DNA of 64,000 nt from contig CM102283.1 in assembly GCA_046563655.1 (NCBI GenBank), positions 1,674,001 through 1,738,000 of the forward strand, written 5' to 3'. Position 1 is the first letter of the stretch. Every line of letters starts with the position of its first letter. A program made the position numbers and the translations under genes. This document shows, piece after piece, positions 1 to 64,000 of this stretch. The notes under the pieces were generated by a model. It made no database searches. It was not told the origin of the DNA and saw only the letters and a list, made by a program, of their open reading frames with translations. This DNA is from Yuukianura sp. NJ FZ-2021. Lineage: Eukaryota.

Positions 1-3000
1 GAAAATCTGCTCAGCAGGTCCAACTGATCTTCGTTTAGCAAATTGTCATATCGGAACTCACCTGAAATTAATTACATAATGTATGTATTAGCTAAATATT
101 ATGGTGAAATAATTATTTTATATAACAGAAAAAATCATGATATAAAAAATTATAACATTTCACAAACTATAGTATTGAGACATTTAAAAACTTACTGCTG
201 AGATTGAAGTGTGTTTTTTCAGCTTGTTTCGAAATGAGTTCGAGAGCTCTCTCGTAAATTTCTGCAGCTCGGGCAAGTTCCCTGCCTCGAGCATTTGGAA
301 ACCTGACGAGTCGGAATAATTCAAACGGACTTCGAATTCCTAGGCATAAACTTCATTAAAATTGTTATAAATTATAATAAAGTTTGAGTATTTGTTGAGT
401 ACCAGTTTGTGACACATTTCCAAAAAGTTCTTCCATTGAATCTTTTTCAGCCATGATGACATCGTTTCTAGCTTGTTCAATTGCGTCCAGAACAATAGAG
501 TTGTCCAACGTATTGTTTTTGATGACCAGAATTCTTGACACCTCTGACCTCACGTTAACTGGATCTGATTGGATGATGCCAAAGTCATTAAAGGCGGAGC
601 AAACATATGACCCTGTGTCGCGAATCGCGTCGAAACCGTGAATCAACAAAGTTCCAGCGGGGAGCATCGACATTCGGTTGGATTCGGCTAACGGAGCGCC
701 GTCTTTCCTCCACAGTATAGTCGGTGGTGGAACTCCCGCAGCGGCGCAATCCAACCGTACGGTTTCGAATCTGCCAAAAAATCATTTGTTAAAGTTTTCA
801 AATAAATAATTGTAAAAATAAGTTATTCGTTGGTAGCTTCGTTGTTTAAACTTTACCGCGAAACGTTAGAGTAGGAGGGCGTGGCTATAAATAATGGTGG
901 TGAGCCACCGATGATACGAACGTTGGCCACGGCTTCCAGAAAACCGCCGCTGTTTTCAGCACGACAAGCATATTCACCTTCGTCTTCTTGCAGCGTAAAC
1001 TTCAACACAAGTTGCATTCCTTCTGCCATAAAAACAACTCGGACACCGTCTGGCACTACTTCAACACCGTTGTGGTACCAAGTAACGTTCGGTTGTGGAT
1101 CTCCTGATGCCTAACAAATTTCAAAATTTTGAAGAAAAAACGAAGTTTTTCAAAAATTTTTGAACCATCAAGGTACCTCACAGTTCTGCACCATCATCGT
1201 CCCCTTCTCAACAGACATTTCTACCGGTGAAGAAATCCAAATTGGCGGCACTGAAACGCCAAAAAACGTTTTCACTATAAATCTGTAGTAAATTTTTGCA
1301 AGGTTGTACAAAGTTCACAAAAATCCTCTACATACGGTTACTTTTTTTGAGAAACTGTGCATATAGTTCATAATTTTCAACTTACTTAGAACATTGACTC
1401 TAGCAATGGCCGAGAGTTTCCCAAGCGAGTTCATAGCCGAACACTGGTAAATACCAGCATCTTGTTTTCCCGCCGAAACAATCCAAAGTCCACCCTCAGG
1501 CGTAAGTCTACGTCGTGTATCGTTGGCTGCAATGGGAACGTCGTTTAAGAACCAAAGTAGGATGGGCTGCGGGTGCCCTCTGGCGGAACAGTTAAGCAAC
1601 AAAAAACTTCCTTCCTTAACGTCCGAATCCTGAGGAATGCGGGTAAATCGGGGACGGAATTCGGGTATCGTCTGACGCCTGGTTTCCATATTGGCTCTTC
1701 TGGATTTGGCCTCTCCTACGGTACTTTTGGCCATACATTCGTACGTCCCGCCGTCACTTTCTCCTGCCTTGGCTATCATCAGTGTTCCGTCGTCGAGGAT
1801 TGAGTAACGAGGTTCTTTGGACTGTTGAATTTCATTACTGTAAACAAAAATAAACACAAGTGATGTTTGTTGTTTAATGTATTTTATCATGTTTATATGT
1901 TTATAGCCTGTTGAGAGTTGTGATTTTTGCACAAAATGAAATAAAAACAGACGTCGCGTAGACTGGCGGATTTGCATAATTTGTAAGTTTTCGACATCCG
2001 AAAGCATTTCACGCCAAAAGGGAAACATCAAAATTTCAATTAAACTTCTGATTTTATAATCTAAAAAGCGTTGAAATTTGAATTTTGGCGCTTACTCATT
2101 ATGTAGCCAGACGATAGTTGGAGTTGGATCTCCTTCTGCTTTGCAATTGAAGTATACAGTTGATCCGAAGTTGACTTGGACGTCACGTGGTTCCTCCATA
2201 ATAACAGGCTTACTGCAATTTAGATTCATTTCTGGAAGGTCCTTGACCTGCTTCCCAGGCATCGGTCCAAAGTCACTGCAAGTTGCTGCTGCTTGTGTGT
2301 TAGGATGCTTGGTCAGCATCTGAGCAAAATCCAGCATTCCACAGTCGCATATCAAAGAGTTTCCGTCCAAGCGACTAAAAACATCAAAAGTTTAAAGAAA
2401 CAACGCTCAAAATGTTTCAAAGAAAATTTTTAGAAAAACTTTTTGGAAATTACAGTCGTTTCATATTTTCTAAATCTTCAAACAGTCCATGCGGAATTCG
2501 TTTGATTTGATTGTGATGCAGAAAAAGACGTTCGAGCAGAAACAAATTTGAAAATGTAGTTGGATGGAGTTGTGTGATTTCATTGAAGTGTAGATATCTA
2601 TTCAAAATTTCCAAAACATTCAACAAAAAAAATAATCAGAATTTAAAAATTTACAATTTAGAAACAAGTTTTTGTAGTTACAAGTGAGTGAGCTGATGAA
2701 GTCCAGCGAAAGCTTGTGGATGTACAGAACGAATTCTGTTTTTGTACAAATACAAATACTTCAGATTTCGCAATCCGCTGAACGCTCCGTCCTCAAGTGT
2801 TGTGATTTGATTGTCATTTAGCAACCTAATTACAATTAAAAACATTTAATTAAACTAATCTAATTCTAAGTAAATTTTGTAAAAATATTTTATGTTAATT
2901 TTTGTAACTTACAAAGTTTCCAAGTTTTGTTTCGCTTCCAACGATTTCGGTGCGATTTCACGAACTTGGTTGAATCGGAAATCCCTACACAAACGTAGAA

Positions 3001-3332
3001 TAAGAATTACATTAAAGCTCTTAAAATACTAAAAGAAATTAAAAAAAAAACAACATAAAATTTAAAAAAAAAAGAAAGAAAAAAACTCCTCACATGACTT
3101 GAATGTCGTTTGGAATTAGTTCAACTGGGATTTTGTGTAGTTGTAGAAACATGCAGCGAACAGTTCCCGGAAAACAGAGACATCTCTCTGGACAGGTAAA
3201 TGCAATCTGTGTAGTGGATTCTTGCAAATCGTATTCCAGGTCATTACTGCTTTGAAAAGTCAGTTGACCTTGCACAACCATTCGTTCAACAACAAACAGA
3301 CAAACAAGCACCGAAAGTAACCTGAGTTCCAT
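1..3332 (-). CDS. Pxn: Peroxidasin, 5' part (signal peptide, LRRs, four Ig domains); peroxidase domain continues beyond the left edge
   Basis: ATG at 3332 ([15 protein letters not shown]), [22 protein letters not shown] exons, [13 protein letters not shown], Ig exons ([42 protein letters not shown]), then [29 protein letters not shown] typical of the peroxidasin linker; GT-AG introns. Confidence 0.9.
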
Positions 3333-3935
3333 TGTTCCAAGGTTGGGAACGTGCGGAACAATGTTTTTGGAAAACACTTAACACTTGTGCTGTTGTCTTA
3401 CTCAAGTTAAATCTAGACTTGTTACAAATGATTGAGCAAAAGAGGTCAGAGGTCACAAGAAAAACTAAAGATTAGATAGGTCACGTCGACATTTTCTGGA
3501 CAGGAAGAGGAAAGACACTGAGGATGAAGATAACAAACTTCATGAACCACCTAACGCTATTTTTTTTAACTTCATTCAAAAACATTCACAACCTAAGAAA
3601 TAAGTTTTAAAATAAAAATAAAATATATATATTTTCAATTCATGAATTATGAAAATAAGACAATTTATACGCGTGCTTCTGCTTGGAATTACAGTACAAT
3701 CAATTTTTTTATTCCGTTTTCGTCAATATTTAGCAAAGATCGAAGAAAGTAAGGCACAATTGTCAAATGTTTTTAAAAATTTAAAAGTTTTTGAAAAATT
3801 AATTTAAAAAGAACTCCGCAACAATATTGCAAAACATGTCAAAGTCAATTTTTTCAAATTTGAAAGTTTAGGAACAAATATTTTTTAAAAGTCATTTTAA
3901 AAGACACTCATGTCCATCCGGAACTTGAAGTGAGT

Positions 3936-6900
3936 TCACTATAAAAAAACAAATTTTATATATAAATTTATATTTAATTTTAATTCATTATAACATAATT
4001 AATTTAAATACCTTCCAAGATGGAAACAGAACTTTGAACGAATCTGGTTCTTGTCCTTGTTTAACAATAATCGAAACGCTGACAGCATTTCCTCCAAACT
4101 TTTTGTGTTGACTAGCAATGTATTCCTGGAAAATAATGAAATAATTAGTTATAAAATTCATAAATTATTATTAAATAATATGTTTTATTTAAATTTAATT
4201 GAATTAATTATTTTACGTCAGCCATCTTGAGGCTATCGCTTCTCTCTTGTGCTGTAGCGCCTTTTCCAATCCAAACAAAAATTTCGTTGTCTCCAGTGTC
4301 AAGCACCATCACATCGTCTTCGTTCAAATCCTGCCAAGAGAATTAGTTGTAATTAAATAAATTATTTTAATAAAATGAAATATGTAAATTACATCTTGTG
4401 TAAAGTTGTAAACTTCATCGACATTCAACTTGGTCGACGGAGGAACAATGCTACAATGGAACAAACGAGCCGACAGATTCGGCGTTTCGTCGGTAAAAGT
4501 GTCTCGGTTGTACTCGGCTTTCCCGCCAAGCAGTTTCCAGAAGTCGGCAGTTTCCGATCCCTCGTTGACGATCTTTCCGTCTCGGTCAGGCGAAACGATC
4601 TTGTCGACATTTTTGGCCATGCGCTTTTCATCGTCCGAAGCTCCCTGAATTATCAAATGTTAAAGGTAAGGGCAAGGTTCGTAAACAAAAAAAAACATTT
4701 TCTTACACCAAGTTGTCCAATAACTCTAGTTTTTCAATTTTTTCCAAAATTTTCAAAAACCAAGCGGGTTTAACTTCGCCTCCATTAATAACAATTTTTG
4801 ATTTTTTTTTAATCGTATTTCTATACGATTTCAAGTCAAAAAATGGAGAAAATGTATAAAAAAAAAACAATAAAACTAGTGCTAAACTGATGCTAAAAGT
4901 TGTTTGACGCTATATTTTTTAAAAACTCTGAGTTATTGGACAACCTGATGTAGGAAATACAATTCTGTTGTCATGGAACCTTGGTCCAGGGTCAATTCGG
5001 GACAAAGGTCAAGTTCGTTTTAGTTATTACCTTGCCATGCCAAATATAAGTAACTCCAGGAGCGTCTACGACAAAAACGTCGTCGGAATCCAAATTGGCA
5101 GCTTTCGGTTCAATTTCAACGGCACGCGTGTCGTCATCGCAAGTTCCTTGAATATGGAAAAGTTTCGTAGCATTTTTGTCGTAGGTTTGATGTTCGCGGA
5201 CATTTCGAAATCCGGAGGCGTGGCCACCAAGAAACACGACCATCCGTCCTTTGAAAATTCGCAGAAAGTGGGCAGGTTCGGATCCTTGCGGAACGCGAAT
5301 CTGAACCGCACGACCGTTCAATTTGTCGTCCAACTGAACAGCATGAAGTGCTGCAGCCGCTTTCTCATCTGCAGTGCTCTTGCTTCCCTAAAATGGAGCC
5401 AAATTTTAAAATTTTAGCTCCAAAATCTTTTCAAACTTTCAAAAATTTCAGAAAATTTTGAACTTTTAGTGTACCTGCCAAAAGTAGATGATGTAATTCT
5501 CTCGGCCACGCCCCTTTTCCTGGTAAGTGTACTTGAGGACATAGGAATCACCGCCAAAAAACAGACCGTACTGCTCCTTGGGCACTGGCGCCAATTCAAA
5601 TTTTTCAATCCGCCAAAGCTCAACTTTTCCTTTACCGTCGTCCGGACAAAACCCAACGGCACGTCCCATGTGTTTCAAATATTTCCGCAATTTCTCTCTG
5701 TCTCCATGAGCTTCTTTGATTTTCGGTGCCATGAACGAGTTACTTGCTGGTTTTTGAAAGAAGACAAAACTTATAAAAATTTGAAAAAAAAAAATGGTGT
5801 GATAGAATTTATAAGTTTTTTTGAACAGTTTTTACCAGCAATTTTTTCGAGTGTGTAAACTTTCCCGACGATTGGATCTGCGTCATCAGATTCTTTCCAG
5901 ACGCTGAAGTATTGTTTAAACGCTGGCGGTTCTCCACATTCGACAATTCGGTGAATCTGAAAAGCAGGACACAAAATTTAAAAAAAAAAATTTTTTTTTT
6001 TTTAAATCAAAATTTTGAAAACATATTTTCTTACTTTGGTCCACTCTGGATATCCTTTCTCTTGTAAAAACTTTTCAGCGGTTTTCATTGAACCGACTTT
6101 CTCATCCCGCGTGCAGCCTTTGCCAATCCAAGTGTAAATTCCGGATTTTCCGCAATCCAAAATAAAACAATCCTAAAAATGTGAGCATAAGGTGTTCAAA
6201 ATTTACTAAAATTTGTAAGTTTTAGAAAATCCAACCAAAAATTTCAAAAAGTGCAAAACAGAAAAAACAAAACAAAAAACTTACCCCACCACCCTTTGCA
6301 TCCTTTCCACGTACAAAAAAATGCCAAGTGAGTTAAAAAGCAACAAATTCATACAATTAAATTGCAAACGATTTTAACTTGAAGTTCAAATAAATTGTGT
6401 CTTGATGGTGAAAAAACTTCAACAAACAAAAGTTCAACATCAAAAGTTAAAAATCGTGCAATGCAATCGAACTTCTTTTAAAGGCATTTTTAGATTTTAC
6501 CTCTGAAATGAGCATGTCGCGCTTGAGTGGTCGTGTGGCCACTTTTTCCGTTTTCAGAGAACCACTAGCGTCGCTCACTTTGTACAACGTCACGGTTGTC
6601 TGCAATTTTAAAAATTCAGGTTATGGGAAAATTGTTTTTTTGGAATTGAACACTTGTTCAAAATTTTGAGTTTCGAAATACCTCAACTTGTTTTTCAAAT
6701 TTGTCATCGTCATCTTCGGCTGGTGGATCAGGCAAGTCCGCTCTGCTTCCGCCACCCAACGCTTTAAAGAAGCGATCAACTTCATCCTGATTGGTGTCGA
6801 TTTCTGAAATTTCATATTTTATTTTGAAAGTTCAAAACGATTTTGAAAATTTTGCATCTTGAAAAGTTACCAATCATATTAATTTTAAGTTTGCCGCCAT

Positions 6901-9805
6901 GATCTTGATCTCGGATTTGATTGGCTGCTTGAACAGCTTTGAGTTTTTCGGTCCTCTTGCTGTAACGTCCAACGTAGACGTAAATCGACGTCGGCGTGTC
7001 CAGGATAAAACAGTCTCCCTTGTTCATGGATTTCACGCTCACTTCCACCTTTCAAAATTTCAAAATTTTTAAAAATCAAAATTTCGAAAAAAAAAAATGT
7101 TTTTAAATTCATTTTAGGAATTACTTGCTGAACTCTGACATTCCGCTTTCCTTTGACCTGGAACAGACGTGGCGGGGCTGTAAGCGGATCGTAGTGCTTA
7201 AATCCACTCTTCACGCCACCCGGAACGTATCGCAAGCCTAAATAACATCAAATTCTTTTCAAATTTTGAAAAAAGAGGGAATATTTAAAATTTGAAAGGC
7301 GTTTCCATAAATCCTTGAATTTGAAAACTTGAACATCGAACTCCGCCAAAAGGCAAATACAAATTGATTCGTTTGTTTTATGTTGAAAAAGTCGGTTCAA
7401 TAAATCGAAAATATGAAGAGAATTTTTTTTTTCAAAAGTAATAAATTATGAAGAAAAAAGGCTTAGCTTTTCACAACTGACATAAAAGTAGCAGGGTTCA
7501 TGTCAAATGTCAGTTTTTATGAAAAATAAAATAAAAATAGATAAATTTTCATATTCATTATATGAAATTCTTTTTTTTGAACTTTGAGGCCAATGGCATT
7601 TAGAAAAAACTTTTAGCGCTACCGATCTTTTTTTGGCTCAAGTTGAAAATTTTTCTAATTACATGACAGGAAGGAAGAGTGGTTACCGTACATCGTTTGT
7701 CACTTTTCTTGGAAGTGACTAACTTTTTTGAAATTTTGCCAAAAAAATACTTTTCAAAAACTTTTTAAAATTTTGAAAGTTAAAGCAACTAACCTCCCGG
7801 GAAGTAAGAGAGGAAAGCAGGTGATTCATATTCCATGACTTCACGATGTTGAACAGGGAGTCCACCCAAGCTTTCGTCCAATTCGACGGATTTAATTGCG
7901 GCAGTGCCTTTTTCATCCTTTAAAAAATTAAAAATTTTAAGAAGCAAAATTTTGCATTAAAATTTTTTAGCACCATGCATCTTTGCCAAAACAAATCTCG
8001 CCAAGAGCGTGTTGATTGAAAACAAGTCAAGAGTGTTTTTCATACACGAGAAAATTAATATACGACGTTGCGGTTGAAACATTTTGATTGTCAATGTCAA
8101 ACTTTTGGAATTTATAGAGTCCAAGTGTTGACAAAACTTTTCTTTTTTCAAAAAAAAACTAACTTTTTTTTTAGAATTAAAAAAAAAACTTTTTGAAATC
8201 TAAAGTGAAATGGAGCTGGTTCTATTTTTAGAAAAAATGTACCTGCGTGGTATTTTTGCCAAGCCAAAAGTGAATGTCCCAAGAGAGAGTTCCACTGGAG
8301 CTTTGCGTGGTCTAAAAATAAAATAAAAATGTTATAATATAAATAACAATAATATATAAACTAATTAATTTTATTTATAATTGTATTAATTATATTAATA
8401 TTTACCTTAAGTAGGATGTAGGAGTCTCCGTCATAGAATTTTCCATATTCCGACTTGGGGTATGCGACAGGTGCAAAATTCTAAAAAGTTTATTTTAAAA
8501 AATCACTTAAACAAATGGACTTCCTGACTTTTACATTTGGTTGGATACGCGCCAAAATTAAATTCGAAAAATGCGAATCTGAAGTATTTAAAAAATAAGA
8601 CACTATTTTCTTTCTTTTTGACTCTGCATGTTCATCTGCTTGATTTTTACGATTGCTCTTTGTTTTATGTGATTTTTATACCGGCAAAGAAATAAATTTA
8701 GGCTCTTACACATGTCTGTTCGCCTTTCAACAAATGAAAATCTGTGGTCGAAGAGGATTTGAGGATTGCCAAAACGAATAAAAAGTGACTGTTTTTCGAA
8801 ACTTTTTAACATTTTGGAATTGGAAAGCAAATTTGCAAAGTTTTTCGTTTTTTTAATGTTGTATATTCTGTACGCCTCGGTTGAAAAGTTCATAAAACCA
8901 TTTAAAACATTTTGGCAACTTTTCATTTGCAATTCTAATTGAATTAACGAGAAAACGAAAAAAAAAACTTTTTAAAATTCCAATTTAAAAGGAACTATTC
9001 TCGTACCTTTTAAAATCTGAATTTTTATACCAACATTTTCGTGTTGCATAAATTCATGATGCAGTTGACTTAACTTTGATGACAACAACTTTGACGGGGG
9101 TCATGGTTAGAGGTCAGGGCAGCTTAGTTTTGTCGGGTATTGATCAAAGTGAAATTAATCTGAAGGTGACTTTGTATTGACCTTTGACCTTGTGCAATCT
9201 TTGCAATAAAATTTTAAGTTATTTTGACTTTTGAATTTTGAAGCAGGTTTTTAAATGACTTTCCGCCAAGGCCAATGTAAGGCACGATTGTTTTAGAATT
9301 TCAAAAAATGTAAAATACATAAATTTGAAATTCTGATTTTGAGTTTTTGAATGCTTATCGTTTGAGATTTATAATCCATAGTATAAAAAGTTTAAGCAAA
9401 AAGCTAAGAAAAATTTGGTCGTAACATAGGGTGTACGAAAGTAGCGAAAGTAGAGATGGCGCTGCATACTACATGATGAACAATAGTGTACTTAGTTATA
9501 TACGTTAAGAAAAAAGTTGACTTTTGACCCAGAACGAGGTAATTTAGAATCAAATGATAAACACAAAAGTTATTTCTCTCAAATGAACAACTTTTGTACA
9601 TGCAATTGCCGCTGATGTACCGACGGACAGACGGACGACTTAATAAGTAATTGTTGCTTAATTTAGGAGTAAGTCAATACATTTAGTTAATCAGTTAACT
9701 TTAATTATAATTGTGCATTAAGATCCAAGATGTTACCTCAATTCGCCAAATTTCAACTCCGGCCTTGGTGCCTGCTCCTACGAAAGCTGGATCCACAATT
9801 GTCAT
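3936..9805 (-). CDS. Gel: Gelsolin (six-repeat, cytoplasmic type), multi-exon
   Basis: ATG 9805 [23 protein letters not shown]; exons with [71 protein letters not shown]; ends FKVLFPSWK spliced to TGA at 3936-3938. Confidence 0.92.
4673..4983. mobile_element. MITE with CAAGGT termini (family A) in a gelsolin intron
   Basis: Termini caaggttc...gaaccttg; subterminal inverted repeat tacaccaagttgtccaataactc / gagttattggacaacctgatgta; same ends as copies at 40454 and 52790. Confidence 0.7.
9415..9660 (-). mobile_element. Short HINE/DINE-like relic in gelsolin intron 1
   Basis: Contains aagtagcgaaag (same subterminal motif as the 18611 element), adjacent hairpin tcgtaaca-taggg-tgtacga, gaacaacttttgta core word and short GACG/GACA microsatellite. 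Confidence 0.5.
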
Positions 9806-11727
9806 TTTTCAATCCAAGTTTTTTGAACTTTCTCTGTTAAAATCTTTTGTTATTCTAAAATCAAAATTTCTTTGTCCTGTTGGCCAAACCGGTTTCCTCT
9901 TCGCAGCTGAAAAAAATCAATAGAACTTGTGAAAGCTGTTTTTCGGTTCTTTTGTTGTATCATGCGCAGTTCTATTTATAATCAGAAGATGCCAAATCAG
10001 ATTTCAATGCTTCACCGGTTCAAAAAAAAAAAACTAAAAAATCTGAACAAACTTTTCTTGTTCCTAATGACAATTATTAGAGTGAATTCTATTTTTAAGG
10101 TTTCCTTACCAGGGTGACACACTGACGATGACTAAAATTCGGATGAACCAAAATGTACTAAAAACAGCAAAAAATAAAAGGAAATTTCGGTTTTTGCGGT
10201 AGGAAAAAGCCCGAAGTTCACCTCCAGGATTTGTGGGCTTCCAGTTACTGAGGCCACTCTACGTCGAGTGAGTCAGCTCATGTGGAAAAGTGTGCATTTT
10301 GAACATTGACAGGGAAGAAAAAGTATATTATCGTGTCACGTCTAGAAGTCCATGAAGCGAGTCGTTGCTTGATGTGCAAAAAACCGTAACGAAAAGTAGT
10401 TTGGTATATAACCAAATCCTACAGCAATCAATAAACAACCAGTTGCTAACAAATGTGCATGGACAATTGACGCAATGAAATGGCGTGGTCATAATCCTCC
10501 AAATTTTTGCATGACACTTTTTGCATTTTTCATCCGAAATCATTTTTTCTCTCTGTAAAATTCAATCGCAACACAATTTTTGTTTAGTTCATTTTTTGAA
10601 TATGGGAATTCAAATGTGTTCAAATAGTGATTTCAACTATGCTAAAATGTGGACCCAAAATATGTTAAAATGGGAGTTAAAATATGAAAAGTGTGATTCG
10701 ATTCCAAACTTTGATGAAATCTCTTCTTTTTTTTTTTGCTTTCGTGGCCGTTCGGCAACGTTGGTTTGAGGTTTTTTTCAGAATAAGTTCAGTTAAAATT
10801 TTGAAGTTTTGAAAAAATGAATGCATGGAAAACGTCTCCGTGCCGCAGGATGTTGATGATATGAATTGAGGCGTTAAATGTTACGGTAGAAATTCGTCTG
10901 GAATAAATTGACCTGAAGTTATGGCTAATTCAGGTGAAACCAATTAGTACTGAAGTTCTAAACACGCAACACGAATGTCAATTTGGACAGTAGATAGCTG
11001 TAAATTTGATGTGCTGTTTGTGGAAAGCTTTGTGCTGTTCGGATTTGATTAGTTTTTGAAAAGGCGTCAAGTACAATGCAAGTCAAATTTTTGGAAATTC
11101 CGACCAAAATTGTCTTTAGAAAATAACATTAGTATAGCACCTAACTTAGCTAGTTTAGCAAATACGTTAATTATAATTATTAAGTTTAAAAAAATTTCAT
11201 TAAAGTTGGTTTTTTGAAAAATGTTGAACAACTTTAGGCTTGGTCCTGGAAAAGGTTTAAATCGACGATCTTCGTCCTGCCCGGACATGAAAATGAACAT
11301 GCTGTTGAAGTTTGCCGAATTGTCGTGGGTAAGCTTCCAGCACCATTTCAAAATTTCAAACTAAAAAAAAAAGGCAACACTAAAAATTAATAATTTTCTG
11401 AAAAATTTTTACTGGAGCACCAGTTTTTAGATTTTTATTTGGTTTTCCCTATTGGCCTAAGATTTTATTGTTCAAACGTTTTGTGATGAAGTTTCGCCAC
11501 TGGAACTTTGAGCGCGAGATTTGTGTATGGAAAGTAAATAAATCTCAGCTAATCAGCTGACCACTGCTCAATTTCACGTGTTAATCGTTTGTGCTAATTA
11601 GATTTGATTTAAGCTAATTAACGTTGTCCGACGTAAATTTGCCAAGGTCACAAACATGATATTCGTAACGCACACTAATTGATATTCGGTCTGATTGATA
11701 TTTAAGCAACAAAGGCCACTAGCGACG

Positions 11728-14700
11728 ATGGAAGACGCAGACTACTTTGACGAAATAGAAGCTGCAAGTTCTTCTGGAGGTCACAGGAATAGACGAAGTA
11801 ACTCACCAGCAGGTCAAGGGCCACCACCTACTTACGAATCACTTCTACGCTCGGATGATAGTGATGGAGACGATTTAGGTGAAGCTGAATTGGGAGACAG
11901 TGGACTACCCAAAACAGTTCTACGATTCGTCAATCCATCAATTTCACCAGACAAGAATAAGCGAAGTAGTAAAGGAGAAGTGGAGGAAATTACTTCAGAG
12001 AGTCCGGAAGATGAAGACGACGAGTACTTCGGGTCATCACGGTTTGTAACTCCGACTTCAATTTTTGACATTTAATCGTTTCATCGTTACTCGAAATTGT
12101 TGTTTTCACTTTAACAGGAAGAGGGATAGGAAAAGATCAAACACAAGACCACCAATTCTTCAACATTTGGACCAAATTGCTGTTGCACGTCACAAACAAA
12201 TTGAAAAGAACAATGTCGATGGAGTCACAATCGTCAAGGGCTCAAATATTACCCAGAAGATTCGCAAGACTGCTGCAAAGGTACAGTTTGTTAACGTTAA
12301 TAGTTAACTTTAATGAAGTTAAAGCAAGGCGCACGTTAATCAGAATCAAGTGTTTTCGTTTATCTGAATAAAGGTGCACAGTTCAATTCCAGTCGTATTT
12401 CGCCAAAAAGGAGCCGGAGAATACAAAATTCAGGTTTTTGTCTGTTTCATGTTTCTTACCGTTGTGTTTCTGGTGGGATCCATTTACATAATTCATGAAG
12501 AGAGAGAATTACAGGTAAATACCAGTTTTAGCAACAGAAGTACGGTTAATAGCCGTAACAGTAACTAAAATATTTTTCATAAAATTGGTTTGTTTTCCTT
12601 CCCAGAAAGCCTACTTTGACCGTATCCGCTTTGCCGCCAAGGACCGGCGAATTCGCGTGTCAAACTTGAAAGGAAAAGAGGTTCTGTCAGGAATTTTAGG
12701 AATGAGTCTAACAGCCAAAGATCACGCTTGGGAATGTTTAGAAGAAAACAGGAAATCTCCTACTGGAACTTGCCTCGAATGGATGAACATTGCTCGTCTA
12801 CACTTTCGAATCTCAAATCCTCGGAAGGATTGGGATCCTCTTCAACATGATATGCAATGTTACGAAATCCTTTGGGAAGGACTCAATTCCAATTTCATTC
12901 CAAAAGATTGTTACTACATTACTGAACAACGTGGATTTACTTTTTACGGTGGCGGAGAATTGACCTCCAGTCCATGGCCACTTCATCGAACGTCAATTCC
13001 AGTGTCTCCATTTATCACCGGGCAGAAAATTGACACTGCCACGCAGTTTCAATTTGGCCAAAATCTTCGGCCGTACTTTGTTGCCTCTCCTGGAGCTGCC
13101 ATTGAAGTATCTCGCTCAACTCCACTTCATATTTCAATCAACGAGAATGACAATGGAATGATGTGTTTCATTGCCAAAGCAGATTCATTTGCATTTCCAA
13201 ATCACCCGCCTCCCACAACGCTCAACTACACCCTCTGTACTGGGGAAAGTGTCAAGGACGTTTGGAATCAGCTGGCTGACAAGGACATTTGGAACGGCTT
13301 GAGAGAATTCAAAGAAGATGTGCTGGCTGCCGATGCTTTAGCGGAGTCGCCTACATGGAAATTAGTTCCGGAAATTATCGGCGGAAGGTTAAATGAAGGA
13401 GCTTTACTAAATCACACAGATCATATCGCAGAACTGGAACTTTCCGGAGGATTTCTACTTCTGGACGAGTCTTGGCAAAAGACAATTGGTGACCTTGAGT
13501 TTGACTTGGACCGATTTCCCAACATGGGTGAAATTGTTAACATAACAAGACGAAGAGGATTCAAAATTGCACTTACCATTCAACCCTACTTTTCACTCAC
13601 TTCGACCAATTATGTTCGTGGAGCCGAAAAAGCAATTTGGGTCAAGCAGTACATTCCGGGGTCAAATGGACTCGGACCACCAGCCGTAACGATTTTCAAA
13701 GGCCAAAGTGTAGTTATGCTGGACATAACGCGGAAGGTAGCTCGTGCTTGGATACATCGGAAACTGAGTGACGTCATTAAGAAGTATAACATAGAAGCAC
13801 TTTATATTGACTTTGGATCTATGCAAGGTTGGTAAGCCAGAAGATTGTTCTTTCTCTTTCTAAAACAGGTTGTTCGATAACTCGGTTTTTACGATTTTAA
13901 GATTTTCCGAGATACTACGACTTTGCTGAACCGATTTTTTCGCCGGACGAGTACAAAGAAATTTTTATGAGAAGTATCAAGAGTTTAAGCGGTGTTTCCG
14001 TTTATGCCATTGGAACTACAAGTGCCATCAAACTACCAAAGTTACCAACATTCGTTACGATGAGTCCAACACCTTCGTCTTGGAATGGACTGCAATCAGT
14101 GATTCCAAATGTACTGAGTCTTGGAATCGCTGGATTTCCATTCATAACTCCTGGAGCAATCGGTGGTGACTTTCCAGCGCTGGAGTGGACCGAAGCAAAA
14201 CCAGTCAGCAGTTCTTCAGATAACTCCAAACTAACTACCGACCGGGCTTTCGCCATCCTGGACAGCACTAACGTAACAATTGAAAAAAATCCCGCTATTT
14301 TTGAAAACGCGAACGCAACAGCTGATCCGGGAGTACCCATGCCCGAAAACACATCGCAGTTAGCTGACTTCGAAACGGAAGATGTCAACTACGAACTGGA
14401 TTCAAAACTGGATCGGAATCTTTACATTCGCTGGCTGCAACTGGCCCATTTCCTGCCAGTAGTCCAATACACTCATCTTCCAAGTGAATACGACAGGGAG
14501 CTGGTTGAACTGGCGCAAAAATTCAAAATGCTTCGAAAGAACAAACTACTTATCTACATCAAGGGCGCGATTGAAGAAGCTCTGACCACTGGACTTCCAA
14601 TTATTCGCCCACTCTGGATGAGTGATCCTACGGATACCAATTGCTTGAAAGTTTGGGACGAGTATACGATTGGTGGAGACGTTCTCGTGGCGCCAGTTTT

Positions 14701-14860
14701 AACTTCGAACTCAACCGAACGGGATATTTACTTGCCCAAAGGAAGATGGCGGGACGAGAAGGACGGAAGTAGTACAAAAGGAGAGCGCTGGATTCATCAC
14801 TATCGAGTCAACATGCAACAAGTTGCGTACTTTACCAAGTTGAAGGATCCCACTGCCTAA
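11728..14860 (+). CDS. MYORG-like GH31 family type II membrane protein, probably non-catalytic
   Basis: Exons approx. 11728-12041, 12118-12280, 12374-12513, 12606-13827, 13902-14860; acidic N-tail, one TM (VFVCFMFLTVVFLVGSIYII), GH31 motifs GDLEFDLDRFP, LYIRWLQLAHFLP, PIIRPLW, VLVAPV, DIYLPKGRW. Confidence 0.85.
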
Positions 14861-16076
14861 CGTAACATAACGTAACAAATCCTGAACTGATGAACCAAAT
14901 GTAACTGGGACCAAACCAAAGTGATTAACAACTGCATTTGTCAGAGTAACCAAATAATCCAGTTCCAGTTAGCCTAACCTCATTTTAATCAAACTAAAGT
15001 AGGTTTTACCCTAATTGTTTGGATTATGTTGGCCTGAAAATCTGCATGTAGTCGGTATTGTAGTAGTTTAGCTTTAGATTGCGAACCGGTGGTTGTTGAC
15101 TTATCGAATTAAACTTTTTTAAAACGTATGACTTTCGTTCTGGTTTTGAGAATTAATGATAAATACAATGTTTAAAAAAGTTTCTTTCCTGGATAGAAAT
15201 AGTTTGAGTCCAGTTTGTCAAAAACAAATTTTTACTAATTTCAGGTTTAATTTGTAATTCTTTATTTTGCTATCTTTCATGAAAATTAATTTCTCTTTTA
15301 ATATTCTTCATACTCTCAGCTTTGCTACAATTCAAAACATGACGAGACGCATTCATCTTTTTTTAACCAGAATTCTTAATGGAATTGTTTTGCTAAAATG
15401 GATTCGGAAAGAAAATTGCCAAAAATTGGCAAAGGTTGGCCTTGGTTTTTACATAGAAAAAGAAACTCCAAGGTTGCAACATATTTGTAGCCAAACAGTG
15501 TGGATATATTTAAAGAAAAATTGCAAAATTGTAATTTTAGGGAACAAAAAACTTATGATTGGTTTCACGACTTTGTTCTTTTTTGTGCCCGGTTGATCGT
15601 TCCTCTAACTTTCCATTCGACGGCATTGTCAGTGCTGTATTTCTTGTAATCTTATACATATGCAAAACTAATGCCAAAATAATGCCATGGAAGTTCTGCT
15701 CAACTTCCAGCTCACCTTGTTACTGGGAAACTCCAAAAGCACAACAGCATTTACAAGGACATATCCAGAAAATTGTGCCGCCTAATTTTTGAAACTGAAG
15801 TTTAAAAACAAACTACATCCTTCAGTCGGGCTATTGGCAAATTATGTGACTCAACACCACGGGATCACTTCACAGGCCACTTTTTTCACATCGTCACGCT
15901 CGACTAATTCGCTGTAGTTCAGGAAAAAGTGACCTGCTAATATTTAAGTATTCTCCTGTCACGAGTTTGGCTTAATCCTGATTTTGCTTAGGACTGAACT
16001 ACAGCAACACTCCGATTCACGGTAGACTACTTCGAGCCTCACTTAAAGTCCAACTTTCACTAACTTTCGCCTAATA

Positions 16077-17634
16077 ATGCCAGTTCAAAAGGGGAAATGT
16101 GCTGTAACGTCTACTTGTGAGTATCGCAAGGCGGAAAAGAGCAAGAAACCATTGGATCACTCAGACGAAGAAAATATTGAGGGGAAAGTAGTTGTCATCA
16201 CAGGAGCCAATTCGGGCGTAGGAGAAGCAGCAGCATACGAATTTGCCAAACGAGGGGCAACAGTAGTGATGCCTTGTCGAAATATCGCAAAAGCCCAAAA
16301 AGTCATCGAAGATCTGAAGTTCAAGGTCCCCGATGCAAAATTGGTAGAATCCTGTCCTAAATTTCACAAAAACAACAAGCGAAACGATTTCTAAACGTTT
16401 TTTGTTTATGTCGATTGCAGGATTTGCTGTCGCTGGATTTAGGAGACTTTGACTCTGTGCGGAAATGCGCCGAAGAAATTCGTGAAAAGTATCCAAAAAT
16501 TGATATCTTGGTGAACAACGCAGGATTTACGAGTTTCAAGAAGGATTTGGAGTACACGCCAGAGGGATTTGAAACGCACATGGCCGTTAATCACCTTGGT
16601 CCACATCTCTTCACGCACCTTCTCTTGGATTCTGTTAAGGCTGCGGCACCCAGTCGGTAACAAACCATTTTAGGCAATTTTTTTTTAATTGGAATTAGGG
16701 TGTAAATCCGGATTTTTGTTCCGCATTTAATTCCGGAATTTTGACGGATTCGGATTCTTCTAAATTCGGATTTTGAAAAAATTGGATTCGAATTTTTGAC
16801 GGATTCGTATTCTTCTAAACCCGGATTTTGAAAAAATTAGACCCAAAAGAAAAGAATTTCAGATGCAAAATCCGAAATCCGGATTTCAAGAAATCGCGGA
16901 CGTATATACACCCTTACTTGGAGTAATAAAAATTTAAATGAGTAAAATTTTAAATTAAATGAGTAAATGAGTAAAATTTTAAATTAAATGAGTGGAAATT
17001 TAAATCAGTAAATCCAATTTGTGGTAGAATTGTTTTTGTGAGTTCGATGGGATTCCAAATGGGAGAATTGGACCCTGAAGACTTTCATCTTCGTAAAAGA
17101 GGTGGATTTCTGTCCTACAACTTTGGACCTTACTGTAACGCCAAGTTGGCTACCAATTACTGCGTCAAGATTCTGGCAAAGAAACTGGAGGGGTCAGGGG
17201 TCACAGTCTACTGTCTCTGTCCTGGTCATGTAAACTCGGGATTTCAACAAGAAGGTGGATTGTTCGCCCGAATGGTTACAAATCTTATTGGAATTACACC
17301 CTCCGAGGTCAGATTTGTTTTCTTTGCAACAAAACTTTGAATAGCAAGAAAACTAGAAAATATTTAAAAAGTAGCACTTTTAGCATGTTTTTAGCATGCA
17401 CTTTTTGGCTTTCTTTGCAACATAGTGACTAGGATTTATGTTGACCATTGAAATTTACATTTTAAGGGAGCCGAGAACATCCTGTACTGCTCTCTTATGA
17501 AGTCCACCGCCAATCAGAGTGGTTTGATGTACAGGACGAATGGAGTTTGGGAAGGGGCCATGGAAGCCCTGGACGATGACATTGGTCAACAAGTTTGGGA
17601 CAAGACTATCGAATGCATTGGGGTCAAGATGTAA
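16077..17634 (+). CDS. Short-chain dehydrogenase/reductase, retinol dehydrogenase 11-14-like
   Basis: Exons approx. 16077-16343, 16421-16656, 17028-17307, 17467-17634; TGANSGVG Rossmann motif, LVNNAG, FETHMAVNHLG, catalytic YCNAK, CPGHV. Confidence 0.9.
16696..16916. mobile_element. Small MITE-like element in SDR intron 2
   Basis: agggtgta...tacaccct termini enclosing repeated cggatt/aatccg words in inverted orientation; flanks attggaat/cttggagt may be a decayed 8 bp TSD. Confidence 0.45.
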
Positions 17635-18610
17635 CTATTTTATTCTAAAAAGTTCTTTCCCAACAACCTTCCGACCAAAACAACTTTGGGGGAAAAAATT
17701 AATAATAACAATAAGAATATAATGTATAATAATACTTTAATACAAATACAAAGTACAGCCGAACTTTCTAATCTAATTTTTTTTTATTCAATTTATTCTT
17801 GTCATTGTTCAGTAATAATTATCAGTGACAAGATACCCACGGTAGTGGTCTTACATCTTGTCAATTGAATTAATCAGTCGCTTGTCTTTGCTTCACTTAA
17901 TTTCAAAATGTGTTTTGTTAAAATGTTAAAATAATAAGTAAATTACTCGTTAACTTAGCTTAAGACTTATTTAATTAAGATTTCACTTAAAATTAAACTT
18001 AGAATTTAATGACGCCGCAAACAAACTTATCCTATAAAATTAATTACTTATTTCTAGTCACTTATGCCTAATGAATGTCCTTGCTTCTTAATTAACATCG
18101 TTTTAACTGAGTCCTTAAACTTTTGATAATTCTTGATTTTTGTAATTTCTAAGGGTAAAGAGTTCCATAGCTGAATTGAACGTGCTTGGAATGTCGTTTG
18201 CCAAAATTTTCCTTTATTATTTTGGTCGTAAGTTAAACAGTTTTTTATTGACCTTGAAGTCGGGTAATTATGCCCTTCAGAAGTGTACTTGTAGTAGTCA
18301 TCAAATGCACTCACTTGCTTTCCATTTAAAAGTTTGTGTGTTGTACACAAAACTTGAAACTCAAAAAGAATTTTGGAAGAAGCCATTTTAAGTTATTTGT
18401 TAATTCCTCAGCAACTGGTTCAAATTTCTTTAACCCAGTTACGAATCTCGCCATTGTTCTGATTACTTTTTCGACTTTTTTTAAATTCTTCATCGTAGTT
18501 TGTCCGTATAGAACAAACATATATTTTAGAATTGATTGTACCATCGCTTCCATAAATATTTTTTTAGCTTTTTCAGTTAGAAATTCTCTAACCTTATAAG
18601 CATTGATTAT

Positions 18611-19795
18611 TAAGTAGCGAAAGTATGAGCTACTTTATGTTTTTCCCCGAGTCTGTCTGTCTGTCTGTCTGTCCGTCCGTCCGTCCGTCTGTCCGTCCGT
18701 CTGCTGGTCAAGCTACCTCTGGAACCGCTGGACCGATTTTCAATCTGTTTTCACAGATGAACTTGACATGGTCTGGGGGTAAACAATCGGTACCCGGTTT
18801 GACCGGAAGTTGACCCCTTAAGGGTCAAAAGTCAAGGTCAAGTACATTTATGACAGAAATCGGAAAAATGACCTTTACAAAAGTTGTTCATCTCATTGAA
18901 CTGAACAACTTTTGTATAGGTGACCTTGACCTTTGACCTGGGGTTCTGGAGATATAGACGTTAGAAGTTGCAAAATGGCGTCGCTCATGGAACTCGCGTC
19001 TATAACTCCAGAACCACTGGACCGATTTTCAATCTGTTCACCGTGGCTCTTCACATGTTCCAGGGGTGTCTAATCAGTGTCCAGCTTGACCGGAAGTTGT
19101 CCAGGTCCGGGTCAAAGGTCAAGGTCAAATACATTTTTGACCGAAATCGGGAAAATGACCCTTACAAAAGTTGTTTACCTCATCGAGACGAACAACTTTT
19201 GTATAGGTGACCTTGACCTTTGACCTGGAGTTCTGGAGATATAGACCTTAGAAGTTGTATAATGGCGTCGTTCATGATATTCGCGTCTATAACTCCAGAA
19301 GCACTGGAGCGATTTTCAATCTGCTTTCACAGTTGCACTTCACATGTTCCAATGGTGTTTAATCGGTGTCCAGCTTGACCGGAAGTTGTCCAGGCCCGGA
19401 TCAAAGGTCAAGGTCAAGTACTTTTTTTGACGGAATCAAATAATGACCTCTACAAAAGTTGTTTATCTCATTGTGGTGAACAACTTTTGTGAAGGTGACC
19501 TTGACCTTTGACCTACGGTTCCAGAGATACTGACAATTGAAGTTGCAAAATGGCGCCCCTCGTCCTACTCAGAAAGTATGACCTACTTTGTGTTTTCCTC
19601 CGAGTCTGTCTGTCTGCCCGTCTGTCTGTCTGCACTATAACTAACTATACCTCCGACACCACTGGACCGATTTGCAATCTGGCTTGCAAATCAGTTTATC
19701 ATAGCCTGGGGGTGATTAATACGGCTCCGGTTTGACCGGAAGTCGACAATTTCCGGGTTGTCACTAGCTTCCTTTCGCTACTTACGTACGGCGTT
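18611..19795 (+). mobile_element. Helentron-associated non-autonomous element (HINE/DINE-1-like) nested in the LINE
   Basis: 13 bp subterminal inverted repeats taagtagcgaaag (18611) / ctttcgctactta (19772-19784); 5' hairpin aagtagc...gctactt; (CTGT/CCGT)n microsatellite; central tandem array; no TSD seen. Confidence 0.75.
18715..19750 (+). repeat. About 288 bp tandem repeat, three full units plus a partial
   Basis: ctggaccgattttcaatctg-type word recurs near 18729, 19017, 19304 and 19662; units share ttgaccggaagt, ggtcaaaggtcaaggtcaa and aaaagttgt...acaactttt. Confidence 0.85.
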
Positions 19796-20390
19796 TACAA
19801 CGGTTTATTATGACGTAGCATTTTTTAATTACCAAGTCAATATGTTTGTCCCATTTCAGATCCTTTTGTAATAGTAATCCCAAACTTTTGATTTCTTCCG
19901 AAGACTCAATCAAATAGCCATTCACCAATATTTCAAAATTGCCAAAAATCTCCAACTGTTTTTTACTTCCAAAAATAAGGACTTTAGTTTTGTCACTATT
20001 TATTACTAAATAGTTTTCATCAACCCAATCAGTCACCCTTTGTAATTCAGAATTTACACCTTCTCTTACTGCCGTTTTTTCATTCCACTCTCCATTAAAC
20101 ATCAGATTTGTATCATCCACAAAAATTTGTGGCCTGGATATCAATAATACTTTTTCTAAATCATTTATGTAAAAAGTGAAGAAAATCGGTCCCAACACAC
20201 TTCCTTGAATCAAACCTGTTAAATTATCCAACTCTTCAGATTTAGTGTCACCAATCTGTACAAACTGTTTTCTGTCTGAGAAATAGCTCCGTAACCAAAA
20301 GTCGGATACTTTAAATTGTTCTTTCAGTTTTTTAAGAAAGTTTTCTCTATGTACTGTTGGAAAAGCATTTTTAGGTCTATGCTGACCATT

Positions 20391-20815
20391 TGTAAGGAAG
20401 AAGTCAACAACCTCTAATTTTCTCATGTTAGATTTCTTTTGTCTTTGAACTTTGCAAATTGTAAAGTTAGTCTAAAAATAGTCATTGTCATTTTCTAAGA
20501 ACAACGTAATCCTCACATTGTTAGCATATTCATTTACGCTGGAGTTACTCGTAACTCCTGACTTCCGCCTCACTGGGCCCTATAAAAGGACCCAGCCCAC
20601 CTTTACAAATCATCATTCTGTTTTCTTGACTCTGGCCGCTTGGACAGAGTTCAACTTTACTACTCGCGGTTTGACCTCTGCGAGGTCAAACAGCATTTTC
20701 ATTTTTCCTTAAACTTTGAATAAAAAGTTAAAATTCTACCTTCCACCAAGGAAGGAAAACAAAACTTTGTAGTGTTTCTCGTTTATTTTAGGCCTGAAAG
20801 GCCTTTTTCACTACA
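20391..20815 (+). repeat. 5' LTR (425 bp)
   Basis: Near-identical to 23474-23900 (a 2 bp indel and one substitution seen near the start); TATAAAA at 20581, AATAAA at 20719. Confidence 0.93.
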
Positions 20816-22760
20816 ATTGGTGGACGAGTCGCGTTGGAATCAACGGACAATGACCTCCACAGGGTCCGCTATAGGCGTTGACCAAAGACCTTATGGCGGT
20901 GGTCCGCTCGGTGCCTCTTTTGAAGGCAAAGACGAGCGTTGACCTTTTGACCCTGAGGTGGGATGCTGTAGCATCCGGTGCTTTGGACAGCAAATTGCTA
21001 GTCCAAGAAAAAGCACAAATTGGAGGCGTTGATTTGCACGCCAAAAACAAAGGAAATTACGTTGACCCCTTCAAGGTCACGTAAGGTCAAACAAGACAAA
21101 ATTTTGAAAAAGTAAATTTTTGACCCCTTAGAGGTCAAGTAAGGTCAATTTACAAGAAAATACATTAAAAAAAAAAATCATGTTCACCTTTTGACCTTGA
21201 AAAGGTCAAATTGAATAAATGACGAAATTTTGAAAAAGAATTTTTTTCTTTTGACCCAGTTGAGGTCAAAATTTCAAAATTTAGGAAAAACTAAGAAGGG
21301 AGGGAAGTCAGTTGGTTCAACATTGCGTTGACCTTGACTGACCTCAACCTAAAATTTGAGTTTGTAAAAGCTCATGACAATAAAACAAAAACGTGACTTT
21401 TAAAAATCATTTTTTTTTTCTCATAATTCGAGGTGAAATGTAAATCACCTGTAAGTTATGCAAATTACGAAGTCAAAACATTTTTGACTACAAGTTGACA
21501 AAAGCGTGCAAGGGCACAATGCCCCCTAACCAAAAACATTCTGAACTTTTCAGAATAAACATGAAAACTACGTCAAATTGACAAAACTAAATGCAGAAGT
21601 TAAATTGCTTCTCGAAACTTTCATTTTAATTCAAAATTATACCGATCTTTGTCCAAATTCAGACCGATTCAATCAAAACTGGCAAGTTTGCCCAGTCTTG
21701 TTTTTTTGAAATTTAGCAATTGACCTAAAGCCCAAAATCCAGTTGAGGACTCAAAATGTAGGGTCCAAAATACTATGGAGGGATATGAAGGCATTGCTAA
21801 TTTCTACAGACTAGGATAAACAAAACCAGAAAATTCATTAAAATTTACCTTTGGTATTAAATTACAGCTGAAATTTGTTAATAACTGAGGATGTTAAATG
21901 TTAACCCCAGTTTCACAAATACATGTTAAAGAAAGATTTTCAGTGCGAAAATTAACCTCTGAGATTTGTTGAAACTGTGGGAAAATCCAAAGTTATTGCA
22001 AATTCAAGTTAGTAATAATGCCATCTAAATTACCTCTGAGGTTATTTAAAAGTTGGGCAGAATGCATCCCAACCAAAATAACCCAAGTAATCCAAAAACA
22101 AAAATTTAATTGCATTTATTTGAATTCAAAACCAAAATCACGATTCGATGATGAGCCGCCATAGAATTTGCTCAAAAAAGCAGTCGACGAAAGCGATCGA
22201 ACTGCAGAGTTAAATGGTGTGTGTCATTTGTCTTTTTGTGAAAAATAAACTTGTTTTAAACAAAATGTTGTTAAAGATTTAAAATCATGTCAAAAATTCA
22301 AAATTTCAAAAAGAAAAAAAAAAAAATAAGATCAGTGGTAACAATGGGGCTAGTGCAGTCCCCATTCAACCTCGCAGTGGGAGGAAAAAGGAAAAGAGTA
22401 GTACTGGCTCTTCTCCCCCCTCCGCTTCTCGTCACTCAGCTGACAGTGTGAAAAGAAAAACAGACTCAACTGCTAGTAGGCAAATTAGTTCAGAAACAAA
22501 ATCGCAAATTAGTGCAAAAAGTTCTAGTTCCAAGACTAGGTCATTGTCCCGACATGTAAATCTTGGTGGTAGCGACAGTGAACTCAGTAGTGCTAGTGTG
22601 AGTGACCTGAGGCCTATAAAAACAGTTCGAAATGCTCGGAGCCGTGTCATTTCGTCATCATCTTCTTCCGAGGAAACTCTGCTGCCTCAGATTCAACCTC
22701 CTCCAAAGGTCAAAACACCACTCCGAAGGTCGACAAGGCCAAGAAAACCACCAACTCGGT

Positions 22761-23462
22761 ATGGAGACTGGGACTACGGTGATGGAGACGGAGACTGACG
22801 AGCTATTGCTCCAAATCGACAATGAAGTAGCAGGTAAGCTCTCCATGACCTTTGCCCTGCATTGTGTTCATGTCTCCTTTTGTCTCCATCCCTCTCTCCC
22901 TTAATCCAATTTTATTTAACAAAAAATTCTAATTACATTTTTATTTTCTTTTTTAGATCAGATGAGGAGCCTTCAGATGACCCAATCTACTCCATCACCA
23001 ACCATTTCGACATCATCTAAGGACTCCCTCAACTCTACTTCTTCAACGATGCCACTACTGCTGAATTCTAACCCGCCGGACGGACGTACTGATTTTTCGG
23101 CCTGGAGAATTCCGAGGAAGAGGAAGGAAACGTCTTCTCAACCGGAATCGCCACTTGCTAACTTCGATGCATCACGACATCGGCGGTACAGTTTCGCCCG
23201 AGCGAGCACTTCAAGGCCCCCACCTCAAAGGCCCCATCAGCAGCAGCAACAACCGCCACTTCAACAACCAACATCTTCTGCAAGGCCGATACTTGTTCTG
23301 ACGGACCCCCGTGACATCCGTGCAACTCTCGCCGCGATGGCCCCACCACCGTTGTCAAGACGTCGACTCAGGACCTGCTTCCTTTGTAACCAGTACGGCC
23401 ACAAGAAGAAGCACTGTCCCAACCTACGAGTCTCCCGCAATCCAGGTGTATTGCCCTCCTAA
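22761..23462 (+). CDS. Putative spliced low-complexity protein with C-terminal CCHC zinc knuckle inside the LTR element
   Basis: METGTTVMETETDELLLQIDNEVA, phase-1 intron 22834-22956 (CAG|gtaagc...ttttttag), in frame with ORF 22962-23462 ending CFLCNQYGHKKKHC. Confidence 0.55.
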
Positions 23463-23473
23463 GAAGGGAGGAC

Positions 23474-23900
23474 TGTAAGGAAGTCAAGTCAACAACCTTT
23501 AATTTTCTCATGTTAGATTTCTTTTGTCTTTGAACTTTGCAAATTGTAAAGTTAGTCTAAAAATAGTCATTGTCATTTTCTAAGAACAACGTAATCCTCA
23601 CATTGTTAGCATATTCATTTACGCTGGAGTTACTCGTAACTCCTGACTTCCGCCTCACTGGGCCCTATAAAAGGACCCAGCCCACCTTTACAAATCATCA
23701 TTCTGTTTTCTTGACTCTGGCCGCTTGGACAGAGTTCAACTTTACTACTCGCGGTTTGACCTCTGCGAGGTCAAACAGCATTTTCATTTTTCCTTAAACT
23801 TTGAATAAAAAGTTAAAATTCTACCTTCCACCAAGGAAGGAAAACAAAACTTTGTAGTGTTTCTCGTTTATTTTAGGCCTGAAAGGCCTTTTTCACTACA
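23474..23900 (+). repeat. 3' LTR (427 bp)
   Basis: Direct repeat of 20391-20815, preceded by PPT and followed by TSD catt. Confidence 0.93.
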
Positions 23901-25651
23901 CATTAAACAAACTTTACCCAAATCCAGTTGTTTTTTTATGTTGTCCACAGTGTATATCATAGCCTGTTCAGTCGAATGATTTTTTCGACAGCCAAACTGA
24001 TTGACACTTAAAGACAAATTGTTATTTTTTAAGTGATCCAAAAATTTTTGCACATAAAGTTTTTCCAGTAAAATCAAAAGAAAATGCGAAATTCCAATCG
24101 GACGAAAATCTTTAAAATTTCTTGCATCTTTAATTTTTGGGATGGGACATATTCTTGTTTTTTTTAATAATTTCGGTAGTTCTCCGCTTCCAAAACTCAA
24201 GTTGCAAAAATCTAACGTAACCTGAAATTGCACACCAAGTAGCTAGTATAGCAACAAGCTTTGATTATTGAATTTGAACGAAAGTTTTCATTTGTTAAAG
24301 AAAAATAGTGTGTGCATGTATTGAAATAAGAATCCCAGTTAATTTTTCTTAAAATGTAAGTCACGGTTTGACAAATGATTGCATTCACGCTTGACGTTCA
24401 CTGCAAATTGTACACTAGCAGGATTACACAGACGCCTACAATAATTGGTTGTGCATTTGCACAATAACTAGTGCATAGACGCTAACAATGATACATTATT
24501 CATGTTTTTGAACAGGTTGTAAACTAACAATAAGCTTCTTTAAAATGTTAGTTGCAAGTTGACAGTATTATCTACAATGTTTGAATTTGTACGTGCAACT
24601 ACGTCACGTTCAACGTAGTGAATTATTCCAAATCTAATATAACAAGGTCGAAGTGAGCGAATTGTCTTGCGCATTCCAACTACCTGTCGATACTTCACTG
24701 CTTGGCTATGTATTGCTTCCGATGAGTTTTTGGTAACAGTAACGACATCAGAAAGCAATAAATTTAAAAATATTTGTGCTATAAGTATAAGGAAACAAAA
24801 GATAATGCCTACAGATCTAATACCAAGACGCAGTGCAACGGCAAATCCAATTGAACAAAACCATACTGCAGCATATATATAAGCACCCAGTAAGAATGTT
24901 ACAAAGTCGCTCAAAATTGTCATCAAAATGTAAATGGCTCTGTAGCGATGAACTGCTTTGAGTCCCTTCCACTTTTCAAAGGATTCCTGCGAGAGCCAAT
25001 GAATTACTGTGTTCTTGCACTGAAGAAAGCACAAGCCGTATGGCACCCATTTGATCATAGTTATATATGTGTAAAATATGCCAAAAATACTGGCGAAAGT
25101 TGTCATTATGAGTGGCACATATTTCGAACACTTAAAATATACTTGTACAGAATTCCAGCTGCACATGGCTTCAAATAATGGCAACGCTGTGTAGTACGCA
25201 ACTAGCGGAACCTCAATCGCCATGAAGGCGGCAAGCATCAGCATTGCGTTGGAGTAGAATTTTATTAGACGCAGGTTCAGTACACGTTGCGACACCTCGA
25301 ACGAATTTTCTGCAAGTTAAAACTACGTTGTCATCATTAGGTTATCAAATAGTTTTGCTATATTTTTAAAAGTTCCGACATGGTTTTGTTGGAACTCAAT
25401 GTAATATACAGTAGCTCTGTTCTCTCCTAAAGTGAACTTCAGTACAGTAGAGCCTCTAATTGGGGAATACTTTTACATGGTACGATACGTTCAACTTTTT
25501 GAATTTTGGCGGAAATGACAACATTTGAATGAATACTGCAGTAGTTACTTGGTTACACCCCTTCAATTACTTGAAACTTCCCGGGACATTTACACAATCT
25601 TTCAACCCACGCCGTCCAATCAAATTAAGTTTGCGAATTGGAGTTTCATTG

Positions 25652-26021
25652 CACTTTTCCTAGCAACCTAACCTGAAAAAAAAACCTTGGAGTTTTTCTA
25701 CTGAGCGATCAACGAACAAGAAAAACAAACGTTTTTGCAATAATCTCACATCGCCCAACTGCATTCGAGATTGTTTGAACAATATAATTAACAAAGTTTA
25801 AAATGTTTCAAACTAATTTAACAAATGAGACTTTAAAAAACTGAAAAGTCAATTATGAACTTTGTCTGCTTTTTTAAAATTCTGCTTTAAATTCATTTTA
25901 AATATCGAATGGGGTTGGGAGAATGTGAGATTTTTGCGAAAACGTTCTTTTTTTTTTTCGCTGATCGCTCAGTAGAAAAACTCCAACAATTTTTTCAGAT
26001 TAGGTTTCTAAGGAGTAAGTG
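25652..26021. mobile_element. Foldback/MITE-like element with about 100 bp imperfect inverted arms in the receptor intron
   Basis: ttggagtttttctactgagcgatca (about 25686) pairs with tgatcgctcagtagaaaaactccaa (about 25962); arms extend to atctcacat/atgtgagat; no clear TSD. Confidence 0.65.
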
Positions 26022-26348
26022 ACAACAATGAAGGGTATTTTCTTTTGTTGAGGAAGTTTAAAAGAAATCTTGTTTTGATACGTTTTAGCTAAAAAGCGAA
26101 GTACGTATTAAGTTCTCCGTTTAGATTAAAATTAGAATTGTTCAGACTGTATATTAAATTTTGTAAAGACTTTACCTCTCTTTGTAGTTACCATGTGTAG
26201 CCAGGAATTGAAGTATTGTTGAAAATATTGTCCAAAGAGCATGGTATTCAAATCTATGACAACACTGTAAAAGCATACGAGACTCACAGCAACGTAAAAG
26301 CAAGCAATGCTAATGTCCAGGTTAGCAACAGTGTTCCAATACGCAAAC

Positions 26349-26524
26349 GGTTCCATGTGATTTGGTCAGAAAGTGAAAAGATCAAAAGTGAAATGATCAG
26401 AAAAAAAAGGTCAGAAAAGGAAGGAACGTAACCAAACCTAACCTTAGATCTTTTGAATTCTGACCTTTTCACTTCTGATCATTTCACTTCTGACCAAATA
26501 TTTCTGACCATTTCACCTGCTACG
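26349..26524. mobile_element. MITE (Mutator-like) inserted in a coding exon
   Basis: TSD acgcaaac at 26341-26348 and 26525-26532; arms made of ggtcagaa / ttctgacc repeats around an aaccaaacctaacc core. Confidence 0.85.
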
Positions 26525-27495
26525 ACGCAAACACCAACATAATCAGCACAGCCGAAATATCTGAAAATAAAGTATAAAAAGAAATTTGGCGGTAAAATTT
26601 TCGTGGTTTAAAAATAAACTCTTTTCGTTTTGGACACCAAATATATGGAACTTGGTACGTGTGATGTGCAATTTTGATAGCCTTTATTGAATATTTTGCG
26701 ATCTCTTCTGCTGTCGCCATTTTAATAAGCTCCTTAGTATACAATTTATTTTTGTAAGCCATTTTTTTATAACTAAAATGTAAATCAGCGGAATAAAAGT
26801 AAAGAAAAAGGAGTCAAATTTTTGTGGAGTATTAACGTGCAAGAAGGTAAAGCCTAACTAACGTAACAACCTAACCAACCAACCAACCAACCCTAACCAT
26901 TTGGCGTTTAAAAATTCAGCGGCTAAAAGCAACTGAAAGAATATATTTTCCGTTCTACAAGATTAAGTAGTCTAAAAAGCATTTTAAAAACTTTTTAAAG
27001 CTTACTGACGTCTTAATTCATTATGTTTGCTACCACTTTATTCTTTTAAGTGGTTAAATTTCTTATTTATACCATCTCTTCTACAAGCAAACCTCCTACT
27101 CCTGAATTTATTATGCTAACTGGAGAACACAAAAGGTGACTTGCATTGAAAATTCTTACATGCTACAACTCGAAAAAACGGAAGTGAAGTCCCCCCTTTT
27201 CCCTTCATGTCCAAACAGCTCAAAAAACACCAAATGCAAAGAAGCGTGGTCTCCCACCAAATTTGTTTTTTGCTTAAAACGACTGAAAATGACTCAAAAC
27301 GTAACAAAAAGTGAACAGGAGAAAAGTTGGGCCAACGAGTATCTTTTCTGTATCCGAACAAGTCTGTGTTCAGTTTAAAATTTAACAAAAAAATCCGCTC
27401 AAAAACGCCAAAGTCAAAAAACATGTGGTGCAGGCGTAGTTTAGCGTTATAATTAACTTTTTTTAGTATTTCAGAAAAGCTTCGAGAGTAAGAAT

Positions 27496-29520
27496 TTATT
27501 TTCTGATTACTAAATATTCGGAAATGTTGAAGATGCACATGGATATAACTGCTATAGAGAGGACAACAAATGCAGATCCAAGGTCATTTATGGTTAAGGG
27601 AGACGCCGATAGCCCATGAATCTAGCATTACAAAAAAAGACATAAAAAATGTTTGAGTATCAACAAAATATTTTTTGAATGTGAATTTGAGTTTTTGAAA
27701 ACCTTGAGTTCACCGCCAACATCGTCATCACACTCCGTTTGGTCATTGAACCATTTGTTTTCCAGATCAGGCAAAACTCCTTGTTCGTTCAAATCCAAAA
27801 TGGCCAGATCAATTTCCTTTCTGTCACATTATAATTAACTTTACGTTAATTAACTTTAATTAATTTTTTAAATGTTAACTATTTAGCTGTAAAAATGTTT
27901 ACTGTGGGATTTTAGGTGAATTTTTAGGCATGGCCACTCCGTAGCCCTTTTTTGGTCCAAACAATTGCGGGGCAACGGTTAGGTCGCAGGGCTTGCGTAC
28001 TGTTGCAAATTTAGCAGCAAGTGACTCCATTAGAAAGGCAAAAGATCCTTTTAAAAAAAAAACAAAAATTTCAAAAAAAAATCAAAATTTTGAAATGTCG
28101 AAATTTGTTTTCTTATACCGTTAGAACTGCGAACTTTTCTGATGCCTTGGTCGTACGACCCCAAAAGCCCTTTCCGCTCCAACATTTTTCGGTACATGAA
28201 TTCAATCAAGTCATCCGACATTGAGGACTAAGATTAAACAAAAACTTAAGTTAATCATGACTTTTAGTTAATTAATTGATGTTAAGTTAATCAACTGATG
28301 ATTAATTTTACTCTGAAGTAGTTGAATGTAGATCCGGAGCGTAGTATTCCGTACTCTACTTCCGTTTGATTCGCAAGTTCTTGAATTGAATTGATTTGGA
28401 GCGGCGTTGAAAACGTTCCGGAACGGAGAAGGAGATTGGCCATTTTTGCCGCCAAGAAATTTGTGGACAAAATGGCAAGAACGAAAAGCAGAAAAATTAT
28501 GAATCCGAATTGCAAACATTGCACCGACACGCAACTAAAAAATGCGTTTTTCGAAAAAAAAAATTGAATAAAAATTTTTGAGGAAACTTTTTTTTAAAAA
28601 AGTTGGACTTACGTTTTGACCCATTTGGGATAGATGTGGATAACTCTTTGCGTGATGTATTTGTTGAGAATGTGAAGCATGAAAAGGGTGAGTACCGTAA
28701 TGGTTCCAATAATGAGCCAAAGTCCGGTTGAGAATTGACCTCCGACAGAAGTGTCAATATCAGTAGACGTCGTCGTGACCTCTAACCCCTGCGGTTTCTT
28801 CATCAGAATGCCCAACCGTGCTTGCATATATGGCAGCGAAAAGTCAACAGCGTCTAAACGACTTTTACTTATTGTCAAATCAGCAATGGCAAAATCTGCT
28901 TCCTTTAAAAAAAATTAAATTCACTTAATAATTTTATGAGTTGCTTTTATTTTTGTGGCTGTTTTCTTAAATTTAATTTGTTTTTATTGTTGCAATTGTC
29001 TAAATGAGCGTTTACCCCAGAAATTAAGGCGCCAATCATCCCGTTCCAGGTTCCATTTGTAACGTCTCGTACGCCGTAATTTCCTTCAGGCTCTACTTTT
29101 AGAATGTCTGAAATCATTTGAGGTTAACTCCAATTAAATCGCTTAAATATAAACTGTTAGCTAACGTAACCTAAGCTAAATAAATTACAATCTGAGTTTA
29201 ATTACAATTTCGGTTTAGTTTTTGAAACAGTTTGTCCATGAAATCCTTTGAGAATCCTTCGTAACGATCATTTCCTTCCATAAGTGGATCATCCACACGC
29301 ATTAGGAATGGATCGGCCTCAAATTGTTGGAATAATTATATAAAACTATACATAAATTAATTCTGTTTTGAGTACATTAACAGTTTAAAAAATAAGTTAA
29401 ATAGGTGTTTACCAAAACACTTATAACAACCAGCGGTGGACCGTCAGTAGTTACAATAACAGTAGATCCGAGTAGCACCAATGATATTGCGAAAATCCAT
29501 TTGCAATTTTGTAAAGACAT
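27496..29520 (-). CDS. Ionotropic glutamate receptor-like protein without ATD and without the M2 pore loop
   Basis: Nine exons splice in frame: signal peptide, S1 (NDRYEGFSKD, WNGMIGAL, ADFAIADLTISKSRLDAVDFSLPY), M1, M3-like helix, S2 (YGILRSGSTFNYF, FAFLMES, KPCDL, GYGVAMPKNSP, LENKWF), M4, TAA at 27496-27498. Confidence 0.85.
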
Positions 29521-29962
29521 TTCAGCGCGACATTGAACAATTAAAATCTTTACTTCAAATTTAATATAAATTCTTAAAAAATCAAAACATTTATAAATTG
29601 AATATATAAAGGCCTTAAAACCTTACACAGAGCCTATAAAATAGACGACCAAACTTTGTGGAACGGAAACCACAGTTAATTAGCAAACTAAGATGAATTT
29701 TTTGTCATCTCCTTTACGTTGCGTCATTAAGTGAACGACAAATGAACTCTAATTGTCATTCTCCCTTTAAAGAAATTACGAAGGTTGTGTTGTGGTCAAA
29801 TTTTGAACTAGTTTGTGACATGCGACGTAAATAAGTAATAAATAAAACCGTAATTTTGACATGTAGTGAAAGGCGAACCGGAATTCACGGTAGAAAACCA
29901 TAGTGTACTATGCAGGAACAGTAAGAAATGGTTTCGGTAAATCAAAGTTTGCATTTTGATTG

Positions 29963-30166
29963 TTGCTGGTCGTGATGATTACCATTGTGCAGGTCATCCC
30001 GTCCGCGTTCAACCTGTTGCTCTTTGCTGGTCTGCCTGATTTTCTCGTTGATTTTTGCCATGGAAAATACTAGAAGTCTCTTGACAAAAATCTTACCGCT
30101 CCGCTTGATGTAATCGACTGTCAAGTAATCGGAAACAAATCGGCGTGTAATGCCGGCAAATTACAC
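29963..30166 (+). pseudogene. Degenerate copy of the Nav domain III S5/pore-loop exon
   Basis: Aligns by eye to 42246-42457 (atggaaaatacta.aagt.tcttgacaaaaatcttac.gctccg...gtaatcgac...ggaaacaaatcgg); in-frame TAG, indels. Confidence 0.85.
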
Positions 30167-30723
30167 AAAGTCAACTTTTCTGTTGCACAACTTTTTAATT
30201 TCGAAAATTAAATTAGTCACACCGGCGGCACATTTCGAAAAGATTCATTCAAACAAACAACTTTACCCATACTAAACTCCATTCTAAAGCAATGCTTTTG
30301 CATTCATTTTTGTTCCAGAGATCCAAACTGTTATTTGGAAGGACTTGACCAAACATAGTATGCTGTTGTTGTATTTTGAACTGAAGTTGAAAGCCGAACG
30401 GGTTCATGAACTAGATAAATTCTACTACAGACAAAGGAAGAATAAATTTGATTTGGATATATTCCACTTTAAGATGTTCAGGTTTGTGAAAAACACTATT
30501 GTTGATAAATAAATTGGGTTGATAACCTAACCTATCCATCAACCCAATCTTAAAATTGTAATTGCAGTTGAAATTTGTTATTTAAAGCTAGCAAAGAAAC
30601 TTTTTTTTTGTTCATTCTCGCTCTGGAACAAGCTGACGTGAAACCGTCTGTCTCGGGTGTTTTCTAAAGTCTTTGCTGAATTCTAGATTTTCATCGTTTG
30701 ACGGAACACCGCGCGCAAAAATA

Positions 30724-33320
30724 ATGAAGTAAAACTCTTCGAAAACTTTACATCAGTTTTTTTACCTTTTTTTAAACTTAATTTTTTTGAAGTTTGTTTA
30801 GAACACAAGCGTTGTTGTGGATTGGTCTCGTCGCCTACCTCACGATAAACGTGAGTTTAACCCAAGAAATTTAGGGAGCACGCCATTGGTTCAAATGAAT
30901 TGGTTCTAAACACTTTGGTTCGAAGGAATTGGTTCAAATCGAATTGGTTCTAAAGGTAAATTGGTTCAAACAAAATTGGTTCTAAAAAAATTGGTTCTAA
31001 AGGTAAATTGGTTCTAAAGGTAAATTGCTTCAAATCATGTTGGTTCTAAAAGAATTGTTTCTAACGCCGAATTGCTTCTAAAAAAGTTGTTTCTAAACCC
31101 AAATTGGTTCTAAAGGTAATTTGCTTCAAAAAATATTAAAAAGTTCTTCACAAAATGAAGCTTCTAGAGACACTCCAGCACAGCCTCGTAGAAAGAAGTA
31201 TCGTGACCTTGAAGTTCGACTTTTAAAAATTGTTGAGGGTTTTGGGAATTTGCCAGTTACAGATTATTTGGAAGGTGTTGCCCATAACATAGGGTTTTAT
31301 GTTTAAATAAATTGGTTAATTTTCATGCGTCCTACTGATAGTTTAAGTTTTGTAATGTTTGGTATTACTTTGTTAAGTTTATAGGTTAGTATTTATAGTC
31401 TAATTGGGTAATTTGAAATTAGTTTTAGAACTTGAACTAGAGTTGAATTGTGTTTTTTCGTTACGCGCTTTCGTACTCTTGATGGCCATTTTTCCTAATT
31501 TCTTGGTTTTCAAACATTTTTCATAATGACATTTGATTTTGTTAAAATAAACATTTTTGCAACAAACAACTAAATTGCGAACTAGTACGCAAATTTGAAA
31601 TTATTTTTGAAGCAAATTACCTTTAGAACCAATTTGGGTTTAGAAACAACTTTTTTAGAAGCAATTCGGCGTTAGAAACAATTCTTTTAGAACCAACATG
31701 ATTTGAACCAATTTACCTTTAGAACCAATTTACCTTTAGAACCAATTCCTTCGAACCAAAGTGTTTAGAACCAATTCATTTGAACCAATGGCACGGACCC
31801 GAAATTTACATATTCATTATAGTTGGAGTTAATTAAATGATTTAGTTGTGTTACTTTTAGTTTCAATTTAGTTTAGTTATTTTCAATTAGTTTATCATTA
31901 ATTGCTTTACTGTAGGCTGCTCTCGGCGACGACGCCTGTAAAAGTGATTCGGACTGTCGATCCGAGATTGGCCGTCAACGGGGTCATCTGGGTAAGATAG
32001 GCCGTTGTACCAACGCGTCTACAGCTGGGTACCGCGACGGTTGCTTGTTTATAAACCCTGTACGTAAATATTACACCAAATAATTATAAATCTAAATTAT
32101 TATTTTAATATACTAATACATTATAAGCCGTGTAGTAATACCGAGTGCCTAAACGGAACGTGAATAACCCTTAGCAAAAGAACTGAATTAATTTTATAGA
32201 AATGGAAGTACAGATAATAATGTGAACTATACGTTTGCTTAATTACAAATGAACTCCCAATTTAATTAACTTAACTGCTCAATCACAGCCTAAAGAGTGT
32301 AAGAAAAACGATGACTGTAAAAATGTTAGAAAAGATTGCAAGGTGGGCAATGGCTTCGTCCTCTCCTGCTCCAAAAGCGTTTGTTACTGTGAACTACAAA
32401 AGGTAACAAAATAACAAAGTACACAATATATATTGTATATATATGTTGTGTATATATATATATATATATATATGTTATGTATATATACAATCTCACGAAA
32501 CGTTTACCGAACCCAATTATGTTTTGCTTTTTTCTAAACTAATTTTTGTCTTTAAGTGCCGCTCTGATGCTGACTGCTCAAAGCATAAGTGCCCACATCC
32601 CTCCTTTTGTAAGACTTTTCTTACGTTACTGCCTGTACATTTCGTTCTATACTAATCTGTTAAATTACATAATGCGATGTTACGTGTTTCTTAGCGGGTA
32701 TATATTCAAAACCACGCTGTGCTGGTGTAGGTGTGAAGGGCAGGGAGTGTCTTTGTGTAACGGAAAAAACGCCAAAAAGTGGTGTCGCGGTAAGTGAACT
32801 CCTAAAACACAACATGCATAGTCGGATGAAGTACATGTTTCATAACCGGAAGCATATATTAGACTAGGTTTCTAACTTGCCGTTAGGCAAATTAAAGGCC
32901 TGGGTTGTTACGTACGTCACCGAATTGACAGACTAAAGTCCAAATGAAACGCATCCGTGTTGAACTATGATGATATGTTCAATATAATTTTATTGGCAAC
33001 ATGTTATTGTTTGTTGTAGTGTTCCCATAGTTCCGACTGTAGAACGAGGATTAATTGTAATGCACCAGCTTCAACCAAGGTCTGCTTTCGAGATGTTTGT
33101 CGATGTTTTCAAGAAGTAATTAATACTGGCGTGTTTAAGTTTTTTCGAAAATTCAAAATAGGTACAAGGAATAAAGCTGCTCGTTTCTTGTTTTTAGTGC
33201 ACGACCGCCAAGGACTGCTACAAGCAAATTCGATACAAAGATGGCTCGATAGAATGTGTACCAGAGATGCCCTATTGCTTTGTTACTGATAAAACGTGGG
33301 ATAATAATATCTTCTCTTAA
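30724..33320 (+). CDS. Secreted protein of about 225 aa with five tandem cysteine-rich modules (C-x4-D-C...C...C...CxC)
   Basis: Exons 30724-30728, 30802-30850, 31916-32059, 32289-32402, 32557-32608, 32695-32789, 33020-33115, 33198-33320 all GT-AG and phase-compatible; signal MKTQALLWIGLVAYLTINAALG; last exon boundary least certain. Confidence 0.75.
30874..31800 (+). mobile_element. Non-autonomous Mutator/Phantom-like foldback transposon with transposase C-terminal remnant
   Basis: 8 bp TSD gaaattta (30866-30873, 31801-31808); long TIRs built of aattggttctaaa repeats (about 30874-31135 and 31600-31800); internal RRKKYRDLEVRL...DYLEGVAHNI resembles MULE transposase ends. Confidence 0.85.
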
Positions 33321-34397
33321 CCCACTCTTGTATTCTTCAAAAAAAATTTGTGTAGGCTTCTAGCTTGAATTGTAGTGAACATAAAAAGTATGTAGGGAAC
33401 AATAAAACCGTTCTAAACCTCGTGCATTTTCTGTTACCATGTTTGGGCTACTACAATACGGTTGACTCGAAAACAGGTAAAAAATATGGGCTACCCCAAT
33501 AACTCTATTTCAACAAGGATTAATTCACAGTTATCTTCCCGCATGTTACACCTAATCGTTGTCAATAATATATCACACCAGACCTCAATACATCTTCGTA
33601 ATTTGCAACGATCGTCTGCGTCTTTGGCGCGGGAAGACAAGGAATTGAAATTTATTGAAGTATCGCTTATTGAGAATAGCTCTCTGATTGAAAGCAGCCA
33701 TTCATGGAGGTGGAGTAGCCCTTATTAATGTACCGTTCAATTGTCCTTTACGAAAATTGGTTGGCAGTATTTGCAGTGACTCACTGGGTTGTAGAATATC
33801 CATGCATGCACAACAGTCCATTCGACTACAACAGTCAACTACATTTGTTAACTTAATAATAATAATTCATCTAAAACTCAGTTGCGGTTTTGCTGTACAG
33901 TACTCAACTTCAACTACCAACAGGAGTAACTCGAATAAAGTTTTGAAGATTGTGGTATTTCACACTTCCAGCTATTTCAAACTTGTTTTTAATTAACTAG
34001 TTTGTGACCAGTGACGTAAAAACAGGAATTTTTACACGTAGAGAAACGTTTGGCAAACAAGGTTGACAGCGACGCCAAAAATTTTCACTCGCAGACGCGA
34101 ATTTTTTGCGAGAGTGGAAGCAATATGCTTTCTCCCAAGTGGGTAGTGGCTTCCTTTCACTCTGTGTCATGCCTAATGTAAATTTGCAACGAATCGATTC
34201 CAACTTATGTTTTTTCGTGTCTTCACTTCCAGAAGGTCCACATTTTGGACTTTCCAAGACCATACCGACCAGTAACAAATTGAGCTAGACTTCTGGAAAA
34301 ACCAAACCAAGTGGGAAGGGAACAAACTACAGTAGTTGACCCCGTTCTGCTTCTGTCCCACTGTTAGTTGTTTGGGGGTCAACAAGGTCAAGGGGTC

Positions 34398-37300
34398 ATG
34401 TCAACCCGTTCTGCAAGTGTCGTGCAGGACACAAGGCCTCCCTTCCGACCATTCACGAGAGAGTCCTTGGTCAGGATCCAGAGTCGCATTTCAGAAGAAT
34501 ATGCCAAAAAGAAGGAACTGGAAAAGAAGAGGGCTGAGGGCGAGGTGAGTTCACTTTTGTCATTAAATATTATTATGGAATATATCACAATTTAATATAA
34601 TAATTCAAACAATTTAAAAGCAATACTGACTCAAACCGGTATCTAGTAGTGCGTAAAGATGAGCGTGACAATTTTTTTTCATTAACAATTAATTTCTGTA
34701 TTGAAATGAAAAGTAGTGAATAGTATTTCGTATAGTTATACTCAACATGTTTATAGTTAATCGTTCATTTTAATTATAAGTGTAATTAAGAATTATTAAT
34801 TAACACTGGGTGTAAAATGATCAACTAACATTTGGTTTTTTAGTGTGCATAAATTTGTTATTGTTCCATAGGATGAGGACATTCGTAAGATCAAGAAAAC
34901 GAAAAAGGAAGTAAGGCTAAAAAGTTTACACCGAGCGATAGTCTTTTAGGAAACATTTTTAGACCATTTTAATAGAATTTTTAGACGTTTTTTTTTGACA
35001 ACTGGATTGAATTTTTAGTCGTTTGAGTTTGTAGTTGATTAGGCACCCTTGATATTTATTTTTAGTCCATGTATTTTCCAATAATTGATTTCATTTCATT
35101 TGATATTAGAATGGTATATAGTGTAGTCTCTAGCCATATTTGTTAGTAGTCTATAGACAATTTTTCTAGACAAATTTTAGTGCCTGTGTTATGCGAAAAT
35201 AGAATAATCGATAGAGTAGTCGGCCGAAGCACAATAGGCGGGGCATTACTAAAATTTACAGGCTTTTAGTCCTTCGCTTGTTACGAAATGAACACGCTAT
35301 ATGAAGAAACATTTTGCTTACAAACTAAACTTGCACGAAGCTTTGTACCTGCGGTTACCGAATATTACAAATGTTTTGCTAGAACTTGTAGTTAATTAGG
35401 TTTAGACTACGTTGTATCACCATGTTTCAAGTACCGCAGTAAAAGTTGAAGCAAGTAACTAAAATATCATTGGTTACGTTAGGTTCGGTATGAAGAAGAG
35501 GATGAAGACGAAGGGCCCCGTCCGAATGCCAACTTGGAGCAGGGAATGCCACTGCCAATTCGCCTGGCAGCAGCATTTGTACCAGAAATGGCTTGCACGC
35601 CACTCGAAGACATTGATCCATTCTATGCAAATCAGGCTGTAAGGTCACTTATCGCTATTTTGTAAACTGATTGTGGTTTTTTTTGTTAAATGTTTGAAAT
35701 TTCAAAATTTTGAAACTCATTAGACGTTCGTAATCGTGAGTAAGAAGAAGGACATTTTCCGGTTCAGTGCGACGGATGCCGTGTGGCTCCTGAGTCCCTT
35801 CAACCCCATTCGGCGTGTTGCCATCGCCATCTTGACGCATGGTCTCTTCACTCTCGTCATCATCACGACCATCCTCACGAACTGTATGGTCATGATCATG
35901 CCAGCATCACCAGTCACAGAGTCAACGGAGTAAGTGGCAACATTGCATGGCAACAGCATAACTTCCGTAGTCAACATGTGTTAGACCTGTGTATTGACCA
36001 AGTGGTTGTTGATCTAATTGTGTTGAACTAATTGTTGTTTGGTTGCAGAGTGATCTTCACTGCCATCTACACCGTGGAGAGTTGTGTGAAGGTTATGGCA
36101 CGAGGATTCATCTTAGAAAAGTTCACATACCTTAGAGACCCTTGGAACTGGCTAGATTTCGTAGTAATCTCCCTTGCGTGAGTTCTAACATTCTAGTATT
36201 ATTTATAGTACTTTTTAATACAATTTATAGTACATTTTAGTAGTTTATAGACTTTTTTAGACTGGTTACTAAATTGATTAACTTACTTTGATAGTCAAGT
36301 TTAGTAGGAGTTAGTGTGTACTCAAGTTGCCGCTATTTTTGAAATTCTTAGACCAGTTTTTCCTATTGGTTGCCATTTTGCTCGTTGTTGCTTCTGTCTA
36401 GCTCCGCTTGACTTTCAACTCTTATTGTTGGTCTCTGGACACCAACAAGGAACTTTTCAAAAAAAAATTTGTTTTGGTTTTTCCAAAAATGTTTTGTCTA
36501 TTCTTTTACTAACTTTCCATTTAAAAAAATGTATATAATTCACATCCGAGTTTAACTGACACTTCTATGTTAATCCAAAGTGTGCTGTCTGCTAACATCA
36601 AGCAATTCTGTGCAAAAGAAAAGCTAAAACGTCAAAACGTGCTGCAGCAGGTTCTAATTAAGCCAATACTTGAACAGGACACTTCAAAATTTTTGTCCCT
36701 GAACTAATTTTACTTCTTTCTAATGTAGATATGTGACGATGGGCATCAACCTTGGCAACCTCGCAGCATTGAGAACATTTCGAGTCCTGCGAGCCCTCAA
36801 GACAGTCGCCATCGTACCAGGTTGCCATCCATCTTTTCAAAAGACCTCTTGACCTGTGACATTTGTGACCTTGACCTTTGACCTTTGATTTGTTTGTAGG
36901 TCTGAAGACTATCGTGGGTGCTGTGATTGAGTCGGTGAAGAACTTGCGAGATGTGATCATCCTCACGATCTTCTCTCTGTCAGTGTTTGCTCTGGTGGGA
37001 CTTCAGATTTACATGGGGGCCCTTACGCAGAAGTGTATCAAGGACCTCCCATGGGATCCTTCCTGGAACGAATCTGAGTACTACGAACGAGTGAAGGTTC
37101 ATAACAATAATTCGGACAATTGGGAGTGGGATCCTGTTTTGGAAGAGTACATCTTATGCGGTAACTATACTGGAGCTAGGTAAGCAAATATTTAGATTTG
37201 GCTGCAACACAGTAATCAGAAATGGATAATTTCGAAATCAGGTGTAGTATTTCATTTTCGAAATATTTTTGGAAATTTTGAAAGATGTAAACAGCCGAAT

Positions 37301-40300
37301 TACACTTGTAAGGCTGGTTATGGTCCGAATCCTGACTACGGCTACACCTCTTTCGACACATTCGGATCAGCTCTCCTGTCTGCTTTTCGGTTGATGACAC
37401 AGGATTACTGGGAACGACTCTACCAACAGGTATTCTTCTTAATTAATTAGTTTATTTAATTGAGATTAAATATAAGTTAGTTTATTTTTTCTAATTTTAA
37501 CAGGTTCTGCGAGCTTCTGGTCCATGGCACATGCTGTTCTTCATTTTCATCATTTTCCTTGGCTCCTTTTACTTGGTCAACCTGATTTTGGCCATTGTCG
37601 CCATGTCTTACGATGAACTCCAAAAGAAATCAGAGGAAGAGGAGCTGGCCAATGCTGCTGAATTGGAGAACATGCGCGTAGGAATTGGATTTTGAATTCT
37701 ACAGTTTCATTCAAAGGTGAAACCGAGTGATCTGCTTTTGTTTTCAGGCGGAAGAGGCGACTGCGCAGCAGAAATTGGCTGACGACGCAGCGGAGTTCCA
37801 TCGGAGAGAGGCTGGAGGCGGAGACAGTCCGACTGTGAAGACTCCGTCGGAGTACTCTTGTCGCAGTTACGAAGGTTGGGTGGGTGATGCTGGTGACAAC
37901 AAAGAACTCAAGTCCATGCGATCCGAAGTGTCGCTTCCAAGAGACGAATATGCTAAAGGGGCGGGTATGAAAAGCAGAAAAGCGAGTTTGAGTTTACCCG
38001 GAAGTCCGTTTAACGTCAGAAGAGGATCCAGGGGATCTCATATGAATTACAAGAAGAGTCGAAATGGGGGAGACAAGAAGCCGCTTGTGCTGTCGACATA
38101 CATGGATGCACAGGAGCATCTTCCATATGCAGACGACTCAACAGCAGCCACGCCCATGTCGGAAGAAAACGGGACAATCCTCATACAGAACTTCACACAC
38201 AGTAAGAACATGACAAAAAAATGAGCAACACACACTTTTTTTTTCAAAAAACTTTGAAAAATCTATTCTGAAAATTCATTTTTTTTAAAAAACAGCTATG
38301 GGCAGTCGACATTCCTCGTATAACTCACATGCCTCCCGCTTTTCGTACACTTCACATGGAGATTTAATGGGAAAAAACTTTGGATTTGCTCTGGGAGTTC
38401 CGGTGACGAAAGAAAGTCAACTCCGCATGCGCTCAAAGGCGATGCACTACGACGCAGAAAAGATGGACATTCCGCATGACTATGTAGGTTGACCTTTGAC
38501 CTGACCTTGCCAAATTGGTTCCATGCCATTGTTTCAAATTGTTGCCAAATTTCCTAACCTAACAACATTTTGCCATGCATCACATCATATTTTGTTGTTT
38601 CGACAGGAAAGCTATGATGACATGCACAAACACAAAGATCGATACTACGGCGACGGACCAATGCGTGGCGGTGGCGGAATGGACCTCAAAGATGTCATGG
38701 TTTTAAGTGAAATCGTCGAGCAAGCTGGAGGGCGTGGCAGTAAAATCAGCGATCGTTTGGGTAAGTCAAATTTTATTTTTGTCAGTCGAGGGCAAAGGTC
38801 ACATAGCACAATATTCTGTACTCGTCGATTTGAATTATACGCAGTCAATTTGAAATTTTCAAATTTTGAAAGAATTTTCAAAAAAATTGTTTTTGTGTTC
38901 AATTGCTCACTTTCACAATTCACGCTTTCCGTCACATAAATCACTGGAATTTGCACTTCACTTGAACCAGGTGTAGTCACAGCTTACCACTTTACGACAG
39001 GTCAGTTTTTAACAGTGGTGTTAAATTCAGTTTCTTCACCTAATGTTTGTTTTTATCGGTGATTATATTGATTTATTTGATTTTCTTAGATGAAGAGGAA
39101 CAAGGAAATCAATTGAAGATGAAAATCATCGACGGATGTTTTCGCTGCATTGACATTTTCTGCGTCTGGGACTGGGGATTTCCGTGGAACTTTTTGCAGA
39201 AATGTGTCTCCTTTATTGTTTTCGATCCTTTTGCTGAGCTTTTCATTACTCTTGCTATTGGTATTAATACGCTCTTCATGGCCATGGACTACCACGGACT
39301 GGACAAAAACCCAACTATGCAGTCCACCCTCAAAATTGGCAACAAGGTGAGTAAAAACTGATAAATGTTAGTTGATCTTGTTGTGTTGACCTAATTGTTG
39401 TTGTGCTTTTAGGTGTTTTCGACAATTTTTGCTGTGGAGGCTGCCATGAAGTTGGTTGCGATGAGTCCCAAGTATTACTTTCAAGTTGGCTGGAACATTT
39501 TTGACTTCATCATTGTCACTCTGTCACTTCTGGAAATGGCCTTCGAAGATGCAAATCTTCCTGGAATTTCGGCACTCAGAAGTTTCAGATTGGTAAGCTC
39601 GACTCCTGGAATCAAAAAACTAGGCGGGGGAATTTGAAATTTTGAAAATATTTTGGAATTTTGCTTTTTTGTATTTAGCTTCGTGTTTTCAAGTTGGCCA
39701 AGTCCTGGCCCACTCTCAACCTTCTGATCAGCATCATGGGCAAAACAATGGGAGCACTTGGAAATCTCGTCTTTGTCCTCATCATTATCATCTTCATCTT
39801 CGCTGTGATGGGAATGCAACTCTTTTCCAAAAATTATTACGGTCAGATGTGTTCAAAACAAACAAATTTTGAAAATGTGGGATTCTCAACTAATATTTTT
39901 TGGTTTAGACAAAGTTTTAATGTTCAAATACGAACAAATGCCGCGCTGGAACTTCACTGATTTCTGGCATTCCTTCATGATCATCTTCCGCGTTCTGTGT
40001 GGCGAGTGGATCGAGTCAATGTGGGACTGTGTTTTAGTTTCTGGATGGGTTTGCATTCCGTTCTTCTTGGCGACCGTCATCATTGGAAACTTGGTTGTGC
40101 TGAATCTGTTTCTGGCTTTGCTGCTCAGCAGCTTCGGAGCTTCGAATCTTTCGTCTCCGACAGCCGACGCTGAAACGAACAAATTGGCAGAAGCTTTCAA
40201 CCGAATCGGGAGGTTCATCCGCTGGGTCAAAAATTTGATACGGAAGATGTTTCGCTGCATTTACAAAATTTTAACATGTTGGAAGCGCGCCAAAAATCAA

Positions 40301-43300
40301 ATTGGAGACGGAGTAAACGGACCAGACGGAGTTCAAGTCGAACTGACTCAACAGTCGATGAAAATGTCGCAAGACAACCCGGACGAACCAAGGGAAAAAG
40401 GCTTGTTTGATACTGAAGCCGGCGGAGTTGGAATGGCACTCCAAGGTAAATTACAAGGTTCCTTGACAACCGAATTGTATTTCCTACAACAGGTTGTGCA
40501 ATAACTCAGGATTTTCAGAAATCTTGCTTCAAACAACTTTGAGCACCAATCCCATTTAGATTACATGCAAAACATTACTATGGAAAGAAGGCAGATTTGC
40601 TACTTTCAAACAAATTTTAAAACTTCGAGTTATTGGACACAACCTGGCGTAGAAAGGTTCTCTTTTTCTTTACGAACCTTGGCAAATTATTTTGAACTAA
40701 ATTTCATAAACCTAAAAAAATGAAAATTTTGGAAAAACCAGAAATGAAATTTTGAATACTTTCAGCCGCGGGTCAATTCAAGACCAAGCTGGCCCAGAAG
40801 GCCAAACTAGTGATGGCTACCAACAAAGTTTTGAACAGTCTGCAACAAATGGCTGCAGAACGCGCCGGTGCGGAATCGACTAATGCCAAAGTTGACATCG
40901 AAGCGACCAAAATGGAGGACCCAGACAACATGAGCTTGCGATCCTACGGTTCGCACAACTACTCCAACGTGAACTGTCCACAAGTCAAAGAGGATGGCGG
41001 CAGAGCACTTTCAACTGAAACGTTTGAAGAGGAAATGAGTAAATTAGATGGCGCTGGAGAATACTACGATGATGACGATGAAGAAAAGCGAGATTTTGAA
41101 AAGGAAGAAGTTGATTGGATAGAAGAAGTTGAAGGATGTGAAGAAGAAGAAGTTAAACCAATTCACTTTCATCATGGACCACCCAAGGAAGAGGAGGAAG
41201 ACTACCCGCATGATTGTTGTCCACCGAGATTCTACGAGCGATTTCCGATTTTCCTGGTGGACGAAACGCCGTTCGGTGTTGGTTGGGCCAACTTGAGACT
41301 CAAAACGTTTCAGCTCATTGAAAACAAATACTTTGAAACGGCCGTCATCATCATGATTCTACTGTCGTCCATGGCTTTGGTAAGCTGAAATATTTTGCAA
41401 ACGTTACTGGTTTCCAGAAACGTTTTGCAAACGTTTCAAACGAGTGCCGACGTAAAGACACGTATTTTCCCAATTTTCAGAAACGTTTCGAACTCGTTAT
41501 AAGTAGTTGTATCCACGTTCCAGAAACTTTTTATAAACGTTTGGAAACGTTTTATAAACCCTCCGAGGACGTTAAATAAACGTTTCAAAAATGTCGACAA
41601 CGTTTTATGAGCTTTTCAAAAAAAAAGTTCTTTAAACGCTCTGAAAACGTCTTATAAACTCTCCAAAAACGTCTTATAAACGCTTCGAAAACGTCAAAAA
41701 AAATTTGCTCCCGGTTTCTAACACAAAGTTAAGCTTAATATGTTGTAAATACGTTTTTTTTGTCTGAAATTCAAAAATTGCGATGTTTTTGTTTTCAGGC
41801 TCTAGAAGACGTCCATTTGCAAAACAATCCGATACTCCAAGACGTTTTGTACTACATGGACCGAATCTTTACCGTCGTGTTTGCAATAGAAATGTTGATC
41901 AAGTGGCTGGCCCTTGGTTTTCAAAATTATTTCACAAATGCTTGGTGCTGGTTGGATTTTTTCATTGTCATGCTGTCGCTCATCAATTTTGTTGCTGGAA
42001 TTTTAGGATTTGGTGGAATTCAGGTAAGATTTCAATAAAAGATTCAAAGAAATACGAAAAACAAGTCTCCCAAAAAAATTATTTACAAAAACTTTGTTTT
42101 TCACAGGCTTTCAAAACTATGCGAACTCTGCGTGCCCTTCGACCTCTCCGTGCCATGTCCCGAATGCAGGGCATGCGGGTAAGTTTGAATTTCAGAATTT
42201 CAAAATCGGAGGAATTTGGCGCCAAAATGTTTGAACTTTTTGCAGGTCGTGGTGAACGCGCTTGTGCAAGCTATCCCGTCCATCTTCAATGTGTTGCTGG
42301 TGTGTCTCATCTTTTGGTTGATCTTTGCCATCATGGGAGTCCAGCTATTCAATGGAAAATACTACAAGTGTCTTGACAAAAATCTTACAGCTCCGTTTAA
42401 TGTAATCGACTACCGAGTAATTGGAAACAAATCGGAATGTATTGCTGCCAATTACACTTGGGAAAATTCGGCCATGAACTTTGACCATGTCGGGAAAGCC
42501 TATTTGAGTCTATTTCAAGTAGCGACTTTCAAAGGATGGATCCAAATTATGAACGATGCGACGGACTCACGTGGGGTTAGACACGATAACAATTTTTCTA
42601 AACACGGGTTTTTAAAAAATATTTTCAAAACAAATTTTTTTTTGTTTTTTTTTAGGAGGACCAACAACCTTATCGAGAGTGGAGTTTTGTCATGTACGTG
42701 TACTTTGTGATCTTCATAATTTTCGGTTCCTTTTTCACTCTGAACTTGTTTATCGGCGTGATCATTGACAATTTCAATGAACAAAAGAAAAAGGCGGGAG
42801 GATCTTTGGAGATGTTCATGACTGACGATCAGAAGAAGTACTACAACGCCATGAAGAAAATGGGATCCAAGAAACCAATGAAAGCCATTCCCAGGCCACG
42901 GGTCAGTTTTTCAAAAAACAAATTTTGAAAATTCAAAACAACTTTTGCAAACTTTTTGACAGTGGAGACCACAAGCACTCGTGTTTGAAATGGTGACAAA
43001 CACGAAATTTGACATGATCATCATGCTGTTTATTGGACTCAATATGCTGACGATGACCATGGATCACTACAATCAGGCTCAGGTATGTCAAAAATATTTT
43101 CCAATATTACACGATGTTAAAGCATTGCGTATTGCTAAATTGTGTTTCACTGGAATGTTAAAGTTACTTTGGGTATGGCTGCAACGTTGTCACATTTGAC
43201 TGTAAAAGCTTGTCCGCGAGGGATGTGTTTTTAAAAATCTTTACCTTCATACGTTCTACTAACGAGTGTAGTAATGACAGACAGACAGACAAATTCTTAA

Positions 43301-45291
43301 TGTACTATATCTTTACGCAGTTGTTCATTTGTTGTATAGGGTATCACTGGAATGCTAAGGTTAGGTTTCGTACTGCTGTAACGTTGCCACATTTGACTGT
43401 AAACGCTAGTCCACGAGGGATGTGTTTTTGAAAATCTTTGCCTTCATGAATATTACTGAAGAGTATAGTAACTACAGACACAGAGAAACATTCTTATTAC
43501 ATTATATGTTCAAGCAGTTGTCCATTCGTTGTTTTGGATTTCACTGGAACCTGATCTTAGTTTTGGCTATTGCAGCAACGTTGCCATATTTACATGACAG
43601 AGACTATTTATTTTTATACAAATTGTTGCCTTCATAAATTTTATTACTAATGCAGAAGTGCAGCGAAAATTCAGAATCCATTAAGGTTTAATGACGATTC
43701 ATTTTTTTCTTTCCAGATCTGGGAAGACGTTCTCGCTTATTTGAACACATTTTTCATCGTCATCTTCAGTTCCGAATGTGCACTGAAAGTAAGTCAAGCT
43801 AGCTGGAAATCTCAACCTTAAAAATTCTCGCGAATTTGTAAAAAGAAAACGTATTTGACGAATGCGAATTTTTTGCAGATCTTTGCTCTGCGTTACCACT
43901 ACTTCGTGGAGCCGTGGAATTTGTTTGACTTTGTCGTTGTCATTTTCTCCATCTTTTCCTTGGCTCTGTCTGACTTGATTGAAACGTATTTTGTGTCTCC
44001 TACTCTGTTGCGAGTTGTGCGCGTGGCCAAGGTGGGCAGAGTCCTGCGCCTCGTCAAGGGGGCAAAGGGCATTCGGACGCTGCTCTTTGCACTGGCAATG
44101 TCGCTCCCAGCACTCTTCAACATTTGTCTCCTCCTCTTCCTCATCATGTTCATCTTCGCAATATTCGGAATGTCATTCTTCATGTCGGTTGAACTCACTG
44201 GAGGCTTGGACGAAGTCTACAACTTTCAGACGTTCGGACAATCCATGATTCTTCTATTCCAAATGTCAACTTCTGCTGGTAAAGTTCATTTTTAAAAACT
44301 TTCAAAATGGAATATTCAAAAACAAAATTTTTTTTTAAATGTGTAACTTAATTAGGTACTAAATGATGAATTTTTTTTTCTATAGGATGGGATGGCGTTC
44401 TGGATGGAATTATCAAAGTGGATGACAAATGTGTTGAAGCTGACAACGAACATGGAAGAGCCGGAACTTGTGGAAATCCAACCGTTGGAGTAGCGTTTCT
44501 CCTTTCGTATCTTGTCATCAGTTTTCTCATTGGTATGCAGCGGTTTGAAAAATTTGGAAAAATTGAAAATGAAATTTTGACTTTTTTTTGAAGTTATCAA
44601 CATGTACATTGCCGTGATTTTGGAAAACTACTCTCAAGCGACAGAGGAGGTGCAGGAGGGACTGACTGACGATGACTATGACATGTACTATGAAATTTGG
44701 GCGCAGTTTGACCCCGAGGGAACGCAGTACATTCGATACGATCAACTCTCGGACTTTTTGGACATTTTGGAACCTCCGTTACAGATACACAAGCCCAACA
44801 AATACAAGATCATCACAATGGACATCCCCATTTGCAAAGGTACAAACAAATTCTAAAGTATTTTTTCAAAATAAATTTCAGAAAAATTTATACCTCGTGA
44901 TTTTTTTGAAGATGACATGATGCACTGTGCAGACATTTTGAATGCCCTGACCAAGGACTTCTTTGCCCGAAAAGGAAATGCTGTAGATGAATCCATCGAG
45001 ATGGGAGACGAAAACAAGGCAGAACGTCCTGGCTATATGATGGTGTCATCCACTTTGTGGCGACAACGTGAAGACTACTGCGCAAGACTCATCCAACTTG
45101 CATGGCGAAAACATAAACATCTTCGGGCCATTTCCGAAAGTGGGCGTGACTCGAATGAAATTGAAGACAAGACGAACAATTCACTTCTGCTAGATGATCC
45201 CACTACAACTGATGACCTTGACAGTCACAAAGTCACTCTGCTTCCTTCTTCTCGTTCTCCTTCCGTGTCTTCACGAATGACCGATGTCTAA
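34398..45291 (+). CDS. para: Voltage-gated sodium channel alpha subunit (para/Nav1), complete
   Basis: ATG 34398 (FRPFTRESL); four domains with S4 R-x-x repeats; filter D-E-K-A (TQDYWE, CGEWIE, TFKGWI, TSAGWD); MFMT inactivation motif; IQ motif IQLAWRKH; stop 45291. Confidence 0.97.
40454..40681. mobile_element. MITE family A copy in a Nav intron
   Basis: caaggttc...gaaccttg termini, same subterminal IR as 4673-4983 (opposite orientation); flanks gtaaatta/gcaaatta (7/8 TSD). Confidence 0.75.
43146..43595. repeat. Diverged about 197 bp tandem repeat (2.3 copies) in a Nav intron
   Basis: tcactggaa...aacgttg.ca.attt recurs at about 43147, 43345, 43541; cgagggatgtgttttt.aaaatcttt twice. Confidence 0.75.
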
Positions 45292-45771
45292 ATTTTCAAA
45301 ATCTCTAAAAATTCAAATCAGCAAAGTGTTTTAAAGTTCTAAAAAGCAGGACCAATTTCGACAATCATCAGGTATACTGTCCATGTTGTCCAAAAACACC
45401 AATTATGCGCTTCAAAATTGTTGTTCAAAAAATTTCGCTTCAAATTCGACTTTCAAATTGGAACAATTTTGCTAAACAATTGTAGTATTAACACTGTGAT
45501 CAACGAATTAAGCCATTTGTGAGCTTACGCTTTAAACTATCAATTTACAAAATTTTCAGCGCCTCAATGTGAAATAAATGTGATATGTCAATGTTTTGCA
45601 GCTTCAACTTACAACAAAACATGACAGCTCGATTTCATTGTTGTTTCTGCGCAGTGCAATTGTTTTAGGTTGCGCAGAAGACAAAATCAATATAATGAAA
45701 GGATTTTGCACTTTACAAGGAATCTTTTGTGCTTCAAAGACGCAATGCGCAAAACTAGCATACTTTTTTAG

Positions 45772-46825
45772 CAACAACTGGCTTTTTCTTCATCAGCATA
45801 CGACTTTGACGCACCAGCATGCATAATCGGAAACAAATCATCAATTCTGGTCAATTTCTAAAAAAAATGAAAAGCTTTCGGAATTTTTTTTTGAAATTTG
45901 AGCAATCTGTTTTAACGTTTTTAAATAGGAGGCGAATGTTTCCGAGGATAGAATCAAGTGGGCTCAAGAAGGAGTCGACGCTCACAACAAATATCGCAAG
46001 AAACATGGTTCCGAATATTTAAAAACGAATGCGGTAAAATGAAAAATGATGGTGAAATTTGAAAAGGTTTGTCGTAAATTTCAGGCACTCCTCCATTGGT
46101 GTTGAACCCCGAGGTGAGTTTCTATTGAACTCAATGTGAAGAAAGCGCCACCTTCCAAATTCACAAGTTATTGACTTACTTTGACTAAATTCGATTACTT
46201 TGATGAAGAATCGATTGCTTTCAGATGTGCAAGAGTAGTCAGTGGACAGTCAATCATAACGCAGGAGTGAAAAAAATGGTGTATACTCAAGTGATTGATG
46301 GGATTGGAGCGGGTGGGATGAAATGCGGTGAGTGTTTGTGTGGGCCTGCACAATCACTGATAACAGCGAGTCTGGCCACAGACGTTTTGTACGACGAAGT
46401 CAGAAACTACGACTTTGGTAAACACAAATCAAAGAATGGAAAAGAGGTTGGTCACTTCGAACAAGTCGTCTGGAAAGGTCAAGTTATTACCAAACTAATA
46501 AATATTACAAATATCGACAAAGAAAAAGTTCTGAAAAGTTGAAAAGTTTAAATCCCTGTTCGCTTGCGTTTAGCTTCCAAGGAAATGTGCATGGCTTACG
46601 CAAAAACAGAAGATGGCCAATACTTTATTGCAGCTCATTATCATCTGCCAGGTCGGTGACGATACGTTTTTCTAAGATTTTGAATTTTTCAAGGTTGAAT
46701 TTCCTTTTTGAACAGCATTTTATGGGTCACACGCTGAGAACGTCTTGAACTTGAATTCAGCTAACCACGACCACTTCAAAATTGGAATCAATTTGATTAT
46801 GATTCTTTGTATACATTTTTTCTAA
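45772..46825 (+). CDS. CAP/SCP (GAPR-1-like) copy 1; no ATG/signal start found, possibly 5'-truncated
   Basis: VDAHNKYRKKHG, YDEVRNYDF, GHFEQVVWK, hydrophobic tail; homology to other copies starts mid signal peptide after an in-frame TAG. Confidence 0.7.
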
Positions 46826-47173
46826 AAACTGCTTTTTCAACATTTTTCCTTAAAAAAACTTGCTTTTTTAGCACACCATCACACCATAACTTTCTAACGT
46901 ATTACTTTTGGAAAGTAAAATTTAATCTATCATTGAAAACAAAAATATGAATAAAAAAAAATATTGCAACACTTTTACTTCAAACTACTTCAAGTAATTA
47001 CTAATTAATTCAAGCATTATATTTTAGCATTGTAAAACTTAACTCTAGCCAGATGGGACTCCGACGATACTTTTTGCGTCAACACACGGATAAAAAAAGG
47101 GCAAGATTCCTTTTGACTTTGGTAAGAAATAATTATATAACAAATAAATATTTATTATAATAAAGTAATCGTG

Positions 47174-47340
47174 ATCATGCAGTAACCCTCAACGGCCCCA
47201 CCGTGGCAAAGCACTACTCTGGGTGGTGGCTCCGCTGCCAAAATTTGCCCCACCAAATCCACATCTCCAAGTAATTTCTGGTTGTGGTTAGTTCGGCCAA
47301 CACCAATGCGTATATAATTTTATACACACATATATAATTT
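47174..47340 (-). pseudogene. Carboxylesterase first-exon relic (truncated), head-to-head with CAP copy 2
   Basis: Nucleotide match to 50860-51100 and 56260-56490 (aaaatttgccccaccaaatccacatctccaa). Confidence 0.6.
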
Positions 47341-47566
47341 TTTAAAAATCCTTTTCTGTTGCCGTGGGAACGTCGATTCCAATTCTGTTTGTTTTTGTGC
47401 TCTTTTTCTTTGTTCGTTGAGTCAACTGACCAAAACTTTTCCAGTTTCACACAACCATATTTGCCCAACCCCTTCCGGATTTCTCTTTGGTTTTTATAAT
47501 TTTGGCTTCAATTTAATTGAAACCACGATCAATCAGTGCACAATCGATTGAAAAGCCAATTGAAGG

Positions 47567-48668
47567 ATGGGTTTTGGCGTGGCAGTTTTATTAGTTGGAG
47601 TTTGGATCCTTGGTCAACCACTGGATGTAGATGCATTCGAAGCTCCACCATGCATAAAGGCAAACGAAACAATTGTGGTCAGTTTCTTAAAAATGAAGTT
47701 CTTTGAACATTTTTCGAAAAGTTGTTGTTTTTTTCTAATTTTCATCAACCTGTTTTAACATTGTTGAACAGGAGGTGAATTATACTATTCCTCCTGATGT
47801 ACTCAAGTGGGCTCAAGAAGGGGTGGACGCTCACAACAAGTTTCGCAAGAAACATGGTTCCAAATATTCTAAAAAATAAGAAAATGATAAAAAAACGATT
47901 GTCAAATTTGAAAATGTTTGTGGTAACTTTTAGGCGTGCCTCCTTTGGTGTTCAACCCCAACGTGAGTTTTCATCGAAATAAGACTGAACGAAGCGTCAC
48001 ATTCCAAAGTCTTTAGAAGTTCTAGATTACTTTGACTGTATTCGATTACTTTGATTAAGAATCGATTACTTTCAGATGTGCAAGAGTACTCAGTGGACAG
48101 TCGATTGGGACGCAGAAGCCGACGTAGCGAACTTTACTCGGAAAATCAGTGGGATTGGAGATGGGGGGATGAAATGTGGTGAGACTGTGTACACGTCCGT
48201 TGGACGCCATCTGAAACCAGCGAGTGGGGTTGTACAAGATTGGTACGACGAAATCAAAAACTACGACTTTGATAAACACAAAGCGAAGCCTGGAACACAC
48301 GTTAGTCGCTTCACACAAGTTGTCTGGAAAGGTCACGCTATTTAAAAAACTAACAAATGAAAAAAAGGTTAGAAAAGTTGAAAAGTTTAAAATATTTTGA
48401 AAATATCTTGTGGTTTAGGATCCAAGGAAATGTGTATGACCCACGCAGCAGCAAAAACCGGCCAACACTATGTTGCAGCTCACTACTTTCCCGCAGGTCG
48501 GTGAATACACCTTTTTTAAAGATTTTGCATTTTTTTAAAGTTTGAATTTCGTTTTGAACAGGAAACTATCTGGGTTCAGATCCAGAGCACGTATTCAATT
48601 CAGCTAACCACGATCACTTCAAAACTGGAATCATTTCGATTTTGATTCTTTCTGTGCATCTTTTCTAA
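47567..48668 (+). CDS. CAP/SCP copy 2, six exons
   Basis: MGFGVAVLLVGVW signal; AHNKFRKKHG; CGET; WYDEIKNYDF; SRFTQVVWK; YVAAHYFPAG; tail NSANHDHFKTGIISILILSVHLF. Confidence 0.88.
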
Positions 48669-49198
48669 AACCCCCTTTTCAACATTTTTCTAAACACTTT
48701 TCATGCAATAAAGACACGTTTACACCCAGTAACGATGATCCACGTTTAGACGTAGAATGATGGCGCTTTATGGAACTATATTTTTTTTCGGATTGACATT
48801 TTCTGCAAACACAAATTAGTTTATTTCGTTTAATAACTTAAAAAGTCTGTTTCAATATGTTTCACAATTTGAGAAAATACACCTTTTACATATTGAAAAT
48901 TAGATATAATTTTTGTCCTTTTCTGTGTTGTGTTTTTTCCAATCATTTTGGGGTCAGTTGAGAATTGAGTTTTAAAACTTCTTTCCTGTTACCGTGGGAA
49001 GTTCAATTCCAATTCAGTTTGTTCTTGTGCTCTTTTCTTTGTTTGTTGAGTCACCTGACAAAGACTTTTTCATTTTCCCACAAGTACATTTTCCGCATTC
49101 CTTTGCGGATTTCTCTTTGGTTTCATAATTTTGGCTTCGATTAATTGAAGCTACGATCAATCAGTCGGTCCACAATCAACTGAAAAGTTAATTGAACA

Positions 49199-50315
49199 AT
49201 GGGTTTTGGCGGGGCAGTTTTGTTAGTTGGAGTCTGGGTCCTTGGTCAGCGACTGGGTTTTGCTTCAGCAGAATTCGACGCTCTTGACTGCATAGTAACC
49301 GCAAACGGAACAGTTCTGGTTGGTTTCTATAAAAACTGTAAAGGTTTTTGGACATCTTTTAAATTTTGATCAATCTGCTTTAACATTTTTGAACAGGAGG
49401 CGGATTATCCTCCTGATGGGCTCAAGTATGCTCAAGAAGGGCTCGACGCTCACAACAAATTTCGCAAGAAACATGGTTCCAAATATTTTCAAAAATAAGC
49501 AAAAACAAAAGTGATGGTCTTTGATAATGTTTTTGGTGAATTTCAGGCACTCCTCCTTTGGTGATGAACCCCAGGGTGAGTTTCTGAGTCTGGAGAAAGC
49601 GTCACTTTTTAAATTCCTCCCAAGTTATTGAATACGTTGACTCGATTACTTTGATTAAGAATCGATTACTTTCAGATGTGCAACAGTAGTCAGTGGACAG
49701 CCAATTGGAACGCAGCGTGGAGCTCACCACACGGGGGTATGAATCATACTAAAGAAATAATTGCGAGTGAACAAAAGTATAAGATGAAATGTGGCGAAAA
49801 CATGATGTGGAGTGGTGGACACAAAAGGATATCAGCTACTCACGTTGTACAAGGGTGGTACAGCGAAATCAAATACTACGACTTTGATAAACACGCCGGA
49901 AAGCCTGGAAAAGTCTCCGGTCACTTTACACAACTCCTCTGGAAAGGTCAGGTTTTAAAAAAAAAGTAACAAATCATGACGGAAAAAATTAGAAATGTTT
50001 AAATTATTTGAAAAATTTCCTGTTCGCTTTAGGTTCGAAAGAAATGTGTATGAGCTACGCACAACGAAAAAATGGCGAATACTATGTTGTAGCTCATTAC
50101 TTTCCACCAGGTCGGTGACCAAACGATTTTTCTTCTTCTTTTTTTTTGATTTTGAATTTTTTTAAAGTTTGAACATTTGAATTTCCTTTTCAAAAGGAAA
50201 TTGGGCATATCCTGCGGCGCATGCAGAAAACGTATTGAATTCTAACAATGCTAACAACGACCACTTCAAAACCGGAACCATTTTGATTTTGACTCTTTGT
50301 GTTCAATTTTTTTAA
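49199..50315 (+). CDS. CAP/SCP copy 3
   Basis: Same six-exon layout; CGENMMW, WYSEIKYYDF, GHFTQLLWK, YVVAHYFPPGNW. Confidence 0.88.
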
Positions 50316-50859
50316 AAACCGCTTTTTTAACATTTTTATAAAAACGTAATTTCAAGTATCATTACCTCAAAGTATTCCAAAGTTTTTCATGCGATAAAAG
50401 GGAAAAACGCTTGTTAAACGATGATCCAAGCTTAGACTTACAATGCCATGCTTGTTTTTCCTAAAATCTAAAAGTTAATTATTTCATGCCGTTAGTTTTA
50501 ACTTCTTTTCGGAGTAAGTCTCGCATAAATAAGTTAATCAACACCTTAATTATCTAAAACTAAAAACTATAATTAAGAGGTAAGAGTCATCTTGTCAGAA
50601 TGACCAAATATTGTACATTTCCCGTTTTCCACTGAGATTCACATTCTCCTTTGAAGAGATTCAACCTGAGAATTTCTTTTTTCATAATTAAGCTGCTAAA
50701 AATGGAAGAGAAGACGTTAACCTACTTTAACTAATTCATTCCATGAAAAATATTTCTGAATGTGTGAAATTTGTCAAAACATTTGCGACATTTTTCGAAT
50801 TGGCGAAAGAATTCATTAGTATTTTACTTACCTTGGAATTTTTCAAAAGAAGTTTTTAC

Positions 50860-51100
50860 CTGAAATTGATTTTTGCCAATTGGTGGTTCAGTGTATGGAA
50901 TTCCCTCGAAGGCTTCAATAGCTGCCCCACCTTAACTGATCATGTAGTAACCTCAACGGCCCCACCGTGGGAAAGCACTACTCTTGGTGGTGGCTCAGCT
51001 TCCAAAATTTGCCCCACCAAATCCACATCTCCAAATATTTCTGGTTGTGGTTAGTTCGGCCGATACCAATGCAAATATAATTTTATATACACATGTATAA
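50860..51100 (-). pseudogene. Carboxylesterase first-exon relic, head-to-head with CAP copy 4
   Basis: IEAFEGIPYTEPPIGKNQFQ followed by GT donor; upstream stop and frameshift. Confidence 0.7.
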
Positions 51101-51313
51101 TTTTAAAAAACTCCTTCTCTGTTGCCGTGGGAACGTCGATTCCAATTTAGTTTGTTTTTGTGCTCGTTTTCTTTGTTTGTTGAATCACCTGACCAAAACG
51201 TTTCCAGTATCACACAAGCACATTTTCCGCTTTCCCTTCCGGATTTCTATTTGGTTTTCATAATTTTAACGTCGATTAATTAGTGCACAATCAGTTGAAA
51301 AGCTAATTGAACA

Positions 51314-52473
51314 ATGGGTTTTGGCGTGGCAGTTTTGTTAGTTGGAGTGTGGGTCCTTGGTCAGCCACTGGATTCAGCTGCATTCGAAGCTCCACCATGC
51401 ATAAAGGCAAACGGAACAGTTGTGGTCAGTTTCTCAAAATTGCAAAAGTTTTTTGAATATTTGTTGAAAAGTTTTTTTTTTTTAATTTTGCTCAATCTCT
51501 TATAAGTTATAAGTTATAACATTTTGAATAGGAGGTGAAGGATATTTCTCCAGAAATGCTCAAGTGGGCTAAAGAAGGGGTCGACGCTCACAACAAATTT
51601 CGCAAGAAACATGGTTACAAATATTTTCAAAATTAAGAAATAAAAAAAAAAAGAAGAAAAAAACGATTTCAAATTTTAAAACTTTTGTTGTAAATTTTAG
51701 GCGTTCCTCCCTTGGTGTTCAACCCCAACGTGAGTTTCTGTCGAAATCAGTTTAAATAAAGTGTCACATTCCGATTCCTTCAGAAGTTATTGATTACTCT
51801 GACTAAACTCGATTACTCTGATTAAGAATCGATTACTTTCAGATGTGCAAGAGTAGTCAGTGGACAGCCAATCGGACTGCAGTAATGGATAGATACATAT
51901 ATGCTGCAACGACCTATCCAGATGGGATGCAATGTGGTGAGACTTTGGACACGTCCGTTGGACGTATTCTGAAACCAGCGAGTTGGTTTGTACAAAAATG
52001 GTACGACCTGATCAAAGACTACGACTTTGACAAACACAAACCAAAGCCCGGCAAAGAACCTTATGAATTCCAAAAAATCGTCTGGAAAGGTCAAGTTATT
52101 AACAAACTAACAATTTGAAAAAAAAGTTAGCTTAAAAGTTTAAAATATTTTGAAAATTTCCTGTCCACTTGTTTAGCAACCAAAGAAATGTGTATGACCC
52201 ACGCACAAGCGTTAAGTGGCCAACGCTATGTTGCAGCTCACTACTTTACACCAGGTCGGTTATCCAACGTTTTTTTTTTGAAGATTTCTTGAAGATAGAA
52301 GATGAATCTCTTTAAAATCGGAATTTCCTTTTTGAATAGGAGATTGGAATGGTGGCGATAAAGAGAACGTATTCAATTCAGCTAACCACGACCACTTCAA
52401 AACTGGGATCATTTTGATTCTGATTCTTTGTGGATATTGTTTTTCTAAAAATCGCCTTTTCAACATTTTCTAA
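51314..52473 (+). CDS. CAP/SCP copy 4
   Basis: Six exons; WYDLIKDYDF; CAP1 motif altered to YEFQKIVWK; tail extended by an indel. Confidence 0.85.
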
Positions 52474-52789
52474 AAACATTAATTGCATGTATCCACCACA
52501 TTTTTATTTACCACAAAGTATTCCAATAATCTTCATGCAATAAAGGAGACTTTACACCCAACAACAATGATCCGATTCACGTTTAGACGTAAGAATGATG
52601 GCGTTTTATGAAACTTTTCTTCTCTTTAAAAATACAAATCTCATCGTGCTCAAACGACATTTAATCGCATTTTAATTGACATTTAAAAACAAAATAAGTT
52701 CCAATGTTTCACGACGTAAGAAAATACCATCTTGAAAATATTCAAAATTAGATTTATTTATGCATTTTTTATGCTGTGTTTGTTATTGT

Positions 52790-53525
52790 CAAGGTGGGTA
52801 GACAAACAAAGAAATTGTTTATTCTACACCAGGTTGTCCAATAACTCGACGTTTTTAATTTTCTCAAATAATTTACAAAACTTGCGTCGCCGTGCCTTTC
52901 TATGGTGGTATCGCCTTGTATGCAATTTAAAGCCCAATTTATACTTTTTTTCCTTTTCCCGAGGACAAAAGCTGGGAAAAGTTGCGTTGGGAATTTGCTT
53001 GGCCTTTCTCAATTTATACTTTTTCCCGTCAACTTTTCCTGAACAATTTCCCTGGGATTTTCAAACACAAATTTTGACCTTTGTCTTGGAGAAAGTATAA
53101 ATTGGTAGAGGAAAAATGTGTGGAAGTTGTTAGTCTAGAGGAAAAAAATAGAAAATCGCCTTGGTAACTTTCTGAATCAGACAGTCAATCTCTGATAATC
53201 AGCCGTTCCCCGGGAAAAAAGTAGGATTGAGTTCAACTTTGGAAAATGAGAGGAGAAGACAAAGTTACGGAAAAGCATAAATTGTTTTCCCCAGAAATCC
53301 GTTCCCCTCTAGTCTCCCAGGAAACGGTTTGCCATTGAGGGAAAAAAGTATAAATTGCGTTACCCATTCGTTGCCAGGGAAATTTCCCGGCAAAACCGCG
53401 AGTATAAATTGGGCTTAATAGGAATTGGGGGGAAAATTGTTCGAAGCAAGATTTTGGAAAACCCCGACTTACTGAACCACCTTGTAAGAAATACAAACTG
53501 TGTTTCCGGTTGTGAAGGCACCTTG
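52790..53525. mobile_element. Longer member of MITE family A between CAP copies 4 and 5
   Basis: caaggtg...caccttg termini; ctacaccaggttgtccaataactc near the left end, gtaagaaatacaa near the right end; TSD not recognisable. Confidence 0.6.
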
Positions 53526-53803
53526 GTCAAAATGGTTCTAATAACCATTTTGGAATAGTTGAGAATAATTAAGTTTCAAAACTCCTTTTCTGTTGCCGTG
53601 GGAACGTCGATTCCTAATTCAGTTTGATTTGATGCTTTTTTCTTTGATGAGTCACCTGAACAAAACTTTTCCAGTTTCACACAAGCGCATTTTCTGTCAT
53701 CTATCTCTTGCGGATTTCTCTTTCGTTTCATAATTTTGGGTTCGATTAATTGAAGCTACGATCAATCAGCCGGTTCACAATCAGTTGAAAAGTTAGTTGA
53801 ACA

Positions 53804-54903
53804 ATGGGTTTTGGCGTGGCAGTTTTGTTAGTTGGAGTCTGGATCCTGGGTCAACCACTGGATTTTGCAGCAGCATATGAGTTCGACGCTCTTGCATGCA
53901 TAATCGGAAACAACTCCATTCAGGTCAGTTTTCCAACATTTCTTGAAAGGTTTTTTTTAAAGATCAATCTGTTCTAACGTGTTTGAACAGGAAGCGGATG
54001 TTGCTCCTGATGTGCTCAAGTGGGCTCAAGAAGGGGTCGACGCTCACAACAAACGTCGAAAGAAACATGGTTCCAAATATTTTCAAAAATTAAAAAAAAA
54101 CGGAGAAATGAATGCCTTTGAAAAAGTTTTTGGCGAATTTCAGGCACTCCTCCTTTGGTGTTGAACCAGAAGGTGAGTTTCTATTGAACTCAATGTGAAG
54201 AAAGCGCCACATTCCAAACTCTTCTGAACTTGTTGAATTACTTTGACAAAAATCGATCACTAAGAATCGGTTACTTTCAGATGTGCAGGAGTAGTCAGTG
54301 GACAGCCAATTACAACGCAAAAACGACAATTACGACACTTATGATTCATACTGAAGAGATCGAGTGGATTGGAACAGATGGGATGAAATGCGGTGAAAAT
54401 TTGATGGCGAGCGGTAAAGGCGGAGTAGTGCCAGCAGATCAGACTGTACAAGCTTGGTACCACGAAATCAGTCGCTACGACTTTGCTAAAAACGCGGCAA
54501 AGCCTGGCCAAGTCGTCGGTCACTTCCTAAATGTCGTCTGGAAAGGTCATGTGATTAAAGAACTAACAAATTTAAAAAAAAAGGTCAAAAAAGTTGGTTG
54601 AAAAGGTTAAATTACTAAATTTCTTGTCCGATTGTTTAGCAACCAAGGAAATGTGTATGGTCTACGCACAAGCAAAAACTGGCGAACACTTTTATGTAGC
54701 TCAATACTTTCCCCCCGGTCGGTGATCAGACGTTTTTTTATGGTTTTGGAATTACGTTTCTGAAAAGTGAACTTTGTTTTTGAACAGGAGGCTACCCTGC
54801 TGAGGTGTATGCAGAGAACGTATTGAACCCTAACAATGCTAACAACGACCACTGCAAAACCGGAGTCATTTTGATGTTGATTCTTTGTGTACAGTTTTTC
54901 TAA
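53804..54903 (+). CDS. CAP/SCP copy 5
   Basis: Six exons; CGENLM, WYHEISRYDF, GHFLNVVWK. Confidence 0.88.
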
Positions 54904-55421
54904 AAACCGCTTTTTCAAGATTTTTATAAAAACTATATCGCACGTATCATTACAACAAAGTATTCCAATCTTTTTCATGCAATAAAAGGAAAAAAAAAAC
55001 GCTTCCTAAAACCATGATCCAAGTTTAGACGTACAACACTGGCTTTTTATGCAATGTTATTTTTGCAATGAGAGAACTCGTGCCGTGCTTGTTTTTCCTA
55101 AAATCTAAAAGTTAATTACTTCAAGCCCTTAGTTTTAACTTCTTTGCGGTTTGGCTGGATACGATCACAAAAGTGGTTGAGTGACCTTTGACTTCTTCAA
55201 GGTCATTGACCTCTCATTGATCCTCTTCGTCACTCTCCCCGTGACCATACATGTCTCCCAGTCTTTGAAACCGGGAACCCCAACCATTCAAGTAAAATTC
55301 AAATCCAGGGGCTCTCGGCCAATCGCGTTTCAGTCCAAGCGGATTAGGAATCAAATACTCCAAACGTTTTAATGATTTTATTTATTCCAATTTTTTACAA
55401 TGGTTTCTGCATAGGAGGAAA

Positions 55422-56057
55422 TCAGAAATACATTTGTGGCGAATCGGGACAAAGCTCTATGCTCAACTTACGCAACTCTTCCTCCAACTTTTGATAATTC
55501 TGCACTTTTATTACGCGGTCTTGTCGCCCTAAAGTCATTTCCAAAAGGCTATCCTCTTCAATAAGTTGGCTAATTCCGACGGCAAAGACTTGGATTCCCT
55601 GGTCACGTGCCTCTTGTGGCTCATTTTCCAACGGATCCGAGGGAACGCCATCCGTTATGATGACCATCACTTGTGGAACCCCCTCTCGTCTCTTGCTCGC
55701 CATTTCATAGATGGCAGCACTCATTGCTTTACCTGTTTGCGTGTCGTGCTTCAGATGACGCGTTGCTCTGATGATTGCAGAAACCTCGACTGGTGTTAAG
55801 TAGGTATCCAGTTCAATGCCTATCATGACGTCACCGCTGTAGTAGAGGTACGCTATTCTGCTGTTGTCAACAAAGGCTGAAGCTAACTTGTCAACAAAGC
55901 CCAGTGCGAGAGGAAAGTCGTATTTGCTGATGCTTTCAGAAACATCCAACACAATTCCGAGATCACTTAACGTTGAAACATTTGTTAGGTGATGGTGGAG
56001 TTGTGGTGGGCTCTTCGGTGGTCGTTGTTCTTGGGGGCCTAGTATTATATTTACCAT
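55422..56057 (-). CDS. Stand-alone von Willebrand factor A domain ORF, partial duplicate of the 3' end of the NIDO-vWA gene
   Basis: 211 aa uninterrupted ORF; MIDAS DVSES...T...ITDG; collinear with about 60946-61500 including 3' UTR words acaatggtttctgcat..gaggaaatcagaaa. Confidence 0.7.
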   Translation of the reverse strand: MVNIILGPQEQRPPKSPPQLHHHLTNVSTLSDLGIVLDVSESISKYDFPLALGFVDKLASAFVDNSRIAYLYYSGDVMIGIELDTYLTPVEVSAIIRATRHLKHDTQTGKAMSAAIYEMASKRREGVPQVMVIITDGVPSDPLENEPQEARDQGIQVFAVGISQLIEEDSLLEMTLGRQDRVIKVQNYQKLEEELRKLSIELCPDSPQMYF

Positions 56058-56259
56058 GCTTAAACTACTTTTTTTATATAAAAAAAACGAACTCTTTCAA
56101 AATTCATGCTACTCTTCTAAAATTCTAAAAATTTTGAAATTCCATGAAAAATATTTCTGAATGTGGGAAACTTGCCAAAACATTTGCAACATTTTTCGAA
56201 TTGGCGATGGAATTTATTAGTATTTTATTTACCTTGAAATTTACTAATGTAATTTTTAC

Positions 56260-56490
56260 CTGAAATTGATTTTTGTCAATTGGTGGCTCAGCGTATGGAA
56301 TTTCCTCGAAGGCTTCAATAATTGCTGCCCCACCAGAACTGATCATGTAGTGGCCCTCCACGGCCCCACCGTGGGAAAGTACTTGGTGGTTAGGCTCAGC
56401 CTCCAAAATTTGCCCCACCAAATCCACATCTCCAAGTATTTGTGGTTGTGGGTACTTCGGCCAACACCAATCTTATTACACATTAACTTT
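56260..56490 (-). pseudogene. Carboxylesterase first-exon relic, head-to-head with CAP copy 6
   Basis: GAVEGHYMISSGGAAIIEAFEEIPYAEPPIDKNQFQ then GT donor; matches the carboxylesterase N-terminal F.GIPYA.PP motif; no downstream esterase exons. Confidence 0.72.
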
Positions 56491-56707
56491 AAAAAAAATT
56501 GTTTTCTGTTGCCGTGGGAACGTCGATTCCGATTCAGTTTGTTTTTGTGCCCTTTTCTTTTGTTTGTTGAGTACATGACGAAAACTTTTCCAGTTTCACA
56601 CAAGCACATTTTACGCAATCCCTTGAGGATTTCTCTTTTGTTTCATAATTTTGACATCGATCAATTGAAACCACGATCAATCAGTTGGTCCACAATCAAT
56701 TGATACA

Positions 56708-57819
56708 ATGGGTTTTGGCGTGGCAGTTTTGTTCGTGGGAGTCTGTGTCTTTGGTCAACCACTGGATTCAGCTGCATTCGAAGCTCCACCATGCATTACC
56801 CAAAACAATACTGTTCTGGTTAGTTAGTCTCAAAAATGAAAAAGTTTTTTGAACATTTTATGAAAAGTTTTTTCTCTTAAATTGTGCTCAATCTATGTTA
56901 ACATTTTTGACCAGGAGGTGAATTATGTTATTCCTGCTGAAATGCTCAAGTGGGCTCGAGAAGGAGTCGACGCTCACAACAAATTTCGCAAGAAACATGG
57001 TTCCAAATACTTTCAAAATTAAAAGAAACAAGCGCTTGTTAAATTCGTTTGTGTTAAATTTTAGGCGTTCCTCCCTTGGTGCTCAACCCCAACGTGAGTT
57101 TCCGTCGAAATTAGTCTGAACAAAGCGTCACATTACAAATTCTTCCGAAATTATTTATTACTTTGAACCTAACCTAACTCGATTACTTTGATTTAGAATC
57201 GATTACTTTCAGATGTGCAAGAGTACTCAGTGGGCAGCAGATCGGAGTGCAGTAGCCCTAGGATTGAATCATACTGTTGAAATCAGTGGAATTGGATGGG
57301 AGGGGTTTAAATGTGGTGAGATTTCGGACATGTCCGTCGGACGTATTCTGAAACCAGCGAGTCATTTTGTACAAAAATGGTACGACGACGACATCAAAAA
57401 CTACGACTTTGATAAACATAAAGAAAAGCCTGGTAAATACGCTAATCGCTTCATACAACTCGTCTGGAAAGGTCAAGTTATTAAAAAACTAACAATAAAT
57501 TAAAAACAAAATTAGAAAAGTTAGTTCAAAAGTTAAAAATGTTTTGAATATTATCTGTCCACTTGTTTAGGATCCAAGGAAATGTGCATGACCCACGCAA
57601 AATCAAAACGCGGCCGACACTATGTTGTAGCTCACTACTTCCCCATGGGTCGGTGGGCAAAGCTTTTTAAACATTTTGAATTTTGTTAAAGTTTGAATTT
57701 CGTTTTGATCAGGATACTACCTTGGCGCACATGCAGAGAACGTATTCAATTCAGCTAACCACGACCACTTCAAAACTGGATTCATTTTCATTTTGATTCT
57801 TTGTGTACATCTTTTCTAA
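56708..57819 (+). CDS. CAP/SCP copy 6
   Basis: Six exons; WYDDDIKNYDF; NRFIQLVWK. Confidence 0.87.
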
Positions 57820-58129
57820 AAACCGCTTTTTCAAAAATTTTCTAAAAACGTAATTTCAATTACCACCCCTTTTGTGGCATGTTGCGGAACCTAAACGGTA
57901 TTTAAAAATCCTTTTCTATTCCCATGGGAACGTCAATCCATGTTTTCAGTTTGTTTTTCTGTTCTTCTTCTTTGTTTAGTCACTTTACCAAAACTTTTCC
58001 AGTTTCAAACTTTTAGTACATTTTCCGCAATAGCTTGCGGCTTTCTCTGGTTTTCATACTTTTGGGTTCGATTAATTGAAGCTACGATCAATCAGTCGGT
58101 CCACAATCAACTGAAAAGTTAATTGAGCA

Positions 58130-59236
58130 ATGGGTTTCGGCGTGGCAGTTTTGTTAGTTGGAATCTGCGTCCTTGGGCAACCGCTGGGTTTTGCTTCAGC
58201 AGAATTCGATGCTCTTGACTGCATTTTGTTAAACGGAACAGTTCTTGTCAGTTTTAAAAATTCTATAAAGTTCAAAATTATGATACGGTTAAGGTACACG
58301 ATATTTTGAAATTTTTGAACAGGAGGGAGAGTTTCCTTCGGACGGAGACAAGGTCAAGTGGGCAAAAGAAGGAGTCGAGGGTCACAACAAATTGCGGAGG
58401 AAACATGGTTAAAAAAAAGTTTCAAAATCTTCACGAAAAAAAAATCAAAAATGATTTTCCAAGTTGGAATTTTCTGTAATCGATTTCAGGCGTTCCTGAT
58501 TTGGTGTACAACCCCCAGGTGAGTTTTGGTTGAAGTAAGGATGGAGAAGACGTGATGTAACCGCCTCTCTTAAAATTCTTCCTAAATGAATGGATTTGTG
58601 ATGACTAAAGTAATCGATTACTTTCAGTTGTGCAGAAGTGCTCAGTGGCTAACCGATAAGATTGCGGCTACCGGGGAATGTAAACATACTTCAAAGTTCG
58701 ATGGGATTGAAAAATATGGAGAATTGGAATGTGGCGAATGTTGGTACGTGGGTGGTGGACCGATTCTCGCGAGTAAAGCCGTAGAAGCTTGGTACTCGGA
58801 AATCGAACGCTACGACTTTGAAAAGCACGCTCCAAAGGACAAAGACAAAGCAGTTGGTCACTTCACACAAGTCGTCTGGAAAGGTCAAGTTATTAAAAAA
58901 AACTATCAAATGAGAAAAAAATGGTTTTTACAAAATTCTTGTCCGTTTTTCCAGAAACCAAAGAAGCGTGCATGACCTACACAATAACAAACGGCAGCAC
59001 ATACGCTATTGTGGCTCATTACTTTCCACCAGGTTGGTGACCAAACGATTTTTCTTCATCTTTTTTTAGATTTTGAATTTCTTTAAAGTTTGAACATTTG
59101 AATTTCCTTTTCAAAAGGAAATTGGGCAGGGACTGAGGCAGAGGCAGCGAACGTATTGAATCCTAACAATGCTAACAACGGCCACTTCAAAACCGGAACC
59201 ATTTTGATTATGACTCTTTGTGTACAATTTTTGTAA
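58130..59236 (+). CDS. CAP/SCP copy 7 (most divergent)
   Basis: GHNKLRRKHG, ECGECW, WYSEIERYDF, GHFTQVVWK, IVAHYFPPGNW, hydrophobic tail. Confidence 0.88.
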
Positions 59237-59656
59237 AAACCGCTTTTCGACATTTTTATAAAAACGAATTTCAAGTATCATTACCACAAAGTATTCCAAA
59301 GTTTTTCATGCAATAAAAGGGAAAAAAACGCTTCGTAAACGATGTTCCAAGTTTCGACGTACAATGCCGTGCTTGTTTTTCCTAAATTCTAAATGTTAAT
59401 TATTTCCAGCCGTTAGTTTTAACTTCTTTTCGGAGTCACGCATAAATAAGTTAATCAATACCTTAATTATTAAAATTATTAAAATTAATAACTAAAAACT
59501 ATAATTAAGAGGTAAGAGTCATCTTGTCAGAATGACCAAATATTGTACACTTCACGTTTTCCACTGAGATTCACAGTCTCTTTTGAGGAGATTCAATCTG
59601 AGAATTTCTTTTTCTATAATTAAGAAAGCATTTCTGCCAAAAATGGAAGAGAAGAC

Positions 59657-59900
59657 CAAACGATTTTTTTAATTTGAATTTTTTTTTTTAAATCTGAATT
59701 TCCTTTTGAACAGGAAAGAGGAAACTACGACGATGCACAATCACAAGCAGACACGTATATTGAATTCAGCTAACCTCGATCACCTCAAAACTGGAATCAT
59801 TTTGATTTCGATTCTTTCTGTACATCTTTTCTAAAAACGTAATTTCAGTTATCATTACCACAAAGTATTCCAAATTTTATGCAATACAAGGCAAATCACG
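59657..59900 (+). pseudogene. Orphan last intron/exon fragment of an eighth CAP copy
   Basis: ttttgaacag acceptor then aattcagctaacctcgatcacctcaaaactggaatcattttg; premature stop in the expected frame. Confidence 0.7.
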
Positions 59901-60093
59901 CTTCATAATCCGGATGAGCTACGTTGTAAAGTTTGCGTTTTGTGGAATCCTTTTTCTTTCAAAATACAAATCTCATCTTACTCTAAATGACAATCGAAAA
60001 CTGAAAGCAATATTTGCAACAATAATGGAAACCTCTTACTTCACCCAATTCAAGGTTTTTGAATCAACAAATTAACTTTGGTTAGGCTAAGAC

Positions 60094-60459
60094 AAGTGTT
60101 TTTTAATTTGTGTCCAAGCCATCTATAAGGTGATTCAGTTTGGATGGCGGGAACCAAAAATTTGAACGGTTGAGTTTCAGCTGAGGTGATGAAGGGGTTC
60201 ACATCTGGCCTTGTTTATTCTCATCCTTTTACTCATTCTTTTAATTAACTTTAGTCAATTGTTTTAAAGTATTTATTAATGAAGTGAATTGTTAAAACAA
60301 TTGACTAAAGTTAAGTAAAAGAATGAGTAAAAGGATGAGAATAAACAAGGCCAGATGACATCACCTCAGCTGAAACTCAACCGTTCAAATTTTTGGTTCC
60401 CGCCGTCGAAACTCCGTCGCGCCCTTATAGATGGCTTGCACACACATTAAAAAACACTT
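60094..60459. repeat. Long inverted repeat (about 170 bp arms, about 25 nt spacer)
   Basis: catctggccttgtttattctcatccttttactcattctttta pairs with taaaagaatgagtaaaaggatgagaataaacaaggccagatg; outer arms pair out to aagtgttttttaat/attaaaaaacactt. Confidence 0.92.
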
Positions 60460-60945
60460 ACAACTTCCACAGTCATAAAGAAACTAAGAATTTCCAGAAC
60501 ATTGTTGTTTGTAAAAGCTTCTAATTAACTTGCTAGCGTATTATTTGAAAAAAATGGAAAGTTTTCATCAAAATGAAACTTGAAGCGAGTAAAACCTTAC
60601 ATGAGAGTGAGTGTAATTGAAAAAACTAAGGTTAGTGTTTGTGGTCAGTGAAAGTAAAGAAGTCCGCAGAGAGAAGGTTTGAGTTTGGTGGGAAGTGTGA
60701 AAGTAGGTGTTATTTAATTGAAAGGCCAACTTCCATGATCCAGTGCCGCAGAGTTAATTGAATTACTTTCACTTTCCAAAGCCATCAACAAACACTTTCC
60801 TAACAAAGTTCACTTTCACTTCTAAGTTTTAGAAGTTCTAAGGTATTCAATTGACTATGTTCTAAAATAAGTTTGTAAAATAATGCCAATGGTTTCATGA
60901 TTTATTGCTTTGGATTGTATACAATGGTTTCTGCATCCGAGGAAA

Positions 60946-63736
60946 TCAGAAAAACTGCATAGTCTCACAAAGCTCTATGCTCAACTGACGTAAATCTGCC
61001 TCCAACCGGTAATAATCGTCAACGAAAGTTACCCGGTCTTGTCGCCCTAATGCCATTTTTAAAAGGATTTTTTCTTTGATGTCATAGCCTATTCCCACGG
61101 CAAACATTTCGATTCCCAGGTCACCAGCCACTTCTGGTTCATCTCGCAATGGAGTGGAGGGATCGCCGTCAGTTAAAATGACCATGATCAGTGGAACACC
61201 CTCTCGTCTTTTGCTGGCCATTTCATACGTGGCAACACTAATTGCCTTTCCAGTTTGTGTGTCCTGTTTCAGATGCTTCGTTCCAAGGATTACTGCGGAC
61301 ATCTGAGCGGGTGTTAAGTCGGTATCAAAGGAACTGCCGAATCTGACGTCATTGCTGTAGTAGATGTACATTATTCTGCTGTTTTCAACAAAGGCTGCCA
61401 CCAACTTGTCAACAAATGCGATTGCTAGCAGAAACTGGTCGTCTTTGATACTTTCAGAAACATCCAACAGAATTCCGATATCACTAACATTAGGACATTG
61501 CGGTGGGGGCTCAAAGGTGGTAGTCTTTTCGGGAGGGGGCGTACTTGCGGTAGTACTTCTGGTGCGCCTTGTGCGCGGAGTTGTGCTTCTGGTGGTCGTT
61601 GTGGTCCGAGTTGGTAGAGTGCCTGTTCCTGGTGGTGTAGTGCCTGTTCCTGGTGTAGTAGGGCCTGTCCATGGAGTAGGGCCTGTTGGTGGTGGGGTAG
61701 GGCCTGTTCCTCGTGTTGTAGGGCCTGTCCATGGCGGAGTAGGGCCTGTTGGTGGTGTAGTAGGGCCTGTTCCTCGTGTGGTAGGGCCTGTCCATGGCGG
61801 AGTAGGGCCTGTTGGTGGTGGCGTATGGTCTGTTCCTGGTGTAGTATGGCCTGTCCATGGAGTAGGGCCTGTTGGTGGTGGGGTAGGGCCTGTTCCTCGT
61901 GTTGTAGGGCCTGTCCATGGCGGAGTAGGGCCTGTTGGTGGTGTAGTAGGGCCTGTTCCTCGTGTGGTAGGGCCTGTCCATGGCGGAGTAGGGCCTGTTG
62001 GTGGTGGCGTATGGTCTGTTCCTGGTGTAGTATGGCCTGTCCATGGAGTAGGGCCTGTTGGTGGTGGGGTAGGGCCTGTTCCTCGTGTTGTAGGGCCTGT
62101 CCATGGTGGAGTAGTGTCTGTTGGTGGTGGCGTATGGTCTGTTCCTGGTGTAGTAGGGCCTGTCCATGGAGTAGGGCCTGTTGGTGGTGTTGTAGGGCCT
62201 GTTCCTCGTGTGGTAGGGCCTGTCCATGGTGGAGTAGGGCCTGTTGGTGGTGGCGTATGGTCTGTTCCTGGTGTAGTATGGCCTGTCCATGGAGTAGGGC
62301 CTGTTGGTGGTGGGGTAGGGCCTGTTCCTCGTGTTGTAGGGCCTGTCCATGGTGGAGTAGTGTCTGTTGGGGGTGGCGTATGGTCTGTTCCTGGTGTAGT
62401 AGGGCCTGCCCAAGGTGTGGGAGGGCCTGTCCATGGTGGGGTAGGGTCTGTAGGCGGAGTTGGAGTGGGATCAGGCGGTGGTGGAATCCCACATACGTTT
62501 GGCAAGTCTATTAGGAAATCCACCAGATGTTCAACGAATTCGACAATACTTCTGTGACAGGACGTGCATTCGTCTTCCGTAGGCGTAGGGCATGCGTCAT
62601 CGACTGGATCTTGTTGCTTGGGTTCCGGATAAGTTGCGATGTTTCGATTTTTTCGGATATCCTGGAGTTTCGGTACCTCTAGAGTTTTGTCTACTTTAAA
62701 TACCCACACTCCGTTTTGACCCACGTTGCTGGATCCTGCCAATTCTCTAACTCGATGGGTACATGAGGCGGGACTAATTAGTTGTATTTCCCCTTTGTGA
62801 ATTTTGTCTCCAGCGTAGAACCCAGCAGTTGCTGAGCCAAAAGCTGGCTGGCTGCAGTTGCCATCGAAATCCATTCCAGAAATCCAGTCGAGCGTTTCTG
62901 TAACACAAAAGACTCAAAGTTGTCTTTTTGTTTGTTTATTAGTGCTTATTTAATTTTTTTTGAAATAATTCTAACCATAGTAAATGATGACATATGAGCC
63001 AGTGTCGTCTCTAGTTAGGATCGTCTGGAACGTGTTCCTGCAGTACGTGTCATATGCATTGTGTCCCCTTGCAGGTACATCCAGCCACGTTGCCACAAAT
63101 ACCCAACGCACGTTGTGGGGCGTAGACCGCGGAAACGCTGCTTGAAGTTGTCTGTTGGCTTTTCCCAGATTCTTGACATCGGCATTGACGGAGTGTGAAA
63201 TTAGCCCACCCATTTGTGGGTTAACTTCTGACCAAAAGGGCGCGATGAACATTGACCCATCAACACGTCCTTGAAGATCGTTGCAACCAAAAATGAAGTA
63301 ATCGATTCCTGTACACAGAAAAAACAAGCGTTATCAACATTTCTGTATAAAGTAAATAGCAGTATCTGTAATGTATAATATACAATGTGTGTAAACATAT
63401 TTATGTATTAATGTAAGAAGTATGTATAATGTATAATATACAATGCGTGTAAACAAATTTATGTTTAATGTAATAGCTTCATGTATAATTTAAGAACAAC
63501 TTAAGTTCAGAATTAGCATAAGAATTACCTTCGAGGAATGAAAGAATGCCATTGTCGCCGACAAAGATGCGGTTGAACGTGTTTCCAAAAAACTTGAAGT
63601 TTGGTAGGCGCGTGCCGACATATGCCTCATCTTTGCTCAAAACTTTGTCCGTCCCAATCTCAAAGAAATGGGACCGATCAATTCCAAGCGTACTTTTAGT
63701 AAAGAGCAGAATTGGCAACAATGTTAAGAAATACAT
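60946..63736 (-). CDS. Secreted NIDO - Pro/Thr/Gly/Trp mucin-like repeat - vWA protein
   Basis: Exons 63736-63529, 63308-62976, 62897-60946; signal MYFLTLLPILLF; NIDO motifs FVGDNGILSF, FIAPFWS, VFVATW, NTFQTIL, AGFYAGD, SNVGQNGVWVFKVD; C-terminal vWA with DVSES/T/TDG. Confidence 0.88.
61615..62445 (-). repeat. Coding minisatellite of 60/63 bp units (PTPPWTGPTTRGTG / PTPWTGHTTPGTDH)
   Basis: Marker gcgtatggtc at 61821, 62007, 62130, 62253, 62376 (spacing 186, 123, 123, 123). Confidence 0.92.
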
Positions 63737-64000
63737 TGTAGCCACCTGGAGTTGTTCTCAAGAAGAAGTGCAAAAATGTACTAACAGCAACAGAGCTACT
63801 ATACTACGATTTCGAAAATTCCGAAAGTAGGTTTTATTTAATTTCCTGGTTATTGTTGATTCCGGATCATAGTTGCTGTGCGAAGAGAAACGGATCCAGC
63901 CGATCCAACTGGTTGTGATCAGAATGGCCGATTCCAGCATAGACTGTGAGCAGAAAGGCCAAACCTTATTACAAGCAAAATGAAAAAAGCAATAGTTTAA

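Follow-up and report, generated by a model that had tools for sequence, protein, structure and literature searches.

A predicted glutamate-receptor gene with an intact ligand pocket and no re-entrant pore loop in Yuukianura sp., and a family of similar proteins in copepods

The window analysed here is a stretch of 64,000 nucleotides from contig CM102283.1 of the Yuukianura sp. NJ FZ-2021 assembly GCA_046563655.1 (positions 1,674,001 to 1,738,000), and all numbering below refers to positions in this window. On its minus strand, from 29520 to 27496, nine exons join to a 440-codon open frame with a coding sequence of 1323 nt (440 amino acids plus the stop). The gene model was rebuilt independently from the sequence. 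It agrees with the original prediction, made on an earlier inspection of this DNA, of nine exons and a frame of about 440 amino acids, and the spliced protein has the predicted order of signal peptide, S1, M1, M3, S2 and M4. A sodium-channel gene also lies inside the window, which argues against a nematode of the Caenorhabditis type. A search with a neighbouring GH31 gene gave four matches, the best with 63-65% identity. In transcript order, the parts of the receptor gene are the following.

29413..29520, minus strand: exon 1 (36 codons), containing the start codon and the signal peptide, with hydrophobic residues 5-27; donor GT at 29412
29206..29317, minus strand: exon 2, start of S1 in the ligand-binding lobe, with a Pfam Lig_chan-Glu_bd match at E 1.7e-4; its acceptor, ...tttgag, looks the weakest among the eight
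29016..29107, minus strand: exon 3, part of S1 bearing the conserved WNGM motif, its Trp shared with 30 of 31 other sequences
28613..28902, minus strand: exon 4, last part of S1, where the ligand Thr and Arg lie, followed by the S1-M1 linker, M1 and the larger part of the short spacer on the cytoplasmic side (Pfam, hydropathy, alignment)
28535..28612, minus strand: intron 4, 78 bp, phase 2, too short for an exon
28312..28534, minus strand: exon 5, remainder of the spacer, M3 including the degenerate gate motif, lengthened M3-S2 linker, first part of S2 with Gly-Ser-Thr
28119..28227, minus strand: exon 6, S2 (gene model and BLASTP)
27903..28047, minus strand: exon 7, part of S2 containing the ligand Glu and the first of the two S2 cysteines (alignment)
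27703..27820, minus strand: exon 8, closing part of S2, containing the KW motif and the second of the cysteines (alignment)
27496..27621, minus strand: exon 9, S2-M4 linker, M4, cytoplasmic tail of about 10 residues, stop TAA at 27498-27496
27495..27500, minus strand: AATAAA hexamer overlapping the stop codon, possibly a polyadenylation signal

All eight introns begin with GT and end with AG, and their sizes in transcript order are 95, 98, 113, 78, 84, 71, 82 and 81 bp.

When the exons were searched against Pfam, exon 4 matched Lig_chan-Glu_bd (PF10613) with E 1.2e-9 and 38.7 bits at a cut-off of 30. Exon 2 matched the same family below the cut-off (22.1 bits), and exons 5 and 7, searched singly, matched no family. 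Exons 4 and 5 align to S1, M3 and S2 of GluA, with residues 17-74 of the exon 5 translation covering M3 and S2. Full-length BLASTP of the spliced protein against iGluR-type proteins gave E-values of 1e-40 to 1e-56, and the best match was the copepod iGluR-like protein P0041 (E 2.7e-56, 36% identity). In view of this match and of the Pfam match on exon 4, the similarity is not one of chance. The S1S2 domain is of the periplasmic-binding-protein type and is interrupted by membrane segments, as in the iGluR superfamily (PF10613, PF00060 Lig_chan). The amino-terminal domain (ATD, PF01094) is absent: S1 starts directly after the signal peptide, and queries bearing an ATD gave no HSP upstream of the gene in the window. 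A tblastn comparison of 80 iGluR-type and other proteins with the window yielded 170 HSPs, 163 of which fell in this gene and 7 in the unrelated GH31 gene. No other iGluR-like DNA, canonical subunit or M2-coding DNA was found in the 64 kb by this search, and a search of the window against Rfam gave no match. A comparison of exon 4 with longer proteins returned none of 162 candidates at E <= 0.001; the proteome of the source species evidently lies outside that collection. Judged by its sequence, the gene is an intact, ATD-less member of the iGluR family.

The ligand pocket appears complete. Thr and Arg in S1, Gly-Ser-Thr and Glu in S2 and both S2 cysteines are all present, and these positions match nearly all of the 31 comparison sequences. 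The alignment thus bears out the prediction that the glutamate contacts are fully retained, and it is from these residues that we infer ligand binding.

The membrane part of the protein is reduced. Hydropathy analysis of the 440 residues showed hydrophobic segments at four places: the signal peptide, M1 (160-185), a long segment at 198-237 that corresponds to M3, and M4 (407-438). From the conserved Trp before M1 to the Tyr column of M3, the window protein has 56 residues, compared with 79-108 in 14 canonical iGluRs, and the alignment columns left empty are those of the M1-M2 linker, the pore helix and the Q/R site. About 25 residues had been predicted between M1 and the next helix, with M2 absent; the string given for this spacer counts 23 residues, and the shortened distance between the conserved columns supports the same conclusion. 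The re-entrant M2 pore helix and the region of the Q/R site are thus absent from the protein.

It could be argued that M2 is in fact encoded and was missed by the gene model, whether because of an alternative exon, of splicing at non-canonical sites or of a gap in the assembly. The model was built from sequence alone and includes the weak acceptor of exon 2, which speaks for such an artefact. However, no intron exceeds 113 bp, and intron 4, which is located at most 5 residues from the alignment site of the missing M2 segment, has the 78 bp that had been held to be too few to hide an exon. Two of its three frames contain stops, the third being open and encoding an A/T-rich run of Phe and Lys, and retention of the intron leads at once to a TAA in the frame of exon 4. 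Canonical iGluR queries, run with word size 2 and an E threshold of 10, gave no HSP resembling M2 within the gene or close to it, and transcript-derived relatives, which are free of any splicing model, show the same gap (see below). We therefore regard an artefact as very improbable.

The gate motif in M3 is degenerate. MAFFT sets ILSTNFLA.. of the window protein against SYTANLAA.., which places a Leu in the gate Tyr column, where all 31 other sequences have Tyr. Identity to SYTANLAAF amounts to two of nine residues in this register and to at most four in any register that we tried by eye. The gate had originally been read as STNFLAAKM, which differs from the register chosen by MAFFT. The register is thus ambiguous, but the motif is degenerate in both. 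The accompanying premise that IRs need SYTANLAAF was overstated, as the pore and gate motifs of IRs are described as divergent (bioRxiv 10.64898/2026.09.30.755715).

The linkers between the LBD and the membrane segments are lengthened as well. S1-M1, M3-S2 and S2-M4 measure 46, 30 and 24 residues in the window protein. Most canonical sequences have 40, 22 and about 17-22 residues there, and the copepod family described below has 39-44, 21-24 and 17-21. Identity between the window protein and its relatives is 34-40% in S1 and S2 and 17-25% in M1, M3 and M4. Canonical iGluRs have the opposite pattern, with 80% identity in M3 and 46-48% in the LBD. Constraint in the window protein thus appears to sit in the LBD and not in the membrane helices.

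Proteins with the same gap are found in copepods. The best 19 matches to the family member P0013 are ATD-less proteins of 316-432 amino acids. At least 16 closest relatives of about 400-430 amino acids share the M2 gap, and all 16 aligned relatives have 49-54 residues from the Trp before M1 to the M3 Tyr column. One cluster of relatives is made up of complete ORFs in transcripts of Neocalanus flemingeri (EukProt EP00092, GFUD01043205 and others); further relatives (P0013, P0040-P0057) come from environmental contigs of mRNA size. Since the relatives with this gap include complete copepod transcripts, the M2-less architecture is real and expressed elsewhere, and no splicing artefact. A literature search for the GFUD01 transcripts returned nothing. 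The transcribed, multi-member M2-less family in copepods is a new observation; the window gene is known here from genomic sequence alone.

The window protein resembles the copepod family in the absence of an ATD, in its length (440 compared with 400-430 amino acids) and in having the signal peptide directly before S1. Both have the same gap of about 30 residues over the M1-M2 linker, pore helix and Q/R site, and both keep the ligand Arg, Thr, (Ser/Ala)-Thr and Glu, the two cysteines and a very short cytoplasmic tail. Unlike the family, the window protein has neither the family-invariant gate Tyr nor RGGGAC before M4, it has longer linkers between LBD and TMD, and part of its spacer is hydrophobic, whereas that of the copepod proteins is rich in Lys and Glu. 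The window protein is more degenerate than its copepod relatives: its gate Tyr is lost, all three linkers are longer, and its membrane helices have little identity to theirs. Within the family, 71 columns are invariant in 18 sequences, and identity in M3 (59.5%) is close to that in the LBD (55-56%). The copepod proteins also keep the Tyr-x-Ala-x-Leu core of M3, canonical linker lengths and a canonical M4 with its Gly-x-Phe face. The kept gate core, linkers and M4 hint that at least these proteins may still work within a channel-like assembly, which counts against the reading preferred below.

An AlphaFold2 model of P0041 (pLDDT 79.3) has M1 at 159-186, a loop of 10 residues and M3 at 197-225, with no re-entrant helix; it is the model of a monomer of a relative 36% identical to the window protein, and a pore lining of four M3 helices is beyond its reach. 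The model matches the LBD-TMD structures of GluA2 and GluK2 with E of about 1e-35.

In a quick tree, the window protein is sister to the 16 family members with moderate support (SH-aLRT 87), on a branch of 2.05 compared with a median of 0.19. A placement beside four kainate-type receptors is worse by 13.4 lnL, and the AU test does not reject it (p 0.181). A metagenome scan yielded five loci, three of them full-length, and the only pair in the copepod family close enough for a dN/dS estimate was L001/L002, whose proteins are 82% identical. For this pair, dN/dS is 0.63, modestly below 1 (one-sided Fisher p 0.017), and 0.96 in S2.

These values bear on the possibility that the window gene is decaying or unexpressed, that is, an iGluR duplicate that has lost its M2 exon and in which disabling mutations are still to come. 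The very long terminal branch, the degenerate membrane segments and the high dN/dS of the copepod pair would suit such a gene, and all three count against the reading that we prefer. On the other hand, the frame stays open through all 440 codons of the nine exons, and every splice site is canonical. All ligand contacts that were checked and both disulfide cysteines are intact at only 29-36% identity to any relative, and a conserved LBD next to a TMD that is not conserved is unlike neutral decay. The M2-less architecture has also been kept in many diverged, transcribed copepod genes, with the invariant columns given above. Taken together, we consider decay quite unlikely.

The reading that we favour, and hold to be moderately probable, is that the gene encodes an iGluR-derived, membrane-anchored amino-acid-binding protein which by itself would be unable to form the canonical conduction path. 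Starting from the design of an iGluR ancestor, the ATD and the re-entrant M2 pore helix with the tip of the selectivity filter would have been lost, leaving a signal peptide, a complete S1S2 clamshell and the three membrane helices M1, M3 and M4. As both ends of M2 lie at the cytoplasmic face of the membrane, its loss would keep the topology, and the LBD would still face outward. To judge from the pocket residues, the ligand of the protein at the cell surface would most likely be glutamate or an alpha-amino acid similar to it. The protein might then partner or modulate other subunits without contributing to a pore, or serve as a binding or decoy protein; both the lack of conduction and any partner are presumed here. 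The role originally proposed, that of a non-conducting decoy, dominant-negative or auxiliary subunit or of a sensor, is putative and fits this anatomy.

A rather unlikely alternative, though the strongest of those considered, is that the protein is still a channel subunit. It would either join iGluR or IR subunits that bear a pore loop, with effects on the conductance or gating of these, or else form a pore of its own that is lined by four M3 helices and has no filter. M1, M3 and M4 are all retained in an unchanged topology, and the features conserved in the copepod relatives (Tyr-x-Ala-x-Leu, linker lengths, Gly-x-Phe in M4 and an M3 about as conserved as the LBD) would also be expected of a channel subunit. 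In the window protein, however, the gate Tyr is lost, all three linkers are longer by 4-8 residues, M3 is only 25% identical to that of the copepod proteins, and no canonical subunit is encoded nearby in the window. To our knowledge, no iGluR conducts without M2. A literature search by title and abstract found neither an iGluR conducting without M2 nor an M2-less iGluR, and supplementary sequence lists might contain such proteins.

Beyond the amino-acid-binding protein proposed for this locus, we tentatively suggest that pore-less iGluRs may be a functional class, in which a clamshell anchored by M1, M3 and M4 serves as a non-ionotropic amino-acid sensor or as an obligate modulatory subunit. 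Such proteins have perhaps evolved more than once (in copepods, in this animal and possibly in the case of the scallop protein XP_060083158.1) and would be a ligand-gated counterpart of Hv1 and the voltage-sensing phosphatases. Because iGluRs are defined as ligand-gated channels and large surveys filter on channel motifs, pore-less relatives would be discarded before inspection; Ramos-Vicente 2018, for example, removed sequences in which fewer than four SYTANLAAF residues were conserved (PMC6307864). If a conserved and transcribed group with the pocket and no pore loop exists, the clamshell and its anchor would be useful beyond conduction, for instance in subunit modulation, ligand buffering or sensing without ion flux, and the group would be a natural experiment on the role of M2 in assembly, trafficking and gating. 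Copepods are key marine grazers, and proteins of this kind could matter in their amino-acid chemoreception. The claim for the window alone is narrower: one intact gene of the M2-less type in one animal.

Compared with known receptors, the window protein shares with the AMPA and kainate receptors GluA2 and GluK2 the S1S2 clamshell, the ligand contacts, the disulfide, M1, M3 and M4, and the topology. In contrast to them, it has no ATD, M2 loop or Q/R/N site, its SYTANLAAF motif is degenerate, and its C-terminal tail is minimal. The vertebrate kainate-binding proteins (KBPs) and 'glutamate receptor U1' of frog, chick and goldfish are ATD-less iGluR relatives of about 45-50 kDa that bind agonist and are not known to give a current by themselves. 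KBPs retain M2, which functions as a pore once it is transferred to other subunits, whereas the window protein has no M2. By language-model features, the Atlas cluster nearest to P0013 is a chordate 'glutamate receptor U1' of 461 amino acids (score 0.97), which we take as a lead only. As for IRs, the tuning IRs usually do without one or more of the glutamate-contact residues. Variant IRs of protostomes are mostly ATD-less and fast-evolving and have divergent gate and filter motifs (Croset 2010, PMC2924276; bioRxiv 10.64898/2026.09.30.755715), and IRs keep the M2 re-entrant loop (bioRxiv 10.64898/2026.09.30.755715). The window protein, in contrast, has no M2 and all of the contacts, and thus differs from the combination of a divergent LBD with M1-M2-M3 by which IRs are recognized. 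Hv1 and the voltage-sensing phosphatases, relatives of voltage-gated channels, are examples of how the sensor domain of a channel superfamily can survive in proteins that have no canonical pore module (PMC4148356). The likeness of the window protein to these is one of analogy and not of homology, as their fold is unrelated, their stimulus is different, and their outputs are proton conduction and phosphatase activity.

The gene model of the iGluR-like protein was rebuilt independently from the reverse strand and the stop-to-stop frames and was then checked by script. The nine exons of the original prediction, with its fourth intron at 28535-28612, were reproduced:

29520-29413, 29317-29206, 29107-29016, 28902-28613, 28534-28312, 28227-28119, 28047-27903, 27820-27703 and 27621-27496, minus strand, iGluR-like gene, nine exons (sequence model)

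All eight introns have GT..AG borders (95, 98, 113, 78, 84, 71, 82 and 81 bp), and retention of intron 4 in the frame of exon 4 leads to an immediate stop. The coding sequence of 1323 nt, whose stop codon is overlapped by an AATAAA hexamer, yields 440 residues. Taken alone, exon 4 matched the Pfam family Lig_chan-Glu_bd above the curated cut-off (E 1.2e-9) and exon 2 below it (E 1.7e-4); exons 5 and 7, each alone, matched no Pfam family. Among PDB sequences, residues 2-40 of exon 4 aligned with the end of GluA2 S1 (232 distinct sequences at E <= 0.01) and residues 17-74 of exon 5 with M3 and the beginning of S2 in AMPA and kainate receptors (187 distinct sequences, E <= 0.1). The spliced protein matched stored iGluR-type proteins down to E 2.7e-56. 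Judged from these matches, the likeness to iGluRs is not a matter of chance. We regard an artefact of the gene model as very improbable.

Hydropathy analysis of the protein yields a signal peptide, M1 (160-185), a single long hydrophobic stretch (198-237) and M4 (407-438). In an alignment with 31 iGluR-type proteins (16 short relatives and 15 others), the columns that are occupied in canonical sequences by the M1-M2 linker, M2 pore helix and Q/R site are empty, and the remaining spacer lines up with the end of the M2-M3 linker. From the pre-M1 Trp column to that of the M3 Tyr, the protein has 56 residues, compared with 79-108 in 14 canonical sequences. A tblastn search of the window DNA with the gene model returned nothing but the gene itself. 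When 80 stored proteins were compared with the window, 163 of the 170 HSPs fell in the iGluR-like gene and seven in an unrelated GH31 gene; the M2 region of the canonical queries gave no HSP in the window, even at word size 2 and E 10. Since all introns are 113 bp or shorter and the searches of the window gave no M2 match, no M2-coding DNA is hidden nearby. The predicted absence of the pore loop is confirmed by the empty columns, the short interval and the lack of M2-coding DNA in the vicinity.

Sodium-channel, Ig, gelsolin, VWA and CAP genes are also present in the window. The following features were recorded:

12519-14860, plus strand, glycoside hydrolase family 31 (alpha-glucosidase-like) gene, two exons; best database relatives only 63-65% identical
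19782-20471 and 23868-24242, minus strand, retroelement reverse-transcriptase fragments (RVT_1 E 2.7e-11 on the first)
24540-25316, minus strand, one open frame (258 aa) that encodes several hydrophobic segments and matched no Pfam family, located 2.2 kb downstream from the iGluR-like gene
39800-45300, plus strand, exons of a voltage-gated sodium-channel-type gene (Ion_trans and Na_trans_assoc on ORF 39809-40504; Ion_trans E 1.9e-33 on 43822-44295)
46207-46542, 54188-54601 and 58586-58975, plus strand, three similar ORFs with a CAP/cysteine-rich secretory protein motif (…VGHF..VVWKG…), Pfam CAP confirmed for the third only
55422-56096 and 60946-62913, minus strand, two ORFs with a VWA domain (confirmed by Pfam in the first only, E 8.6e-29)

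The low identity of the best GH31 relatives implies that the source lineage is poorly sampled. The sodium-channel-type gene speaks against a source animal among Caenorhabditis-type nematodes. The three CAP-motif ORFs look like a dispersed local gene family. In the second VWA ORF, a long tandem repeat rich in Pro and Thr spans about 350 residues, and several frames of either strand remain open across it.

When 1.84 billion representatives were searched exhaustively by HMMER with exon 4, no more than 34 matches reached E <= 0.001, among them P0013 (418 aa) and a scallop protein, P0033 (483 aa). With P0013 as query, 42 proteins were found at E <= 1e-10; the best 19 of these (P0013 and P0040-P0057) are 316-432 aa long, lack an ATD while carrying the Pfam domains of LBD and channel, and lie mostly on contigs of 1.1-1.8 kb. 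One cluster (P0041 and P0081-P0083, 424-432 aa, "ORF type: complete") stems from transcriptome data of Neocalanus flemingeri, a calanoid copepod (EukProt EP00092), and three contigs from a metagenome collection (L001-L003) carry uninterrupted ORFs of this copepod family with 409-429 codons. The Trp-to-Tyr interval is 49-54 residues in 16 of 16 aligned family members, the spacer being a short loop rich in Lys and Glu. As transcripts require no splicing model, this architecture without M2 does exist in copepods and is expressed there. The 989-aa nemertean protein P0005 (XP_064648822.1, Lineus longissimus) resembles two tandem ATD-less iGluR-like units, each with an M2-like segment and an unusual M3 motif.

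P0041, the best match of the window protein (36% identity), was folded with a 36-sequence alignment as input. The model (mean pLDDT 79.3) has helices at 159-186 (M1), 197-225 (M3) and 391-425 (M4); a 10-residue loop of low confidence connects M1 and M3, and this model of a relative shows no re-entrant helix between them. Foldseek placed the model onto LBD-TMD chains of GluA2, GluA1, GluA4 and GluK2 (E about 1e-35, TM about 0.6).

From the sequences, it is plausible that the window protein and the copepod family share the loss of M2 by descent. The similar gap boundaries speak for this; the lack of family motifs in the window protein and the equal similarity of its LBD to canonical receptors speak against it. 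Its identity to the family is 39.5% in S1, 34.3% in S2, 21% in M1, 17% in the spacer, 25% in M3 and 17% in M4, and its LBD identity to canonical iGluRs is nearly equal (38% and 36%); RGGGAC before M4, common to the copepod proteins and several canonical arthropod-type sequences, is missing. A quick IQ-TREE run made it sister to 16 copepod-type proteins (SH-aLRT 87, not starred); its terminal branch is 2.05 long, the median being 0.19. Forcing it to join four kainate-type receptors cost 13.4 log-likelihood units and was not rejected (AU p 0.181). Shared descent is therefore plausible and no firmer. The scallop protein (XP_060083158.1, "glutamate receptor 4-like", Ylistrum balloti) has an interval of 69 residues and no pore-helix-like segment, and the Ser-Thr contacts of its S2 are gone too. 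In the tree it falls among lophotrochozoan proteins that bear M2 (SH-aLRT 98, subject to a long-branch warning). It may represent an M2 loss of its own, provided that its gene model is correct, or else a gene-model error.

The ligand motifs of the original prediction (LTISKSR, GST and FLMES) are borne out by the aligned contact residues: S1 Thr and Arg, S2 Gly-Ser-Thr, S2 Glu and both S2 cysteines are kept, as are the WNGM and KW tryptophans found in nearly all 31 comparison sequences. The gate motif SYTANLAAF is degenerate, as predicted; the MAFFT register differs from the predicted one but leads to the same conclusion, with Leu at the position that is Tyr in 31 of 31 other sequences.

The 440-codon frame is intact over nine exons and all functional LBD residues checked are kept at 29-36% overall identity, which is indirect evidence that the gene is under constraint; a decaying gene appears improbable. 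The copepod family has 71 invariant columns in 18 sequences, including the ligand Arg, Thr and Glu. L001 and L002, two mRNA-like contigs from one sample encoding proteins of 82% identity, were the only pair close enough for Nei-Gojobori counting and differ by few substitutions (dN 0.086, dS 0.136). Their omega of 0.63 falls only moderately short of 1 (one-sided Fisher p 0.017), with 0.96 in S2, 0.56 in S1, 0.71 in M1-loop-M3 and 0.24 in M4. This one pair points to weak or diversifying selection on recent duplicates in the family, chemoreceptor-like rather than synaptic-iGluR-like; on the ligand-binding lobe of the two, selection may be diversifying.

M2 is re-entrant from the cytoplasmic side, and its deletion therefore leaves the topology unchanged. 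S1 and S2 remain outside, and the spacer and a tail of roughly 10 residues inside, cytoplasmic parts too small for any signalling domain. With pore helix and filter tip missing, a canonical iGluR pore cannot form its lower half. The gate Tyr is lost as well, and the linkers that pull on M3 are lengthened: the LBD-TMD linkers of the window protein have 46, 30 and 24 residues, the corresponding lengths being 40, 22 and about 17-22 for the majority of canonical sequences and 39-44, 21-24 and 17-21 for the copepod family. In canonical iGluRs, conservation peaks in M3 (80% versus 46-48% in the LBD); M3 and the LBD are on a par in the copepod family (59.5% and 55-56%), and M3 falls behind the LBD in the window protein. 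The main rival reading, that the protein still works within a channel assembly, agrees with the conservation of M3 core, linkers and M4 among the copepod proteins, but is more credible for these than for the window gene, for which we consider it rather unlikely. In view of the missing pore helix and filter, lost gate Tyr and longer linkers, we lean towards an amino-acid-binding protein that would be anchored in the membrane and non-conducting alone. Its role would be that of a binding protein, or of a modulator or non-pore partner for other subunits. The prediction of a non-conducting glutamate-binding protein is supported in part, namely in its pore-less, pocket-keeping architecture (alignment, interval and residues).

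No description of M2-less iGluRs was found in the literature searched; supplementary sequence lists might contain some. In one large survey, sequences that kept fewer than four residues of SYTANLAAF were dropped (PMC6307864), a filter that would remove proteins like this one. The Atlas cluster nearest to P0013 by features is "glutamate receptor U1", which is a lead only. Vertebrate kainate-binding proteins are of similar size, lack an ATD and retain M2; the window protein resembles them in the first two respects but differs in the absence of M2. Going by its sequence, the window protein falls outside the usual definition of an IR. IRs usually lose the glutamate contacts, which are kept here. 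The pore loop sets it apart as well, as IRs retain M2 (bioRxiv 10.64898/2026.09.30.755715). By its LBD, the window protein belongs to the iGluR superfamily, but it departs from it in three features that define the channels, namely the ATD, M2 and SYTANLAAF.
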